Shown here: positions 1-64,000 of the stretch, piece after piece
How the letters are laid out: every line of letters starts with the position of its first letter
Position numbering within the stretch: position 1 is the stretch's first letter
From: a virus
Strand: one strand, 5' to 3'
DNA: 64,000 nucleotides
Virus record (IMG/VR): IMGVR_UViG_3300042564_002302
Location: 26,416-90,415 of that record
Notes under the pieces: model-generated
Seen by the model: only the letters and a program-made list of their open reading frames with translations
Told to the model about the DNA's origin: nothing
Database searches by the model: none
Program-made: the position numbers and the translations under genes

Positions 1-840
1 AGAGGTTCAGATGGTGGCGGAGACGCAGGATTTAGAAATAGAACAGGTAGAGGTTTTAACCTAATATCTGGAGCAGAGTATGACCTAGACTCACTTTGGT
101 ACAGAGATGGTTTGTGGGGTATTCCAGGAACTGGTTCAGGTGGTGGAGGAGCAAATGTTCTTTCTCAGGGTTCACAATATCACATTAGAGATACAAACTG
201 GTCACCAAGTTTAACAGAGCCATTCTATATGTCTTACGGAAATACAGATTATCGTGGTTGGAGATCAATCAATGATTTAGTTTCCACATTAACAACAGCT
301 ACAGCTCAAAACCACACTCAGTCTGGTTGGGCAGCAGGTTCTTCAATTAACTATAACGGAGAAAACTGGTCCTGGCAGGGTGGGTCACAGAGAGTTACAG
401 CAACAGGAAACGGAAAGGTTATAGTACAGCCAAATAATCTTATGCCTTATATTCACGGTCTCTCATATGTTCCAACATGGTCGTCATTTGTTTCATACCA
501 GCCAGCTGGAGCAACTCAACTTAGATTTGGATGGGCTATCTATAACAAGAATAGACAGCTTCTTGACTATACACTAAAGAATACAGACTATAACACAGGA
601 ACATCTTCTTGGGGTACAGCATATTCTATCAATACAAGCACAAATAACTGGGATCAGGGTATATATAACGATGCTTGGCATGAAGACGCTTATTATATGG
701 CACCAATTATTTACGTTAACAACGTGATATCAGGAAGCTACGTAGCATTTGACACAAACGACTCAGCTGGATTCTTCCAGTGTGCTAGAGGCGGAAACGG
801 AGGAAGAGGTATCGTGATTGTGAGGTATGCATTAACATGA
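1..840 (+). CDS. Glycine-rich fibre/virion accessory protein, C-terminal part (5' truncated)
   Basis: Frame is open from base 1 (RGSDGGGDAG...). Contains TGSGGGG and the C-terminal GGNGGRGIVIVRY motif typical of phage glycine-rich domains. Confidence 0.65.
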   Translation, partial: RGSDGGGDAGFRNRTGRGFNLISGAEYDLDSLWYRDGLWGIPGTGSGGGGANVLSQGSQYHIRDTNWSPSLTEPFYMSYGNTDYRGWRSINDLVSTLTTATAQNHTQSGWAAGSSINYNGENWSWQGGSQRVTATGNGKVIVQPNNLMPYIHGLSYVPTWSSFVSYQPAGATQLRFGWAIYNKNRQLLDYTLKNTDYNTGTSSWGTAYSINTSTNNWDQGIYNDAWHEDAYYMAPIIYVNNVISGSYVAFDTNDSAGFFQCARGGNGGRGIVIVRYALT

Positions 841-1172
841 AATCTATAGTCACCTTAGACGAGAATAGAATTGTACTATCAGCCAAAGTTGTTGAAGACA
901 ATTATATGGTAAAATTAGATGAGTTGGACTGCTCGACAGATCCAATTTATCAGTACTCACCTCCATCACTAGGATGGTTTTGGCTAGAAGAAGCAGGAAG
1001 ACTTGTTCCTCCAATGCCAAGCACAAAAGAGGATTGGAAGTGGGAAGATAACCACTGGAGATCTAGTTTAGAATCACCAGCAGGTAATCCAGAAGTTTTG
1101 GCAGAGCAAGTTCCAACAAGTACTCCAGAATTTCCAGCAGGACCAGTAAAACCAACACCAGGAGATAATTAA
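837..1172 (+). CDS. Hypothetical protein, possible fibre assembly partner
   Basis: ATGA overlap with the upstream gene; PPMP...WKWE..W motif seen in small genes following Gly-rich fibres. Confidence 0.5.
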   Translation: MKSIVTLDENRIVLSAKVVEDNYMVKLDELDCSTDPIYQYSPPSLGWFWLEEAGRLVPPMPSTKEDWKWEDNHWRSSLESPAGNPEVLAEQVPTSTPEFPAGPVKPTPGDN

Positions 1173-1173
1173 G

Positions 1174-1599
1174 ATGGGTATAACATCATCACCACAACAG
1201 GTAACACCAGCACTCTGGTCGTATACCTACGTACAAGCGCCAGTTAATGGCAATGGCTACGACTACTTCAATGTTTCTGTTCGTAGAAAGAACTATGGAA
1301 ACGTATCAACAGCATGGGCTGTTACAGTAGATGAAGCAGCAGTACATAAGGCAGTTCTCACTGGTAATACAACAGTTTCATTCACAGGTCTAGCAGCTTC
1401 TCTTGGTGGAGTTATGGTCTGGCAGGTAGAAATCAAGGGTGGATCACTCTTCACAGTAACTTGGCCAGCAGCAGTCAAGTGGGACTCTTCTGCAAGTGCT
1501 CCGTCGCTTTCAGCAAATACAACAGTTCTAAACTTCTTTACACCAGATAACGGAACAACAATTTACGGCGGATTAGCTTTCGCAGACATAAACGCATAA
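1174..1599 (+). CDS. Virion accessory beta-sandwich protein
   Basis: LTGNTTVSF...VTWPAAVKW...FFTPDNGTTIYG motif seen in phage tail fibre-associated domains. Confidence 0.55.
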   Translation: MGITSSPQQVTPALWSYTYVQAPVNGNGYDYFNVSVRRKNYGNVSTAWAVTVDEAAVHKAVLTGNTTVSFTGLAASLGGVMVWQVEIKGGSLFTVTWPAAVKWDSSASAPSLSANTTVLNFFTPDNGTTIYGGLAFADINA

Positions 1600-1608
1600 G
1601 GAGAAAAA

Positions 1609-2043
1609 GTGTACGCAATAGTAGAAAATCAAAAGGTAGTTTCAAGTGGAACTCTAACTGAGCTATTCCCTAGCATCTCTTTCCCAGCGACTGGTCCAGA
1701 CCAGGAGTTCTGCAAAGAAAATAATCTTACAGCAGTTGAAATGACTGCTAAATATAACAAAGATACTGAAGAACTTGTTTTCCTAGATACACCTAAAGTT
1801 ACAAAGGGTGGGAAAGTCGTAGGAGTAGAAGTTAAGAAGCTTTCAGATGAAGATGCATGGACAAGAATTAAGACAAAGAGAGACCAATTGCTTACATCAA
1901 CAGACTGGACACAACTCCCAGACACACTTGATGCAGCTAAGACAAAAGCATACGCAGAATATAGAGCGGCCCTAAGAGACATCACATCAGCTAAGTCTCC
2001 AGCAGATGTAGCATGGCCCAAGGACCCAAATGAGGGAAAGTAA
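1609..2043 (+). CDS. Tail fibre assembly chaperone-like protein
   Basis: RBS AAGGAG; C-terminal KRDQLLTSTDWTQLPD...YRAALRDIT...WP motif. Confidence 0.75.
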   Translation: MYAIVENQKVVSSGTLTELFPSISFPATGPDQEFCKENNLTAVEMTAKYNKDTEELVFLDTPKVTKGGKVVGVEVKKLSDEDAWTRIKTKRDQLLTSTDWTQLPDTLDAAKTKAYAEYRAALRDITSAKSPADVAWPKDPNEGK

Positions 2044-2775
2044 GTGTTCCCTAATAACCTACTAACATTTAAGACAGACGCCCGTAGACCGTTTCCAATA
2101 TCTACTGGTCTTCAGCTTCACTATGATGCAGATGCTCCACTTACAATTGTAAAAGACTCAGTCGGAAGAGTTTCTCAATGGAAAGATCGCTCAGGATTTA
2201 ATAGACATGCTGTTCAAACAACACAAGTAAACCAGCCAATATACTCACTAAGACAAATCGGCGGAAAACCAGCAGTTGTATTTGATGGTTCAAATGACTT
2301 TATGCTTATTGGTGATGGAACAATGTCATTTCTTAATACAGCAGATATAACAATGTTCTTGGTATTTGATAGACCAGATACTCCAGTTAACAAGCCGATA
2401 TTTGGTGGAACTGGATCAATTACAAGACAAAACTTTTCAGCTGGATTTAACTCAGCTACCAACTTCGGTATAAGATTTCAAAATGATGATGCAAACGCAC
2501 TTATTCCAAATGTGGCTGCAGGAACACCAGAACTTATAACATTTACATTTGATTCTTTAACTAACGGTAAAATCGTTAGAAGAAATAAAGTTCAAGAGCT
2601 TGAATCAGCAGGTACTGGATCACTTTCTGGTATGATTGGTCAAGCGCTTGGAAGATATCTTACACAGTACGGTAATATTCAATTGGGAGAGGTTGCTATA
2701 TTCAATAGAGTACTGACCCAGGCGGAAATTGATAATGCGGAAGGCTCCCTTGCAATCAAGTGGGGCGTATCTTAA
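2044..2775 (+). CDS. LamG/concanavalin A-like domain protein
   Basis: GLQLHYDAD, VSQWKDRSG..RHAVQ, VVFDGSND, GEVAIFNRVL...KWG pattern. Confidence 0.7.
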   Translation: MFPNNLLTFKTDARRPFPISTGLQLHYDADAPLTIVKDSVGRVSQWKDRSGFNRHAVQTTQVNQPIYSLRQIGGKPAVVFDGSNDFMLIGDGTMSFLNTADITMFLVFDRPDTPVNKPIFGGTGSITRQNFSAGFNSATNFGIRFQNDDANALIPNVAAGTPELITFTFDSLTNGKIVRRNKVQELESAGTGSLSGMIGQALGRYLTQYGNIQLGEVAIFNRVLTQAEIDNAEGSLAIKWGVS

Positions 2776-2789
2776 GTTAGGAGTAGTAA

Positions 2790-3116
2790 ATGGCATATGT
2801 ACCAGCAAGATTGGTTGGCCCATATAATCTGGTAGATAGCTATCAGTCTCTTTATGCTGCAACTTCAGCAACAATTGTCAAGCAAATAGTTTTATCAAAT
2901 ATTACTGGGTCAGATACTACAGTTAGACTTCACCTAACAACTTCTACACAACAACCATCATCTTCAAACGCCCTTCTTCAGGATGTTGAAATTGAAGCTA
3001 ACTCCACAGTTATTGCTGACATGACTCAGGTTATGAACACTGGAGATAGACTTTACGGCAGAACTGCAATATCAGGCGCCGTCAACATTACTGTATCGGG
3101 CGTAGAAGATAAATGA
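2790..3116 (+). CDS. Small virion accessory protein (hypothetical)
   Basis: RBS AGGAG; beta-rich TIVKQIVLSN...GDRL...VSGVE pattern. Confidence 0.55.
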   Translation: MAYVPARLVGPYNLVDSYQSLYAATSATIVKQIVLSNITGSDTTVRLHLTTSTQQPSSSNALLQDVEIEANSTVIADMTQVMNTGDRLYGRTAISGAVNITVSGVEDK

Positions 3117-4708
3117 GTGGCGTACAGTCTATACCCCCAAGAAAAAATTTAGGTGTCTCTAGTACTTCAGAGCCACCATTAAAGCTTGCTGCCCCAGATA
3201 TATCTGGATTAACATTAGAACAAGCAAAAGTTAAAATTATTGATTCTGGATTTAGATACGACATAGATTATCTAATTGACGATACTCGTGTAGATGGAGT
3301 TATCTTAGGGCAATACCCTCCAGCAGAAACCTTGAGACGTGAAAACGGAAAAATAAAAATTCAGGTTAACTCTAGAAGTAGTTCTATAATGCCAGATTTA
3401 ATAGGTAAAACTGAAGCAGAGGCTACAGCATTGCTTCAAGAGCAACAGATATTGTTTGTTATTACAAGAATTGATACACCACAAGCAGCATATGCAAATA
3501 AAATTTTTTATCAGTCTTCACCATATGGCACTGTCTTAGCCAGAAATATAGCAGTGGTAAGCCTGTCTCTTGGAAACTATGTGGCAGCCACAATTGGTTC
3601 ACTTCCTAGCGTTTTAGGTTTAACTTATGATTTGGCCCTACAACAAATGTCTGTTGCAGGATTTTCTAATATTCAGAGGGTGCTTGATACATCTAATACA
3701 GTAGAGTATCAAACTAAGAATGGTGTTGTTAAAGAGCAGTTCCCTCCTGGAGGACAAACAACATCATTTACTCAGGTAATTCAACTTAAAACATATGCTT
3801 ACAGCGGTGTTGTAGTTCCTAATCTTTCTGGCTTAACTGTTTCAGAGGCTCAGTCACAGATATCCGCACTTGGCTTAAATTATGCAGTTGGATCATCAGT
3901 AGATACTTCAAACTCAACCCTAGGAAACAAGGTTTCTTCTCAATCTCCAGCCGCTGGTTCAACAGTGGTTTCTGGATCAACAGTTACATATAATTATTAC
4001 ACATATGTATATGTAGCACCAGTTCCACCAGTTGCAGTGTCTCCAGCACCACCTACTCCACCAGTGGCTCCAGTAGATCCACCAATTGGAGTTATTCCAG
4101 CTCCACCAGTGGCTCCAGTAGATCCACCAATAGTTCCTATTTCACCAGATGTGCCACCTGTTGGACCCATTTATGTATACCCAATTGATATTCCACCAAT
4201 TGATTTCCCTATCGGAGTTTCACCAGCCACAGGAAAGTCAGTTGGTATCAATACACTTGTAAGAACTCCAGATGGCTTAGTAGCAGCAAAAGACTTAAGA
4301 GTTGGTGATACTCTAATTTCCGCTGATATAAATACATTCCCAAGTGAAGGGTTTAATGCAACGGACCTTGCACTTGCATGGAAAGACTCTACTCCAGAAA
4401 TAAATATTGTAAATACAGTAATTGATGGAATATCGAGAAAGATGTCATCTTATGCAGTAGTCATTAATAATGATTTATTCTCAGACAGCCACTACATCCT
4501 TGCAAAAAGAAATGGAGACGCACAGTTTGTAAAGTCCCTAGATATTGAGTCTTCTGATTTAATTTATTCATATCAGGATAACGATTGGGTTGAAATTACA
4601 ACATTAGAAAAGGTTCAGGTTGACCATGAAATTATTTCTATCAACTGTGAGCCATACGATATATTCTTTACAGAGAATATGCTTACACACGATTCGCATA
4701 GTGTTTAA
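3113..4708 (+). CDS. 4x PASTA domain + proline-rich linker + C-terminal Hint (intein-like) domain protein
   Basis: Four P-[DSN]-h-x-G-x-T...Q.P repeats; Pro/Val linker at about 4015-4230; Hint blocks SVGINTLVRTPDG..DLRVGD, SDSH, ISINCE..DIFF..NMLTHD. Confidence 0.8.
   Translation: MSGVQSIPPRKNLGVSSTSEPPLKLAAPDISGLTLEQAKVKIIDSGFRYDIDYLIDDTRVDGVILGQYPPAETLRRENGKIKIQVNSRSSSIMPDLIGKTEAEATALLQEQQILFVITRIDTPQAAYANKIFYQSSPYGTVLARNIAVVSLSLGNYVAATIGSLPSVLGLTYDLALQQMSVAGFSNIQRVLDTSNTVEYQTKNGVVKEQFPPGGQTTSFTQVIQLKTYAYSGVVVPNLSGLTVSEAQSQISALGLNYAVGSSVDTSNSTLGNKVSSQSPAAGSTVVSGSTVTYNYYTYVYVAPVPPVAVSPAPPTPPVAPVDPPIGVIPAPPVAPVDPPIVPISPDVPPVGPIYVYPIDIPPIDFPIGVSPATGKSVGINTLVRTPDGLVAAKDLRVGDTLISADINTFPSEGFNATDLALAWKDSTPEINIVNTVIDGISRKMSSYAVVINNDLFSDSHYILAKRNGDAQFVKSLDIESSDLIYSYQDNDWVEITTLEKVQVDHEIISINCEPYDIFFTENMLTHDSHSV
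4056..4131 (+). repeat. 31-bp perfect direct repeat encoding PPVAPVDPPI
   Basis: ctccaccagtggctccagtagatccaccaat at 4056-4086 and 4101-4131. Confidence 0.9.
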
Positions 4709-4710
4709 CA

Positions 4711-5280
4711 ATGCCTACAACAGTTTCCCATTTAGAGACAGATGGTGTTCCAACACCGTCTTATTCTCAATACCCCTCAGAACTAGATAAATCTTGGATC
4801 CAAGTAACATTCTTTGAAGATCATCCAAAGCTTGCGGGTGTAATTTCAATATATAAAAATGATAAATATCCTACAGGAACAATTATATTCTCTAGGCACA
4901 TATTAAATGACTATCCAGATATGTATATGACATTAAATAAAGGTGGAGACACATATGCAACTACAGGGAAAAATGTTGTGCTATCAGATAGAATTTATAC
5001 AAATCCTATTTACAGAAGAAGAGGATATTGGAAATGGGCTGGAAGTATGATGAGATCAATACTCTATTCGTACAACGGCCTAGTCCTTGATGGAACAGAT
5101 GATAGGGCTTTAGCTATAGAAAAGATATATGTAAAAGCAATGAAGCTTGGGGGTCAAAAGAAATGGTTTCCAAATAATGGAAGAATGTTTAACCATAAAG
5201 GCTGGGAAAAAGAGCCACCAAGAGAACCCGCCTTTCCCTATATATGGTATAATCAAAGACTAGGAGGAAAAAATGGATAA
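4711..5280 (+). CDS. Putative GNAT-like acetyltransferase
   Basis: IYTNPIYRRRGY resembles GNAT motif A (acetyl-CoA binding); no other support. Confidence 0.4.
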   Translation: MPTTVSHLETDGVPTPSYSQYPSELDKSWIQVTFFEDHPKLAGVISIYKNDKYPTGTIIFSRHILNDYPDMYMTLNKGGDTYATTGKNVVLSDRIYTNPIYRRRGYWKWAGSMMRSILYSYNGLVLDGTDDRALAIEKIYVKAMKLGGQKKWFPNNGRMFNHKGWEKEPPREPAFPYIWYNQRLGGKNG

Positions 5281-5836
5281 AGAACACTTAGGTTCTGGAA
5301 TAGTTGTATACAGCAATGTATTTAATCAAAATGAGGATCTTATTCAAGCATTAAAATCTTCAGAAAATATAACCTGGCTTAACTCAATGGTTGGTATGGG
5401 TGGAGAAGCAAAGCTTCGTGAAACATCAAGAAAGTCAAAAAATGCAAATATAACTCAAGATGGCAGAGAGGTTTCAAATATGATTTCTCTAAGAACTAAG
5501 CTAGCTGTTGCTATGATACCAATGCTAAGAGACTACTGTGATACATTTAATGCTTCCTACTACTGGATAGAAAGCTTAGAGTTTCTTAAATATGACGAAA
5601 CAGATTTTTTCCAGGAGCATAACGACTTAGGTCAAGGGCTTACAAGAAGAATATCTTTAGTTTTTTATCCAAATGACGACTATGTTGGCGGAGAGATAGA
5701 TTTTGTTAATCACGGATTAAAGGTAAAGCCAAAAGCAAACCAGCTCATTGTTTTTCCTTCAGACTACGAATATCTACACAAGGTTCATGAGATTACAGAA
5801 GGAATTAAGTTCTCAGTAGCCTCATTCTTGAGGTAG
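5273..5836 (+). CDS. 2OG-Fe(II) oxygenase, prolyl-4-hydroxylase-like
   Basis: KY..FFQEHND (HxD), RRISLVFYPNDDYVGGE, FPS..YLHKV (distal His), GIKFS (2OG-binding Lys). Confidence 0.9.
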   Translation: MDKEHLGSGIVVYSNVFNQNEDLIQALKSSENITWLNSMVGMGGEAKLRETSRKSKNANITQDGREVSNMISLRTKLAVAMIPMLRDYCDTFNASYYWIESLEFLKYDETDFFQEHNDLGQGLTRRISLVFYPNDDYVGGEIDFVNHGLKVKPKANQLIVFPSDYEYLHKVHEITEGIKFSVASFLR

Positions 5837-5838
5837 TT

Positions 5839-6384
5839 ATGCCCAAAGCATTTGTTGAAAAAGAAGTCTTTGATAGGCAGTACTTTAATGATCTAAAGAA
5901 TCATTTTATTTCACATCCGTTTTTAAACGATGCTAGTTATGATTATTATGGCAGCAAAAGAATAGATTCTTATGAAGAGTCATACTTAAAGGATGCCCTA
6001 GAAAGACTTCATGAAAAAGCAAAGGTTCTTTTTGGCTCTAAGGCCCTAGTTCCAACATATGCAGTATTTTCTGAATATTCTGGACAGCAAGCAATGCTAG
6101 ATGAGCATTTTGATATTGGACCCTGTACCTACACAATAGATCTATGTCTTTATGAGAAAGAAACTTGGCCACTTATTATAGAAGGCGAGAGCTACTATTT
6201 TGGACCAAATGAGGCAGTTTGTTTTTATGCAAATGAGCAAAAACACTGGAAGCCAGAATTTCCAAGCCCAGATACAAACAGGGTTGGAATAGTTTTATTA
6301 CACTATGTAGAGCCAGACCACCCATGGTGTTTGCTATCAGAATCTGCTAAGCCGATTATACGAAAGAAACTTTATGCTAAATAA
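5839..6384 (+). CDS. 2OG-Fe(II) oxygenase-like protein
   Basis: EHFD..CTYTIDLCL...WP....G...HWK; paralogue of 54578-55129. Confidence 0.75.
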   Translation: MPKAFVEKEVFDRQYFNDLKNHFISHPFLNDASYDYYGSKRIDSYEESYLKDALERLHEKAKVLFGSKALVPTYAVFSEYSGQQAMLDEHFDIGPCTYTIDLCLYEKETWPLIIEGESYYFGPNEAVCFYANEQKHWKPEFPSPDTNRVGIVLLHYVEPDHPWCLLSESAKPIIRKKLYAK

Positions 6385-6961
6385 TGAGACTGATATACTA
6401 ATTAGAAGGTCTAGCAATCCTGAAATAATAAGATCAAAAGTCAATGTATCTTTATATAAAGATATAATAGAAAATGTATCATCAGATGTTGAGCACGTAT
6501 TAATATTTAATTCTGGGATAAAGGCAGACTTTGTTGAGTCTGTTAAGCCATATGACAGTAGGTTTAGCAACTTCCTTGGACTTTACTACCCAGACGTTCA
6601 CGATGCCTTCATTATAGTTAGAGACCTTGTAAAAGATATGTGTTGGAAGTTTGATATAAACTATTCAAAATCTTCATACTATATGTCTTCTGATTTTATG
6701 ACATTGGATAATGATCATTGGTATGATGGCGGCGGTCTAAGAATTCCAGCCTTTAATGGTTTAATTATAGTTGATTCCCAGCCAAACACTAAACTCTGGG
6801 TCTCAGAAACCGAGATTGATGTAAACCCAGGAGACGTCTTATTGTTTGAGGCAGGCCATAAGGTAGCTTTTGGTAATAGCAATAGTTTGGTGATATCATT
6901 TAACGTAGCACCACTTTCAATGTTAAACGGACAGTATCCAAATAAATGGATACCATTATAG
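6374..6961 (+). CDS. Divergent cupin/2OG-oxygenase-like protein
   Basis: HWYDGGG...VNPGDVLLFEAGH...ISFNV suggests a double-stranded beta-helix; the metal triad is not canonical. Confidence 0.45.
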   Translation: MLNNETDILIRRSSNPEIIRSKVNVSLYKDIIENVSSDVEHVLIFNSGIKADFVESVKPYDSRFSNFLGLYYPDVHDAFIIVRDLVKDMCWKFDINYSKSSYYMSSDFMTLDNDHWYDGGGLRIPAFNGLIIVDSQPNTKLWVSETEIDVNPGDVLLFEAGHKVAFGNSNSLVISFNVAPLSMLNGQYPNKWIPL

Positions 6962-6971
6962 GAGAAAAAGA

Positions 6972-7409
6972 ATGAACTGCATAGAAATATACAAGATTGA
7001 TCCATTAGACATAGACCCTGAGATGGATTTGTCTAGTCAAGAATTTGAAGACATTGTGTCTTCTCGCATCCAGCCAGCCATTGATGAATATGTCATCAAG
7101 CATAAGCTACCAAGAGTTGGACGAGGGTGGAAGATGGTAAACAATGAGTCTGCTACTGAGTCTGCATTAACTGTTGATGATGTAAAAGAAGAGCAGTCCG
7201 TATATACTGTTAAAGTATTTTTAAACAGCTCTTTCTCTGGCGGAGAGTTTAATTTTGTACACAGAGATGTTATTTCTCAGGTTTCTCCAGGAGACATCTT
7301 GATTTATCCGTCATCATATATAAACGCATATAAGGTTATGCCAGTAACATCTGGATCTCAAAAGTATTTGGTAAATAAGTATAGATTTCCAGGAACTGCA
7401 GAGGGTTAA
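6972..7409 (+). CDS. Degenerate 2OG-Fe(II) oxygenase-like protein
   Basis: FLNSSFSGGEFNF...PGDILIYPSSY..AYKVMPVTSG.QKY; no HxD, and Tyr at the distal His position. Confidence 0.65.
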   Translation: MNCIEIYKIDPLDIDPEMDLSSQEFEDIVSSRIQPAIDEYVIKHKLPRVGRGWKMVNNESATESALTVDDVKEEQSVYTVKVFLNSSFSGGEFNFVHRDVISQVSPGDILIYPSSYINAYKVMPVTSGSQKYLVNKYRFPGTAEG

Positions 7410-7411
7410 AA

Positions 7412-9037
7412 TTGAAGATAGTAGACCTACAGTATAATGCAAATACTTCAGCCATAACCGACGTATCACCATTTGGACACTCTGTAACACATAATGTTTC
7501 TGGCAGATATATGCCATTTAGCTCTAAGTATTTTTCGTCTACACCAAAAACTGGCATCTCCTCTTGTTACATCCCAGCAGCAAAAAATATAAAGGTAACA
7601 ACAAATAAGATTGGCTTAACCCATCAGATTGAGAATGAATTCTCAATCTCTATGATTTTTAGTCCTGTATCTTCTGGTTCATACACAATATTCTCTATGG
7701 ACGGAGACAAATGTTTATTAGAATATATTGATGGCGTTGTTAGGTTTAGCGTTGCTTATGTAGATGAAAATACACACTACGCTGTATCTTACCCACTTCC
7801 ATCCGTAGATAAGGCATACCATTTGGTTTGTTCATACAGGCGTGGATCCATAGGTATTAATTCAAATGGCCTTTTAAAGGCCACAGCGGGCCTACCAACA
7901 GACTTTAAGTTCATCTCTGATGTATCTGGTCAGACCGAAATAACATTTGGCGGAAACACGTCTGGAAACTTCTTTATTGATGATATATCCATAGATAATA
8001 AGTATCTTTCAGAAGACGAAATACTTTTGTCTTCAAATGGATATGGATCTCCACACACATTTGACCAGATTGTTTTTGGGGCAAACGCATCATATGCTAA
8101 TCCACTAGACCACAACGAAAAAGAGATTATTTTTAAATATTCATATCCTCAAGACAAAGCTTTTTCAGAAGCATATTCTATGTCTTATATGACATTAAAA
8201 AATAATATTTTATATTCAGACTCGGACGGAACTACCGTACCAGAGTTTGTCGATATTATAAATTTTCCAATTATAGACTCAACTAGCCATAATCAGATAG
8301 ACTATGATGGGTACGGAATTACTGCCTCATATAGTTTTGATGGAGATACTTATACTAGTCTAAATAATCATTCTTCTATTCCAAATTTTTCTGGAGGTCA
8401 AGTATACTTTAAGCTTGAGTTATCTCCTGATAGTAGTTCAAGAATAGACTCATTATCATTCAGAGTATTTGAATCAACCAATTTCTATACAAGAAGATCT
8501 CAGGAGCCAGTATCTTCTACTGCGACATATAGATGTGGGTATGGTACTACAAGCATTTTAAGCAACTCTTCTGGTGTAGGTGTCCTGCCATCAGATCCAC
8601 TAGTTATAGACAATCAAGACGGCGTCTCAGTTGTTGAGATGATGTTTAAGGCCACATCTTCTTCAAGATCGGTCTTGCTATCTGATGCAGTTGGGCTTTC
8701 AGCAAACGGCACACCAAATGTATTTACAAACATAGAGGAATGCTATGTCAATGGAGAGTATGTAACAGCAATGCCTACAGTTATACCAGGCGTATGGTAC
8801 CACCTTGTAGTATATCTAACTAATCCAGTAGACACGAATACCATAACAATTGGCGAGGCTAGCAAAAGCATTATATACTCAAACATAGCACTATACAAAG
8901 ATCAAACACTAGTAGAGAATAACTATTATTCTTATTTCTATAAGGATTTAATAACTGCACCATCAGACCACATTCAGCCCGACGACCTAGGCTTTAAGAC
9001 ATTCTATGTGGACAAGGTAGTGCTCTCAACATCCTGA
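7412..9037 (+). CDS. LamG-like domain virion protein
   Basis: YHLVCSY..., FFIDDISI and WYHLVV motifs in two lectin-like domains. Confidence 0.55.
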   Translation: MKIVDLQYNANTSAITDVSPFGHSVTHNVSGRYMPFSSKYFSSTPKTGISSCYIPAAKNIKVTTNKIGLTHQIENEFSISMIFSPVSSGSYTIFSMDGDKCLLEYIDGVVRFSVAYVDENTHYAVSYPLPSVDKAYHLVCSYRRGSIGINSNGLLKATAGLPTDFKFISDVSGQTEITFGGNTSGNFFIDDISIDNKYLSEDEILLSSNGYGSPHTFDQIVFGANASYANPLDHNEKEIIFKYSYPQDKAFSEAYSMSYMTLKNNILYSDSDGTTVPEFVDIINFPIIDSTSHNQIDYDGYGITASYSFDGDTYTSLNNHSSIPNFSGGQVYFKLELSPDSSSRIDSLSFRVFESTNFYTRRSQEPVSSTATYRCGYGTTSILSNSSGVGVLPSDPLVIDNQDGVSVVEMMFKATSSSRSVLLSDAVGLSANGTPNVFTNIEECYVNGEYVTAMPTVIPGVWYHLVVYLTNPVDTNTITIGEASKSIIYSNIALYKDQTLVENNYYSYFYKDLITAPSDHIQPDDLGFKTFYVDKVVLSTS

Positions 9038-9081
9038 TTTGTCCAAATCAAGGCACATATTCCTAGTTAAGCAAGAGAAAA

Positions 9082-9090
9082 TGGTACAAT
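9082..9090 (+). promoter_or_regulatory. Extended -10 promoter (TGGTACAAT), probably leaderless
   Basis: TACAAT at 9085-9090, ATG at 9097, no SD. Confidence 0.6.
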
Positions 9091-9096
9091 AGACAA

Positions 9097-9429
9097 ATGA
9101 ACAAAATTAAATCACAGGCAATAGAAGAAACAATCTACGGACTCTATGTTTGGCAGATGCCAGATGGTAAGTGGGTCGGAGATGATGATGGTAACTATTT
9201 AAATATACCTTCAGTTAAGAACGATAAGAAAAAGATGGCTATCTTAAAAGAGGTTGTTGGGTCTTATGGCGTAGAAGAGGGTGGACCAGTATTCCTTTCA
9301 GGAAGACGTAGAGTTACAGACGAAGAGTATGCCCATCAAAGACAAAGGCTTGAATGGGGTCTTACACCAGACCCATATGACATTGGTGAAAGTTTAGATC
9401 AAATGAAGAGGATAAAAAATGGCAACTGA
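9097..9429 (+). CDS. Hypothetical protein upstream of portal
   Basis: Clean ORF coupled to the portal gene. Confidence 0.7.
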   Translation: MNKIKSQAIEETIYGLYVWQMPDGKWVGDDDGNYLNIPSVKNDKKKMAILKEVVGSYGVEEGGPVFLSGRRRVTDEEYAHQRQRLEWGLTPDPYDIGESLDQMKRIKNGN

Positions 9430-10990
9430 GTTTGAAGATGAAAAAGACCTTATTGAAATAAGTCATTCAGGAGATCTGCCACTTAACGGACAGATGGATG
9501 AATATGGAGATCCCTTCAAGAGGGACTTTGATTCGATAAAAAAGATGAATGGTTTCAGCACTAACTTTAAAAAGAAGTTAGCCAGAACAGATCTCAATAA
9601 ATTCTTGCGTGGCAATGGTTCAGAAAGTAATGCAATCATTGAGCCATTTATGATTACTGGCTATAGCATATTAGACGTTGTGCAGCCACCTTACAATATG
9701 GATTACCTCTCAAAGATTTATGAAGTTTCTTCAGCTCACTATGGAGCGGTTAATGCAAAGGTTGCAAACATTGTTGGCTTGGGGTATGACTTTGTTGAAA
9801 GCCAGGCTACAAAAGAAAAGCTTGCAGATATAACAGATGATGTGCAGCTTGAGAGAGCACGTAGAAAGCTAGAGAGAATTAAGATTAGTCTTCATGAGTG
9901 GCTAGAGTCTACTAACGAAGAGGAAACTGTAGTAGAGACATTGTCTAGAGTCTGGAAGGACTACGAGACAACTGGAAATGGTTATATTGAAATCGGCAGA
10001 AAGAATACTGGAGAAATTGGATATATTGGACATGTGCCAGCGGCATCTATGCGTGTTCGTAGACTAAGAGACGGCTTTGTTCAAATCATTGGAAATCAGT
10101 CTGTATTCTTTAGAAACTATGGATCAGAAGATGATACTAATCCAATAACAGCAGACACTAGACCTAATGAGATTATCCACCTAAAGAACTATACACCTAC
10201 AAATGGATATTACGGTGTTCCAGATATTATTGCTTCAAAGAATGCTATGGCTGGAAACGAGTTTGCTGCAAGATTTAACCTTGACTACTTTGAGAATAAG
10301 GCTGTTCCAAGATATATTATCACAGTAAAGGGTGCCAAGCTTTCAAATGATTCAGAGAAGAAGCTGCTAGAGTTCTTCCAGACTGGACTAAAGGGTCAAA
10401 ATCATAGATCACTATATATTCCACTCCCAGCAGATAATCAGGACTCTAAGGTTGAGTTTAAGATGGATGCGGTTGAGGCTGGAGTTCAAGACTCTTCCTT
10501 TAATAACTATAGAACAGCGAATAGAGATGAGATATTAATGTCTCATCGTGTTCCAGTAAATAAGATTGGAACACCTTCTGGCGTCTCACTTGCCAATGCT
10601 CGTGATGCAGACAAGACATTTAAAGAGCAGGTATGTCGTCCAGCACAGAAGAATCTTGAAAAGAGACTTAATAAGATTATCTCTGAAAAGACAGATATGT
10701 TCCTTCTTAAGTTTAATGAGCTTACCCTTACAGATGAAGATACTCAGTCAAAGATTGATGAAAGATATCTTAGAATGAAGGTTTTAGTACCAAACGAAGT
10801 AAGATCCAGAATGGGTCTTCCAGGAATTGCTGGCGGAGACGATCCAGTAGAGCTAAAGCCACAGCAGGCAGCAGAGCAAACAGCTCAAGCAAGTGGCAAT
10901 AGAAATCGTGATCAGCAAAGACAAGGTAATCAGCCAGATGTATCTGGAGAGGGAAGAAATGCTCAAGGCGATGGAAGACAGCAAAATTAG
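9419..10990 (+). CDS. Portal protein
   Basis: DYETTGNGYIEI, EIIHLKNY..YYGVP, YFENKAVP, NEVRSRMGLP; position at the start of the head module. Confidence 0.92.
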   Translation: MATEFEDEKDLIEISHSGDLPLNGQMDEYGDPFKRDFDSIKKMNGFSTNFKKKLARTDLNKFLRGNGSESNAIIEPFMITGYSILDVVQPPYNMDYLSKIYEVSSAHYGAVNAKVANIVGLGYDFVESQATKEKLADITDDVQLERARRKLERIKISLHEWLESTNEEETVVETLSRVWKDYETTGNGYIEIGRKNTGEIGYIGHVPAASMRVRRLRDGFVQIIGNQSVFFRNYGSEDDTNPITADTRPNEIIHLKNYTPTNGYYGVPDIIASKNAMAGNEFAARFNLDYFENKAVPRYIITVKGAKLSNDSEKKLLEFFQTGLKGQNHRSLYIPLPADNQDSKVEFKMDAVEAGVQDSSFNNYRTANRDEILMSHRVPVNKIGTPSGVSLANARDADKTFKEQVCRPAQKNLEKRLNKIISEKTDMFLLKFNELTLTDEDTQSKIDERYLRMKVLVPNEVRSRMGLPGIAGGDDPVELKPQQAAEQTAQASGNRNRDQQRQGNQPDVSGEGRNAQGDGRQQN

Positions 10991-11000
10991 TCTACCAATA

Positions 11001-11033
11001 TTTGCGTTTTAATCATCTAAGCGATATTATTTA
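11001..11033 (+). promoter_or_regulatory. Putative late promoter TTTGCGTTTTAA-N8-GCGATAYTATTTA (copy 1)
   Basis: TTGCGT (11002) + 17 bp + TATTAT (11025); near-identical copy at 16862. Confidence 0.7.
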
Positions 11034-11039
11034 TACACC

Positions 11040-12590
11040 ATGGAAATATTAAAAGCCAACTGGACAACAGATGGGGATAGCATTAAAATTGCTGTTCCGT
11101 TCTCCAAAGTCGACATTGAAAAGCGTACAGTATCAGGTTTCGCTACCCTAGATAACGTAGACTCACACGGAGATGTTGTTACATCAGAGGCAAGCGTATC
11201 TGCATTTAAGAGATTCAGAGGCAACCTAAGAGAAATGCATCAGCCATTGGCTGTAGGAAAGGTTGTATCGTTTGAACCAAAGGATTACTATGATCCAGCA
11301 GATGGAAAAGTTTATAGCGGCGTATATGTCACATCATACGTTTCAAAGGGTGCACAGGATACTTGGGAAAAAGTTCTTGATGGAACACTTTCTGGATTCT
11401 CAATTGGCGGAGCAATCAAGTCAGTAGAAAACGAATTCGTCGCAGATAAAGATGCTATGGTTAGATTTATTAAAGACTATGACCTTGTAGAACTTTCACT
11501 AGTTGATAACCCAGCAAACCAACTTGCAAATATCTTTTCTATTGAAAAGGTAAATGGAGAAATGGTTATGAAGGGTATGGCAACAGAAGTCAACGCAGAA
11601 AATATTTTTTGGTGCGGAGACGATTTTGTAGCAATAACATCTTCACAAGATAACGCTAGCTGCGAGTCTTGCGGAACAGAGATGGAAAAGGTTGGATGGG
11701 TTGAAAAAGATGCAGAGGGAGACACAGTAGAAATTAGAGATGTCTCAGAAGAATATTTCTCAAAGTCTGCATTCAAATCAGGAGATTTTGTTTCATGGAA
11801 TATATCAAATGGAACAGCAAGAGGAAAAGTTTTAAAGTATAACAAATCAAATATTATAGTTGAACTATATCGTCCAAGTGGAAATGGTTGGTCTACAACA
11901 GAGAAGTCAATGTCAGTTGACATGTCTGCACTAAAAAAGATCTCACCACTTAAGGTAAACACAGAAAAGAATTCTGAGATTGACAAGGTCACAGAAGAGC
12001 GTCGTGAGTCTATTAACGGCGGCGTTTTAAATAAAGAAATAGCCAAAGAAGGAGGTACAGACGTGGAAGATACAACTAATGTTGCAGCTGAAGAAGTTGC
12101 AGTAGAAGCTACCACAGAAGTAGCCTCTGAAGCGGCAGCTGTAGAGGAAGCTGTTGTAGAAGAGGTTGCTGCAGAAACAGCTCCAGAAGGCGATGACACT
12201 GCTGTTGAAAAGGCAGCCGATATTCAGGAAGTCGCCGTCGAAGAGTTGGATTTCGCAAAGAAGCTTGATGAACTCAAGGATTTCTTTGCTGCAGGATTTG
12301 CAAAGAATGCGTCAGAAAGCGCTACTGGACTTGATTCAGTAAAGGCAGAAATCGCAGAAATCGCAAAGTCATCAGACGCTAAGTATGATGAGCTTTCAAA
12401 GAAGTATGATGAAGTTTCTGCAACACTAGCTGCACTTAAGGGTGGGCTTGATGTTACAGAGAAAAGAATTGATGCAGTTGAATCAGATACTGCTATCAAG
12501 AAGTCTGTTGATCTTGGCGGAACAACAGAAGAACCCATTAAGAAGAGTAAGTGGGGCGGCACATTCCTCGGTGTGCAAAACATTCTCTAA
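11040..12590 (+). CDS. Prohead protease fused to scaffold
   Basis: HK97-type protease motifs (VSGFAT..NVDSHGD, EMH, GFSIGG, LVELSLVDNPAN); acidic and coiled-coil C-terminus. Confidence 0.9.
   Translation: MEILKANWTTDGDSIKIAVPFSKVDIEKRTVSGFATLDNVDSHGDVVTSEASVSAFKRFRGNLREMHQPLAVGKVVSFEPKDYYDPADGKVYSGVYVTSYVSKGAQDTWEKVLDGTLSGFSIGGAIKSVENEFVADKDAMVRFIKDYDLVELSLVDNPANQLANIFSIEKVNGEMVMKGMATEVNAENIFWCGDDFVAITSSQDNASCESCGTEMEKVGWVEKDAEGDTVEIRDVSEEYFSKSAFKSGDFVSWNISNGTARGKVLKYNKSNIIVELYRPSGNGWSTTEKSMSVDMSALKKISPLKVNTEKNSEIDKVTEERRESINGGVLNKEIAKEGGTDVEDTTNVAAEEVAVEATTEVASEAAAVEEAVVEEVAAETAPEGDDTAVEKAADIQEVAVEELDFAKKLDELKDFFAAGFAKNASESATGLDSVKAEIAEIAKSSDAKYDELSKKYDEVSATLAALKGGLDVTEKRIDAVESDTAIKKSVDLGGTTEEPIKKSKWGGTFLGVQNIL
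12063..12590 (+). CDS. Putative nested in-frame scaffolding protein
   Basis: SD GGAGGT at 12051-12056, 6 nt before an in-frame GTG where the Glu/Ala-rich region starts. Confidence 0.55.
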   Translation: MEDTTNVAAEEVAVEATTEVASEAAAVEEAVVEEVAAETAPEGDDTAVEKAADIQEVAVEELDFAKKLDELKDFFAAGFAKNASESATGLDSVKAEIAEIAKSSDAKYDELSKKYDEVSATLAALKGGLDVTEKRIDAVESDTAIKKSVDLGGTTEEPIKKSKWGGTFLGVQNIL

Positions 12591-12612
12591 GAAAAAGGTG
12601 GTGAAAAAATAA

Positions 12613-13683
12613 ATGAGCAACGAATTGTTAGAAAAAGCAATTACAACAACAAACTTGGGAACCTCTGCTGGCGATGACGCTAGAGGCGGTCTCCTAAAGC
12701 CAGAACAAGCTAATCGTTTCATCGATTACATGTTTGATGCCACAGTTATTACTAAGGTAGCTCGTACTATACGTATGAGATCAGACATTCAAGAAATCGA
12801 TAAGATTGGCGTTGGCGAGAGAATCCTTCGTGTCGCAACAGAGGCACAGGATACTTCATCTGCACAAGGTGTAGTATTTTCAAAGATCTCTCTAGCTACA
12901 AAGAAGCTTCGTCTTGACTGGGAACTTTCAAGCGAATCTCTAGAGGATGGTATCGAGGGTGCAGATCTAGAAGATCACATTGCAAGAATGATGGCTACTC
13001 AGGTCGGAAACGACGTTGAGGATCTAGTTATCAACGGTAATGGTGCATCACAAGACCCACTTCTAAAGGCATTTGACGGAGTTCGCAAGTTGGCAACAAC
13101 TCACGGACACGTAGTAGATGCAGGTGGAGCAGCAATCACTAAGGGTATCTTCAATGATGCACTTAAGAAGATGCCACGTCGCTACAAGCAACGTCGCAAC
13201 CAGCTTCGCTTCCTTTCTGGTTCAAACTTGGTACAGGATTACCTGTTCAGCTTGACCAGCATTCCAGGAACTCCAGAAGATATCGCTTCAGGTATCGTTC
13301 GTGGTGACGTAGTCGCTAATAACGGAGCTCCAGGAGGAGTCATTCCTTACGCATTTGGTATTCCAGTAGTGGAAGTTCCAATGCTTGATGAAAACCAAAC
13401 TGGAACATACTCAGGTGCATCAGGAGCACACGGTGATATTCACCTTACATTCCCTGATAACGTACTTGTCGGTATCAAGCGTGATATCGTAGTACACCGT
13501 GAGTTCAAGCCAAAGAAGGATACAATTGAATACACATTGTTCCTTCGTGTTGGAACTGCAATCGAAAATCCAGATGCTTTTGTCGTCGTAAAGAACGTCA
13601 AGATCTCTGCAGGATACGATTCACGTGACTTCGCAGCCGCAACTGGCGGAAGCTACACAAACTATCCAGCAAACCGTCCATAA
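12613..13683 (+). CDS. Major capsid protein (HK97 fold)
   Basis: GGLLKPEQANRFID, ESLEDGIEG, DLVING; follows the protease; biased codon use; strong terminator downstream. Confidence 0.92.
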   Translation: MSNELLEKAITTTNLGTSAGDDARGGLLKPEQANRFIDYMFDATVITKVARTIRMRSDIQEIDKIGVGERILRVATEAQDTSSAQGVVFSKISLATKKLRLDWELSSESLEDGIEGADLEDHIARMMATQVGNDVEDLVINGNGASQDPLLKAFDGVRKLATTHGHVVDAGGAAITKGIFNDALKKMPRRYKQRRNQLRFLSGSNLVQDYLFSLTSIPGTPEDIASGIVRGDVVANNGAPGGVIPYAFGIPVVEVPMLDENQTGTYSGASGAHGDIHLTFPDNVLVGIKRDIVVHREFKPKKDTIEYTLFLRVGTAIENPDAFVVVKNVKISAGYDSRDFAAATGGSYTNYPANRP

Positions 13684-13703
13684 TAACGGTTTAAAGGTGC
13701 TTT

Positions 13704-13741
13704 GGAGTGGGATCCCTTAAGGGGGATCCCACTTCTCTTTT
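13704..13741 (+). terminator. Intrinsic terminator after capsid gene
   Basis: GAGTGGGATCCC-ttaagg-GGGATCCCACTT followed by ctctttt. Confidence 0.85.
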
Positions 13742-13783
13742 AGCTTCTATAATGATATAATTGTTACAAAGAATGGAGAAATA

Positions 13784-14176
13784 ATGTCATTTGACACTAT
13801 GAAATTATCTGAACTAAAGAAGGTCGCTGAAGATTTCGGCGTAGATTTAGAGAATGCAAAAACAAAGGCAGAGATTATTGCCGCATTAGCAGAAGAAGGC
13901 GTGAACTTTGATTTACTTGATAAGTTCACAAATGTAGAAAAAGAAGATTTGCCAGAGGCTCCGATGTTTGATAAACTATCAAAAGTTGATCTTGGATCTG
14001 ATACAGCCCTAGTAAAGATGGAAAGATTGAACAGAAGCTATGAGACGTTTGGCTTTACGTTTAGTCAGGACCACCCATTTGTGCCAATGCCAATGCATTT
14101 AGCCCAAGAGATTTTTGACAACGAAGAAGGATTTAGACTGGCTACCCCAAGGGAAGTCAACGAGTTTTACTCATAA
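13784..14176 (+). CDS. Hypothetical protein with Rho-N/HeH-like N-terminus
   Basis: MKLSELKKVAEDFGV...KTKAEIIAAL; preceded by TGATATAAT and RBS GGAG. Confidence 0.6.
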   Translation: MSFDTMKLSELKKVAEDFGVDLENAKTKAEIIAALAEEGVNFDLLDKFTNVEKEDLPEAPMFDKLSKVDLGSDTALVKMERLNRSYETFGFTFSQDHPFVPMPMHLAQEIFDNEEGFRLATPREVNEFYS

Positions 14177-14187
14177 GGAGATAGTAC

Positions 14188-15120
14188 ATGGCGGAGTTGC
14201 ACTACGGTTCACAAGGAATCATTCATTTTAATACCTTGATCGGTAGCCAATATATTGACTCATCATCTATAACTGCAACACTAAGGCCAAATCCAACAAC
14301 ATTGGTCCCTTCACCAGCAGCAGTAGCATTGACGGTTGTAAACGATGATGTTAATGAGGGTAGCTATTGTGCCTATGTGCCAAACTCCCTAACTGCATAC
14401 GGAGCATATAACTATCTAGATCTAGATGTTTCATACGCAATACCAGGAGATGCAACTCCGTCTACCCTAAGAAGAAGATACTACTTAGTAAAGCCATATG
14501 CACATATGGATGAGATCATCCACGAACTAGGATTTGGTATAGACACTTCAGATCCAAACTATAAGACAACATCTGAACTAATGGCTGCAGAAAGATGGGC
14601 TAGGTTTAAGATTGATGCTTATACTGGGCAGACATATGGAATTGAGACAAAGTCTGTCGAGGTAATTGGAGACGGCACCGATGTTTTGTTGCTACCAGAA
14701 AGACTAGAGTCATTCTCTCAGGTATCATGTGATGATGTAGTAATTCAGGATGCAACATTTAAGATTACTCCAACAAACTATGCAATAAGAATTAATAAAG
14801 AGCCAGGAATCGATGTGTTTGAGACATACCCTTATGTTTCAGATATTGCAACACCTGGATATTTTTCAAAAGGCAAGAGATATACAATAGCTGGTGTATT
14901 TGGATATGTTCACACACCAAGAGCTATTGTGGAATGCACTCTTAAGCTGGTTAATGATTTCTTCTGTCAGGATACAGTATGGAGAGATAAGTATGTGAAG
15001 AGAATGCAGACTGGAGATTACACAGTTGAGATATCACCACAAGCATTTTCAGGAACAGGTAACTCATCAGTAGACAGAGTGCTTGACTCAATGATAGCAA
15101 ACAGGATGGTCATTATTTAA
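14188..15120 (+). CDS. Head-to-tail adaptor
   Basis: ARFKIDAYTGQ, GVFGY...P..I, GTGNSSVDRVL; synteny. Confidence 0.7.
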   Translation: MAELHYGSQGIIHFNTLIGSQYIDSSSITATLRPNPTTLVPSPAAVALTVVNDDVNEGSYCAYVPNSLTAYGAYNYLDLDVSYAIPGDATPSTLRRRYYLVKPYAHMDEIIHELGFGIDTSDPNYKTTSELMAAERWARFKIDAYTGQTYGIETKSVEVIGDGTDVLLLPERLESFSQVSCDDVVIQDATFKITPTNYAIRINKEPGIDVFETYPYVSDIATPGYFSKGKRYTIAGVFGYVHTPRAIVECTLKLVNDFFCQDTVWRDKYVKRMQTGDYTVEISPQAFSGTGNSSVDRVLDSMIANRMVII

Positions 15121-15548
15121 TGAAGAGCTGCCTAGTCGGTTCAAATTTTTTCATGAAAATGGATATCTATGAAAGAATTACAACCCAGGATGAAAATACT
15201 GGAGCCCTAAAAAAGGTTTGGGGTTTTAAGTCAACCCAGAGCTGCCTTGCTCGTGGTCAGATTACCGATAGCGCAACTTCACCAGGAAGCAATGATAAGG
15301 TCGGAGAAAGATATTTTAATACAGAATTTATTAAAATAGAATCTCCAGTTAGACTGTCTAAAACGCAAAGAATTACTAACATAAGAAATCAGCAGAATGA
15401 GTATATCTGGATAGAGCAAGATAGCTACACACAAGATCCAACTGTGTTTGACGTACTTGGATGCATACCAGTTATGGACCCATTCGGCGCAATCATTTCT
15501 TATAACGTAACAGCCAAGCGTTCTGAGGTACAGTCAATTGAAAGCTAA
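15120..15548 (+). CDS. Head-to-tail stopper/closure protein
   Basis: Size and position; QDENTGA.KKVW motif. Confidence 0.6.
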   Translation: MKSCLVGSNFFMKMDIYERITTQDENTGALKKVWGFKSTQSCLARGQITDSATSPGSNDKVGERYFNTEFIKIESPVRLSKTQRITNIRNQQNEYIWIEQDSYTQDPTVFDVLGCIPVMDPFGAIISYNVTAKRSEVQSIES

Positions 15549-16326
15549 TATAATATCCCAGATAAAAGGAATAGAATCAGCTCTAGCAACTAAGAAGCCA
15601 GGAGCATTTTCTGATTCAGGCGGAACTGCAAAGATGGCTGCAGCAATATACTATAAAGCAGCTACATTAGAGTATCTATTAAATTCTGAAAGAACACAAG
15701 ATTCAGTATCAAATAAAATTTTTGGCCAGATAAATAAAGACTTTGGATCATATACCGATTTACTAGCAGCTAGCAATACGGCAAGACTACATCACGTTTA
15801 TGAATGGAAAAGGGCTGGAGATCCGTCAGCTAGACTATGGGTTTTAAAAAATACTCGTGGCAAAAATTATAATATGTCAATATCATATCAGTTTAAGCAA
15901 TCAAAAACTAATGTCCCAAATCAAAAGTCATTGAAGAAGTATGTGTTTAAAGAAAAAGCTAGAATAATGGAGTATAGAATTCCTGTACTCATCAAACCAA
16001 GATCACTTGGCGGAAGGCTGGTTTTTGAGGGAAGAGACGGAAAGACAATATTTATGCCAAAGGGTCGCTCTGTTGTAGTAAATAACCCAGGTGGAACAAT
16101 GGTCTATCAGGGCTTTTCAACCACATATAATAAGTTCTTTACAACAAAAATGGTATATGATTCAATAGAAAGATCTGGGGTGAAGAAGTCTTTAAGTTCT
16201 GCTAGTAAAAAGGCAGCAAAGCTTCCTTCGACTATATCTGGAAAACTAACATTTTCAAGAATATCTGCATCTGCAGTAAGGTCTTTAGCAAAGTCTAGCG
16301 CAAGCAATGCATCAAGGAGTATATAA
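15538..16326 (+). CDS. Neck/tail completion protein (basic)
   Basis: Position; LHHVYEW motif. Confidence 0.5.
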   Translation: MKANIISQIKGIESALATKKPGAFSDSGGTAKMAAAIYYKAATLEYLLNSERTQDSVSNKIFGQINKDFGSYTDLLAASNTARLHHVYEWKRAGDPSARLWVLKNTRGKNYNMSISYQFKQSKTNVPNQKSLKKYVFKEKARIMEYRIPVLIKPRSLGGRLVFEGRDGKTIFMPKGRSVVVNNPGGTMVYQGFSTTYNKFFTTKMVYDSIERSGVKKSLSSASKKAAKLPSTISGKLTFSRISASAVRSLAKSSASNASRSI

Positions 16327-16859
16327 TGGCAAACTATTCAATTAACGCATCATCGGCTATTCGTAATTACTTATGGGATCAGCTAAAGTCTCAAAACTCA
16401 GATGTCAATATAGGTCAAAAAATGTTTGATGAGCAAGAGTATGATTATCAAAATACAGGGAATATATGGATTCCGATATTTCCATCACAGCAAGAACCAG
16501 AACTAGACGGATTCTTTCAAAACAAAAAACATATAATTTATAACTATGTGGCAGATGGCTACGAGGACAACTGGCTTATTTGCAGAGACTCAATGCTATT
16601 CACTATATATTCAAGTAACTACTCAGAGATAGTAGAGGTCCAGGAGTTTATGCTAGACCTATTTAGAAGAATGGATGATTCAGCTAAGGATGTCAATAAC
16701 TACCTTGGTCAGACATCACCCTTTATATTCTATTCAATTAGCCTTACAGATATGCTTTCCCCAGAGCCAGAGGTGGAAAAGGCAGGCTTGATGGCAGGTC
16801 AGGTAATGATAAGATACAAGTATGGGCGAGTAGTAACAAAGGCTGGAAGATTCGCATAG
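16326..16859 (+). CDS. Tail terminator-like protein
   Basis: Directly upstream of the major tail gene; size fits. Confidence 0.55.
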   Translation: MANYSINASSAIRNYLWDQLKSQNSDVNIGQKMFDEQEYDYQNTGNIWIPIFPSQQEPELDGFFQNKKHIIYNYVADGYEDNWLICRDSMLFTIYSSNYSEIVEVQEFMLDLFRRMDDSAKDVNNYLGQTSPFIFYSISLTDMLSPEPEVEKAGLMAGQVMIRYKYGRVVTKAGRFA

Positions 16860-16861
16860 GC

Positions 16862-16894
16862 TTTGCGTTTTAACCCAAAAGGCGATACTATTTA
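16862..16894 (+). promoter_or_regulatory. Putative late promoter (copy 2)
   Basis: TTGCGT (16863) + 17 bp + TACTAT (16886); same flanks as the copy at 11001. Confidence 0.7.
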
Positions 16895-16968
16895 CCTATC
16901 GAGGATTGAGCTTAGCCAGCTTACTTAGTAATAAAAATATTTTTCCAATTTAAATGGAGGTGGAATAA

Positions 16969-17646
16969 ATGGCAACAACAGACGTACGTAACGTTATCGT
17001 CGGTGCAGCAGAAGTTTTCGTTTCAGCGAAGGACTCAACAGATGTACCACTATGGCCAACATATGCACTACCAACACTAGAGGCAAATAAGCCAGCAGCA
17101 TCCAAGTTTGAAGCAGACGCAACAAACTGGAGAGGCGTAGGATTTACAACTGAAGGTATTGAAGTAGCATACTCACCAGATTACGGTGACATTCAGGTTG
17201 ACCAGTTGCTTGATACAGCTAAGCTGTTCAAGCAGGGAATGACAGTATCGATTAACACAACTCTTGCAGAAGCAACACTTGAGAATCTTCTCGTAGTTTT
17301 TGCTCAAAAGGGTTCAACAAAGAAGAAAGACGCATCTGTCTCATCAGAGTACTTTGGTGGAGGAACAGGAGCAGAGTCTCTCGGAATTGAAGCAGGTGCA
17401 CTTGGTCAGGAGCCAGTAGAAAGATCATTGGTCTTTATTGGTAACGCTCCAAGAACTGCAACAGGTAAGAAGCGTGAAAGAATGTACCACATTCGTCGTG
17501 CTCTCAACGTTGAGGCATCATCACACTCATACCGTCGTAACGAAGCAACAGTTTTCCCAGTTTCTTTCCGTTTGCTTCCAGACTCATCCTTCTCAGGAGC
17601 AGAGTACGGAACAATCGTAGACAGACTGATCGAAGCAGCTTCATAA
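16969..17646 (+). CDS. Major tail (tube) protein
   Basis: SD GGAGGT; NVIVGAA, VGFTTEGIE..Y.P...IQVDQ, TTLAEATLENL, FPVSFRLLPD. Confidence 0.88.
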   Translation: MATTDVRNVIVGAAEVFVSAKDSTDVPLWPTYALPTLEANKPAASKFEADATNWRGVGFTTEGIEVAYSPDYGDIQVDQLLDTAKLFKQGMTVSINTTLAEATLENLLVVFAQKGSTKKKDASVSSEYFGGGTGAESLGIEAGALGQEPVERSLVFIGNAPRTATGKKRERMYHIRRALNVEASSHSYRRNEATVFPVSFRLLPDSSFSGAEYGTIVDRLIEAAS

Positions 17647-17676
17647 TTAAAAATTAATATATTAGTTTTTAGCTAA

Positions 17677-17711
17677 CAAGGGCCCCCAGGAGACTGGGGG
17701 CTTCTTGCCTT
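17677..17711 (+). terminator. Intrinsic terminator after major tail gene
   Basis: GCCCCCAG-GAGA-CTGGGGGC followed by ttcttgcctt. Confidence 0.75.
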
Positions 17712-17765
17712 AGTACCTTTTATTTAGTATAATTATAGAGATCTTTCAGAATAGGAGAATACACC

Positions 17766-18098
17766 TTGGCAACTAAGGTTTATGAAACATACGAAATAGA
17801 ACTACAAGACGGCACTGCCGTTACACTAAAGCCACTTCCAATTAACTCTTTAAGAGAGTTTATGGGTCACATGGGCAAGCTTGATGGCACTTTAACAGAA
17901 GGTGATGCAGTCGATGTACTTATCGATGCAGCTGCTGTTGGAATAAAGCTATCCGCACCAGAACTAGCAGCAGACAAGAATCGTCTTGGCGACGTTCTTG
18001 ACATGCCAACAATAATGAAAATTATTGAGGTGTGTGGAGGCATTAAGATGGATGACCCAAATTTAATGGCGGCGGCTCTACTAGCTGGTCAGAACTAG
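17766..18098 (+). CDS. Tail assembly chaperone (G-like)
   Basis: Lies between the major tail and tape measure genes; TTG start with AGGAG RBS. Confidence 0.8.
   Translation: MATKVYETYEIELQDGTAVTLKPLPINSLREFMGHMGKLDGTLTEGDAVDVLIDAAAVGIKLSAPELAADKNRLGDVLDMPTIMKIIEVCGGIKMDDPNLMAAALLAGQN
18056..18065 (+). other. Programmed -1 ribosomal frameshift site
   Basis: C CCA AAT and overlapping A AAT TTA (both X XXY YYZ). The -1 frame is open from here through 18418. Confidence 0.8.
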
Positions 18099-18418
18099 AT
18101 TTAGTCGCCATTGAATCTGAGGCATTTCTTCTAGGCCTCTGGAAAAACTATGAAGAGCTTGAGTCTTCGATATCTATGCCAGAGCTTTTAGCAATACTAG
18201 AAGCAAAGAGAAAAGCAGATAACGAAGAAAAAAGATTTCTTGCATCATTGCAAGGTATTGATCTAGGTAAGGAAACTGCTCCTGCTGGAACAAAGACCTT
18301 GGAAGATGTACAGAAAAAGGTACTTGATGAACATGCAGGTATCGATGATTCGATGTATGACCTGATGCAAAAAGACGGTTTCGGAATTGGCGCAGGGTTA
18401 GGATATCGTCAGGAGTAA
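18056..18418 (+). CDS. Tail assembly chaperone frameshift extension (GT-like)
   Basis: -1 frame reads ..FNGGGSTSWSELDLVAIESEAFLLGLWKNYEELESSISMPELL..., continuous with ORF 18176-18418. Confidence 0.8.
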   Translation, partial: PKFNGGGSTSWSELDLVAIESEAFLLGLWKNYEELESSISMPELLAILEAKRKADNEEKRFLASLQGIDLGKETAPAGTKTLEDVQKKVLDEHAGIDDSMYDLMQKDGFGIGAGLGYRQE

Positions 18419-18426
18419 TAGTGTAA

Positions 18427-21400
18427 ATGGCAGAAATTCTAAATACAGAATTTAAAGCGACGGCAGATTTTGGTCAGTTAATTTCAGAGGCCAATCGTGC
18501 CGTTGCTGCTCTTTCTAAACTCAGAAACGAATCATCAAAAGGCAATATGAATATTGCTGCAGATTTTGCTGCAGCCAACAATCAATTTAGACAGGCAGTT
18601 ACATCAACTGGATTATTTACAGCATCCATGGTTGATGTTACCAGTAATACACAAAAGTTTGGAAAGTCTTTAGATCAAGGTAAGTTGAAACTAAAAGACT
18701 ACTTTACAACTTGGCGTGATTATAGCAGAGGAACTGCTGGAGATATTAGAAAGCTTGCACAAGAGCAAGTTAGAATGCAACAGTCTGTTGTCCAGAGTCT
18801 TGGAAGAGACATGTCTGGTGCTTCAAAGGCAATGGTTATTACCCCTACTGGTATTGATGCAGTAGCGAATGCTGGAAGAATTGCTTCTCAAGAATTATCT
18901 ATATATAACAAGGTTCTCAAAGATGGAGCTACGTCACTTATTAACTGGGGTAAGAATACACAGTGGGCTGGACGTCAGCTTACCGTAGGACTCACAGTAC
19001 CTCTTACAATATTTGGAAAAGCTGCTGCAGATGCATTTAAGCAAGCAGATATGGAACTAACAAGACTTACAAAGGTTTACGGCGGAGCAGCTGGATCATC
19101 AGCAGAAGAGTTAGCAATGGTAAGAGACAATGTGTCAGCACTTGCTAGAGAGCTAGCACAAAACTATGGTGCTGCTTATAAAGAAACTCTAGCTCTTTCA
19201 GCAGACATTGCAGCAACAGGTGCTGAAGGTGAAGCGCTTCTAGGTTCTATTGCAGAAACTACAAGACTTTCTACACTCGGTGAAATTGATCGTCAAGAAG
19301 CTATGAAGGCAACTCTTGCACTTCAAACTGCATTCAACATGAATACAAAAGAGCTCTCTGAATCAATTAACTTTCTTAACGCAGTTGAAAACCAAACATC
19401 AACAACACTTTCAGATTTAGTTGAAGCAATTCCAAAAGCTGGCCCAGTCATTAGAGGTCTTGGTGGAGACATTGAAGATCTAGCGCTTCTTATAACAGCG
19501 ATGAAGGAAGGTGGAATCGGAGCAGCAGAAGGTGCTAACGCACTAAAGTCAGGACTTGGTTCCCTTATTAATCCATCTAAAGCAGCATCACAGTATATGG
19601 CTGGATTTGGTATAAGCCTACAAGGTATTGTTGATAGCAATGCTGGTGACCTTATGGGAACAATTATGGATTTCAAGAAAGCGCTTGATACCTTAGATCC
19701 ACTAGCAAAGCAGAAAGCAATCGAATCAATTTTTGGTAAGTATCAGTTTGCAAGAATCGGTGCACTGTTCGATAACATTGGTGAGCAAGGTAGCCAGACA
19801 TTACAGGTAATGGATCTCATGAAATTATCTGCTACAGACCTAGGAACAATTGCTGATCGAGAATTAAAACTTCTAACAGAGTCTGCATCAGGTAGATACA
19901 GAAGAGCACTTGAAACATTTAAGGCATCCATATCACAAATTGGTGAGCCATTCTTAAAGGTAGCCGCAGGCCTTCTGGATGTTGGATCTAAATTAATTAA
20001 TATCTTTAATAGCCTTCCAAAGCCAATCAAGGCATTTGCTGCAGGGCTTGGAGTTATAACAGCAGTAATTGGACCAATGATTATGTTGGCTGGTGTATTT
20101 GCTAACTTCCTTGGATATGTTGTCAAGGGTATAGCAATGCTTACCAAGTTTGGTAATAAAGCAGAGTCATTTAAATTAGTAACAACTGCCACAGTTGCAG
20201 CAGATCAAGTGGCAGACGCCTACACATCTTCATTATATAATCAAGAACAGGCTGCAAGCATTCTTAGAGCCGAATTAGAGCGTTTGGCAATGGCATATAG
20301 GGATATAGCTACTGCAGCCTCTATGCCCCCTCCAGGGGCTCCTGGTGGCGGAATTAGAGGTCCTGGTGGACCAGATAATAACGGCGGTGGGGGAACTCCT
20401 CCAATTATGGTTCCAACATCAACTGCCCCAGAGTTCCAAGACCTTACTGGAACTGTTGAGTCAATTAAGAATGACCCAGCAAAAGCAAAGTCAATGGAAG
20501 TATTTAGTAAGAGAATTAAGGCCTTAGAAGCAGAAGGTCTAAGTACAGCCAGAGCACAGACTGTAGCAATGGCCGAAGTTCAAGACATGCTTATGGTTAG
20601 CACAGCAGGTGGAAATGCAACTGGATTTGCTACGGCAGTTCAGGGCGGATTTGCTGGATTTGAAAATGGAGTAGTTGGTGGATATGGTGGAGACAGAATT
20701 GATCTTACATCTGCAAATGCTATGGATGCTCCAAATATTGCACATACAGACCCTGCTGGAAAAAGAAAGGGTGTTCAAACTCTTGCTCCAACAGTTCAAT
20801 CAAAAGGTGCAAACGAAGCTTCAAAGAAGTTAAAGGCAGACCCATTTGAATACAATGGAAGAACTTATGATGCTGGACAATTAAGTATTTATACACCAGA
20901 AGAAATTGTAACAATGGGAGGCCAGGGAGTATATATGGGCTCTGGTGTATCTGGTGCATATAAAGCTGCCCCTCAATTTGATGTTGGAGAGACAGCAATA
21001 AGCAAGAAGAAAACTAAGATTGGTAAGCAGGTTGCACTGTTTAAAGAGAGATTTGTTGGTAGAGGATCAGAGCTATCTGCTACAACTCCAGTTCCAGTTG
21101 CAATGCCAGCACCACAAACACCAGCTAATAAACGTAGTGCAATTGATGTTTATAATGACCCAAATACAGATCAGGCAACAAAGAAGTCAATTGATCGAAA
21201 TAGAAAAAAGCAGGGCATGGCACCTCTAGGTGGAGTTGTAAATACACGTGGACTTGAAAAGGGAATGCGTTCTTCTTCAAAGTATGCGGCACTATTTAAT
21301 AATAAAATGATGGCATCTGTAGGAACAGTTGGTATGATTACAAGCATGCTTAACTCTATGACAGGAGTTCAGAACAGCTTAGTAAACAACGCCGCTAACT

Positions 21401-23997
21401 TTGCAATGACACTAGGATATGGTTTGCCAGCAATTAAGTCTATGGGTAAAGGTCTTAAAGAAGGCGTTGGCCTTATGGCTAAGCAGGGTGGGCTTATGGG
21501 TAAAGTCGGTAAGGGTGTTCAGGGTGTAGGTCGTGGACTTATGGCCATGGGTCTTACTGGACCATGGGGAATGGCAGCAATTGCTGGAGTAGTTGCAATC
21601 GGTTTTGCAATTAAGTACATGAATCAAAAGCATCAAGAATATCTTCGCAAGACTAAAGCAGACATTAATGTATCTGATGCAGCACTAAAGAAGTTTGGTG
21701 GAACAGCGCTAGATGCAACTAAGCCTTTTGAAAAGTTTGTTAAAGATGCACAGGCATTAGGCGAAAGATTAGGAAGCGCAAAGAGCGGAAAGAAAGACCT
21801 ACTAGGTCTACCAACTAGAGAAGAGCTAGATGCAATATCTAAAGATGTAGACAAACTATTTGAAGATCAAATAAAGAGATTCAAGGATATAAAGAGTGGG
21901 TCAGAGGCAAATGCTCTAGCAAAGAATCTTAAGGCCACACTTGTTGCACAGGGTGTAGACACTAAGGATGCAGATAAGATTATTATGTCAATTCTTGAAA
22001 AGGCTGGAAAGACACAATACTCAGTTCCAGTGTTTATGGAAATACAAGGAATTACAAATCAGGCAGACGCCTTAGATAGATTAAAGCGTGATGCATCTAA
22101 GTCATTTAAAGACATACAAGATTCACTTAAGTTAGACACTGGATATATTGATGAAGCTGCAACTGGAAGAGTTCTAGTTCAGATGGACAACCTTTCAGCA
22201 GCAGCAATTGCCTCAGTAAAGGACTTCAAGGATTTGGGTGGAGTAATGAATCTTCTTCCAGAAAATATGAAGAACCTAAGCTTTGAGCAGCTTAATGCTA
22301 CTGTTAACGGAAAAGCATTTCTTAAAGAAATGGAAAAGTCAAATAAAGCACTATATGATGCTTTCAAGCAAGCAGGAAGTCTTGGCAATGCAGTTCAGTT
22401 TGCAGCAGCAAACGCTTTGGGATTAACTACAGCTCTTTCTGGTGTAGCTGGACAGCTAGATATTGTTTCTCAGCAGGCACAAGGTCAACTGACAGATCAG
22501 TTTATGGCATCATCTGGTGTTGAGAAATATTATAATGCAGCAATAAAGAAAGAAAATGCTGCAATTGCTAAGATTAGAGAAAGAATTGCTGGGCTGGATA
22601 AATATACAGAGAATCAAATTAAGGCAATTGAAAAAAGAATTGATGCTGAGAATAAAGCATATGAAGCGCTACAAAAGCAAACAGATGAAAGAAAGAGACA
22701 GCTTAAGCTGCAACAAGAATCAGAAAATTTTGCATTAACACTTTCTGGTAAAGAGCAGGAGAAGCAGTTTGCGCTATTGACTGGAAACAGACAAGAAGCT
22801 GCAATGATAGGTATTGATATTGAAAAGATGCTTCAGGATAGATCCGTTGATCTAGCCGAGAATGCCTTGGACGAAAAGGCAAAGGCCGATGAAGAGGCAC
22901 ACAAGAAGAAGCTAGAATTGCTTGATGCAGAAAAAGACAAGATAAAAGAACTTGGCGATGCTGAAAAGGAAAGAATAGCAGCAACACTTAATAAGCAAAT
23001 TCAAGCCCATGAAAAGGTAATCGAAAACTTAAGAACCCAGATGGCAACTAAGCTACTAGAGGTAAAGAAGCTTATGATGGATGCCCTTTCTGGTGGAGAA
23101 ATTGGCAAAGAAGCATGGGATAAGCTTCAGAAGATATTTAAAGATATGGGTGGAGATATGACTGTCTTAAAGACAGGCGTAGGATCATTTATTAGTTCTA
23201 TGACAAAAGACTTTATGAAGTTCTTCTCAGACTCACTGCAGATGATGCTTGGCACAAAATATACGGTTGATCAAGAGACTGGAGATATTTATGCTACTAA
23301 AAAAGATAAGTCTGGTAAAGCTATTCGTGATAAGAATGGCGCCTTGGTTGCAGATAAGTCTGGAGGTGCCAGAGGAAATATTGGTGACCTTGGACTTCTG
23401 ATAGCTGGAGGAAATCCTACTGGAAGCAAGGCTTTCTACTCTGTTCCAAAGAATGCAAAGTTCTCATCTGATTTTGGCGGAACAAGAGCCTACATGACAT
23501 TTAGAGATGCACAAGGTATTACCAAAACTGATTCTATTATTGATTTCCCTGGCGGTGCAACAATAGATGAAGATGCCAAAGATATGTACGACAAGTATAT
23601 AGCAGATGGGTACACTTTTGTTGGCTATGGAAATAAAGGACAGTATGCCAATGGCGGACATGCAAAGAAATCTTACATGTCTATGGGAGCAAGAAAGTTT
23701 GCATATAATGGTGCTGCAATGCAAAGAGCATACTACAAGGATGCAAATGCCCAAGCCTACCTTGTAGGAGAAAAGGGTCCAGAGTTATTTATTCCTGATA
23801 TGAATGGAAATGTTGTATCAAACAGAAGACTTGTTCAGGCGGTAAGAGATATGAGTGTAACTGGTGGAACTGGATCTAACTATAATATTGTTGTTAATGT
23901 TACAAATCCTGGTGCAAGCGCAGACCAGATTGCTAATACAATTGCAGGCAGAATGAAGCTTGAGCAAATGAGAGTTGGGGAAAGTAGGTACGCATAA
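18427..23997 (+). CDS. Tape measure protein
   Basis: 1856 aa, Ala/Gly-rich and helical; NWGKNTQWAGRQLTVG, TP901-type core, C-terminal VGEKGPELFIP. Confidence 0.95.
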   Translation: MAEILNTEFKATADFGQLISEANRAVAALSKLRNESSKGNMNIAADFAAANNQFRQAVTSTGLFTASMVDVTSNTQKFGKSLDQGKLKLKDYFTTWRDYSRGTAGDIRKLAQEQVRMQQSVVQSLGRDMSGASKAMVITPTGIDAVANAGRIASQELSIYNKVLKDGATSLINWGKNTQWAGRQLTVGLTVPLTIFGKAAADAFKQADMELTRLTKVYGGAAGSSAEELAMVRDNVSALARELAQNYGAAYKETLALSADIAATGAEGEALLGSIAETTRLSTLGEIDRQEAMKATLALQTAFNMNTKELSESINFLNAVENQTSTTLSDLVEAIPKAGPVIRGLGGDIEDLALLITAMKEGGIGAAEGANALKSGLGSLINPSKAASQYMAGFGISLQGIVDSNAGDLMGTIMDFKKALDTLDPLAKQKAIESIFGKYQFARIGALFDNIGEQGSQTLQVMDLMKLSATDLGTIADRELKLLTESASGRYRRALETFKASISQIGEPFLKVAAGLLDVGSKLINIFNSLPKPIKAFAAGLGVITAVIGPMIMLAGVFANFLGYVVKGIAMLTKFGNKAESFKLVTTATVAADQVADAYTSSLYNQEQAASILRAELERLAMAYRDIATAASMPPPGAPGGGIRGPGGPDNNGGGGTPPIMVPTSTAPEFQDLTGTVESIKNDPAKAKSMEVFSKRIKALEAEGLSTARAQTVAMAEVQDMLMVSTAGGNATGFATAVQGGFAGFENGVVGGYGGDRIDLTSANAMDAPNIAHTDPAGKRKGVQTLAPTVQSKGANEASKKLKADPFEYNGRTYDAGQLSIYTPEEIVTMGGQGVYMGSGVSGAYKAAPQFDVGETAISKKKTKIGKQVALFKERFVGRGSELSATTPVPVAMPAPQTPANKRSAIDVYNDPNTDQATKKSIDRNRKKQGMAPLGGVVNTRGLEKGMRSSSKYAALFNNKMMASVGTVGMITSMLNSMTGVQNSLVNNAANFAMTLGYGLPAIKSMGKGLKEGVGLMAKQGGLMGKVGKGVQGVGRGLMAMGLTGPWGMAAIAGVVAIGFAIKYMNQKHQEYLRKTKADINVSDAALKKFGGTALDATKPFEKFVKDAQALGERLGSAKSGKKDLLGLPTREELDAISKDVDKLFEDQIKRFKDIKSGSEANALAKNLKATLVAQGVDTKDADKIIMSILEKAGKTQYSVPVFMEIQGITNQADALDRLKRDASKSFKDIQDSLKLDTGYIDEAATGRVLVQMDNLSAAAIASVKDFKDLGGVMNLLPENMKNLSFEQLNATVNGKAFLKEMEKSNKALYDAFKQAGSLGNAVQFAAANALGLTTALSGVAGQLDIVSQQAQGQLTDQFMASSGVEKYYNAAIKKENAAIAKIRERIAGLDKYTENQIKAIEKRIDAENKAYEALQKQTDERKRQLKLQQESENFALTLSGKEQEKQFALLTGNRQEAAMIGIDIEKMLQDRSVDLAENALDEKAKADEEAHKKKLELLDAEKDKIKELGDAEKERIAATLNKQIQAHEKVIENLRTQMATKLLEVKKLMMDALSGGEIGKEAWDKLQKIFKDMGGDMTVLKTGVGSFISSMTKDFMKFFSDSLQMMLGTKYTVDQETGDIYATKKDKSGKAIRDKNGALVADKSGGARGNIGDLGLLIAGGNPTGSKAFYSVPKNAKFSSDFGGTRAYMTFRDAQGITKTDSIIDFPGGATIDEDAKDMYDKYIADGYTFVGYGNKGQYANGGHAKKSYMSMGARKFAYNGAAMQRAYYKDANAQAYLVGEKGPELFIPDMNGNVVSNRRLVQAVRDMSVTGGTGSNYNIVVNVTNPGASADQIANTIAGRMKLEQMRVGESRYA

Positions 23998-24449
23998 TGG
24001 GAACAAATAATAACTTTAACTTAACTTTACCAAAGGGTTCCATCCTTGAAATCGAGGATGGCGGAGTATGGAAAAAAGTTACTGAGCATAACCGTCGTGA
24101 GCTCAGTATAGGAAACACCCGCATAGAAGAAACAAAAAGAATGGCTAACGGGACACTAAGAAAGCATTACGTTGCAGATAAATTGACTTTCTCTCTTAGC
24201 TGGGACATGGTTCCAGGAAACTCTATCAATGCGGTAGAAGGTAGAAGTAGCGGTGTATGGGCTGTAGATAATCTAAAGACGTTTTATTCGTCTGCTGCTG
24301 GAAGATCATCATTTAGAATACAAATTAAAAAAGCAGATTTATCCTATGAAGGTCCATACACCGTTATTTTTAAAGAATTCTCTCCAACAATAGTTAAAAG
24401 AGGAATTGACACATACTATAACTTGTCTATAGAACTTGAAGAGGTATAA
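23997..24449 (+). CDS. Distal tail/minor tail protein
   Basis: Follows the tape measure gene; RMANGTLRK..VADK..FSLSW. Confidence 0.7.
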   Translation: MGTNNNFNLTLPKGSILEIEDGGVWKKVTEHNRRELSIGNTRIEETKRMANGTLRKHYVADKLTFSLSWDMVPGNSINAVEGRSSGVWAVDNLKTFYSSAAGRSSFRIQIKKADLSYEGPYTVIFKEFSPTIVKRGIDTYYNLSIELEEV

Positions 24450-27400
24450 TGCTAAGTACAACCCCAGCTCTATTAGATATCTTTAAGAAGAACACATCTA
24501 TCAAGATTGTTCCCAAAGTCGTGCTTGAAAACAATATGAATTATATGGCTAAAAATATTGTTGTTACAAGTACTAATAAAACTGGTAACGCAACAGACGC
24601 AAACCTTGCAACACTATTTCCAGCCTCATCTGTCATTGAACTATTTAGACCATCAAAGCCTGGAATAAAGTATTCTCTTCAAGAAGCTTCTAAAGACAAG
24701 CTTAGCTCATACACATCAAAGACTACCCCAGCAGCAAGAGTTTATCTTGTAGGAAAGAACTCAAAGTATAAGTATTATGTAGCCAATCAAGCTGGATCAA
24801 TCAACATTAACTATGGCCAGAATATTCAGGCAAATAAATTTGTAATGAAGTTTGAAGTAAACCACACAAGACCAACAGTAAATATCCAAGCTGGAACAAC
24901 AGTTGTATTTAATGGTCAGGTTCCAGAAAGTGGAATTATAGAAAAGTGGTATAACGGAAGTGCTTGGCAAGATACTGATACATCTGCATCTAACACTAAA
25001 CAAACATTTATAACACTTTCTTTGACAGCTACTAGCCCTGGGTTTATTGGAATTATTGAAATTTCACCACTACACGTAGTGGACATGACCAATGTTGTTT
25101 CTGAGTTGTCAATAAAGAAAGATGATTCATCTTCATCAGATTTGCTTCCAGTTGGAATGATCACCTCTAACTCTATGTCTATGAGTTTGTTTGAAGATAA
25201 AACTTATGACGTAGTCCCATTTATAAAGGGCAATGCTATTGATACAACAAAGATTCAAATTGGAGTAAACTCTAAGTTTAAAGTTTCAGCAGTCGTGGAC
25301 GACACAAATACAGTACAGCAGGGAATATTCTACGCAGTATCAGTTAACGAAGGCGAGTTTGGCTCATTTTCTGTAGACGCCCTTGATGTTGCTAAGCACT
25401 TACAAGAAATGAAATGTCCAGAAATTTTAATTGATAATGCACCATTTCAGTCAGTTATATGGAGACTGCTTGACGCAGCTGGCTTTGTAGACTACGATTT
25501 TACAAACTGTCAAAATCAAATTCTTACAGTTAAGTACTGGTGGGGAGATGACAGCAAAACTGTATGGCAAGCTATTCAAGAACTATGTAGAGAAACACAA
25601 ACAGTCGCCTATGTTGACGAATATGGAAAATTAGTATTCTATGACAAGACTTTATTTTATAGTAATGCTAAGTCCGCATCATGGACCTTTAGATATGCTG
25701 CAGATGGGGACAACAAACCAGATATTATTGGTCTTTCTAAAAAAGAAACACCAACATCAAACAACATTACGGTTAACTACTCAGTCCCAATGGTTAGCAG
25801 CCTTGAAAAAACATCTAATCCAGCATGGGATGAACAATCTCCATCTACTCTATACGCTGCTCCGTTCCAAGGTATTGTCTCAGAAGGTGGATCAGACTAT
25901 ATAAAGTACTCATTGCAGAATGTATTTTCTACAAGTATTCCAACAAGAATGAATTCTTATGTAATTATTGATCAGGAAGTTATTGAATATGAAGGCATCG
26001 AATTTTCATACCCATCAATTAAAGAGGAAGATGCAGCAGGAGTAGTTCAGACTGTTGCGGCTGGAAAGAAAGTTATTACAAACGACAATGACTTTTTAGA
26101 AATGAGATCTAGGTACGGCAACACGCTTGTTGAAACTGGCAGATTAAAGATTAAGACCAGAGGCGTATTTGGAACAACATCAGCTACACATAACTCAGAC
26201 CCATCAGCATTTATATCTCCATGGTCAGCAAAACACTATAATCCTACCTCAAGTCCAGTTTATTCTAATGGCGTTACCTGGACTGTTGCTGAAACAGATG
26301 CAAAGTCCTTATTGTCAGGAAAGGGATCTGCTGGAGAAAATCTATCAGCACTGGTTATAAATAAAAATCCAGCTGGCAAGAAGAATACATATACTGTTGC
26401 CTATAAAGCTATGGCTGGCACATATTCAACCTATACACAATATGGGACAAAGTTTGGATTCAAACTAGAAGAAAACGTATCTGGGCAAGAAGCAGGTATG
26501 ATAATTAACTGGGATCCATCAACAAAAAGTGGATACCGTGTAAAGATAGTAAGTACTAAAACTGCAGCATCTGCAGGTACTAATGAACTTACTATACAAA
26601 AAATTGTAGGCGGTGTGCCTACTCAATTTAGCAAACCACTAGCAGTCAATGTATTTGAAAACAGATACTACCCTCTAGAAGTTGTGCTTGAAAAGCAGTC
26701 TGGTAAAAATATAATAACTGCATATGTTGGAGCTGGCAACAAATCAACGTGGGAAGATTCGGTATCACCATTACCAGATTCTGGAAACATAGCAGTGTAT
26801 TCTGGATCACAGAGCACAGCGTACTTTGACTATATTTACGCAACCTCCCTTGTATCTGCAAATCCAGACTTCAGTGTTAACAGAAATATATCGGCAATCA
26901 ACCTGCTGTATAGTTTTGGTGGATACAACATGACCAACTTTAAGCAAGAAGCAGCAAGTAAAGATATTTATGAGTTTGGATCTGTTGCACGAGAGATGTA
27001 TAAATATGATATTGCGTATTATATTAAACCTTCAATCCCACAGGTGGTTGCATCAACCAATCCCTACGTAGAGGCAATCGGCCTGAGACTTGGCGCATTT
27101 GGCGGAGAGTTCTTTTTGGTAAACACATCTAGCTCTACAGTTGAACTGGCTGGGGATAATGGTATAAAAACAATTGTTGTAGCAAAGAATATTAATAAGA
27201 GCGGACCAATGACAATTGAGAAAAAGCCAACTAGTGGGGACATAAGTCAGTCTATGAAGTTTGAAACATCATGGATACAGACCAAGGCATCGGCAGAGAG
27301 TCTTGCCACATGGCTACAAACACAATGGTCGAAGGCTACAGTAGATGTTGAGATGGAGTGCTTTGGTAATCCACTCTTTCAGATCGGAGATATAGTTTCA

Positions 27401-27517
27401 ATTAATTATCCAGACAGAGGTTTTGATGGGTCTGGAAAATACGTTATTAGATCAATTAATCATTCATTCTCTACTGGGCTAAATACGTCTCTAGTTCTAA
27501 GGTCAATTTTGGTATAA
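24449..27517 (+). CDS. Minor tail/baseplate hub protein
   Basis: VWQAIQELC...YVDEYGKLVF; C-terminal GNPLFQIGDIVSI. Confidence 0.75.
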   Translation: MLSTTPALLDIFKKNTSIKIVPKVVLENNMNYMAKNIVVTSTNKTGNATDANLATLFPASSVIELFRPSKPGIKYSLQEASKDKLSSYTSKTTPAARVYLVGKNSKYKYYVANQAGSININYGQNIQANKFVMKFEVNHTRPTVNIQAGTTVVFNGQVPESGIIEKWYNGSAWQDTDTSASNTKQTFITLSLTATSPGFIGIIEISPLHVVDMTNVVSELSIKKDDSSSSDLLPVGMITSNSMSMSLFEDKTYDVVPFIKGNAIDTTKIQIGVNSKFKVSAVVDDTNTVQQGIFYAVSVNEGEFGSFSVDALDVAKHLQEMKCPEILIDNAPFQSVIWRLLDAAGFVDYDFTNCQNQILTVKYWWGDDSKTVWQAIQELCRETQTVAYVDEYGKLVFYDKTLFYSNAKSASWTFRYAADGDNKPDIIGLSKKETPTSNNITVNYSVPMVSSLEKTSNPAWDEQSPSTLYAAPFQGIVSEGGSDYIKYSLQNVFSTSIPTRMNSYVIIDQEVIEYEGIEFSYPSIKEEDAAGVVQTVAAGKKVITNDNDFLEMRSRYGNTLVETGRLKIKTRGVFGTTSATHNSDPSAFISPWSAKHYNPTSSPVYSNGVTWTVAETDAKSLLSGKGSAGENLSALVINKNPAGKKNTYTVAYKAMAGTYSTYTQYGTKFGFKLEENVSGQEAGMIINWDPSTKSGYRVKIVSTKTAASAGTNELTIQKIVGGVPTQFSKPLAVNVFENRYYPLEVVLEKQSGKNIITAYVGAGNKSTWEDSVSPLPDSGNIAVYSGSQSTAYFDYIYATSLVSANPDFSVNRNISAINLLYSFGGYNMTNFKQEAASKDIYEFGSVAREMYKYDIAYYIKPSIPQVVASTNPYVEAIGLRLGAFGGEFFLVNTSSSTVELAGDNGIKTIVVAKNINKSGPMTIEKKPTSGDISQSMKFETSWIQTKASAESLATWLQTQWSKATVDVEMECFGNPLFQIGDIVSINYPDRGFDGSGKYVIRSINHSFSTGLNTSLVLRSILV

Positions 27518-27526
27518 TGGTATATA

Positions 27527-27943
27527 ATGGTTAAAAACATAATAACATCGTATGATGTATCAGAAAAAGAACCAATGTTGGCTGACGCCAACAATGTTGC
27601 CGCACAACTTTTAGCTGCTAAGAATATTCGAGTTGGAGCTACTTCTGAAACACTAGGCTACGCAGTAAGACAGCCTGATGCAGATGATACTACGCCAGAT
27701 GAAGAGTCAGATGACGAGGCCTCTGGAGTTCCAGCCCCAAACATTTCCGATATCTTGGTTAAGAATTCGGCTGGATCTTATGTTCAGGTTCAGACTGGAG
27801 CACAGTATGGCAAGCTATACGTGGACGGAAAGACCAAGAAGGTCGAACTAGATTTTAAAGTTATGATTCCAGACGAGCTATTTCAGCTTGGAAAGGTATC
27901 AGTAGAAATACTATCAAAGAATGAGGTGCTGGCTACATTATGA
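27527..27943 (+). CDS. Hypothetical tail-region protein
   Basis: ORF preceded by TGGTATAAT. Confidence 0.55.
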   Translation: MVKNIITSYDVSEKEPMLADANNVAAQLLAAKNIRVGATSETLGYAVRQPDADDTTPDEESDDEASGVPAPNISDILVKNSAGSYVQVQTGAQYGKLYVDGKTKKVELDFKVMIPDELFQLGKVSVEILSKNEVLATL

Positions 27944-28770
27944 TTACATCAATAGGTAAGAGATATATCCTTGACTATTTTGCCAATAAAACAGCATCAC
28001 GAACAAAATATATTGCAGTTGGTATAGGTAGCGATACAGCAAGTGTTAATGATATAAAGCTACATTTTGAGACTGGCAGATACCCAGTTATATCTACATC
28101 ATTAGATTATGTTAATAGCCAAATCATCTATAAGGCTCAGTTGCCAGTAGATCTATATGCAAAGATATCAGAGCTTGGCCTGTATCAAGATAGTGGTGCA
28201 AGTCCAACAATATACGATAGCAATGTTGTTTCATTTTTTGACAATGACGCAGAGTGGACAAATGGGACAATTGCCCCATCAGTTCAATCCAAGGTTGGAG
28301 AAAGCATGTTCTTTGTTCAAACTGGAAATGGATCATCGGTAACCACAGAGAAGACAAGAGACTTTGATTTTAGTGGATACTCTGGAAATGATAAAATTTC
28401 TGTAGCATTCTATCAAGATGCCAACCTATCTAATTTTAGATTGAGATTGCATACAACCAATACAGATTACTATTACTATGACTTTACAGCAGAAGCTTCT
28501 GCTGGATATTATTTAAAAACTATAAGCATGTCAGATATTATTAATAATACTAATAAGCAGGGTAGCCCAACAACAGACTTTGAAAAGATATCTATAGTTG
28601 TTACCCCAGAGTCTGGCACAGTATCAGTGCTTCAATTAGATGCTCTGAGAATAGACGATATGGACATCTATACATACGATAAGGGAATTATTAGCAGATC
28701 AGTGATTACTCCAGTTACTAAAGAATTTGGTAGAGTTATGGATGTTGAATATCGTATGGAGATGTCATAA
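27940..28770 (+). CDS. Minor tail protein
   Basis: MITSIGKRYI..YIAVGIG...KLHFE..R, ISELGLY: baseplate/fibre-anchor-type N-terminus. Confidence 0.65.
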   Translation: MITSIGKRYILDYFANKTASRTKYIAVGIGSDTASVNDIKLHFETGRYPVISTSLDYVNSQIIYKAQLPVDLYAKISELGLYQDSGASPTIYDSNVVSFFDNDAEWTNGTIAPSVQSKVGESMFFVQTGNGSSVTTEKTRDFDFSGYSGNDKISVAFYQDANLSNFRLRLHTTNTDYYYYDFTAEASAGYYLKTISMSDIINNTNKQGSPTTDFEKISIVVTPESGTVSVLQLDALRIDDMDIYTYDKGIISRSVITPVTKEFGRVMDVEYRMEMS

Positions 28771-31163
28771 TGGCAGATCCAACACAGTTTAAAACAGCAA
28801 AGATAAATAATCGCACACCTGCGACTACTGAGTCATTTCACTTTAGGTATGTTGTTACAAAAGATGACGGAACAAAGATTGAGGGTAATACAGCCTCAGT
28901 AGATATATCAACAATAGGCAACGGTGTTGCACCTGCAGCAGTAACAGGGTTAACATATACTCCAAAAGCTGGAGATATGATTTTTAAATGGAATGCAAAT
29001 ACTGAAGGCGACCTAGACGGATACGAAATAACAATATCTGACGGTACAGATATAACAACAAATTTTAAAACATTTAAGCTAAACGCCACAACCTACACAC
29101 TTGCACGATCCGAAATCATATCAATATTTGGTATAGCTCTTCAAACTATTAGATTTTCTATAAAGGCAGTAGATACTGGTGGAAATAAATCAGCTGCAGC
29201 AACTGTTGTAGTTCAATTAGTTGATGATACAGATGGAACTGGTTCACTTAAAACAACAAGCACCCCAGTTCTTACAGCTGGAATTGAAAGCCTCAGCGTT
29301 ACTTGGGACGGAAAAGCGGTTGGCAATGTTGCATACTCTGTAAATATAGATAGAGTAGAAGCCACAGTTACACCTGGAAATAAAACAATTATTTTTACAG
29401 GGGCAAGTACTCAAACACTAAGCGGTCTTACTGGTGGAATAACATATACAGTTTACCTAAAAGCATATGATAAATTTGGTAGAGTTTCTGCTCAATCAAC
29501 CCCAGCGTCTATTGAGGTAAGAGCAGTTCCAGCAGCAGAGCCAGAAACACCAAAGGTTGTAAATGCTGCAGCACTTACTGCAACAGGTGTATTTGCTGGA
29601 ATTAATCTGACATGGAACGGAACATTTGCAGACAGCTCTACAAAACTTACAGGTTTTGATGCACTAGATGTATATGCGGCTACTGCTGCAGATGCTGCAA
29701 CATTTACATTTGTAGGATCATTTAACTCTACTGGGACACAAACAATATTTATACCAGTAAATGGAACAACTATTGCTTATGGTGTTACATCATATTTTAA
29801 AGTAAAAACAAGAGTAGTTGCTGGATCAACTCCTGCTACAACATACCCAGCGTCAGCATTTGGAACGGTGCTAACTGCAACTGGAACTCCACAAAGAGCA
29901 TCAGAAACAGACCTGGGACCAGGAGCTGTCACTATTGCTAAGCTCAAGGGAAATGTTTTAGTATTTGATAATATTAAAGCTGGAACTTTAAGTGCAGCAT
30001 CATTCTTTAGAGTTGGGGCAATGAATCAGCCAGATGGTTTTTCATCTTCGGGCGCAAGAATTGAAATGTCTAGCTCTACTGCAAATATAATATCCGTAGT
30101 AAATCCATTAAATGATCAAACAGTTTCTTTTCCAGACAGGCCAATTCAGCCTGGTCTATCCGTATACCTTTCTGGACAAAGCCCAACATTTCAAGCAGAT
30201 TTAAGTGGAAACGTAAAAATAGATTTATCTCAAAGTGCTAGCTCAACATTTACAGCTGGTTCTACTGGAGCAAACAAATTTGTTGTAATGGGTAAGACTG
30301 AAATAGATGCTGTTAATACATCTGGCATATACGTGGGAAATGATTTTAGCTCAGCACCATTTAGAGTTGCATTTAATGGTAATTTAAAAGCAACCCAGGC
30401 AGATATTACTGGTGAAGTAAAAGCAACAAGTGGAAAAATTGGTGGATGGAATATTGTTGGTGACCAGATAAGATCTATGCCATCTGGAACAGATTCTATA
30501 ACTACTGGCACTGTTACAAAGTACCCAATGGTTATTGATGCCGCCACACAAACAATTCAATTTAATCAAGGGCAAGCAGGGTCCTTCGTCCTTGATGTAG
30601 ATTCTGTCACTGTTCCAAATACAGCTACTGGATCATACTCTGGCACTGGTGTTGAGGTTGTTGACGGTGAAGTTGTTGATGATCAGCATGCCGCCTATTC
30701 ATATTTTTATGAAAGTGGATCTTCTACGTCAACAACAGCAGAAACAATTTCTATTAAAAGATATAATACTGCTGGAAATATTCAGCCAAAAATAACATTA
30801 TCAACTGGTGCAAATGGATTTTTACAACTATATAATAGAAGTAATCCTACAGGAAACGTTCTTGAAACTTCATACATATTGTTAAAAGATGGTGGAGTTG
30901 TTATATCTACACAAAAAGGTTTTCAGATTAAGGGTATGTCTACTGCCGCTCACCACGGATATACAAACTCTCTATATGGTTTAACAGGAGTAAGCGGAGA
31001 GGCTGGTGCAATGCTAGTTGCTAAATCAGACGGAACAGTATCTCGTGGTAGAGCAATATTTAAAACAACTGGTAAAGAAGTAAATATTACTTCAACTTCA
31101 ATTTCAAACGTATGGCGTGGTGTAGGTTTGGAAGGGGACCTACTGTTTAGCACAAACAACTAG
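28770..31163 (+). CDS. FN3-containing minor tail/tip protein
   Basis: FN3 motifs (W.ANTEGDLDGYEI, KAVDTGGNKS, LSGLTGGITYTVYLKAYD); ITGEVKATSGKIGGW. Confidence 0.75.
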   Translation: MADPTQFKTAKINNRTPATTESFHFRYVVTKDDGTKIEGNTASVDISTIGNGVAPAAVTGLTYTPKAGDMIFKWNANTEGDLDGYEITISDGTDITTNFKTFKLNATTYTLARSEIISIFGIALQTIRFSIKAVDTGGNKSAAATVVVQLVDDTDGTGSLKTTSTPVLTAGIESLSVTWDGKAVGNVAYSVNIDRVEATVTPGNKTIIFTGASTQTLSGLTGGITYTVYLKAYDKFGRVSAQSTPASIEVRAVPAAEPETPKVVNAAALTATGVFAGINLTWNGTFADSSTKLTGFDALDVYAATAADAATFTFVGSFNSTGTQTIFIPVNGTTIAYGVTSYFKVKTRVVAGSTPATTYPASAFGTVLTATGTPQRASETDLGPGAVTIAKLKGNVLVFDNIKAGTLSAASFFRVGAMNQPDGFSSSGARIEMSSSTANIISVVNPLNDQTVSFPDRPIQPGLSVYLSGQSPTFQADLSGNVKIDLSQSASSTFTAGSTGANKFVVMGKTEIDAVNTSGIYVGNDFSSAPFRVAFNGNLKATQADITGEVKATSGKIGGWNIVGDQIRSMPSGTDSITTGTVTKYPMVIDAATQTIQFNQGQAGSFVLDVDSVTVPNTATGSYSGTGVEVVDGEVVDDQHAAYSYFYESGSSTSTTAETISIKRYNTAGNIQPKITLSTGANGFLQLYNRSNPTGNVLETSYILLKDGGVVISTQKGFQIKGMSTAAHHGYTNSLYGLTGVSGEAGAMLVAKSDGTVSRGRAIFKTTGKEVNITSTSISNVWRGVGLEGDLLFSTNN

Positions 31164-31171
31164 GGTATATT

Positions 31172-34100
31172 ATGGCAGGCAAAGCATACATAAAAAACTC
31201 AAGTACTCAATGGAAGATTATAAAAAAGGCTTATTATAAAGTAGGTCAGTCATGGGTTCCAATTCAGAAAGCATACGTAAAAGTAGGCAACCTTTGGAAG
31301 AAGGTATTTGACTCTGCATCACAGGCACCAATTGGCACACTTACAAGAATTCTTTATAAAGGGTATGCTCAAAATGGTGGAGTATATGTAGGGGATCTTC
31401 CAAGCTCATGGGTAACAATGGGTCCAGATACATCAACATGGGGAACTGGAACCACCTATCTTTGGGGTGAAGACGGAACTTGGGACGCAAACGGCGGAAC
31501 AATTTCATTCTACAGAAGAGGGTTTTACTACAATACCACAAATGATAGAAATACATATACTTTAATTACTGGAACTAATGCTGAGGGAAATGTTGACGCA
31601 GGCGGAGGTGGAGATAAGCTTCGTAATGCCTCTGGCTATATCTCTGACTATGATAATAAATACTTATGGTATGTTACATCTGCAACAAATACTGCTGGAG
31701 TAACTGGTTTTTCGGCAGCTAACCCGACATTTGTTACAAAGCAGTCACCTGATTTTTCTAATAGTAACTACGACAATTTCTATTTTGACACTCCAGATTC
31801 AATACCGTCTGGCGGAACTGTTAAGTTTAACTTCTATATTGCAGATGAGTGGTACAGAAGAATAGATAAGTCTCTATCGTATATGGAATTTGCAATATTG
31901 GATAATGCAAATGACGGATTTGAGTCTGGAACAAAAATAGGCTCAAATGTACTTATGAGCTCAGTAACGACAAGCACAACTAATGATGTTTTGTATGGGT
32001 CATATGATTTTACAGTACCAGCATCATCTACGTACCTTGGTAAATATTTAGCAGCTAGAATGTTTTTGAGAAATAGTTATACTGAGTGGTACATATATAC
32101 TCCAGTAGAATCTAATACTCAAGTTAGCACTTCCCCTATCACAGCCACGCCAGTTATTGATGTTCTACCAACAATAACAAAAAAAGATTCATATCAAACA
32201 CAAGGTTATAATCTTACTGGAAATGTAGGCAGATGGACTCCAGATGCTACTAGCGTTGAGTATGGATGGCAATATTCTGCAAACGGTACTACTGGCTGGA
32301 CAGATGTTAGATATGCACAATATTTTCCTGGATCTGGAATGGTATACCCAGTGTTTGTTGGTTCAGCATCTTCTGAAGGGGGCGGATATGATTATCTAAT
32401 CCCAACTACATTCTATACCAACTCAACTGGAACAACCACGCCATCAGAAACAAAGTACTTGAGATTTTGGTCACAAGGCGCTGTCAATGGTGTCAAGGCC
32501 GCAAAGACATACACTGCTGCTTTAGGGCCAATATACAAAGCTCCTACTGTTCCAGGAACTCCAGATATTGCATATTATGAGCAGGGAACCGTTTCTGGAA
32601 ATATAACAGCTGGTTTTGTTTGGGATGCTTCAACTTCGTTCTATAGGTATGAGATTGAAAGAAAAACTGGTGGCGGAGTATGGAATACAATAGCAACAGG
32701 AATTACAACAAATGGTGGGTATTTTTCAAAGTATACTGTAAGCGTACCACTTGGCACAGCAACGTACAGAATTGTTGCCGTAAATGAAGATGGTGTCAAA
32801 GCATATTCAACAGAAGTAGTATTTACTGCCTCTGGATTGCCAGGAGCATTTAATATAACATCTGCAGTTAAAGACATTCAGTATGCTGGTTTATTTCAAA
32901 ACTATAGAGATGTTAAGACATACTGGGGTGCTTCAACAAATGCAGAGCTGTATGCTGTAAGATATCAAGGTACAAATACTGCTCCAGGAACTCCAGGAAG
33001 AGAGTCAACATGGACTGAAGTTCAGCCTGAATTTAATGAATGGAGCTATACAACAGATGCTCCAGCAACAGATGACACCAGAGCTAATCTTAGGTATATG
33101 AAAACTACTGGATTAACTTATTCGTACGGAACTTGGTATATTACAACCTCTGGTAATCATAAACTTAATATTGGACAGGCAGTCTATGTACAATGGCCTT
33201 CAGCAAGCTCTAGCAATGATGGTGTTTATATATTACAAGGCGCATCTGGAACGTCTCTATCAATAACAGCAAAAAGCTACGCTCCAGTTACATATTCATC
33301 AACAGATAGACCTGAAGTATCGGTTGGTTGGTTAACAGCATCTGATTACCCATCGCTTAGCCCAACAGCATTTTATGGAGGAGAAAGACAGGCTGACGTC
33401 TACACCTACTATCGTGTAGCTGTTCGTGCAGAAAATTCCGCATCATTAGCAGAGCTTAATCCAACATATAGTAATGGTGGAACATCTACAAATATTCAAT
33501 GGTTTGAATTAACTGGAACAGCGCCGTCTGGACTATCTATATCTGAAGATTCAAAAACTTCAACGTCTGTAAATATAACAGCATCCTATACTAGCACTGG
33601 AAGCTCAGCCTTTTCAAAATATCAATGGTCTACTAATGGAACTAATTGGACTGACGACACAACGTCTCCAGTAAATGTAACTGGGTTAACAGCAGACACA
33701 ACATATACTATTTATGTTAGGGCTGTAAATGCAGAAGGTTTAGCAAGTGAATATAAAACATTATCTGTTACAACAAAAGCTGGTGTCGGGGCTTTTAACC
33801 TTGGAACAGTTACAAAGGGTAAGCTTGGTGCTAGCGTAGCAAGCAAGAGAAGAATTTCAGCAACATTTACAAACCCTACTAACGCTGCATATTATGAAAT
33901 GGAAGTTCAGGCAACAAACACCGAACCAGATACAATACCAAGGACATGGGCTACCCTAGTTTCATTTGCAACAGCATCTCTAATATCAAAGCCAACTAGT
34001 GGAGATCCTACTTTAACCTATGATGCAAATAATTATAAATATTATAGGGTGGCAGTTCGTGCAACGCCAAGTCCATATGATACAACACAAGCAACTTTTA

Positions 34101-35503
34101 ATAATGGTGGAACATCTGATTCGCCTGTTTATGTTGATGCTGCTGGAACAGCACCAAATGCTGTTACAATGCCAGACACAGCTACAGTTACAAAAAATAG
34201 CTTAAGCATTGATTATACGCTTCCAACTGGAACTAATACAGGTTCAGCTGCACTATCTACAACTGAATATAAAAATGGAAGCTCTGGAACATGGACTGCT
34301 ACAACCGCAGATCCGCTAGTTATATCAAGCTTGGAAGCTGGAACAGATTATACAATTTATATGCGTACTACAAATTTAGATGGACTGACAAGCTCAGAAG
34401 CAAGTAAGACATATACAACAACTAAGGTTCCATTAGCATTTACTGTTAACAGTATGACATTTACAGATGGAACGGCAGCTACAATTGCTGTTAGCAAAGA
34501 AATAGCTGTTACCACATCAAATACTTCCTGGACACTTGGTACAGACACAGATACAGCATATTCAGGGGCTGATAAGTATAGAACAGAAGCGTGGTCATCT
34601 AATGCAACTACAATGACATATCCAGGAGGTTCATCTGCTTCTCCTGGGTATACATTTAGAGGAATAAATAAGTATGACTATAGCACTTATACTGGATATG
34701 GCACATTAAATGTAAGGGTTTCTGGAACTAGCCCAGTACCAAAAACAAAAATCTCATGGAATGCATCAACAAATGCTAAAAGTTATACATTTGATTATAA
34801 AATTGGTGCACTTACAACTACATATACGTCAGTCGCTCAAACAGACACATTTTATGAGTGGTCTTGGAATAGCTCTATTTTAGATATTACTTTAGTAAAA
34901 GTAACAGCATGGAGTAATAATGATGGAACTGGAGACTCTGTCGTAGGAACATTTGCAGCAGGTGCTATAAAAACTGGAAAGCCAACTGAGACCTGGGGTA
35001 CTTCTGTTACTAAAACTGCAACTATTGCTAAGCCATTTGTTTCCCCAACCGCAACAACACCAACACCATCTTTCAGCAGATTTTGGCAGACTGCTACCAC
35101 AACAACAAGACAGCAGGGTCTCAACTGGTATTGGAATAATCCAACAGTTAACGATGACGGTCAAATTTTTGGCTGGGACTGGGAAGTTAGAGTTTCAGAT
35201 GTTACAAATTATACTGTTGAGCCACACAGATGGGGTTGGGCCACATGGACTGGAAGAACAGGAATTCCATCTGGAACAAATAGGGGAATGCAGCCATACA
35301 ATGCAACAAAAGGATATACAGCGCTTGTGTATTCTGGCTCTGGTTCAACAAACAATAACGTTACTGGATCCCCATTTCACAATAGAATTAGATCTACAAA
35401 TGATCTTCCTTCATCTAACTCGCTTAGATATGGAAGAATTCGTGTAGTTCTTAAGGGCACCAATGGATCTTATTATCCACAAAGCTGGTCAGGAAATGTA
35501 TAA
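31172..35503 (+). CDS. Large Thr/Ser/Gly/Tyr-rich FN3/Ig repeat fibre (receptor-binding candidate)
   Basis: N-terminal triple W..I.KAY.K repeat; several FN3 units (GLTADTTYTIYVRAVN, LEAGTDYTIYMRTTN). Confidence 0.75.
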   Translation: MAGKAYIKNSSTQWKIIKKAYYKVGQSWVPIQKAYVKVGNLWKKVFDSASQAPIGTLTRILYKGYAQNGGVYVGDLPSSWVTMGPDTSTWGTGTTYLWGEDGTWDANGGTISFYRRGFYYNTTNDRNTYTLITGTNAEGNVDAGGGGDKLRNASGYISDYDNKYLWYVTSATNTAGVTGFSAANPTFVTKQSPDFSNSNYDNFYFDTPDSIPSGGTVKFNFYIADEWYRRIDKSLSYMEFAILDNANDGFESGTKIGSNVLMSSVTTSTTNDVLYGSYDFTVPASSTYLGKYLAARMFLRNSYTEWYIYTPVESNTQVSTSPITATPVIDVLPTITKKDSYQTQGYNLTGNVGRWTPDATSVEYGWQYSANGTTGWTDVRYAQYFPGSGMVYPVFVGSASSEGGGYDYLIPTTFYTNSTGTTTPSETKYLRFWSQGAVNGVKAAKTYTAALGPIYKAPTVPGTPDIAYYEQGTVSGNITAGFVWDASTSFYRYEIERKTGGGVWNTIATGITTNGGYFSKYTVSVPLGTATYRIVAVNEDGVKAYSTEVVFTASGLPGAFNITSAVKDIQYAGLFQNYRDVKTYWGASTNAELYAVRYQGTNTAPGTPGRESTWTEVQPEFNEWSYTTDAPATDDTRANLRYMKTTGLTYSYGTWYITTSGNHKLNIGQAVYVQWPSASSSNDGVYILQGASGTSLSITAKSYAPVTYSSTDRPEVSVGWLTASDYPSLSPTAFYGGERQADVYTYYRVAVRAENSASLAELNPTYSNGGTSTNIQWFELTGTAPSGLSISEDSKTSTSVNITASYTSTGSSAFSKYQWSTNGTNWTDDTTSPVNVTGLTADTTYTIYVRAVNAEGLASEYKTLSVTTKAGVGAFNLGTVTKGKLGASVASKRRISATFTNPTNAAYYEMEVQATNTEPDTIPRTWATLVSFATASLISKPTSGDPTLTYDANNYKYYRVAVRATPSPYDTTQATFNNGGTSDSPVYVDAAGTAPNAVTMPDTATVTKNSLSIDYTLPTGTNTGSAALSTTEYKNGSSGTWTATTADPLVISSLEAGTDYTIYMRTTNLDGLTSSEASKTYTTTKVPLAFTVNSMTFTDGTAATIAVSKEIAVTTSNTSWTLGTDTDTAYSGADKYRTEAWSSNATTMTYPGGSSASPGYTFRGINKYDYSTYTGYGTLNVRVSGTSPVPKTKISWNASTNAKSYTFDYKIGALTTTYTSVAQTDTFYEWSWNSSILDITLVKVTAWSNNDGTGDSVVGTFAAGAIKTGKPTETWGTSVTKTATIAKPFVSPTATTPTPSFSRFWQTATTTTRQQGLNWYWNNPTVNDDGQIFGWDWEVRVSDVTNYTVEPHRWGWATWTGRTGIPSGTNRGMQPYNATKGYTALVYSGSGSTNNNVTGSPFHNRIRSTNDLPSSNSLRYGRIRVVLKGTNGSYYPQSWSGNV

Positions 35504-35535
35504 TATGATACAATTCTATAAGAATGGAGATATAA

Positions 35536-35760
35536 ATGAGTAATGAATTAAGTAATCAGGATAAGCAGTACATAATTAATCAAAAGATCAGGTTCCTTAG
35601 AGAGCAGATATATAATGCTGATGTTGATATTCAGCTTGCACAAGCTCAGGAAATTCCAGATACAGAGCAGGTTGAGCTCTATACTCAGTATAAAGTTGAC
35701 TGGAACGCAAAAATTGTTGTTCTTGAGGCAATCCTTCAAGAATTGCTAAATGCTCAATAA
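35536..35760 (+). CDS. Small coiled-coil protein (paralogue A)
   Basis: RBS GGAG; L.N..K..II.Q.IR.L pattern shared with the next gene. Confidence 0.65.
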   Translation: MSNELSNQDKQYIINQKIRFLREQIYNADVDIQLAQAQEIPDTEQVELYTQYKVDWNAKIVVLEAILQELLNAQ

Positions 35761-35786
35761 AATGGTAGAATATACGTGGAGGCAAA

Positions 35787-36011
35787 ATGACTACATCACT
35801 TACAAATGAAGAAAAGGCTGGCATAATTGACCAGCATATTAGAAGCCTGGACTATGCTATCTATGGCCTTGAGCTAGATAAGATTGAGGCACAAGCCGCC
35901 TCTCCAGTAGATGCTACTGCTGTTACTAACGCTACAGCAAGAATTACATCTCTAACTGCCAAGAGAACAGCTCTTGTGGCAGAAAAAGACTCATTGTCTT
36001 TAGAAGAATAA
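35787..36011 (+). CDS. Small coiled-coil protein (paralogue B)
   Basis: RBS GGAGG; 74 aa like paralogue A. Confidence 0.65.
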   Translation: MTTSLTNEEKAGIIDQHIRSLDYAIYGLELDKIEAQAASPVDATAVTNATARITSLTAKRTALVAEKDSLSLEE

Positions 36012-36026
36012 TAGAAAAGAGATAAA

Positions 36027-36215
36027 ATGGAAAAAGCGGAACTAATCATTGCCGCTCTACAACAGCGCATGGGAGATCTTGTTTCTAATTATGAGACTCA
36101 GATTGCTATGCTAAGAGCAGAAATTACTTACATGATGAATGAACAATCTCAAAAAGAAAAGGACACTGCAGACTATAATGCTGAATTACTTCAAAAGGTC
36201 GAAGAGCTCTCCTAA
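36027..36215 (+). CDS. Small coiled-coil protein
   Basis: MEKAELIIAALQQRMG...YETQIAMLRAEIT. Confidence 0.6.
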   Translation: MEKAELIIAALQQRMGDLVSNYETQIAMLRAEITYMMNEQSQKEKDTADYNAELLQKVEELS

Positions 36216-36600
36216 CCTTGATGAGGTTAAATCCCTTACTGGAAAAGCTTATATGATATCTGGCATGTTCTATAGAACAGAGTCTGGAAACTTTTATATC
36301 AAGTCTAATAAAAGGTATAAGGTTTACTCAGAAAGATGCCTGCAGTCTTGGGCAACACCAGTAATCAACTCTAAGTTTGCCAATATATCACATATACCTT
36401 ACGCAGGAGTTCTTGGTTTTAGAGATGGAACCATTATTCATAACCTAGCAGATGGTAAAATATATATAGTGTCTGACAATCAAAAGAGGCAAATAAAGAC
36501 TCCAGACGCCTTCCCAGAAGGCTGGATTGAGCAGTACAAGATATTGGTTAGCGAAAGTGAAGCCAATCTACACAAGGATGGTGCAGATATAAATGCCTGA
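36139..36600 (+). CDS. Hypothetical protein with two internal repeats (start uncertain)
   Basis: G.F..T.SG.FYI.SNKR and GFRDGT...DGKIYIVSDNQKR. Confidence 0.55.
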   Translation: MNNLKKKRTLQTIMLNYFKRSKSSPNLDEVKSLTGKAYMISGMFYRTESGNFYIKSNKRYKVYSERCLQSWATPVINSKFANISHIPYAGVLGFRDGTIIHNLADGKIYIVSDNQKRQIKTPDAFPEGWIEQYKILVSESEANLHKDGADINA

Positions 36601-37045
36601 TATTGTAGTTCCTACATTTAGTGCTAATGATCCATTAGATTATGGTAAGCTAACTCAGCTAGCAACAGCCATAACATTGGTAAATGCTGCTATTCCAAAG
36701 CCTGAAGTAAAAACAGATCCAACAACTGGAACTGAAGTTGCTGTAAAAACTCTTACAAAGACAAGCCCTTCTCCAATAAAGGTACCCTTTGATAAGCTTA
36801 ATGTAAGATATGAAGGGGATATCATCGACCTTGGTGTAACATTTAAATCAACACCCAAGATCTTTTTGACAGTCACATATCCAGCAACAACTACTACAAA
36901 TAGAATTGTTGTAGCAAACGTAAAGTCTGCTACACCATCTTCGTTTAAGCCTGAGTATTTTGTATTCCAATGGGGAGCAAAATCATCTCAGTCTGGAACA
37001 GGAAGCTTTACAATTGATTGGTTAGCAATAGGAGAAATAGCTTAA
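36593..37045 (+). CDS. Minor tail/fibre tip-like (H-type lectin/gp53-like) protein
   Basis: GVTFKSTPKIFLT...IDWLAIG. Confidence 0.5.
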   Translation: MPDIVVPTFSANDPLDYGKLTQLATAITLVNAAIPKPEVKTDPTTGTEVAVKTLTKTSPSPIKVPFDKLNVRYEGDIIDLGVTFKSTPKIFLTVTYPATTTTNRIVVANVKSATPSSFKPEYFVFQWGAKSSQSGTGSFTIDWLAIGEIA

Positions 37046-37048
37046 CTA

Positions 37049-37327
37049 ATGAAGAGTGGTTACCAGCCATTAAAAAGCTGGCACCAACGAAATAGAAGTA
37101 TAAGTCAGAATGGTTACGTTCTGATATGGGTGCCAGAACATCCCAAAGCCTTTGCAGGAGGCTGGTATTACGAACACGTTTTAGTGATAGAGAAAGAGAT
37201 AGATAGATTGATTAATCATTTTGAGTCAATTCATCATATAGATGAGAACAAACAAAACAATCAATCATATAATTTATTTTTGTGCAGTAGGTATCAGCAC
37301 GACAAAGCGCATAAAAGATGTGCTTGA
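37049..37327 (+). CDS. HNH endonuclease
   Basis: GYVLI..PEHPKA..YEHVLV.E...IHHIDENKQNN...NL..C....H. Confidence 0.85.
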   Translation: MKSGYQPLKSWHQRNRSISQNGYVLIWVPEHPKAFAGGWYYEHVLVIEKEIDRLINHFESIHHIDENKQNNQSYNLFLCSRYQHDKAHKRCA

Positions 37328-37352
37328 CAATAATAAGACAATAACATAGAAT
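37324..37352 (+). promoter_or_regulatory. Sigma70/SigA-type promoter
   Basis: TTGACA-17-TAGAAT. Confidence 0.8.
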
Positions 37353-37357
37353 ATAAG

Positions 37358-37386
37358 AAAGGCGACGAAGAGTCGTCTTTTCGTCG
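37358..37386 (+). other. Hairpin with an alternative pairing in the leader of the phosphoesterase gene
   Basis: AAAGGCGAC-gaaga-GTCGTCTTT, or alternatively CGACGAAGA/TTTTCGTCG. Confidence 0.6.
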
Positions 37387-37400
37387 TAGTTAGGAATACA

Positions 37401-38168
37401 ATGACAGAAGCAAAGAACGACCTTAAATGGATGATGGTTAGTGACGTTCACTTTCCAAGACATGATCCTAGAAAGGTCGAGTTGTTCTTAAAGGTTATGA
37501 AGTGGTTTAAGCCACATGCAGTTGACCTATTAGGAGACATCGACGATGCTGACTCTACAAGTAGATGGTCAGCTGAACATCCACTGGAGTTTACAGTACC
37601 AGTTGGTGATGGTGGAGTTACTGGAACAAAACAGTTTATGCACGACATTCGTAAGATTGTCCCAAATGCTGACTGTCATTTTCATGATGGAAACCATGGA
37701 TGGACAAGACATGGTGACTATCTATCAAAGAAGGCTCCAGCTTTCCTAGAAGTAATTACACCTAACAGTCTTTACGAATATGAAAAGTATGGCTTTAATT
37801 GGCATGAGTATAATCACCCTCCTGTAAAAAGATTTGGTGATATGTACGGACACCATGGAGAAGCTATCTCACAGCACTCTGCTGAGTCTGTAAAGAAGGA
37901 CGTAAATAACTGGGGAGTTTCCTTGGTTAGAGGTCATTCTCACAGAATGGGATCATACTATCAAACTTATAACATTACTGGCCAAGAGCTTCGTGGTTAT
38001 GAGATTGGGCATCTTTGTGATGAAAATAAAATGGATTATTCCATTCAAAAGAATTGGCAGGCTGGATTTGCGGTAGCACATGTAGTTAATGACTATCCGC
38101 ATATGCAACTGATCCAAATAACTAGAGACTATACTTGTGTCGTTGACGGCAAAGTATTTAGCGCATAA
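37401..38168 (+). CDS. Calcineurin-like metallophosphoesterase
   Basis: SDVH, GDIDD, GNH, HHG and GHSH motifs. Confidence 0.88.
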   Translation: MTEAKNDLKWMMVSDVHFPRHDPRKVELFLKVMKWFKPHAVDLLGDIDDADSTSRWSAEHPLEFTVPVGDGGVTGTKQFMHDIRKIVPNADCHFHDGNHGWTRHGDYLSKKAPAFLEVITPNSLYEYEKYGFNWHEYNHPPVKRFGDMYGHHGEAISQHSAESVKKDVNNWGVSLVRGHSHRMGSYYQTYNITGQELRGYEIGHLCDENKMDYSIQKNWQAGFAVAHVVNDYPHMQLIQITRDYTCVVDGKVFSA

Positions 38169-38180
38169 AGGAGAATATAT

Positions 38181-38588
38181 ATGGACGGCATTGTAATTTT
38201 TATTGCATCCGTAGTAACAATTGTTGCAACATCTGCAATTAAGACAGTACGTATGTCTGCAAAGCAGAAGAGCACAGTTGCAATTGCAACATCAGCAGTA
38301 ACAGGATTTGCTACAGCACTCATTCAGTCTGGCGGAGACCTTACTGCAGGTGATTTCACACAGACACTGTTCCTAGTGTTTGGTGCATCACAAGCAATCT
38401 ATACATTTGTAATGAAGGGTACTTCTGCAGATAAGATTCTTGAGCATGCATTTGGCGGAGGCAACAAGACTGTTGCGTCTGCTACAAAGCTCATTGCAGC
38501 CCTAGAAGAGGCAGCAAAGGAAGCAAAGCCAGTAAAGAAGGCTACAGTCAAGAAGAAGGCTGCAGCACCTAAGAAGGCTGCTGAATAG
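38181..38588 (+). CDS. Holin-like membrane protein with Lys/Ala-rich tail
   Basis: Three hydrophobic segments, basic C-terminus, RBS AAGGAG. Confidence 0.5.
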   Translation: MDGIVIFIASVVTIVATSAIKTVRMSAKQKSTVAIATSAVTGFATALIQSGGDLTAGDFTQTLFLVFGASQAIYTFVMKGTSADKILEHAFGGGNKTVASATKLIAALEEAAKEAKPVKKATVKKKAAAPKKAAE

Positions 38589-38589
38589 A

Positions 38590-38775
38590 ATGAAATGTGG
38601 AAGATGCTCTGGAAGAGTATTAATTGACAGAGTATTTTCTCAAAAACTCCACATGGAAATTTACTGTTTAAATTGTGGTAAAAGGTGGATGCTTGATAAA
38701 GAAAAGAGTAGAGTAGGCAGATGGCTAGCAATAAAAGAAGAAGCGTATCTAAAAGAATTGGGTATTTCTTTGTAA
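38590..38775 (+). CDS. Zinc-ribbon protein
   Basis: CGRC...CLNCG. Confidence 0.7.
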   Translation: MKCGRCSGRVLIDRVFSQKLHMEIYCLNCGKRWMLDKEKSRVGRWLAIKEEAYLKELGISL

Positions 38776-39239
38776 ACGGCCTTTTGCATAAAACTCTTAA
38801 TGTAAATCGTGGCCAAGATCTGATCACAGCATGGTGCTATTCTGAAAAAAGAAGAGTATCTTATGTATGGTCAGACACACAAAAGAACCTTGAAAAGGCA
38901 TATACAATAACTCAGGTTGCTGATATGCTTGGAAGACATCGAATGACTATTGATAAGTATATCCGTAATGGATATATCCGTACTCCACAGAGGACATACA
39001 TTATCGATGGTAAGTTTGATAAGCTTGGTAAATATATGTTTTCCGAGAGAGACATTCTTGATTTACATGAATACTTTTGTTCTGTAAGTGTGGGGAGACC
39101 TAGAAAAGATGGAGTCATCAATTCTTTAAATCTCCCCACACGCTCAGAGCTTAAGGCGGCACTTAAGACAGCATCAGTGCTGTATATTAAAAATGATGAA
39201 GGAGACTTTGTCCCAGTCTGGAAGGAAAATACTTGGTAA
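38721..39239 (+). CDS. HTH (MerR/excisionase-like) DNA-binding protein
   Basis: YTITQVADMLGRHRMTIDKYIRNG; GRPRKDG. Confidence 0.75.
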   Translation: MASNKRRSVSKRIGYFFVNGLLHKTLNVNRGQDLITAWCYSEKRRVSYVWSDTQKNLEKAYTITQVADMLGRHRMTIDKYIRNGYIRTPQRTYIIDGKFDKLGKYMFSERDILDLHEYFCSVSVGRPRKDGVINSLNLPTRSELKAALKTASVLYIKNDEGDFVPVWKENTW

Positions 39240-39532
39240 TGTTTAAGAAGCAGATTCATATCGTCATGCCAGAGATGAAGTCTTTTAAATATAAAAAGGG
39301 CGATAAAAAAGAATTTTTAGAAAATGCTACTGTAGCGTTAAATGCTGCAGCACAGATAGCAGAAGTACAACAAGATACAGATACATTATTGACAATTGCT
39401 GGCGCATGGATGGAAGCCGCATATCGAGAAGAGAAGAAGCCAAGAAAAGCTAAGCCCATTTTAGGGTTTACAACCATTGAGGATTCTGATAGAATGTCTA
39501 TGGAGCAGGAAGAAGAGGATGAAGATGAGTGA
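39233..39532 (+). CDS. Hypothetical protein
   Basis: Fills the gap in the operon; acidic tail. Confidence 0.5.
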   Translation: MVMFKKQIHIVMPEMKSFKYKKGDKKEFLENATVALNAAAQIAEVQQDTDTLLTIAGAWMEAAYREEKKPRKAKPILGFTTIEDSDRMSMEQEEEDEDE

Positions 39533-39728
39533 AAGAACCCGTGTAAAGATTGATCTTCAGTACACAAGAAATCTTGGTAACTATGAGAGTATTAAGATTG
39601 GTGTAGGAGTAGAAGATGATGTTAGGTCTGGAGAGAATGTTGATTCAGCAACAGAGCGAGTATATAAGTTTGTAGAGGATAAGCTAATCGATAAGGTTAG
39701 AGAGATAGAAGAGGAACTTAAGTCTTAA
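39525..39728 (+). CDS. Hypothetical protein
   Basis: YTRNLGNYES.KI motif; start placed at ATG 39525. Confidence 0.65.
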   Translation: MSERTRVKIDLQYTRNLGNYESIKIGVGVEDDVRSGENVDSATERVYKFVEDKLIDKVREIEEELKS

Positions 39729-40082
39729 ATGGCAAAAGAAAACACAAAGGAGCCATACATCCTTATCTCATTATATGAGAATCTATATAAGGATAAGTAT
39801 AGAAAAGCTCCATCAATTAACCGTTTCCGTGAAAAGTGGGGCATGCAAGATGTAATTGATAGTGTTGGTTTTGACAGGGCTAAGATCCTGATTGAATATT
39901 ATTTTAAGACAACAAAGCCAGGACATCCTATGCAGTGGTTCTTCTTTAACTTTGACAAGCTTGACCAAGTTATGAGAGAATTAGATGCAGATAGAGCGGC
40001 AAGAGATAAGATGAGAGAAGAAACAAAGATTCTAGTAGCAGAAAGGGAAGTAGAACTTGAACATAGAAGCAGCAGTAATTAG
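39729..40082 (+). CDS. Hypothetical protein, possible helicase loader/initiator partner
   Basis: Directly upstream of dnaB. Confidence 0.55.
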   Translation: MAKENTKEPYILISLYENLYKDKYRKAPSINRFREKWGMQDVIDSVGFDRAKILIEYYFKTTKPGHPMQWFFFNFDKLDQVMRELDADRAARDKMREETKILVAEREVELEHRSSSN

Positions 40083-41313
40083 TTCCGTATGTAAAAATAA
40101 GGATATCAGCACACTTCTTGCAGATAACGTAGATGAATTATTCCAGTCACACAAAGATGTTTGGGATGGGTTAAAGTCATACTATATGAGGTTTAAGTCA
40201 GTACCTGATGCTGGAGTACTAACAGATAGGTTTAGAGATTTTGATGTAGTAGATACTACTGCAGAAACTGGATACTATCTAGATCAACTTAAGAATGATT
40301 TTATTTCATCAAAGCTTAAGAACATTTTACTAAAGTCTGGCTCAGCACTAAAAGAAAATGCTGCATCCAGAGTGCTTGCAGACATTCAGAAAGATTTGTC
40401 TAGTCTAAATAAACATACAAACAATGTAAGAGACTTAGACCTAACTGATTTTAAAAATGCGGAAAGTCATATAATTGCATTACGTGAGCGTTCAGATGCT
40501 ATGGGTGGATCCCCAGGAATTGCAACTGGATTCAAGGCAATTGATTATGCATACCCAACAGGAATGGCTCCAGGACACCTTATCGTGGCTATTGGCTGGC
40601 CAGGAAGAGGTAAGACATGGTTCACATCGTATCTTGCTTGTAGAGCCTGGGAACAGGGTTTTAAGCCCATGATCGTGTCACTTGAAATGTCACCAGAAAA
40701 TATGCGTGACCGTATTTATACTATGCTTGGCTCTGGAATGTTTAGGGCAAGTGATTTCTCTCGTGGTGATATCAACCTTGATGACTTTAATACATGGGGT
40801 GAGAAGAAGTTTAAGGATAAGAACGGATTCATTGTTGTATCTAATGAAGGTTTAGCAGATGTTACTCCTCAAACAATTCAGGCGAAGATTGACCAGCATA
40901 AGCCAGACATTGTTATTTGTGATTACCACCAACTATTTACAGATACAAAGCGCTCTAACTCTGAAGTAGAAAGAAATAGAAATATTTCTCGTGAGTTTAA
41001 GATGCTTGCTGTAACAAATAATATTCCAATTATTGATATTACTGCAGCAACTATGGACGACGTATCAGATCAAGACAGTCCACCACTAATGTCTCAGGTA
41101 GCTTGGTCAAAGGCTATTGAGTACGATGCTGATATGGCTATGGCTATTCACAGACATCCAGATACTAATATTATTGAAGTTGTCTCTAGAAAAAATAGAC
41201 ACGGAAAAAACTTTAGTTTCTATTTGGACTGGGATATAGATAGGGGTATAATTAAGGAGATATACGAAAGTAGCCCTAATGACCCACAAAAGGATTCACA
41301 GGTTTCAACTTAA
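40057..41313 (+). CDS. dnaB: DnaB-like replicative helicase
   Basis: IATGF..ID, Walker A GWPGRGKT, SLEMS, ICDYHQL, IEYDAD, KNRHG. Confidence 0.92.
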   Translation: MNIEAAVISSVCKNKDISTLLADNVDELFQSHKDVWDGLKSYYMRFKSVPDAGVLTDRFRDFDVVDTTAETGYYLDQLKNDFISSKLKNILLKSGSALKENAASRVLADIQKDLSSLNKHTNNVRDLDLTDFKNAESHIIALRERSDAMGGSPGIATGFKAIDYAYPTGMAPGHLIVAIGWPGRGKTWFTSYLACRAWEQGFKPMIVSLEMSPENMRDRIYTMLGSGMFRASDFSRGDINLDDFNTWGEKKFKDKNGFIVVSNEGLADVTPQTIQAKIDQHKPDIVICDYHQLFTDTKRSNSEVERNRNISREFKMLAVTNNIPIIDITAATMDDVSDQDSPPLMSQVAWSKAIEYDADMAMAIHRHPDTNIIEVVSRKNRHGKNFSFYLDWDIDRGIIKEIYESSPNDPQKDSQVST

Positions 41314-41602
41314 AGGCATCATCGGTGACGATGCAGATTTTATCCGCCTACGAAATCAGTACGAAAATCTACTAACTTCCAAGGCGAAGGCTCAGGGTCA
41401 TGTCAGGGTACTTGACATAGATAGCGCCTTTTCGGTATCATATAACGAAGATACACAACTATATGACTTCTTATTAACAATACATACAGTGTATGTGGGA
41501 AAGGCAAAGGCATGGCATACAGACGGAATGCAACAGGGACGATTGATGCCCAAAACTATGCCCCATCACAAGTTAAATCAATACTTAAAAGTCTCGGAGT
41601 AG
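41279..41602 (+). CDS. Hypothetical protein
   Basis: ORF between helicase and primase. Confidence 0.55.
   Translation: MTHKRIHRFQLKGIIGDDADFIRLRNQYENLLTSKAKAQGHVRVLDIDSAFSVSYNEDTQLYDFLLTIHTVYVGKAKAWHTDGMQQGRLMPKTMPHHKLNQYLKVSE
41412..41441 (+). promoter_or_regulatory. Internal promoter upstream of primase
   Basis: TTGACA-18-TATCAT. Confidence 0.45.
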
Positions 41603-42570
41603 AAGTAGTATCAGAAACCTACAACGACTTTTTATGCCTATGCCCAATTCACGGAAATAGAAATACACCAAGCTTTAGCGTAAGTCGTGAAAGAGGTGCA
41701 TGGTTATGTTTTAACCCATCATGTGGTGAAGCAGGATCACTTGTTGATTTAGTAAAGAAGATGACAAATCGCAATGAATTTGAAGCCATTAGATATATCT
41801 CTGCAAAGCAGGATGACACTGGCGTAGAGTTCGATGAACAGCTTAGCGACTTATTGGATAAGACAGAAGATTTTGTTGAGTTTCCAGAGCAGGTTTTAAA
41901 TAACCTACATACAGATTTAGTATCAAGCCAGCCAGCCAGAGACTACTTTGTGTCTAGAGGAATCAACGATGAGTCTATGAAACATTTCCACCTAGGGTAT
42001 TCACCAAAACAAAATATGGTGACTGTTCCAGTTCATAGTCCAGATGGTCTGCCAGTTGGAATTGTTGGAAGATCTATTTCAGAAAAAAGATTTAAGAACA
42101 GCACTAATTTACCAAGAAGCAAGACAATGTTTAACGTGCATCGTGCAAAGAGGCTAAGCGGAACAGTAATCGTTGTTGAGTCTAGCTTTGATGCTATTAG
42201 GGTACATCAGGCTGGATACCCAAATGTTGTGGCTACACTTGGTGGGCATATCTCACCAGATAACCTTGCTTTATTAAATAAGTATTTTAATAAGATTATT
42301 ATTATGACTGACAACGATCAGAAACAGTTTAATGAGTCATGTAGAAAGTGTTACCCAGCAAAGTGCTCTGGTCATAGTCCAGGAAGAGATTTAGGGTTTA
42401 GCATAGCAAATAAGTTGAAAAATAAAGATATTATGTGGGCATGCTATGACTACAATACAATTTATCCACATAATGCAAAAGATGTTGGCGACATGACGGA
42501 CGAAGAAATCAAGCAGTGTGTAAAAAATTCTTTATCACACTTTGAATATGTCTCGACAAACCCAGCATAA
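41512..42570 (+). CDS. dnaG: DNA primase (CHC2 zinc finger + Toprim)
   Basis: CPIH..RNTPSF...CFNPSC; VVESSFDA, ATLG, MTDND, KDVGD. Confidence 0.9.
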   Translation: MAYRRNATGTIDAQNYAPSQVKSILKSLGVEVVSETYNDFLCLCPIHGNRNTPSFSVSRERGAWLCFNPSCGEAGSLVDLVKKMTNRNEFEAIRYISAKQDDTGVEFDEQLSDLLDKTEDFVEFPEQVLNNLHTDLVSSQPARDYFVSRGINDESMKHFHLGYSPKQNMVTVPVHSPDGLPVGIVGRSISEKRFKNSTNLPRSKTMFNVHRAKRLSGTVIVVESSFDAIRVHQAGYPNVVATLGGHISPDNLALLNKYFNKIIIMTDNDQKQFNESCRKCYPAKCSGHSPGRDLGFSIANKLKNKDIMWACYDYNTIYPHNAKDVGDMTDEEIKQCVKNSLSHFEYVSTNPA

Positions 42571-42581
42571 TATGTTATACT
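42553..42581 (+). promoter_or_regulatory. Promoter for SSB
   Basis: TCGACA-17-TATACT with TG extension. Confidence 0.6.
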
Positions 42582-42629
42582 AGTAATAACAGGGGCATAT
42601 ACAGCCTCAACTATAAGGAGAATATATAT

Positions 42630-43307
42630 ATGGCAATCGTACGTGGATTGAAAAACATGAACAAGGCTTTAGATAAGCCAGCATCAAGCAAGTCAGATGG
42701 CCCAAAGGCTAAGTGGGTCAAGCTAGAAGACGGAGAAAGCGTAAAAGTTCGTTTTCTTCAAGAGCTAGATCCAGATTCACCTCATTACTCAGAGAGTGCT
42801 GGTCTAGGATTCATCGCAGTAGAACACACAAACCCAAAAGATTATCGACGCAAGGCCCTTTGCACAATTGAAGACCAAGGTCGTTGCTGGGGCTGTGAAC
42901 AACACCGTAAAGACTTTAAGGCAGGATGGAAGGGTCGTTCACGACTATACATCAATGTTCTTATTGAAGACGGCAAGAATGATCCATACGTTGGAATTCT
43001 TTCACAGGGTTCAAGCAATAAGTCTGTTACACCAACACTTATTGAGTACGCAGGAGAAATGGGAAGTATCTCAAACCTCATCTGGCGTATGAAGCGAACA
43101 GGCACAAAGACAGACACTGGTTATACAATTATTCCTCTACAGAAGGATGAGACACAGTTTGATACTACAGGACTAGAACTCTTCCCACTTGAGGAAACAG
43201 CAGTACGTGAAGTTAAGTATGAAGAGCAAGAGCAGTTCTTCCTATTTGGCGATAACGAAGCAGAGCAGTCATCAGACTCTGCAACATCTTCAAACCTAGA
43301 GTGGTAA
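42630..43307 (+). CDS. Single-stranded DNA-binding protein (gp32-like)
   Basis: KLEDGESVKVRFL, H..C...CWGC zinc site, RTG..TDT.Y, acidic tail ending in W. Confidence 0.7.
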   Translation: MAIVRGLKNMNKALDKPASSKSDGPKAKWVKLEDGESVKVRFLQELDPDSPHYSESAGLGFIAVEHTNPKDYRRKALCTIEDQGRCWGCEQHRKDFKAGWKGRSRLYINVLIEDGKNDPYVGILSQGSSNKSVTPTLIEYAGEMGSISNLIWRMKRTGTKTDTGYTIIPLQKDETQFDTTGLELFPLEETAVREVKYEEQEQFFLFGDNEAEQSSDSATSSNLEW

Positions 43308-43315
43308 AAAGATTG

Positions 43316-43341
43316 GGGGAGGGACTGAAAGGTCTCTCCCC
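43316..43341 (+). terminator. GC-rich hairpin after SSB (terminator or stabiliser, no U-tract)
   Basis: GGGGAGGGAC-tgaaag-GTCTCTCCCC. Confidence 0.6.
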
Positions 43342-43371
43342 TACACCACATAATATTGTTAGGAAAAAATA

Positions 43372-46300
43372 ATGGATTTCGTACACCTTCATGTTCATTC
43401 ATATTATTCACTTATGGATGGGTTGAATTCCCCTGCAGAGTTAATTGATGCTGCAAAAAATAAGGGACAGCTTGCCATAGCGGTTACGGATCATGGGACT
43501 CTATCTTCTCACCGTGAAATGCAGAAGGCGGCTAAAGAGGCTGGAATAAAGCCTATTCTAGGACTAGAAGCATACATATCCCCAACAGATAGATTTGATA
43601 AGTCATCAAAAACAGACAAGAGTATTCAGGCATATAACCACATCATCTTGCTTGCAAAGAATCAGGTTGGCCTAAAGAATTTGAATAAGCTTTCTCAGAT
43701 TGCATGGACAGAAGGATATTACCATAAGCCTAGAATTGATAGAGAGATTCTTTCAGAACTTGGAGATGGACTTATTGTTCTTTCTGGATGTATGAATGGT
43801 CTCATATCTAAGGCTATTGAAAGAGAAGAGCATGCAGAAGCAAAGCTTTTAGTTAAATGGTTTAAGGATAGATTTGGCGCTGACTTCTATATTGAGATTC
43901 AGCCACATAATCCAGTAGAACTAAACAATAAGCTTTTAGAATTGGCAGATGAATTTAATGTTAAGCCAGTTGTTACTGGTGACTGCCATTATGCAGTAGA
44001 GGAAGACAGATCGCTTGAAGAAGCAATGCTTATTCTTTCCACATCACCAAAGATGAATAAAGAAGCAGACTTTGAGAAGTCACGTCAAATGCCAGACCTA
44101 TTTGATAGATTTAATTATATGTATCCAGACAGAAGAATTTCTTTTCAGGATATTGACGTATTTGTTATGGGTAAAGACCAAATTGAAAAGCATATGCATG
44201 AGCAAGGTATAACTAGAAAAGATATCTATGATAGCTCTGTAGAGATTGCTTATAAGGTTGGTGACTATGATTACTATGAGAATCTAGAACTTCTTCCTTC
44301 TCCAAAAACAGATGCCCACACAGAACTAACATCTATGGTATTTGCTGGTTTAAAGGCTAAGGGTCTTTCTGAGAATCAGGAATACATTGATAGAGCAAAT
44401 GAAGAGCTTTCTGTAATTGCAAGTAAGAAGTTCTCCTCCTACTTCTTAGTTGTAGCAGATATGATTAACTGGGCACATAAGAATGGCGTAATGGTTGGTC
44501 CTGGTCGTGGTTCTGCAGCAGGATCACTAGTCTGTTACTCTCTTGGTATAACAAGCGTCGATCCAATTAAGTATGACTTGTTGTTCTTCCGATTTATTAA
44601 CCCAGAGCGTAATGACTTCCCAGATATTGATACAGACTTTGAAGACAGAGGTCGTCACAAGGTAAAAGAATACCTAAGAAAAAAGTTTAAGAATGTTGCA
44701 GCTATTTCAACATTCACATACTTCAAAGATAAAGGCGTTATTCGTGATGCTGCTCGTGTCTTTGGAGTACCACTTAATGATGTAAATAAAGCACTGAAAG
44801 GAATAGAAACATTTGAAGACTATGAGACAAACCCAAACGCCTACTGGTTCAGAGACAAGTACCCTGAAGTCACAGATTTGGCGAGAAGGCTTCGTGGTCG
44901 CATTCGCTCTGTTGGTATGCATGCGGCTGGGATGGTTGTTGCTAAAGAAGACATCGCCAACTTCGCCCCAATCGAAACTAGGGCGGATACTCAAGAAGAA
45001 GTAAGCGGAAGAGTTCCAGTCGTAGCATATGATATGGATACAGTTGCAGATATTGGTCTAATTAAGATTGATGCACTTGGACTAAAGACACTTGCTGTAA
45101 TTGCTGACACATTAAAGATAGTTAGCGAAAGACATGGTCGTGACATTGTCCTAGAAAAGATTCCACTAGATGATCCTAAAGTGTTTGAAGATTTATCAAA
45201 CGGGTTTACTAAGGGTGTATTCCAGGCAGAAGCAACTCCATATACAAATCTTCTTATGAAGATGGGTGTAAGCACATTTGAAGACCTTGCAGCTTCTAAC
45301 GCTCTTGTTCGCCCAGGTGCTATGAATACTGTTGGTGGTGCATATATTGCACGTAAGAAGGGCGAAGAGCCTATCGTTTACCAGCATGAAATTATGAGAC
45401 AGTTTACGGAGAGAACATATGGCGTTATTATTTACCAGGAACAAGTTATGCAAGCATGCGTACACCTTGGCGGCATGTCCATGTCGGAAGCAGATAAAGT
45501 TAGAAAAATCATTGGAAAGAAAAAAGATGCTACGGAGTTTGATGAATTTCGTGAAAGGTTCGTAACTGGAGCAAGTAAGCACATCCCAGTAGAGACAGCA
45601 GAGTCTTTGTGGCATGACTTTGAGGCACACTCAGGATACTCATTTAACAGATCACACGCTATTGCATACTCAATGCTTAGCTATTGGACGGCATGGCTAA
45701 AGCATTACTATCCAATTGAGTTTATCTTTTCTATTCTCAAGAACGAAAATGATAAGGATGCCAGAACTGAATATCTAATTGAGGCAAAAAGACTTGGCAT
45801 TAAGGTACTGCTTCCACACGTAAATGAGTCTGACTTAGACTTTAAAATTCAGAAAGACGCCATTAGATTTGGATTGTCTAATGTAAAGTATATCTCCAAC
45901 AATATTGGTCAAAAGATTATGACTGCAGGTCCATTCAAGTCATACGCACATCTGCAAGAAGTTTCTGGAACTAAGGGTAGCGGAATTAACTCTCGTGCTA
46001 TATCAGCACTCAATGCAATTGGCGGAGCAGCTTTTGAAGATAATCCTAGAAGCGGTAAAGAATCTGAAAACCTTTATGAGTACTTAGGTATACCTAAGTT
46101 CGATGTTGGTAGAATACCACCACACATCAAGGCTCAGACAAACCAATTAGAAGACTTTGATGAGCAGGGAACTTTTGTTATGCTCGCAATGGTTAAGGGT
46201 ATAAAGAAGGGTACTGGCTGGTCCAGAATTGAGTTGGTTGATGAGACTGCCTCTGTTGGTGTATTCCACACAGAGAATACTCAAATCGAAGTCGGAAGCA

Positions 46301-46641
46301 TGTATTTCTTCTTGATTGGAGATAATAGAATATCTCGTTATGTAACAATTGATGATGTTGCAGATCAAAAAGACGACGCATTTGTAAGATATCTGTATGC
46401 TAACGAGCTGCACATTCCAGATAATGCAAGAATGACTGTTAGTTTACTTCCTTATAGAACTAAGGCTGGCAAGTCAATGGGTCACCTTATTATGACAAAC
46501 CACAAGAAAGAATTGACACGTGCAATTGTTTTCCCACAGGCTTATGAAAAATTTAAGTCAAGAATTAAAGAAGGCATGATTTATAGACCTGATATAAGTC
46601 AAACAGAAGATGGAACATATTCACTAAGGAGTTTACAATAA
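43372..46641 (+). CDS. dnaE: DNA polymerase III alpha subunit
   Basis: PHP domain HLHVHSYYSLMDG, TDHG; GPGRGSAAGS, FPDIDTDF, HAAG, KIDALGL, YQEQVM, YSFNRSHA. Confidence 0.97.
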   Translation: MDFVHLHVHSYYSLMDGLNSPAELIDAAKNKGQLAIAVTDHGTLSSHREMQKAAKEAGIKPILGLEAYISPTDRFDKSSKTDKSIQAYNHIILLAKNQVGLKNLNKLSQIAWTEGYYHKPRIDREILSELGDGLIVLSGCMNGLISKAIEREEHAEAKLLVKWFKDRFGADFYIEIQPHNPVELNNKLLELADEFNVKPVVTGDCHYAVEEDRSLEEAMLILSTSPKMNKEADFEKSRQMPDLFDRFNYMYPDRRISFQDIDVFVMGKDQIEKHMHEQGITRKDIYDSSVEIAYKVGDYDYYENLELLPSPKTDAHTELTSMVFAGLKAKGLSENQEYIDRANEELSVIASKKFSSYFLVVADMINWAHKNGVMVGPGRGSAAGSLVCYSLGITSVDPIKYDLLFFRFINPERNDFPDIDTDFEDRGRHKVKEYLRKKFKNVAAISTFTYFKDKGVIRDAARVFGVPLNDVNKALKGIETFEDYETNPNAYWFRDKYPEVTDLARRLRGRIRSVGMHAAGMVVAKEDIANFAPIETRADTQEEVSGRVPVVAYDMDTVADIGLIKIDALGLKTLAVIADTLKIVSERHGRDIVLEKIPLDDPKVFEDLSNGFTKGVFQAEATPYTNLLMKMGVSTFEDLAASNALVRPGAMNTVGGAYIARKKGEEPIVYQHEIMRQFTERTYGVIIYQEQVMQACVHLGGMSMSEADKVRKIIGKKKDATEFDEFRERFVTGASKHIPVETAESLWHDFEAHSGYSFNRSHAIAYSMLSYWTAWLKHYYPIEFIFSILKNENDKDARTEYLIEAKRLGIKVLLPHVNESDLDFKIQKDAIRFGLSNVKYISNNIGQKIMTAGPFKSYAHLQEVSGTKGSGINSRAISALNAIGGAAFEDNPRSGKESENLYEYLGIPKFDVGRIPPHIKAQTNQLEDFDEQGTFVMLAMVKGIKKGTGWSRIELVDETASVGVFHTENTQIEVGSMYFFLIGDNRISRYVTIDDVADQKDDAFVRYLYANELHIPDNARMTVSLLPYRTKAGKSMGHLIMTNHKKELTRAIVFPQAYEKFKSRIKEGMIYRPDISQTEDGTYSLRSLQ

Positions 46642-46844
46642 TGGAACCACAAGATTTAGAGGGACAGATTAATATTGGACAAGTTCTCTTTGCTGTGATA
46701 GAATCTATGGGTGGCACAGTAGTTGTGCCTGTAGAGTCTGTACTGAGAGAGCCAGAGGGCATGAGATTAGTACTTAACTACAATGACGACAATACTTTCA
46801 CAGTACATGTCGAGAAAGTAGAAGATGAACAAGATGACAAATAA
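46641..46844 (+). CDS. Hypothetical protein
   Basis: Translationally coupled; RBS AAGGAG. Confidence 0.6.
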   Translation: MEPQDLEGQINIGQVLFAVIESMGGTVVVPVESVLREPEGMRLVLNYNDDNTFTVHVEKVEDEQDDK

Positions 46845-47178
46845 GTTGGTGACAGATGATGGGTTGGATGCTTTGGCAGCTGTTCTTCATGAAACAGCGA
46901 TTGAAAAAGGCTTTTGGGACGGGGAAACAACCTACGACAAAGTCGGAAACAAGCTCGCCCTTGTACATTCTGAAGTTACTGAGGTCCTGGAAGCAATAAG
47001 AAAAAGCAAGGGATCCCAAGAGATTGTAGAAGAGATTGCTGATATTCTTATTAGAACACTAGATGTATATGCATCCCTTATGAACAAGGGTTGGGCAGAG
47101 CATTCATTAGACGAAGTTATGTATAACAAGATAGAAAAGAATAAGGCAAGACCACAACTTCACGGCAATTTATTCTAA
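46825..47178 (+). CDS. MazG-like nucleotide pyrophosphohydrolase
   Basis: LALVHSEVTEVLEA...EEIADILIRTLD...K.EKNK.R. Confidence 0.85.
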   Translation: MNKMTNKLVTDDGLDALAAVLHETAIEKGFWDGETTYDKVGNKLALVHSEVTEVLEAIRKSKGSQEIVEEIADILIRTLDVYASLMNKGWAEHSLDEVMYNKIEKNKARPQLHGNLF

Positions 47179-47179
47179 A

Positions 47180-47449
47180 ATGCTTGACGGTTACTTTCTA
47201 CACGGAAGTGATGGAGAACTTTTACTTGTATTGAGAACTCCAGACGAAGATAGGATGCTATCGATTATTAAAAAATTGCAAGCATCAAGAGATAAAGAAA
47301 TACGAGAGCTTGGCGAATCATTAGAAAAGAGTTATTATGACAGAGATATCAGAAATTCTGGCGCAGTTAGACCCAAAAACAAGAGCAAGGGTTCAGGCGG
47401 CAACAGAAGTAGAAGTAGTAAAGCAAAAGACACCAAGCCTAGGTCTTAA
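47180..47449 (+). CDS. Hypothetical protein overlapping recA
   Basis: Fills the gap; 113-nt overlap with recA. Confidence 0.45.
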   Translation: MLDGYFLHGSDGELLLVLRTPDEDRMLSIIKKLQASRDKEIRELGESLEKSYYDRDIRNSGAVRPKNKSKGSGGNRSRSSKAKDTKPRS

Positions 47450-48338
47450 TATTGCCCTAAAGGGTGGCTTTGGTTTTGGAAGACAGGTTTTAGTATGGGG
47501 AAATAAGTCAGCAGGAAAGTCGTCATTCTGTCTTCAGATGATCGCTGCTGCACAAAAAGAAGGAAAGACTTGTGCTTGGATTGATGCGGAGCACTCATAT
47601 TCACAGGATTGGGCAGAAAAGCTAGGTGTTGATTCGTCAAAGCTTATCTATTCTCCAGCAAAGTCAGTTAATGATATGGTTGATGTAGCCACAAAGCTTA
47701 TGGATGCTGGCGTAGACATTATTGTTGTAGACTCAATCTCTGCACTACTTCCAGCAATCTACTTTGAAAAAGATAGCTCTGATTTAAAGAAACTAGAAGA
47801 CACCAAGCAAATTGGTGCAGAAGCAAAGGATATGACACATGCAGTCAAAATGCTCAACTACGCAAACAAAAACACACTACTTGTACTCATCTCACAACAA
47901 CGAAATCAGTTTGGATCTATGCATGCTAGCCACATCCCCACAGGTGGAATGGCTGTCAAGTTCTTCTCTTCCACGGTCATTAAACTCTGGTCTTCTGAAG
48001 CTGAAGCTAACTCTATTAAGGCTGGTGTTCAAGTTGGTGACAAGATCATTGAACAAAGAGTCGGACGACCAGTTAACTGGATTGTTGATTACAACAAACT
48101 CGGCCCCCCTAATCTATCGGGACAGTACGACTTCTACTACCAGGGCGAGATTCTTGGTGTAGATGCAGTTGGAGAAATTCTAGATGTTGCGGAAATGTTT
48201 GGTGTAATTGAACGTGGAGGAGCATGGTATACTATTGATGGAGAAAGATTACAGGGCAGAGCAAAGGCTGTTGCTTGGTTAAGAGAAAATCCAGAAGTAG
48301 TAGATAAGCTAAGAGAAGAGATTTATGCCAAGAATTGA
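47337..48338 (+). CDS. recA: RecA-like recombinase
   Basis: GNKSAGKS, WIDAEHS, IVVDSISAL, PTGGMAVKFFSS, GAWY....QGR. Confidence 0.95.
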   Translation: MTEISEILAQLDPKTRARVQAATEVEVVKQKTPSLGLNIALKGGFGFGRQVLVWGNKSAGKSSFCLQMIAAAQKEGKTCAWIDAEHSYSQDWAEKLGVDSSKLIYSPAKSVNDMVDVATKLMDAGVDIIVVDSISALLPAIYFEKDSSDLKKLEDTKQIGAEAKDMTHAVKMLNYANKNTLLVLISQQRNQFGSMHASHIPTGGMAVKFFSSTVIKLWSSEAEANSIKAGVQVGDKIIEQRVGRPVNWIVDYNKLGPPNLSGQYDFYYQGEILGVDAVGEILDVAEMFGVIERGGAWYTIDGERLQGRAKAVAWLRENPEVVDKLREEIYAKN

Positions 48339-48519
48339 AGATCTGATTGGTAAAAAACCCAAGAAGACTGTAGTTACTGAAGATAAGATTGAAATGGGTG
48401 GCGCCTTTACATGTCAAACATGCAATAAGGTAGTCAGTGAAGCAGAATACAATAGAAGTGAATACTTTATTACTTGGACATGCCCAGATGGACATATTTC
48501 GAAAGTGCAAATGGGTTAA
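48325..48519 (+). CDS. Small zinc-ribbon protein
   Basis: CQTC...CPDGH. Confidence 0.65.
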   Translation: MPRIEDLIGKKPKKTVVTEDKIEMGGAFTCQTCNKVVSEAEYNRSEYFITWTCPDGHISKVQMG

Positions 48520-48830
48520 TGTCTGAGCGTGGTGAAGTAAAAAGAGATGGCGCTAAAGCTCAGAAGAATAGCGGTAGAGGCCAATATCAAAAGGGTGATG
48601 CTAAGTGGAAGATGTTTCTTGTAGATTACAAGGAATCTAATAAGTCTTTTAATTTAAATAAAGATGTTTGGGCAAAGATTTGCACTGACACATTTAAGGT
48701 AAGTAGAGACATGCACCCAGCATTAAAAATAATTATAGGTGATACATCAAAGGTAAGACTTGGTATCATCGAGTGGGATGTTCTAGATGAACTAATGACA
48801 TTTTGGGAGGAAAACCATGGGATCAAGTAA
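48519..48830 (+). CDS. PD-(D/E)xK nuclease/Holliday junction resolvase-like
   Basis: KNSGRG..KGDA...VDYKE..KSF; start set at ATG 48519. Confidence 0.65.
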   Translation: MSERGEVKRDGAKAQKNSGRGQYQKGDAKWKMFLVDYKESNKSFNLNKDVWAKICTDTFKVSRDMHPALKIIIGDTSKVRLGIIEWDVLDELMTFWEENHGIK

Positions 48831-48960
48831 CAAAATACCATTTAACGATACAGTTATAAAGAATGGAAGAATTGTAAAGCTACGTAAGGACGGCTCAATC
48901 AAGGCAGACCTAGGTCCTTACTATGCAAGACACAAGAAGAAGCAAGAGAAGTCAAAGTGA
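48817..48960 (+). CDS. Small basic protein (47 aa, not in ORF track)
   Basis: RBS GGAGG; MGSSNKIPFNDTVIKNGRIVKLRKDG... Confidence 0.6.
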   Translation: MGSSNKIPFNDTVIKNGRIVKLRKDGSIKADLGPYYARHKKKQEKSK

Positions 48961-49067
48961 CAGAGTTCCTATTTGGCTTACTTGTTGGTTTTTCTCTTGG
49001 ATATCCACTAGGATTGTTTATAAATGTTTTAGATAGAAAGGTAAAAAATGGCAGAAGACGGAAATAA
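48957..49067 (+). CDS. Small single-pass membrane protein (36 aa, not in ORF track)
   Basis: GTGA overlap; FLFGLLVGFSLGYPLGLFI followed by a basic tail. Confidence 0.55.
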   Translation: MTEFLFGLLVGFSLGYPLGLFINVLDRKVKNGRRRK

Positions 49068-49386
49068 CACACTAGATTTAATTAGCAAGGTCACAGAATT
49101 TAATGACCTACATGACTATATGAAAGACGATCAGCTGGACAGGGCTTTGGCTATGATTGTTAAGCTAGTTATGAATCCAGATGTACCTCCAGCTAAGGCT
49201 CCTATGTTAATTATTGAGCTTCAGGCTATAAGCACAAAGCTAGCTATTTTAGCCTCATACTATTCTACTATTGCTAAAGATAAAACTGGTACAATTAACA
49301 ATAACAAGAAAAACATTTATTATTCGGGAAAGGAAGCAATAGACAGATTAGTTGATGCACTCAAGTATTCTGCTAGAATTTATTAA
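49048..49386 (+). CDS. Hypothetical helical protein
   Basis: RBS AAGG; coupled to the Cas4-like gene. Confidence 0.65.
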   Translation: MAEDGNNTLDLISKVTEFNDLHDYMKDDQLDRALAMIVKLVMNPDVPPAKAPMLIIELQAISTKLAILASYYSTIAKDKTGTINNNKKNIYYSGKEAIDRLVDALKYSARIY

Positions 49387-50156
49387 TGGGAAGAGACATT
49401 GTAACAAACCTCAAGTTTAAAAAGGTTAACGGTAATTTTGATCCAATTGAGTTTGGAAGACTTATATCTGAGGCCTATACTGAGGGTAGAAATTTAGATC
49501 GTTGGGCAAAGAAGAGCACCTTTTCTCCTAGCACAATTGGTTATGGTCACGGAATGTGTCCTCGATACTGGTTCATTGCTTTCAATGGATCAAACTTTGA
49601 GGACAATTTTGATGCTGTAGCAATTGCTAATATGGAGAATGGAAAACAGGCTCACGATAGAATACAAACCCTGTTACAAAATACTCATGTACTAAAAGAA
49701 ATTGAGCGTGAGATATTGTGTAATGATCCTCCAATCAGAGGCTTTGCAGATATCATCCTTGATTGGAACGGCAAAGAAGTTATTGGTGAGCTTAAGACAG
49801 TGAAAGAAGAAGTATTTGCTACAAGACAAGCTCAAATGTCACCTTCTGACTCACACAGAATTCAACTTCTACTCTACATGTGGGTAGAAAATGTAGAAGA
49901 GGGCTTCTTGATGTACGAGAATAAAAATAATAATGAGATTTTAATTATGCCTATGTCTATGAATGACAGAAATAGAAAGTACATTGAGAATATCATTGAC
50001 TGGATGAAAGTTGTTTATAAGACATGGAAAGACGGCATGCTTCCAGAGAGAGCCTTTACTAAGTCAACACCTACTTGCAAGAATTGCCCTGTAAGAAAAG
50101 AATGTTGGAGTGGTGAAATGGGAGACATACAGATTAATAAACTGGATGTGAAGTAG
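49386..50156 (+). CDS. Cas4-like/RecB-family exonuclease
   Basis: FSPS...CPR, H, GFAD, ELKT, Q..LY, C..CP....C (Fe-S cysteines). Confidence 0.88.
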   Translation: MGRDIVTNLKFKKVNGNFDPIEFGRLISEAYTEGRNLDRWAKKSTFSPSTIGYGHGMCPRYWFIAFNGSNFEDNFDAVAIANMENGKQAHDRIQTLLQNTHVLKEIEREILCNDPPIRGFADIILDWNGKEVIGELKTVKEEVFATRQAQMSPSDSHRIQLLLYMWVENVEEGFLMYENKNNNEILIMPMSMNDRNRKYIENIIDWMKVVYKTWKDGMLPERAFTKSTPTCKNCPVRKECWSGEMGDIQINKLDVK

Positions 50157-50434
50157 TGTTAGAGTGTGCAAGGCCAGAATGCGGCCAACAGTTTGAGTCA
50201 AAGACTCATAACCAAAAGTATTGCTCGGATGAGTGTTGCCGTATTGCAACAAATAAAAGAATTATGGAAAAGTATTATGAGAAAAAGGCTATCAAAAATG
50301 GTGCTCCAAGGTCCTGTAAATGTGGCAATCTTCTAAGTAGGTATAACCACGATAGCATATGCTCAAAATGCCAGACTGACAAGAAGTCTAAAAATAAAAA
50401 GGATCTTTTGGAGATAATAAGTGTCTTTAAGTGA
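50156..50434 (+). CDS. Cys-rich zinc finger protein
   Basis: C...C...QKYCSDEC; CKC...CSKC. Confidence 0.7.
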   Translation: MLECARPECGQQFESKTHNQKYCSDECCRIATNKRIMEKYYEKKAIKNGAPRSCKCGNLLSRYNHDSICSKCQTDKKSKNKKDLLEIISVFK

Positions 50435-50987
50435 TTTAATTAAGCATAAAGCATCAACTGTTATTGGAATAGACGCCTCTACCAACTCCATAGCTTTTTG
50501 TTTAATAAAAGACGGTGTGCCAGAAAGATATGGCAAGATACTTTTAAATGGACAAGATATCTATGAGAAGATAGCGGATGCTAGAAATAAGGTTCATGCT
50601 ATGAAAGATATGCTTAGCGCTGATTATATAGCAATGGAAGGCGCCATTATGGTTAAATCTGCTGATGCTGTAATCAAACTGTCATATGTGTATGGTGTTG
50701 TTTTAGGTGAGCTAATGCAGAATAATCCAAAGGTTATTACAGTTGCACCAAGCTCATGGCAGTCTTTTATAGGCAATAATAACTTAAACAATGTTGAAAA
50801 GGCAAGGATAAAGGCTGAGTTCCCAGATAAGAGCGACTCATGGTACAAGTCTAAGATGCGTGAAGTACGTAAAGAGAAGACAGTGACCTGGGTAAAGAAA
50901 GCTTTTGATGTTGAGTTAGACGATTTTGATGTGGCAGACTCATTTGGAATTGCCAACTATGCATATAAGAAGTTGACGGAAAGATAA
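50421..50987 (+). CDS. RuvC-like Holliday junction resolvase
   Basis: IGIDAS, IAME, PSSW, DVADSFGIA. Confidence 0.85.
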   Translation: MSLSDLIKHKASTVIGIDASTNSIAFCLIKDGVPERYGKILLNGQDIYEKIADARNKVHAMKDMLSADYIAMEGAIMVKSADAVIKLSYVYGVVLGELMQNNPKVITVAPSSWQSFIGNNNLNNVEKARIKAEFPDKSDSWYKSKMREVRKEKTVTWVKKAFDVELDDFDVADSFGIANYAYKKLTER

Positions 50988-51148
50988 TGAAGCTTTACGA
51001 AAGCAAAGAGTATCTTCATAGAAGGTACGTACTTCAAAAGAAGACAATTAAAGAAATAGCAGACGAATGCGGTTGTTCGCATATGACTATCCAGAGGTAT
51101 TTGGAAAAGTTTGGGTTAATTAAGAATCAAAGGAAATGGACAAAATGA
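50987..51148 (+). CDS. Small HTH protein (53 aa, not in ORF track)
   Basis: MKLYESKEYL.RRY....KTIKEIADECGCSHMTIQRYLEKFG. Confidence 0.75.
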   Translation: MKLYESKEYLHRRYVLQKKTIKEIADECGCSHMTIQRYLEKFGLIKNQRKWTK

Positions 51149-51951
51149 CAATATCACTTAGCAAGGTTGCACACATAGATGACTTTTCAGATCCAGATTT
51201 TGAAAAGATCTTTAAGAAATATAATCTTAGTGGAATTGCAACATTTCCACAGGCTGAGCCATCTATTTTAAATAGAAAAACTTGGGAAATTGGAATGGCT
51301 CTCATATCATTTGAAAAGCTTGGAATCATGTCAGATAAACTGGAGGTTCTTGGCATAGGTGCCGCTAAAGAAGAAACGATATCTATTTTGTCTAACATTG
51401 TTAAGAGAGTTTTTGCAACAGATATTTATTTAGAGCCAGGCACATGGGGTGAATGGTATGAAAGAGACATTCTAATTGATGCAAGAAAGTACATGGGTCC
51501 AGTTTATAATCATAAGAGGGTTGTCTGGCAGCATGTTGACGGAAGAGATTTGCCTTACGAAGACAACTCTATGGATGCTGTGTTTAGCTGTAGTTCCCTA
51601 GAACACTTTGGATCAGAAGCAGACATTAGAAAAGCAGTTGAAGAAGCCTGTAGAGTTCTTAAGCCAGGAGGCGTGGCAGCAATTTCATCAGAGTATAAGA
51701 TTGAAGGAAACGGTGACGGCTTTGCCAATGTACAATTGTTTGATAAAGAAAGATTAAATAAGGTCTGGTTTGATGGAATTCCATGGACGTTACAGGGAAA
51801 ACTTGATCTTAAATTAGATGACACAGATTACATAGACTTTGAAAAATCTATTCATGATAATGAGTACAAAAAGACAGCACATCCACACATTAAACTGGAT
51901 AATGGAATGTATAAGTGGACAAGTATTCATATGACATTCATAAAAGATTAA
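51136..51951 (+). CDS. Class I SAM-dependent methyltransferase (Methyltransf_11-like)
   Basis: VLGIGA, VFATD, DGRDLPYEDNSMDAVFSCSSLEH, RVLKPGG. Confidence 0.88.
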   Translation: MDKMTISLSKVAHIDDFSDPDFEKIFKKYNLSGIATFPQAEPSILNRKTWEIGMALISFEKLGIMSDKLEVLGIGAAKEETISILSNIVKRVFATDIYLEPGTWGEWYERDILIDARKYMGPVYNHKRVVWQHVDGRDLPYEDNSMDAVFSCSSLEHFGSEADIRKAVEEACRVLKPGGVAAISSEYKIEGNGDGFANVQLFDKERLNKVWFDGIPWTLQGKLDLKLDDTDYIDFEKSIHDNEYKKTAHPHIKLDNGMYKWTSIHMTFIKD

Positions 51952-51970
51952 CCATCTCAGTTAATTAGAT

Positions 51971-51999
51971 TTGACATTCTAGTCAACCAATAGTATACT
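51971..51999 (+). promoter_or_regulatory. Sigma70/SigA-type promoter with an overlapping palindrome
   Basis: TTGACA-17-TATACT; TTGAC-N6-GTCAA. Confidence 0.8.
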
Positions 52000-52021
52000 T
52001 GTATAGAAGTCAGGAGACAAT

Positions 52022-52588
52022 GTGTCTGAAATTGAATTAGCTGAGCGCTATGACAGAATGAATTCTGTTGTTGAGCAAATGCTTATGGGCAATAGCCCAA
52101 CTCAAATTGCTAAGCAATTAACAATCCCACGTAAAGAAGTTTTAGAGCTTATAGACGAGTGGAAGACTATTGTCCGTGATGACTCAAATGCTAGAGATCG
52201 TGCAAAAGAAGCCGTTTCAGGTGCAGATCAGCATTATGCAATGCTAATTAAAGAAGCGTGGAAGACTGTAGAAGACGCAGATATAGCAGGCCAACTAGGA
52301 GTTAAAGCAACATCCCTAAAGCTTATAGCAGACATTGAAGCTAAAAGAATTACAATGTTGCAGCAACTTGGGCTGCTTGATAACGCAGAGCTTGCTGGAC
52401 AGTTAGCAGAAACAGAAAGAAAACAAGACATTCTTATTGGAATACTTAAAGATATCTCAGCAGAGTACCCAGAAGTTAGAAATGAAATTATGAGAAGGCT
52501 TTCTCAGATATCAAATAAGGTTGAAGAAATTATAGTTCAAGACAACGTTACCCCATTGAGAAGTGTGGAAAACGAAGATGTCGTTTGA
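52022..52588 (+). CDS. Terminase small subunit (putative)
   Basis: N-terminal HTH (GNSPTQIAKQL) plus helices; directly upstream of TerL. Confidence 0.6.
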   Translation: MSEIELAERYDRMNSVVEQMLMGNSPTQIAKQLTIPRKEVLELIDEWKTIVRDDSNARDRAKEAVSGADQHYAMLIKEAWKTVEDADIAGQLGVKATSLKLIADIEAKRITMLQQLGLLDNAELAGQLAETERKQDILIGILKDISAEYPEVRNEIMRRLSQISNKVEEIIVQDNVTPLRSVENEDVV

Positions 52589-54356
52589 TTTTGCAGACAT
52601 AATTGATATCCTTGACGGAGAAGAATTCGAAGAACGCCCAGTAGACGTTGCAGAGTTTGTAACCAGCGAGGCATACCTAGGGCTACCACCACTATCTGAT
52701 TATCAGTATAGACTTATTCGTGCAAGCTCACAGATATATAAAAAAGCTACACTAATTAAACTTTATGGTGAAGAGGCTGGCGAAAAGCGCTGGAAAGAAA
52801 CAGTTAACGAAGTTATTGCTCAGCTAGGTAAGGGTTCTGGTAAAGACTACTCATCAACAGTTGCAGTATCTTATATCGTGTACCTACTGTTATGTTTAAA
52901 GGATCCAGCAAAGTATTTTGGAAAGCCACCTGGAGATTCAATTGACATTATCAATATTGCTGTTAACGCACAGCAGGCTAAGAATGTTTTCTTTAAAGGC
53001 TTAAAGAATCGAATAGATAAGTCACCTTGGTTTGCAGGTCGATATGTTCCAAAGGCAGACGTAATTGAGTTTGACAAGGGGATTAGCTGTCACTCTGGTC
53101 ACTCTGAAAGAGAAGCGTTTGAGGGTTATAACGCACTGGTAGTTATTCTCGATGAGATCTCTGGATTTAGTATTGACAATACAACTGGACATGAGCAGGC
53201 AAAGACGGCTGGAGCAATATATGATATGTATCGTGCATCAGTTGACTCACGTTTCCCAGACTTTGGCAAGGTGATCTTGCTTTCATTTCCAAGATATAAG
53301 AATGACTATATTCAACAAAGATATAACTCTGTTATAGCAAACAAAGAAGTTGAGATAAAGTCTCATAAGTTTAAGATGGATGAAGAGTTACCAGACGGAG
53401 TAGAAGGCAATGAGTTCTCAATTGAGTGGGAGCAGGACAACATTATCGCATACACTATTCCAAAAGTTTTTGCTTTGAAGAGACCTACTTGGGAAGTTAA
53501 TCCAACTAGAGTCATTGATGACTTCAAGGTTGCATTCTATACTAATCCTACAGATGCCCTATCAAGATTCGCCTGCATGCCTCCAGAGGCCGTAGACGCC
53601 TTCTTTAAGTCACGAGAGAAGATCGAGACAGCTTTTGTAACTGGAAACGGTGTAGACGAATCTGGGCGTTTTGAGGAATGGTTTAAGCCAGACGACAGCT
53701 TAGAGTACTTTGTTCACGTTGACCTTGCACAAAAGCATGACCATTGTGCAGTATCTATGTCACATATTAAAGAGTGGGTGAAAGTTAGATCATTTAATGA
53801 TTACGAGCAGATAGCTCCAGTAATTGTTGTAGATGCAGTTAGATGGTGGACACCAACCTCAGACAAATCTGTTGACTTTACAGAAGTAAAAGACTATATA
53901 GTTTCTTTAAAATCAAGAGGGTTTAACGTAAGATTAGTCACATTTGACAGATGGAACTCTCATGATATGATGCAGCAGATTAAGAATTATAATATAAATA
54001 CAGAAATATTGTCTGTTGCCAAGAAGCACTATGAAGATATGGCGCTTGTTGTAATGGAAGAAAGAGTGAAGGGGCCAAACATTAAGCTTTTAATAGATGA
54101 GCTTCTTCAATTAAGAATAATTAGGGATAAAGTTGATCACCCTAGAAAAGGATCAAAGGACTTAGCTGATGCTGTGTGTGGGTCTGTATACAATGCAATC
54201 TCTAGAACACGTAGAGACTTGAATAGAGAGATAGAGATACATACATGGAAGGCTACGAAGGAAGATAACGTAAATCAGAATGTTACCAAGGACGGCGTTC
54301 CTAAGAGAATGCCACAAGAACTTGAGAACTTTATGTCAGGAATGAGTATACTATGA
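52578..54356 (+). CDS. terL: Terminase large subunit
   Basis: Walker A GKGSGKD, Walker B VILDE, nuclease HVDLA..HD, VDHP..GSKDLADA. ORF track starts at 52563. Confidence 0.92.
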   Translation: MSFDFADIIDILDGEEFEERPVDVAEFVTSEAYLGLPPLSDYQYRLIRASSQIYKKATLIKLYGEEAGEKRWKETVNEVIAQLGKGSGKDYSSTVAVSYIVYLLLCLKDPAKYFGKPPGDSIDIINIAVNAQQAKNVFFKGLKNRIDKSPWFAGRYVPKADVIEFDKGISCHSGHSEREAFEGYNALVVILDEISGFSIDNTTGHEQAKTAGAIYDMYRASVDSRFPDFGKVILLSFPRYKNDYIQQRYNSVIANKEVEIKSHKFKMDEELPDGVEGNEFSIEWEQDNIIAYTIPKVFALKRPTWEVNPTRVIDDFKVAFYTNPTDALSRFACMPPEAVDAFFKSREKIETAFVTGNGVDESGRFEEWFKPDDSLEYFVHVDLAQKHDHCAVSMSHIKEWVKVRSFNDYEQIAPVIVVDAVRWWTPTSDKSVDFTEVKDYIVSLKSRGFNVRLVTFDRWNSHDMMQQIKNYNINTEILSVAKKHYEDMALVVMEERVKGPNIKLLIDELLQLRIIRDKVDHPRKGSKDLADAVCGSVYNAISRTRRDLNREIEIHTWKATKEDNVNQNVTKDGVPKRMPQELENFMSGMSIL

Positions 54357-54577
54357 ATAAATATCAAGAGCAGGCAAAGAACTGCAAGTGTGTTGGAAAG
54401 CATATACCGCTACCAACCAAACTTCAAAGCTTTAATGGAGTTGAGCTTTGTCCAACAACCTACTACAATGTACTTGAGTACCAAAAAATGTGGCAGGTTC
54501 TAGGTTCAGAGCCACCAGGAAGCGTCAGAAAACACTTTAGCGAGTATGTACAAGAGTTAGTAAAGGGAGCTATGTAA
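54353..54577 (+). CDS. Hypothetical protein
   Basis: ATGA overlap; CKC...CPTT. Confidence 0.6.
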   Translation: MNKYQEQAKNCKCVGKHIPLPTKLQSFNGVELCPTTYYNVLEYQKMWQVLGSEPPGSVRKHFSEYVQELVKGAM

Positions 54578-55129
54578 ATGTTTGAGCCAGTAATTGTTGA
54601 TAGCGTATTTAGTCCGTCAGATTTTTCTGATTTAAGGTTCCATATTGATACTATCCTGTCTTCTACTACATATGATCCAACATTTCAAAGAAGCTTAAAG
54701 AACTCTCCAGAGTTAGAAAATCATTTTAGTAAGATTCTAGAGCCGATGGCTAAGGAGATATTTAAAGATAATACTTTAAAAACTAGTTATACATTATACT
54801 CTAAATATCAAAATCCAAAGTCGTGGTTAAAGAAGCATAAAGATGACAATGCCTGCACCTATACACTAGATCTTTGTTTATCTGCACAGACACCTTGGGG
54901 TATATTTGTTGAAGGCACAGAATATTTATTGTCACAGAATCAAGCCTTAGCCTTTATGGGTGAGGACCAGGAGCATTGGCGTGGACCTTTCCCAGATCCA
55001 GAAACAAACTGTGTCGAGATGATATTTTTCCACTTTGTGCCAGAAGATCATTGGTTTTTTACAAAGGGACGTGACTACATTCACGAAATTAGAGGTCAAA
55101 AGGGTATTTACAATTCCGCTAAAATGTAG
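54578..55129 (+). CDS. 2OG-Fe(II) oxygenase-like protein
   Basis: KHKDDNACTYTLDLCL...EHWR..FP; paralogue of 5839-6384. Confidence 0.8.
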   Translation: MFEPVIVDSVFSPSDFSDLRFHIDTILSSTTYDPTFQRSLKNSPELENHFSKILEPMAKEIFKDNTLKTSYTLYSKYQNPKSWLKKHKDDNACTYTLDLCLSAQTPWGIFVEGTEYLLSQNQALAFMGEDQEHWRGPFPDPETNCVEMIFFHFVPEDHWFFTKGRDYIHEIRGQKGIYNSAKM

Positions 55130-55146
55130 TAGAATATCTACAGAAA

Positions 55147-55220
55147 GCGGCAATAGCTTAGTTGGTTAAAGCCCCGAACTCATAATTCGGTAATCGTAGG
55201 TTCAAGTCCTACTTGCCGCA
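55147..55220 (+). tRNA. tRNA with CAT anticodon (elongator Met or Ile2)
   Basis: GCGGCAA/TTGCCGC acceptor, CCGAA-CTCATAA-TTCGG, GTAGG-TTCAAGT-CCTAC; CCA not encoded. Confidence 0.92.
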
Positions 55221-55237
55221 CAAAGAAAGGAGTAACG

Positions 55238-55342
55238 ATGGCTAACAAAGAACAAAAAGGAAACGCAAATAAAAAGAAAGAGCCTAAGCTCTCTCTAAAA
55301 GAAAAGCGTGTAAAGAAGCAAGAAAAGAAAAACAATAAGTAG
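55238..55342 (+). CDS. Very small Lys-rich protein (34 aa, not in ORF track)
   Basis: RBS AAAGGAG; MANKEQKGNANKKKEPKLSLKEKRVKKQEKKNNK. Confidence 0.7.
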   Translation: MANKEQKGNANKKKEPKLSLKEKRVKKQEKKNNK

Positions 55343-55348
55343 TATAAT

Positions 55349-55423
55349 TGTATTACCAGAGTTTGCGGAGACGCTGCTATGGTCCTGGCCAACGTGCTTG
55401 TAGGTACCTTGGGATGGAATACA
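55349..55423 (+). ncRNA. Putative structured RNA of unknown class
   Basis: Follows TATAAT (55343-48); GC-richer than its flanks; closing helix TGTATT(A)CCA/TGGAATACA around three short hairpins; strong hairpin follows. Confidence 0.4.
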
Positions 55424-55429
55424 GTTACC

Positions 55430-55461
55430 GCTGCCCAACAGAAATGTTGGGCAGTGTATTT
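55430..55461 (+). terminator. Terminator-like hairpin
   Basis: GCTGCCCAACA-GAAA-TGTTGGGCAGT followed by gtattt. Confidence 0.75.
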
Positions 55462-55474
55462 ATAGAAGGAATAT

Positions 55475-55801
55475 ATGGACGATTATTCAGAATTCGAAGA
55501 GATGTCAGAGGAGTATTTTAATCATATGATGGAATATTACACAAGGATAGGCGCTATAGAGGTAACTGGTATGACGGAAGACGGAGAGGTTATGTACGCC
55601 ATAACTGATCTTGCAGAAGAGGTTGCCCCAGAACTTTGGAAGATGCATCACGATGCAATAGATGAGACGCTGGTTGATCTTTACAAAAAGGGTTTGGTTG
55701 AGGTAGAATATGATGAAGACCTTAACGCTAATATGAAGTTGTCAGAAGAGGGAACCAAGCTGATGGAGTCATACGGATTCTACAAGATGGATGAGGAATA
55801 A
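55475..55801 (+). CDS. Acidic hypothetical protein (winged-helix-like)
   Basis: RBS AAGGA; two L..KG.VEV-like units. Confidence 0.65.
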   Translation: MDDYSEFEEMSEEYFNHMMEYYTRIGAIEVTGMTEDGEVMYAITDLAEEVAPELWKMHHDAIDETLVDLYKKGLVEVEYDEDLNANMKLSEEGTKLMESYGFYKMDEE

Positions 55802-55803
55802 AA

Positions 55804-56034
55804 GTGAATGAAGTAAAGCTAACAGAAGATCAGGCAAAAAATCTTGAGTCTTTTGTTTCTGATCATATGATGGCATGCTCTACATATATTTATGAAGAAG
55901 GTGCAGAATTGCCAGAAGGCTGGGAGCCTTATGGGGTTTACGATGGTTGTGAAGTTTGTGATACAAGAGAGCAACTTATGGCTACTTTTGATTGGTTAAG
56001 AACACATAAGCTTGTCGACATATTTGTCGGCTAA
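55804..56034 (+). CDS. Hypothetical protein
   Basis: RBS GAGG; DGCEVC. Confidence 0.6.
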   Translation: MNEVKLTEDQAKNLESFVSDHMMACSTYIYEEGAELPEGWEPYGVYDGCEVCDTREQLMATFDWLRTHKLVDIFVG

Positions 56035-56039
56035 ATAAT

Positions 56040-56115
56040 GCCTTCGTAGCTCAGGGGATAGAGCGACGGACTTCTAATCCGCAGGTCGCTGGTTCGATTC
56101 CAGCCGAGGGCGCCA
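56040..56115 (+). tRNA. tRNA-Arg(TCT)
   Basis: GCCTTCG/CGAGGGC acceptor, CTTCTAA loop, GCTGG-TTCGATT-CCAGC, encoded CCA. Confidence 0.93.
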
Positions 56116-56144
56116 TTGACTATGTTTGTTTAATAAAGTATAAT
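56116..56144 (+). promoter_or_regulatory. Sigma70/SigA-type promoter
   Basis: TTGACT-17-TATAAT. Confidence 0.8.
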
Positions 56145-56168
56145 ATAGATATAACTAAGGAGATAAAG

Positions 56169-56540
56169 ATGGCACAAGGTCCATGTTGGGATGGCTATGA
56201 ACAAGTTGGATGGAAAACACAAGATGGTAAAAGAGTACCAAACTGTGTTCCAAAGAATAGAACTAAAAAAGCCGCAGATAGATTCGAGATTGTAGAAAAT
56301 CACCCAAGATGTGAGGGTGTTGCATTAGTTGAACTAGATGGTACCACAGTCCTTTGCTACCTAAATAGAGAAGAAGCACAAGCCGCACTTGAAGATATGA
56401 GATTAGAAGAGCCACCAGCTTCTGTAAGACCAAATGAAGATACATTGAAATCTAAGGATAACGATGATGAGTCTGGTGAGTCACATGACAAAAAAAAGAA
56501 GAAAAAGAAGAGCGATTTCTGGAGAGGATCATTTGCATGA
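56169..56540 (+). CDS. Hypothetical protein with CWxGY...VPNCV motif
   Basis: GPCWDGYEQVGWKTQDGKRVPNCVP; RBS AAGGAG. Confidence 0.7.
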   Translation: MAQGPCWDGYEQVGWKTQDGKRVPNCVPKNRTKKAADRFEIVENHPRCEGVALVELDGTTVLCYLNREEAQAALEDMRLEEPPASVRPNEDTLKSKDNDDESGESHDKKKKKKKSDFWRGSFA

Positions 56541-56758
56541 TTGCAGTAGAAGATAAGGTTGAAGAGGTAGAGCTCACAGCAAAAGATCGTTGTGATGGAT
56601 GCGGAGCACAGGCCTTTGTCTATCTAAAGGGAATCTCAGGAGAACTATATTTCTGTGGCCACCACTACGCAAAAAATGAAGAAAAATTAAAGGCTTGGGC
56701 CTTTACAATCACAGATAAGCGTGATACAATTAACAAGAAGTCAGAATCCAGTAACTAG
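56537..56758 (+). CDS. Small zinc-finger protein of actinobacterial type
   Basis: LTAKDRCDGCGAQA...GELYFCGHH. Confidence 0.7.
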   Translation: MIAVEDKVEEVELTAKDRCDGCGAQAFVYLKGISGELYFCGHHYAKNEEKLKAWAFTITDKRDTINKKSESSN

Positions 56759-56773
56759 TAGATAGGAAATCTC

Positions 56774-57250
56774 GTGCAAACATTTTTGCCATACGAGGAC
56801 TTTGAGCAGACTGCATCGGTACTAGACTCAAAGAGATTAAATAAACAATTGTTAGAAGGTCGTCAAATCTTAGCAGCATTGGCTGGACTAAGTAAGGGCT
56901 GGACGCATCATCCAGCAACTAAAATGTGGGCAGGCTCAGAAGCCGTACTGCACAGATATCTAAAAGCGGTAGCAAAAGAATGCTTTGAGCGTGGAATTAA
57001 ATACGAAAATAATCTATATGTAATTGATAATATAGTAGAAGACTTCTTTCAGGATATCTCGCATAACAGCAGACCATTTTGGATGAAAGATAAAACAATG
57101 CTACAACGTGTCAATATTACACACCAAGCAAATTTGTACAGAAAGGATAGCCACGAGTATAATATTTTTCAGCCTTCGTTTGACGATGTATTAAATGATC
57201 CATGCTGTGAAAGGTGTAACTACTTTTGGCCAACACATGCCCGTATATGA
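56774..57250 (+). CDS. MSMEG_6728-family / pyrimidine-dimer DNA glycosylase-like protein
   Basis: MQTFLPY..F...A..LD.KRLNKQ..E..Q, GW.HHPA.KMW.G, HQANLYRKD, Y.WP. Confidence 0.8.
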   Translation: MQTFLPYEDFEQTASVLDSKRLNKQLLEGRQILAALAGLSKGWTHHPATKMWAGSEAVLHRYLKAVAKECFERGIKYENNLYVIDNIVEDFFQDISHNSRPFWMKDKTMLQRVNITHQANLYRKDSHEYNIFQPSFDDVLNDPCCERCNYFWPTHARI

Positions 57251-57425
57251 ATATAAATGTAGTGAGGATGACTCACACGCACTTCTCTCAGTAACACGTT
57301 CAATTTCTGAAGAAGATCCAGGGTACATATGTGAAGAATGTGATGCTGAGATGGTAAGACACTTTACTCCTTTTGGCATACAGTTTAAGGGTTCTGGCTT
57401 CTATAAGACAGATAATGCTAGATAG
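57237..57425 (+). CDS. FmdB-family zinc-ribbon protein
   Basis: MPVYEYKC...CEEC...IQFKGSGFYKTD. Confidence 0.85.
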   Translation: MPVYEYKCSEDDSHALLSVTRSISEEDPGYICEECDAEMVRHFTPFGIQFKGSGFYKTDNAR

Positions 57426-57431
57426 TATTAT

Positions 57432-57504
57432 TGGGGATTAGCTCAGCAGGCAGAGCGGGAAGCTGTTAACTTCTAGGTCGCTGGTTCGAATCCAGCATCC
57501 CCAG
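57432..57504 (+). tRNA. tRNA-Asn(GTT)
   Basis: TGGGGAT/ATCCCCA acceptor, CTGTTAA loop, TTCGAAT T-loop. Confidence 0.93.
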
Positions 57505-57508
57505 CAAG

Positions 57509-57582
57509 GCGAGTGTTGCATAATGGTAGTGCACCATCCTTCCAAGTTGGTTGTGCCAGTTCGATTCTGGTCACTCGCTCCA
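57509..57582 (+). tRNA. tRNA-Gly(TCC)
   Basis: GCGAGTG/CACTCGC acceptor, CTTCCAA loop, T discriminator plus CCA. Confidence 0.92.
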
Positions 57583-57583
57583 T

Positions 57584-57657
57584 GGTCTCGTAGCTCAGTT
57601 GGTTAGAGCGCTACCCTGTCACGGTAGAGGTCGACGGTTCAAGTCCGTTCGGGATCG
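57584..57657 (+). tRNA. tRNA-Asp(GTC)
   Basis: GGTCTCG/CGGGATC acceptor, CTACC-CTGTCAC-GGTAG. Confidence 0.93.
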
Positions 57658-57663
57658 CTTAAA

Positions 57664-57672
57664 TGGTATAAT
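57664..57672 (+). promoter_or_regulatory. Extended -10 leaderless promoter
   Basis: TGGTATAAT, 6 nt, then ATG 57679; no SD. Confidence 0.65.
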
Positions 57673-57678
57673 TTAAGT

Positions 57679-58065
57679 ATGGCAATGTACACATATTATA
57701 CTAAAATAGATAGAGTCGTAGACGGAGATACAGTAGATGTATTTATCGATCTAGGATTTAGCGTTTGGCACAAAGAACGTATTCGCATGGATGGAATTGA
57801 CACAGCAGAAAAGAATACTGTGTTTGGTAAAGCAACAAAAGAATTTTTAATTAAAACACTTGAGGGAAAGCTTGTTAGGCTAGAAGTATCAAAGCCAGAT
57901 AAGTATGGCCGTTATCTAGGTAAAATCTACCTAGACTCAACAGAAAGCGTGAATGATCAGATGATTAAGTTTGGAATTGCAAAACCATATGGCGGAGATT
58001 CTAAAGTTGGTCTATGGACAGAAGAAGAGCTTGCAAAGAGCTCTATTGATGTAATAATCAAGTAA
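57679..58065 (+). CDS. Thermonuclease (SNase-like)
   Basis: RVVDGDTVD..IDLGF, RIRMDGIDTAE, DKYGRYLG. Confidence 0.9.
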   Translation: MAMYTYYTKIDRVVDGDTVDVFIDLGFSVWHKERIRMDGIDTAEKNTVFGKATKEFLIKTLEGKLVRLEVSKPDKYGRYLGKIYLDSTESVNDQMIKFGIAKPYGGDSKVGLWTEEELAKSSIDVIIK

Positions 58066-58070
58066 TATCC

Positions 58071-58099
58071 TTGACTTTCACATTTTAAGCTGTTACAAT
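58071..58099 (+). promoter_or_regulatory. Sigma70/SigA-type promoter of the whiB operon
   Basis: TTGACT-17-TACAAT with TG extension. Confidence 0.8.
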
Positions 58100-58129
58100 A
58101 TAATATAACTACTATCAGTTAGGAAAGAA

Positions 58130-58345
58130 ATGATTGTAAATCACGATCAGGCTGAATCTATTGTAAGATCAAATAGAGAGCTATTTTGGGATGGTTGGAC
58201 CATCGTATCTTGGTATAGAAATCCAGAAGGCTATAGCAGCAAATACGGCATGTTTAGAAAAGGCTCTTGGGGCATTGCAAGACGTTTCCCAATGAAGTCT
58301 GATGGGACATGGGAAATTCAGAATAAATATGTCAAGAATACTTGA
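58130..58345 (+). CDS. Hypothetical Trp-rich protein
   Basis: RBS AGGA; LFWDGWTIV. Confidence 0.65.
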   Translation: MIVNHDQAESIVRSNRELFWDGWTIVSWYRNPEGYSSKYGMFRKGSWGIARRFPMKSDGTWEIQNKYVKNT

Positions 58346-58637
58346 TGAACTTGGCATAGATAAAGATGATTTAGTATGGACAGATCTAGCGGCATGCCAG
58401 AATCTACCAACAAATAACTTTTTTGAAACCTACGAGACAGACACAATCCTTGCCAAAAGTATAGATGACATGTGTCTTGTATGTCCAGTTGCTAAACAAT
58501 GTTTAGAAGCTGGTATGGAAAATGATGAGTACGGTGTGTGGGGTGGAGTTTATCTATCTCTAGGAACTCCAGATAAAACAAGAAACGCACATAAAACCCC
58601 AGAGTATTGGAAAAAGTGGAAAGCTAAGCATGGATAA
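58329..58637 (+). CDS. whiB: WhiB-family Fe-S transcription factor
   Basis: W..LAAC...FF...CLVCPVAKQCL...YGVWGG; start set at ATG 58329. Confidence 0.9.
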   Translation: MSRILDELGIDKDDLVWTDLAACQNLPTNNFFETYETDTILAKSIDDMCLVCPVAKQCLEAGMENDEYGVWGGVYLSLGTPDKTRNAHKTPEYWKKWKAKHG

Positions 58638-58914
58638 TAAGCCATCTTCAGCACCAATTGTTTATACCAGACAGATGGCTATAGACGTTAGAAAAGTAAA
58701 GAAGCCTTTTAAAGACCTTATAATTGATATTGTAAAGTACCCAGAATTTTTATGTATAAGAATGCATGAAGATAACATTATGAAACATGATGTTAATGGT
58801 AGAGTATTAATAACAGATTACGTAAGCTTAGTTCGCAAGATAATCGAGTCCTACGGGGTTCGGTGTGAGTTCGAAGGAGTAAAAGGTGACGGAAGAAAGA
58901 AAGTACAACGATAG
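58630..58914 (+). CDS. Hypothetical protein
   Basis: Coupled ORF. Confidence 0.6.
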   Translation: MDNKPSSAPIVYTRQMAIDVRKVKKPFKDLIIDIVKYPEFLCIRMHEDNIMKHDVNGRVLITDYVSLVRKIIESYGVRCEFEGVKGDGRKKVQR

Positions 58915-59098
58915 ATTCCAGTTTGTCTATATCTTTGATGAAATGGTTATCGGAGAAATAGTGACAGAAGGTCTCTATGCTTCCGTTGTTAAGTATAGTA
59001 AGGATGGCATAGAGTATGAGATCCTTATGGACAATGAAGAGTTTACAGTAATCCAAGAAGTTGGGTTTGAGCACATCGAGGAGTATGATGAAGAATAA
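58886..59098 (+). CDS. Hypothetical protein
   Basis: RBS AAGGAG, GTG start. Confidence 0.6.
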   Translation: MTEERKYNDRFQFVYIFDEMVIGEIVTEGLYASVVKYSKDGIEYEILMDNEEFTVIQEVGFEHIEEYDEE

Positions 59099-59333
59099 CG
59101 AAGTCCTATGTTTTTGTTGCAGCAAGCAAAAATTTAATCTTGGAATGAAGAAATCAGCCATTATCAAGAATTTAAATTTAGTCATATGCGACTCATGCAA
59201 TCAACTTGGATATGAGCCTAGATGGGTAATCATTATGGCTGGAAGGCAGTATGGTCCAGATTCAGTAAAGGATTATGTCCTAAAGAAGAGGTATCTTGGT
59301 GAAGACATCTCGGCAAGCGAACTGCTTGTATGA
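59088..59333 (+). CDS. Zinc-finger hypothetical protein
   Basis: CFCC...CDSC...YEPRW; RBS GAGGAG. Confidence 0.6.
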   Translation: MKNNEVLCFCCSKQKFNLGMKKSAIIKNLNLVICDSCNQLGYEPRWVIIMAGRQYGPDSVKDYVLKKRYLGEDISASELLV

Positions 59334-60025
59334 AAACAATATACTGGGCACCATATACATTAGAATATAACTACACATCTTACTCTATGCTTAATCATGA
59401 GATTGAGCCATTGGCTAAAGATTTGGGTTTATTTGATGCTTCGTCTATGCCATGGATGAAATGCCCAGCATTTTTAAATGAGTCACGTAATACATTTGTT
59501 GTAAAGAATCCAGTTGACTTTAGCTTTTCATACGGAGACGGAAGTATCAATCAGACTACTGGAATACCCAATATCATAAGGGTAAGAAAAGATTCACCAG
59601 AGCAGTCTATGACCCTGGCATACGATATGAAGTATATCTTTTTTAGTGAAGATGATATATCAATTACTCAGATGCCAGCCTTTATGCATAGGAACACGTT
59701 CAACCAGCTTGGAGCATTGATTCCTGGATCATTTAATATCAATAAATGGTTTAGGCCAATAGATATAGCCATTCAAGCATGGGATGAGCATGGCGGTGCA
59801 ACCCTTAATGCTGGTGATCCACTTTATTATATTAAGTTTAATACAGATGAGAAGATATCTCTAAAGAGATTTAGTATGTCTGATGAATTAAATAGACTTG
59901 TTCACGGAATAGTTCAGCATAAACAATTTGAACCCAAGCTTCCATTATTGGATCTATACTCTAGGTTTATTAGGTCTGGAATGCAATCTAAGGTCCTAAA
60001 AGAGATAAAGAGGAATATAGTATGA
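59330..60025 (+). CDS. Hypothetical protein (beta-rich, possibly dUTPase-like fold)
   Basis: KCPAF...NP.D...IPG.FNI.KWFRP...GDPLYYI. Confidence 0.55.
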   Translation: MKTIYWAPYTLEYNYTSYSMLNHEIEPLAKDLGLFDASSMPWMKCPAFLNESRNTFVVKNPVDFSFSYGDGSINQTTGIPNIIRVRKDSPEQSMTLAYDMKYIFFSEDDISITQMPAFMHRNTFNQLGALIPGSFNINKWFRPIDIAIQAWDEHGGATLNAGDPLYYIKFNTDEKISLKRFSMSDELNRLVHGIVQHKQFEPKLPLLDLYSRFIRSGMQSKVLKEIKRNIV

Positions 60026-60246
60026 AGAAGTATGAGAAGATAGGCTATATCATTGGTTTAGGCATAGGCGCATTGGCCTGGCTATTTTTAACAGGATATA
60101 CAATCATTGAGTTGATTGATAGATTTATTAATGATAGTGGGGACCCATTCCCAGTCTTGACAACAATGCTATGTATTAGTATACTGTTTAGAGTGCAAAT
60201 TATGAATATGCTATTTAAAAGAGTATTGGAGTGGATTAACAAATGA
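60022..60246 (+). CDS. Small two-TM membrane protein
   Basis: Two hydrophobic segments. Confidence 0.55.
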   Translation: MKKYEKIGYIIGLGIGALAWLFLTGYTIIELIDRFINDSGDPFPVLTTMLCISILFRVQIMNMLFKRVLEWINK

Positions 60247-60779
60247 CAGTAATTGCTGCCGTAGTAAATAAGAATGGCTCATACATCGCAGGTGATCGTG
60301 GTGCCTCAGACTCTAATGTTATTTTTCCATTAGCGCATTCAAAGGTTTGGCAGTTAGGCCAGTACCTATTTGGTTATTTCGGTAGCATGGACGGAGAAAA
60401 GGTTATGTATAGCTTTTCACCACCACCACTAAAGACAAAGAATATAGATAAGTTTATGTTGACAGAATTTACAACTGCACTTAAAGAATTTTATGACGAG
60501 CATTTTGTTTTCATAGGCGATAAAGAAATGGATTTTGGTATGATAATCGTTGCTGGTGGATATATCTACGAGCATGATGCAGGAACTATGTCTATGACTA
60601 GATTCGAAACCAATTATCTTTCTGTTGGAAGCGGTTCAGAGTATGCTCTAGGATCTCTTCATACCAGCGAAGCTTGGGCAGACGGAAAGAGAAGAGTAAG
60701 GACTGCTGTAGAATCAGCAATTAAATATAGCCCATCATGCATGGGTCCAGTAGACGTGATAGGGATAACAAACAAATGA
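60243..60779 (+). CDS. Ntn-hydrolase, HslV/proteasome beta-like peptidase
   Basis: N-terminal M-T, AGDR, KV, GSGSEYALG, A..Y.P. Confidence 0.8.
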   Translation: MTVIAAVVNKNGSYIAGDRGASDSNVIFPLAHSKVWQLGQYLFGYFGSMDGEKVMYSFSPPPLKTKNIDKFMLTEFTTALKEFYDEHFVFIGDKEMDFGMIIVAGGYIYEHDAGTMSMTRFETNYLSVGSGSEYALGSLHTSEAWADGKRRVRTAVESAIKYSPSCMGPVDVIGITNK

Positions 60780-60979
60780 TGACTCAAGAAGTTTTAGAAG
60801 AAATTACTCAAGAGGTTGCAAGGGAATACTTTGAAACCTTTTACCTACCAGAGATAAAGCCAGAAGAGGCTATGGAGATGTACAAGTTTGCAGCAGACGA
60901 GGTATTCTTTGTTATCTCAAACTTTTTAAATAGATTCAACGAAAGGGCAGAACGTGTCAAAACAGAACAACCAGAATGA
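60776..60979 (+). CDS. Hypothetical protein
   Basis: ATGA overlap. Confidence 0.55.
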   Translation: MMTQEVLEEITQEVAREYFETFYLPEIKPEEAMEMYKFAADEVFFVISNFLNRFNERAERVKTEQPE

Positions 60980-61256
60980 TTTTGAAACAGATGTTAAGAA
61001 GATATTTGATGAGGCATATGATTTGCTTTTAAGAAAGCATAGAGACTACGGCCCAAAGAATATTTCATCTGCTCCAGGAGGAGCTTTAAATGGTCTTATC
61101 GTCAGAAAACATGATAAGTTTGAACGTATCAAGAATCTGTTCTTTATACGAAAGAATGATAAACCACAGTTTGAAACTTTGAGAGAGTCATTTATTGATG
61201 ATCTCAACTACAGCGCAATTGCCATGATGGTAATTGATGGGAAATGGCCAGAATGA
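60954..61256 (+). CDS. Nucleotide-modification associated domain 1 (DUF1599-like)
   Basis: LLRKHRDYGPKNI...VRKHDKFERIKNL...E.L.ESF.D..NYSAI. Confidence 0.8.
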   Translation: MSKQNNQNDFETDVKKIFDEAYDLLLRKHRDYGPKNISSAPGGALNGLIVRKHDKFERIKNLFFIRKNDKPQFETLRESFIDDLNYSAIAMMVIDGKWPE

Positions 61257-61375
61257 TTTTGTACTGGCTCCTAGTAGAAAAGATATACAAAATCACAGAT
61301 AAGATATATTCTAAGGTATTTCACAGCATGGACTTTGATCTGACCGAAGATGTAGACAATGAAGAAGACCTTTAG
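61253..61375 (+). CDS. Small hypothetical protein (40 aa, not in ORF track)
   Basis: ATGA overlap; fills the gap before the next promoter. Confidence 0.45.
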   Translation: MILYWLLVEKIYKITDKIYSKVFHSMDFDLTEDVDNEEDL

Positions 61376-61377
61376 GG

Positions 61378-61406
61378 TTGACTTCCAGACAACTTTTTGG
61401 TAGAAT
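61378..61406 (+). promoter_or_regulatory. Sigma70/SigA-type promoter
   Basis: TTGACT-17-TAGAAT (TG-extended); inverted repeat TTGTGTGA-cca-TCACACAA at 61415-61433. Confidence 0.8.
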
Positions 61407-61472
61407 AGAAGCTATTGTGTGACCATCACACAAGGCAGTACCAAATCATATGAAGAGGAAAATAAAAAACAC

Positions 61473-62525
61473 ATGAAGAAACTATCAATCCTTGCAGCGG
61501 CAATTCTTGCTGCTACATCTATTGCTACTTCGGCTAACGCAGCACCACTTTCAGTAACAGTGGCAGGCGTTGTAAATGCAACAACAGCACTAGCACCAGC
61601 AACAGCAAATGTTCCAGCAGATAACTCTGTTGATTCAGCAGATGCAGTCGCTATCGCAGCAACAGCAGATACTGCAACAGCAGTAACATTTGTTGCTACA
61701 GGTGGAGTAAAGCTTGTCACAGCACTTGCAACAGTATCAGCACCAGTTACATCTGCAGCAGGAGTAACATCTTACACAGCAACTTCAGCAGGAGTTGCAA
61801 TCACAGTATATGCATTCACAACAGGAACAGCAGTTGGTTCAGTTACCGTCACAAACGGTTCATACTCAACAGTTGTTTATGTAAAGGGAATTGCAGGATC
61901 TGCTTATAACGTATCAGTGGCAGTACCATCAGCGACAGCAGTTGGAACTATTCCATCAATTGTTGCTTCAGCAACAGACGTTTTTGGTAATCCAGTTGGC
62001 GGAGAAACAGTTACAGCAACACTAGTTGGTGCAACATTTGCTGATGGATCAATCTCAAAGGCTATCGTTACTGCAACAGCAGCACAGGTAGCAGCAGATT
62101 CAACACTTACACTTGGTTCCAAGAAGGAGCTTTTGTCAGCAGCAGTTGCTGGAACAGTAACAGTAGCGGCAACAGGAGCAGCATCTGCAACAGCAGTAAC
62201 TGGTCTTGCAGCACCAACTAAGGCTGTAGTTGCTACATACGCAGTAACAGATCTTAATGGAACAATTGCAGCACTTAATGTAAAGGTTGCAGCGCTTACA
62301 GCAGAACTTGCAGCAGAAAAAGCAGCACGAGTTGCAGATAAGACAGCAGCAGACAAGGCACTTGCTGATGCAAAGACAGCATCAGACAAGGCACTAGCAG
62401 ACGCAAAGGTTGCATCAGATGCAGCAGCAAAGCTAGCAGCAGACAAGGCAAAGGCAGAGTACAATGCACTTGTTAAGAAGTGGAACGCAAAGAATCCAAA
62501 GGCTAAGATTGCTCTAAAGAAGTAA
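61473..62525 (+). CDS. Secreted Ala/Thr/Val-rich Ig-like surface (S-layer-like) protein
   Basis: Signal peptide MKKLSILAAAILAATSIATSANA|A; ATDVFGNPV Ig-like motif; ADKALADAK coiled-coil repeats; basic C-terminus. Confidence 0.75.
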   Translation: MKKLSILAAAILAATSIATSANAAPLSVTVAGVVNATTALAPATANVPADNSVDSADAVAIAATADTATAVTFVATGGVKLVTALATVSAPVTSAAGVTSYTATSAGVAITVYAFTTGTAVGSVTVTNGSYSTVVYVKGIAGSAYNVSVAVPSATAVGTIPSIVASATDVFGNPVGGETVTATLVGATFADGSISKAIVTATAAQVAADSTLTLGSKKELLSAAVAGTVTVAATGAASATAVTGLAAPTKAVVATYAVTDLNGTIAALNVKVAALTAELAAEKAARVADKTAADKALADAKTASDKALADAKVASDAAAKLAADKAKAEYNALVKKWNAKNPKAKIALKK

Positions 62526-62537
62526 TTTTAGTTAACT

Positions 62538-62573
62538 AAAGGGACGGAATTATATTCCGTCCCTTTTTGTTTT
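62538..62573 (+). terminator. Intrinsic terminator
   Basis: AAAGGGACGGAAT-tat-ATTCCGTCCCTTT followed by a T-run. Confidence 0.9.
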
Positions 62574-62624
62574 GCATTTTTTTAATGCTATAATTAACTT
62601 GTAACACATACAAGTAGAGAGGAA

Positions 62625-64000
62625 ATGACAAAACGACTATTAATTAGTATGTTTTCAGCAGTGCTTTTGGCACTGCTATTAGTCATTTTATCCCCAAGCA
62701 AGGCTCACGCTGAAGAAACAACAGTCCAGGTTACCACAGCACCCTCATCAGATACATCAACAGCAACAGTGCAGATCACAGTTCAAGCAGTTGAACAAAA
62801 GATTGAGGCTGCTCAAACAACACTTCAAGAGGCTGCTACAGCACAATCAAATACAATAATAGCTACTATTCAGGCTAATGTGCCAAACACAGATACTCAG
62901 ACAGCTACAACAATTGCTACAACACAAGAGCCAATATCTACAGCAGTAGCAGAGGCAACAGTAAAGGTTCAAGAAGCAAATAATGCAATACAGTCTGCCG
63001 AGACAGCAGTTGCAGTTGCAGTAACAGCCCAAGCAGCAGTTGAATCACAAACTGCAGTAGTTGCCACAGCAACAACAAATCTAAACAATGCTCAAACAAA
63101 TTTAAATACAGTAACTCAACAGGTTGAATCTCAAACTGCTGTAGTTGCTACAGATACCACAAACCTTGCTACAGCCCAGGCTGCTGCTGATGCTTCAGCT
63201 GTAGAAACAACTACCAATGGAATTGAGGTAACAACATATGCATCCCAAGGTGGACAGCAGCCACCGCTTCCAGCAGAAAATGCAACACCACTTTCAACAA
63301 CAACAGTTCCTTATATTGCTCACCAATTTGGAAGCGGAGAAGTATTTAATTCTGGGCGGGTAGACAATGTAATTGTGAAATTTGAAGGAACTATTACCGT
63401 TCCAGAAGAAGCAGTAACGGTAAAATATGCAATACATTCTGACGATGGGGCAAAGATGTATGTTGACGGACAACTTGCAATAAATGAGTGGATTGATAAA
63501 GGCGGAGGATGGAGCCAATACTCTCCGACTTATAACACAACTGTAGATAAACAACAGGACTTTACCGTTTGGTACTATGAAAACGGTGGAGGATCACAAG
63601 TTATACTTGGCTGGCTAATAATGAGACAAGATGGAAGTGGATATTTTACTACTCCAAATCAAACAGCATTTGCAACTACAATAGTAACGAAAGATCCAGT
63701 ATTAGTTGCTGCAGTTGCTACTGCACAGACAACTCTTAATAATGATACTGCAGTGCTTAATACTCTTACTACACAGAAGACTGCAGCAGAAGCAGTAGTT
63801 GTAGATAAAACAGAGGTAAAAGCGGTTGAAGTTGCCACATTAAATCAGCTTACAGAAACTGCTACAGCAACAGTTCAAACAGCAGACACCCTTGCTAATA
63901 CAGCAACAACAAAAGTAAATGAAGCAGTAACTGCAATGACAAATGCAGCACAGGTTACAGTTAATTATTATGCAGAGCAACAAGCAGCAGCACAAGCCGC
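62625..64000 (+). CDS. Secreted/membrane-anchored coiled-coil protein with PA14 domain (3' truncated, not in ORF track)
   Basis: TGCTATAAT promoter, RBS GAGG; signal MTKRLLISMF...KAHA|EE; PA14 motifs VKFEGTITVP, HSDDGAKMYVDGQLAINEW, WYYENGGG; open to the window end. Confidence 0.8.
   Translation, partial: MTKRLLISMFSAVLLALLLVILSPSKAHAEETTVQVTTAPSSDTSTATVQITVQAVEQKIEAAQTTLQEAATAQSNTIIATIQANVPNTDTQTATTIATTQEPISTAVAEATVKVQEANNAIQSAETAVAVAVTAQAAVESQTAVVATATTNLNNAQTNLNTVTQQVESQTAVVATDTTNLATAQAAADASAVETTTNGIEVTTYASQGGQQPPLPAENATPLSTTTVPYIAHQFGSGEVFNSGRVDNVIVKFEGTITVPEEAVTVKYAIHSDDGAKMYVDGQLAINEWIDKGGGWSQYSPTYNTTVDKQQDFTVWYYENGGGSQVILGWLIMRQDGSGYFTTPNQTAFATTIVTKDPVLVAAVATAQTTLNNDTAVLNTLTTQKTAAEAVVVDKTEVKAVEVATLNQLTETATATVQTADTLANTATTKVNEAVTAMTNAAQVTVNYYAEQQAAAQA

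What the first reader, a model, noticed from the sequence alone, without database searches (positions are those of the whole stretch)
3113..7409. Candidate phage protein-modification system: PASTA-Pro-rich-Hint substrate followed by a GNAT-like gene and four oxygenase-like genes
Seen: a protein with 4 PASTA repeats, a ~70-aa Pro/Val/Ile linker (PPVAPVDPP repeats) and a Hint domain is followed directly by five tightly coupled genes. One of them is a canonical prolyl-4-hydroxylase-type 2OG-Fe(II) enzyme. Established: PASTA domains bind peptidoglycan/lipid II in actinobacterial PknB and PBPs; P4H-type enzymes hydroxylate Pro-rich peptides; Hint domains self-cleave. Inference: a precursor-plus-tailoring cassette in which the Pro-rich stalk is hydroxylated or acylated and the Hint domain is then released, giving a modified cell-wall-binding appendage. 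I know of no characterised phage system like this.
Basis: partly seen in the sequence, partly recalled or inferred. Interest (0 to 1): 0.8.

Follow-up and report, generated by a model that had tools for sequence, protein, structure and literature searches.

The report
Self-cleaving phage adhesin with enzyme partners
An uncultured lake phage that probably infects actinobacteria encodes, among its tail-fibre genes, a cell-wall-binding protein that ends in a self-cutting domain and is always followed by an acetyltransferase-like gene and a set of protein-hydroxylase-like genes, a conserved but untested kit that may show what such phage oxygenases are for.

Summary
ORF 3113-4708 has four PASTA repeats, a 74-residue Pro/Val/Ile stalk and a C-terminal HINT-fold domain (Ser376 nucleophile, S-x-x-H, terminal His-Asp, four-residue tail). 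Five tightly packed genes follow. One has a GNAT-like fold. One is a clear prolyl/lysyl-hydroxylase-type 2OG oxygenase. One is oxygenase-like and keeps an HxD...H motif. Two are degenerate copies that have lost the metal ligands.

The linkage is real. Over 35 dereplicated relatives, the GNAT-like gene follows the Hint gene in 31 and the degenerate oxygenase-like gene in 33. Searches started from either partner found the Hint gene wherever enough upstream DNA was held (45 of 48; 38 of 45). An intact hydroxylase is present in only 18 of 35, so hydroxylation of this stalk is optional and unproven. Collagen-like fibres nearby are rival substrates.

A lysine just before the cleavage site goes with the GNAT-like gene (72 loci have both, 5 neither, 1 mixed), but this rests on only two independent events.

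The cassette lies in a roughly 26-kb tail-fibre module in front of the portal gene. The most likely reading is a virion adhesin whose Hint domain removes itself, helped by dedicated partners.

No biochemistry exists.

The parts
3113..4708 (+). Adhesin gene (531 aa): PASTA head, Pro-rich stalk, C-terminal Hint domain and a 4-residue tail
   Evidence: ORF. Homologues with the same C-terminal domain but different heads.
3191..3994 (+). Four PASTA repeats (about aa 27-294; I read the boundaries off the sequence, and only the best stretch, 233-292, was printed)
   Evidence: Pfam PF03793, E 7.9e-32, 4 stretches. PknB PASTA structures hit at 5.7e-9.
4016..4237 (+). Low-complexity Pro/Val/Ile stalk (aa 302-375), ending in Gly-Lys375
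   Evidence: Composition and repeats. Relatives carry other low-complexity stalks in the same place.
4238..4693 (+). HINT-fold autoprocessing domain (aa 376-527): Ser376, S457-x-x-H460, E513/D516, H526-D527
   Evidence: Model. Fold matches. Profile matches that place D527 at the terminal-Asn position of inteins. Conservation.
4694..4705 (+). Four-residue tail (Ser-His-Ser-Val) after the Hint domain
   Evidence: Of 106 full-length family matches, 88 end within 8 residues of the C-terminus.
4711..5280 (+). GNAT-like fold protein (189 aa), the obligate downstream partner of the Hint gene. Its C-terminal tail is conserved and modelled with low confidence (PPRDP-x-[YF]-P-x-[IV]-W).
   Evidence: Model pLDDT 79.1. 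All leading fold rows are GNATs, but the scores are weak (Foldseek E >= 0.064; VIA Z up to 7.4; BFVD). Atlas neighbours with Acetyltransf_1 in 27-42% of members. Linkage.
5273..5836 (+). Intact prolyl/lysyl-hydroxylase-type 2OG-Fe(II) oxygenase (187 aa; His116, Asp118, His169, Lys179)
   Evidence: PF13640 at 48.7 bits. phrog_61 at 1.2e-24. Family profile against solved structures: P3H1 at 4.8e-14, P4H entries at 2.5e-13. Motif.
5839..6384 (+). Oxygenase-like protein (181 aa) with HxD...H kept. The PHROGs that match it are labelled 'ferrochelatase'.
   Evidence: phrog_2954 at 5.5e-9 and phrog_3531 at 0.0018 (phrog_3531 also matches 5273). Alignment A5. hhalign to the P4H-type family gives only 13.5% probability, but in register at HxD.
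6374..6961 (+). Degenerate double-stranded-beta-helix protein (195 aa), the second near-universal partner. The metal-binding histidines are replaced (W-Y-D-G where distant members have W-H-E/D-H).
   Evidence: A3. hhalign to the P4H-type family: probability 50%, E 1.6e-4. Atlas neighbours auto-named 2OG oxygenase. Linkage.
6972..7409 (+). Short degenerate P4H-type paralogue (145 aa) without HxD and without the distal His
   Evidence: PF13640 at 23.1 bits, below the cut-off of 27. It falls in the same iterated HMM family as 5273. Motif columns in A4.
7412..9037 (+). Concanavalin/LamG-type fibre-like protein that closes the fibre module in front of the portal (context only)
   Evidence: PF13385 at 33.5 bits. 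Portal at 9419-10990.

Best explanation
The cassette belongs to the host-recognition (tail-fibre) module of a lytic siphovirus of lake actinobacteria.

ORF 3113-4708 is a virion adhesin. It has no signal peptide, so its peptidoglycan-binding PASTA head can reach a cell wall only on the particle. The low-complexity Pro-rich stalk acts as a spacer. The conserved C-terminal Hint domain is a self-removing module: Ser376 attacks the Lys375 carbonyl (N-to-O acyl shift), and the ester is then resolved by water, by Ser528 (splicing to the four-residue tail) or by another nucleophile. In this the Hint domain plays the part that self-cleaving C-terminal chaperone domains play on other phage fibres.

The GNAT-like protein and the degenerate oxygenase-like protein (6374) are dedicated partners of that junction. 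They probably act on or around Lys375.

The intact hydroxylases (5273, probably 5839) are optional accessories. They hydroxylate proline, and perhaps other residues, in the low-complexity stalks or collagen-like fibres of the module before assembly.

Shown: domain identities, folds, conservation of catalytic residues, synteny, and position in the genome. Inferred: presence in the virion, cleavage, what the partners do, and the hydroxylase substrates.
For: Fold and residues:
- The HINT fold is confirmed.
- Ser1, block B His and block F Glu/Asp are conserved across 29 diverse members and across the 150 best representatives (H in 129, D in 127).
- The terminal residue is Asp in 76 and Asn in 64 of those 150.

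Position in the protein: 88 of 106 full-length matches end within 8 residues of the C-terminus. The heads vary (PASTA x4, x2, x1, FN3-like, Cys-rich) while the Hint domain stays 35-59% identical.

Linkage:
- o4711 is present in 31 of 35 clusters and o6374 in 33 of 35.
- Searches started from the partners: 45 of 48 and 38 of 45 loci have the Hint gene. The misses have at most 51 bp (o4711) or at most 1018 bp (o6374) of upstream DNA.
- The internal gene order is kept although the cassette sits elsewhere in the module in relatives (against 90-91).
- Locus L082 lacks exactly the o4711 + o6374 pair that its sister L078 has, and it has Asp instead of Lys at position -1.
- Lys(-1) against o4711: 72 loci have both, 5 neither, 1 has the GNAT-like gene only, 0 have Lys only.

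Context: the neighbours are tail-fibre, minor-tail, collagen-like and virion structural proteins. No promoter or terminator signal stands out inside the block. Dickeya jumbo phage AD1 gp108, annotated as a virion structural protein, is a collagen stalk plus a canonical C-terminal Hint domain, and it sits among fibre genes.

Hydroxylases: the nearest solved relatives are P3H1, P4H, LH3, EGLN1 and PKHD-type hydroxylases. The array in one relative also holds an Asp/Asn beta-hydroxylase family member (PF05118, 1.7e-12).
Against: There is no expression, proteomic or biochemical evidence. No RNA run was listed.

An intact P4H-type gene is missing in 17 of 35 lineages, including some with Pro-rich stalks. 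The hydroxylases therefore cannot be essential to the adhesin.

The GNAT assignment is weak: Foldseek E >= 0.064, VIA Z 7.4 (which the tool calls middling), and no Pfam hit for the window's copy.

The Lys(-1)/GNAT co-variation rests on two independent events on the tree, and the sign test cannot reach significance.

All relatives come from one broad group of uncultured phages. Shared descent explains part of the synteny, and the motif-based searches see only family members that keep the motif.

The penultimate His and the +1 Ser are not conserved in the distant members, so splicing cannot be the general outcome.

The usual polarity of phage fibres (conserved N-terminus on the virion) is reversed here. 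An uncleaved Hint domain used as a docking domain would explain that equally well.
Confidence: 0.45

Rival explanations
1. Hint-driven ligation. The ester made at Lys375 is not hydrolysed. It is passed to an amine (a lysine of another virion protein, or a cell-wall stem peptide), so that the head and stalk become covalently anchored by their C-terminus. The GNAT-fold protein, with its degenerate oxygenase-like partner, acts as the transferase or acceptor adaptor and uses the protein ester where ordinary GNATs use acyl-CoA.
For: The best fold match is the Tetrahymena BIL2 domain, 6y75. From recall, not from any call, that domain conjugates a ubiquitin-like domain by this chemistry.

The conserved part of the protein is C-terminal and the variable binding head is N-terminal. 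That fits anchoring through the C-terminus.

The GNAT-like gene is obligately adjacent and goes with Lys at position -1.
Against: No acceptor has been identified. The GNAT fold is weakly supported. The invariant terminal Asp/Asn points to processing at the C-terminal side as well, which ligation does not need. The co-variation rests on two events only.
Confidence: 0.15
2. The downstream genes are unrelated auxiliary or 'moron' genes in a variable spot next to a fibre gene. As proposed for cyanophage 2OG oxygenases, they would act on host metabolism (2-oxoglutarate level), on DNA repair or on host proteins, not on phage structural proteins.
For: Multi-copy 2OG oxygenase genes (pfam13640, pfam13759) are common in aquatic phages. 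They have been ascribed to 2OG/nitrogen metabolism or DNA repair, and their functions have not been investigated (passages read in PMC3037559 and PMC9602691).

The number and kind of paralogues vary from 0 to 6 among relatives.

A Tet-like dioxygenase is among the weaker structure hits (1.3e-5).
Against: Two of the partners are nearly universal and were never found apart from the Hint gene where upstream DNA was held. 40 of the 103 P4H-type ORFs lack the HxD...H triad and 24 of the 28 o6374-type representatives lack the metal-binding histidines, which does not suit a metabolic role. The genes lie inside the late structural block with no signal of their own. The closest solved relatives are protein hydroxylases, by about eight orders of magnitude in E-value.
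Confidence: 0.15
3. Nothing is cut or modified. The Hint-fold domain is a docking domain that holds the adhesin on the virion, and the small downstream proteins are fibre-assembly chaperones or minor structural proteins built on old enzyme folds.
For: Genes just downstream of fibre genes are often chaperones (general knowledge). Most o6374 members and many P4H-type members have lost their catalytic residues. The conserved C-terminal domain with a variable head suits a docking role.
Against: The Ser1, block B His and block F acidic residues, and the terminal Asp/Asn, are kept over a family of 627 representative clusters. A mere docking domain would not be expected to keep them. The window's 5273 keeps a complete iron/2OG site.
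Confidence: 0.15
4. True protein splicing. The Hint domain excises itself and joins Lys375 to the Ser-His-Ser-Val tail, so it is a C-terminally placed mini-intein.
For: Ser376, S-x-x-H, His-Asp and Ser at +1 are all present in the window's protein and in its 19 closest homologues. Asp sits at the terminal-Asn position of aligned inteins. From recall, inteins ending in Asp have been reported to splice.
Against: The +1 residue is Gly, Ala or absent in many family members, and the penultimate His is Tyr or Phe in 47 of 150. There is no conserved host protein being restored and no homing endonuclease. A four-residue 'extein' has no evident function.
Confidence: 0.1

Closest known systems
Bacterial intein-like (BIL) domains and Hog-type Hint domains (solved examples 2lwy and 6y75; hedgehog 1at0 and 6tyy)
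   Same: Same fold. An N-terminal nucleophile, block B His and block F acidic residue. The domain sits in a variable, non-housekeeping protein, as the review passages read in PMC7765530 describe for BIL domains. The expected chemistry is an N-to-O/S acyl shift followed by cleavage.
   Different: Ser in place of Cys at position 1. The terminal residue is His-Asp in the window, and Asp or Asn across the family. The domain lies at the extreme C-terminus with a tail of about 4 residues. It is found in phages: only 2 hits, both on ~10-kb contigs assigned to metagenome-assembled genomes (MAGs), in one genome each of 185,579 species. Pfam Hint models match only below their thresholds. Fixed GNAT-like and oxygenase-like neighbours are not described for BIL domains in what I read.
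Dickeya phage vB_DsoM_AD1 gp108 and its homologues in Erwinia and Yersinia jumbo phages (annotated 'virion structural protein'; phrog_38766)
   Same: A fibre-like protein with a repetitive stalk (there a true collagen repeat, PF01391 at 1.1e-13) and a C-terminal Hint domain followed by a short tail, encoded among tail and collagen-like fibre genes.
   Different: The catalytic set there is canonical (Cys1, T-x-x-H, His-Asn, Thr at +1). Identity to the window's domain is only 22.6-26.3%. There is no GNAT-like or oxygenase-like neighbour. I read no paper on whether it is processed.
C-terminal intramolecular chaperone domains of phage tail fibres and spikes (Peptidase_S74)
   Same: A self-cleaving C-terminal module on a phage fibre. 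One relative (L073) has such a collagen + S74 fibre directly after its oxygenase array. This is the functional analogy used in the best explanation.
   Different: The fold and the chemistry are unrelated. That S74 domains cleave at a conserved Ser after trimerisation is recalled, not tested here.
Viral and bacterial collagen-type prolyl/lysyl hydroxylases (solved entries 5c5t, 3itq/5hv0, 6ax6, 8k0e)
   Same: The 5273 family profile matches them at 4.8e-14 to 1.3e-9, and 6ax6 at 0.0069. A virus-encoded hydroxylase next to Pro-rich or collagen-like viral proteins has precedent: from recall, the chlorovirus P4H acts on Pro-rich repeats and the mimivirus lysyl hydroxylase on viral collagen.
   Different: Here the genes lie in a bacteriophage fibre module, in arrays of up to 6 paralogues, many of them catalytically degenerate. 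No substrate is known.
Multi-copy 2OG-Fe(II) oxygenase genes of cyanophages
   Same: The same Pfam families (pfam13640; pfam13759-like neighbours in the Atlas), many divergent paralogues per genome, and even the 'ferrochelatase domain' label for one subgroup (table seen in PMC3037559; PHROG labels).
   Different: In cyanophages they are treated as metabolic or repair genes of unknown function. Here they are tied to one structural gene, which offers a candidate substrate.

Membership tests
HINT superfamily (Hedgehog/intein fold) | Horseshoe-like HINT fold | tested here: met
   AlphaFold model with pLDDT 86.6. 47 Foldseek matches at E <= 0.001, and all printed rows are BIL, intein or hedgehog domains.
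HINT superfamily (Hedgehog/intein fold) | N-terminal nucleophile (Cys or Ser) at position 1 and block B (T/S)-x-x-H | tested here: met
   Ser376 and S457-x-x-H460. His is invariant in 29 of 29 and present in 129 of 150 representatives.
HINT superfamily (Hedgehog/intein fold) | Autoprocessing activity | not testable with these tools
   This needs expression and mass spectrometry.
Inteins (protein-splicing elements) | Terminal His-Asn followed by a Cys/Ser/Thr at +1, and insertion in a conserved host protein that splicing restores | tested here: not met
   The terminal pair is His-Asp. Ser at +1 is present here but is not conserved. Only 4 residues follow the domain, and the N-terminal partner varies.
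BIL domains (A or B type) | A Hint domain in a variable region of a non-conserved protein. A type has a conserved His-Asn; B type lacks the intein C-terminal motif (definitions from passages of PMC7765530). | tested here: inconclusive
   The variable partner is met. The C-terminal motif is neither the A-type His-Asn nor absent: it is an invariant Asp in the close set and Asp or Asn across the family. The best profile hit is the BIL structure 2lwy at 1e-5. I made no comparison with curated BIL type profiles.
PASTA domain | Match to PF03793 above the gathering score | tested here: met
   109.5 bits against a cut-off of 23.2, 4 stretches.
GNAT acyltransferases (ORF 4711-5280) | GNAT fold with the beta4-alpha3 pyrophosphate-binding loop (Q/R-x-x-G-x-G/A) | tested here: inconclusive
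   The leading rows of three structure searches are GNATs, but the scores are weak: Foldseek E >= 0.064, VIA Z 7.4 with none at 8 or above, BFVD E >= 0.016. Pfam matches 2 of 25 members at 0.014. R102-x-x-G105 is conserved, but the final G/A is not. That motif is recalled, not taken from a call.
2OG-Fe(II) oxygenase, prolyl-4-hydroxylase type (ORF 5273-5836) | PF13640 above its cut-off, plus the HxD...H iron triad and a basic 2OG-binding residue | tested here: met
   48.7 bits against 27. H116, D118, H169 and K179 are in the motif columns.
2OG-Fe(II) oxygenase (ORF 5839-6384) | Family match plus the iron triad | tested here: inconclusive
   No Pfam hit. phrog_2954 and phrog_3531 bridge it to 5273. 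HxD and a distal His are present in 6 of 9 representatives, the window's included. hhalign probability is 13.5%.
2OG-Fe(II) oxygenase (ORFs 6374-6961 and 6972-7409) | Iron-binding triad | tested here: not met
   ORF 6374: W-Y-D-G where 4 of 28 representatives have W-H-E/D-H. ORF 6972: no HxD, and Tyr at the distal His column. The fold-family relation itself is likely (hhalign 50%; same iterated HMM family).

The most novel reading that the evidence does not exclude
The Hint domain, the GNAT-fold protein and the catalytically dead oxygenase-like protein together form a phage-encoded protein-ligation or gated-maturation machine. The Hint domain activates the Lys375 carboxyl as an ester. The GNAT-fold partner then uses that protein ester instead of acyl-CoA, or acylates Lys375 to gate the reaction. 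The result is a hydroxylated stalk with its cell-wall-binding head, fixed covalently to the virion or to the host wall. If so, this would also give the first concrete substrate for the unexplained 2OG oxygenase arrays of aquatic phages.
Probability: 0.15. Interest if true: 0.85.

Novelty: new variant of a known kind. Interest (0 to 1): 0.62.

Why it matters
Aquatic phages carry many 2OG-Fe(II) oxygenase paralogues. By the passages I read (PMC9602691, PMC3037559), their functions have not been investigated, and they are usually put down to host metabolism or DNA repair. Here the same kinds of genes lie inside a structural operon, next to a protein with an obvious candidate substrate (a low-complexity Pro-rich stalk) and near collagen-like fibres. 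That makes the question testable with a few recombinant proteins.

The C-terminal Hint family is large: 627 representative clusters. It is almost confined to phage contigs and is not captured by Pfam or PHROGs. Its fixed GNAT-like and pseudo-oxygenase partners suggest a way of maturing fibres that has not been described. Self-cleaving or self-ligating modules of this kind are also useful protein-engineering parts.

PASTA heads on a phage protein also point to peptidoglycan or lipid II as an adsorption target for phages of the abundant, hard-to-culture lake actinobacteria.

Tried and rejected
- DNA similarity to cultured phages: blastn of 3113-9037 found nothing.
- Close relatives by single-protein search in viral contigs: only one near-identical contig.
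- Profile searches of solved structures for the 4711 family (best RibT, E 0.64), the 6374 family (vicilins, about 0.5-1) and the 5839 family (nothing credible) gave no assignment.
- hhalign of the 6374 family against the 5839 family: probability 0.7%.
- The AD1 neighbour gp107 against the 4711 and 6374 families: no relation.
- Collagen scan. The simple G-x-y scan also picks up Gly-Ala-Phe repeats and opposite-strand artefacts, so I did not use the raw '56 of 80 loci' figure. With a proline filter the figure is 17 of 35 clusters.
- Hydroxylase against substrate. I looked for a correlation between the presence of an intact hydroxylase and either Pro-rich stalks or collagen-like ORFs. Neither is strict, so I rejected 'the hydroxylase is required for the stalk'.
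- Prophage or cellular origin: one genome each of 185,579 species gave 2 hits, both on ~10-kb contigs assigned to metagenome-assembled genomes (MAGs). One of them carries the whole cassette.
- Expression: no RNA holder was listed.
- Literature. Searches for BIL + phage + PASTA, P4H + bacteriophage + collagen-like + tail fiber, Hint domain + tail fiber + autoproteolytic + phage, BUBL/BIL and vB_DsoM_AD1 + mass spectrometry turned up no paper on such a cassette or on C-terminal Hint domains of phage fibres. That is an absence in these five searches of open-access text only. Supplements were closed and may hold virion proteomics of the jumbo phages.
- Papers. I read passages of PMC6802176, PMC3556154, PMC7765530, PMC3037559 and PMC9602691. 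For PMC10202952 I saw only the search listing and the start of the abstract.

Full report
WHERE THE WINDOW COMES FROM. The window is bases 26416-90415 of a 90.4-kb linear virus record estimated 73% complete. G+C is 36-43%, and all the long ORFs lie on one strand. The portal protein (9419-10990) is up to 61% identical to the portals of Streptomyces phages of the family Stanwilliamsviridae. A WhiB-family gene lies at window 58377-58550 (PF02467, 45.3 bits, above the cut-off). An earlier follow-up on the same record also read it as a lake phage of actinobacteria.

THE OBSERVATION. ORF 3113-4708 (531 aa) matches PASTA at E 7.9e-32 in four stretches. Residues 302-375 form a 74-residue stalk with 27 Pro, 13 Val and 9 Ile and two copies of PPVAPVDPP, and the Ser376 codon starts at nt 4238.

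Pfam does not call the C-terminal 156 residues; scanned alone they reach only 15.6 bits for PT-HINT against a cut-off of 27.7. An AlphaFold model built on 20 homologues has pLDDT 86.6. It gives 47 Foldseek matches at E <= 0.001. The best are the Tetrahymena BIL2 domain (6y75, 1.8e-6) and the Clostridium thermocellum BIL domain (2lwy, TM 0.65/0.77, rmsd 2.6), followed by inteins and hedgehog autoprocessing domains. A Hint-only profile of 29 sequences hits 2lwy at 1e-5 and two inteins at about 0.003. Those alignments put His526-Asp527-Ser528 on the inteins' penultimate His, terminal Asn and +1 residue.

The six genes are packed with gaps of -11 to +10 nt. So is everything from 837 to 9037, and there are no more promoter-like or terminator-like sites in that block than in shuffled sequence; the one convincing terminator follows the capsid gene at 13704-13735.

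THE FIVE DOWNSTREAM GENES.
- 5273-5836 is a clear 2OG-Fe(II) oxygenase (PF13640, 48.7 bits; phrog_61, 1.2e-24) with His116, Asp118, His169 and Lys179 in the motif columns. A profile of its family hits prolyl 3-hydroxylase 1 (4.8e-14), three prolyl 4-hydroxylase entries (2.5e-13), a further P4H (1.3e-9), lysyl hydroxylase LH3, EGLN1 and PKHD-type hydroxylases. A Tet-like dioxygenase comes only at 1.3e-5. The family is thus nearest to protein hydroxylases.
- 6972-7409 belongs to the same iterated HMM family but scores below the Pfam cut-off (23.1 against 27) and lacks both HxD and the distal His.
- 5839-6384 has no Pfam hit. Two PHROGs labelled 'ferrochelatase' link it to 5273. It keeps HxD and a later His. 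hhalign to the P4H-type family gives only 13.5% probability, though in register.
- 6374-6961 aligns to the P4H-type family at 50% probability (E 1.6e-4, 100 columns in register). Its Atlas neighbours are viral clusters auto-named 2OG oxygenase. Only 4 of 28 representatives keep a W-H-(E/D)-H...H pattern; the window's copy reads W-Y-D-G.
- 4711-5280 has no family hit. Its model (pLDDT 79.1) finds almost only GNAT acetyltransferases at the top of three structure searches, always weakly: Foldseek E >= 0.064; VIA Z up to 7.4, with 123 chains at Z >= 5 and none at 8 or above; BFVD E >= 0.016. The Atlas lists viral clusters with Acetyltransf_1 in 27-42% of members.

So 'GNAT-like' holds at fold level only. 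'Four oxygenases' is really one sure enzyme, one probable enzyme and two degenerate copies.

LINKAGE ACROSS GENOMES. A word-indexed protein search found 35 proteins at E <= 0.001. I aligned 19 of them (P0002, P0004-P0021) with the window's domain and fetched 13 in full. The fetched sequences show the same C-terminal domain behind different heads: four, two or one PASTA, Cys-rich modules, or FN3-like repeats.

A pattern scan of viral contigs found 227 stretches that encode a relative, and the best 80 were fetched. By iterated HMMs, the 4711 family is in 73 of the 80 loci, the 6374 family in 72, the P4H type in 53 (103 ORFs) and the 5839 type in 30.

Many loci are near-copies. At 90% identity of the Hint domain they fall into 35 clusters:

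| Gene family | Clusters with it (of 35) |
|---|---|
| 4711 type (GNAT-like) | 31 |
| 6374 type | 33 |
| intact P4H type | 18 |
| degenerate P4H type | 10 |
| 5839 type | 16 |

Searches started from the partners agree. With a 4711-family alignment (15 of the 25 sequences, because the full set had no stretch conserved enough), 45 of 48 loci have the Hint domain directly upstream, and the other three have at most 51 bp upstream. With a 6374-family alignment (16 of 28 sequences), 38 of 45 loci have both the Hint and the 4711 genes, and the other seven have at most 1018 bp upstream. These scans see only members that keep one short motif.

The cassette also moves as a unit. In relatives such as L009 it lies between a minor-tail gene and a fibre, a collagen-like fibre and a 1168-aa virion protein. 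In this contig the homologous collagen-like fibre and the 1163-aa protein lie about 10-18 kb upstream of the cassette.

In one genome each of 185,579 species, only two ~10-kb contigs assigned to metagenome-assembled genomes (MAGs) matched. One of them carries Hint, 4711-type, 6374-type and 5839-type genes in that order.

THE HINT FAMILY. A profile search of 1.84 billion representatives gave 627 clusters at E <= 0.001, 185 at 1e-10 and 71 at 1e-30. Of the 150 best, 106 hold a full-length domain. 88 of these end within 8 residues of the protein's C-terminus, 11 within 9-20, and 7 further away.

| Position | Counts over the 150 best |
|---|---|
| block B His | H in 129 |
| block F acidic residues | E in 126, D in 127 |
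| terminal residue | Asp 76, Asn 64 |
| penultimate residue | His 93, Tyr 26, Phe 21 |
| position 1, where aligned | Ser 64, Cys 1 |

The machinery for the N-terminal acyl shift is therefore conserved throughout. The C-terminal residue is always one that can cyclise, but the +1 nucleophile is not conserved. N-terminal cleavage is the reaction most safely inferred; splicing to the four-residue tail is possible for the window's protein only.

The stalk before the domain is low-complexity in 74 of the full-length matches that have at least 30 residues before the domain. Among the fetched loci it ranges from poly-Pro through PGFN, NPY, FFPP and TPFGF to Gly-Ala-Phe and His/Tyr/Gly/Phe repeats.

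A CLUE TO THE GNAT-LIKE PARTNER. The residue before Ser1 is Lys in most members. In the 78 loci with at least 700 bp downstream:

| Lys at -1 | 4711-type gene | Loci |
|---|---|---|
| yes | yes | 72 |
| no | no | 5 |
| no (Lys at -2; L080) | yes | 1 |
| yes | no | 0 |

Locus L082 is the cleanest case. Its sister L078 reads Hint, 4711-type, 6374-type, then 237-aa, 677-aa and 1248-aa genes. L082 reads Hint, then 237-aa, 676-aa and 1237-aa genes, and it has Asp in place of Lys. On a tree of the Hint domain, with the junction residues left out, this amounts to only two independent events, and the sign test cannot be significant. It is a lead, not a result. It fits a partner that acts on Lys375 or on the bond it makes.

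SETTING AND SUBSTRATES. Between the ribonucleotide reductase gene and the portal, this contig holds about 26 kb of fibre-like genes: an LtfC-like protein, 497-aa and 1102-aa fibre proteins, a 186-aa collagen-like fibre, a phrog_5838 virion protein, two more fibre-like proteins, LamG proteins and the cassette. In the Streptomyces relatives the same interval holds an endolysin and one large gene.

The adhesin has no evident signal peptide or membrane segment (my reading of the sequence). Riding on the particle is then the simplest way for a PASTA head to meet peptidoglycan; this is inference.

Candidate hydroxylase substrates are the stalk itself and the collagen-like fibres. Pro-containing collagen-like ORFs are present elsewhere in 17 of the 35 cluster representatives, and in L073 one lies directly after an array that also holds an Asp/Asn beta-hydroxylase family member. 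Neither candidate tracks the presence of the hydroxylases strictly.

PRECEDENT. A tblastn of cultured phages found only 8 records (Erwinia, Dickeya and Yersinia jumbo phages) that match residues 372-528 at 22.6-26.3% identity. Dickeya phage AD1 gp108, annotated as a virion structural protein, has a true collagen repeat and a canonical C-terminal Hint domain (Cys, T-x-x-H, His-Asn, Thr, then ten residues). It lies among collagen-like fibre genes and has no GNAT-like or oxygenase-like neighbour. C-terminal Hint domains on phage fibres are therefore wider than this family. In five literature searches I found no study of them.

VERDICT. The sequence features are real, and the gene linkage is strong for a three-gene core: adhesin with Hint domain, GNAT-like protein, degenerate oxygenase-like protein. 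The active hydroxylases are a frequent but optional addition.

My best reading (0.45) is a virion adhesin with a self-removing Hint module, dedicated junction partners and accessory stalk or fibre hydroxylases. The rivals are Hint-driven ligation, unrelated auxiliary genes, non-catalytic docking and chaperones, and true splicing.

The parts are known kinds in a new, conserved combination, and nothing has been tested at the bench. Interest is 0.62: a specialist would be moderately surprised, and the locus makes the old question of what phage 2OG oxygenases do directly testable.

Noticed in passing
window 13704-13735: A strong intrinsic-terminator-like hairpin (14-bp stem, 8 G-C pairs) directly after the major capsid gene. 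It is the only convincing one in the first 13.8 kb.
   Followed up: no
window 55147-57658: Five tRNA genes (Met-cat, Arg-tct, Asn-gtt, Gly-tcc, Asp-gtc). The last three are almost contiguous.
   Followed up: no
window 58377-58550 (G000:C1:84792-84965): A WhiB-family gene (PF02467, 45.3 bits), a marker used for actinobacterial phages.
   Followed up: partly
L137:7412-7972 (G000:C1:16411-16971, upstream of the window): A 186-aa collagen-like tail-fibre protein whose Gly-Pro-X triplets have Pro only in the X position. It is followed by a 1163-aa phrog_5838 virion protein.
   Followed up: partly
L073:17460-18611: A fibre with a collagen repeat and a Peptidase_S74 self-cleaving chaperone domain, directly after an array of about ten small genes. 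Those genes include an Asp/Asn beta-hydroxylase family member (L073:11406-12014).
   Followed up: partly
L079 and L080 (about 10.5-18 kb): Six intact P4H-type paralogues in a row after Hint proteins whose stalk is a Phe-Phe-Pro-Pro repeat.
   Followed up: no
L072:9350-10477: A Hint protein whose stalk is a long Gly/Tyr/His/Phe repeat without proline. The locus has no 4711-type gene and no P4H-type gene.
   Followed up: partly
L044:2340-3164: A 5839-type protein fused to a C-terminal Cys-rich, zinc-ribbon-like extension.
   Followed up: no
L133 and L134: Two ~10-kb contigs binned into a Saccharimonadales MAG and a Gammaproteobacteria MAG (metagenome-assembled genomes) carry this phage-type Hint gene, and L133 carries the whole cassette. 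They are probably phage contigs that were mis-binned.
   Followed up: partly
window 11040-12590: A 516-aa protein after the portal with a long Ala/Glu/Val-rich acidic C-terminal half. It sits where the Streptomyces relatives have the capsid maturation protease.
   Followed up: no
window 1-840 and L137:14767-18256: Two paralogous fibre-like proteins of about 520 aa (phrog_863-like). The second ends in a Gly-rich motif at the start of the window.
   Followed up: no
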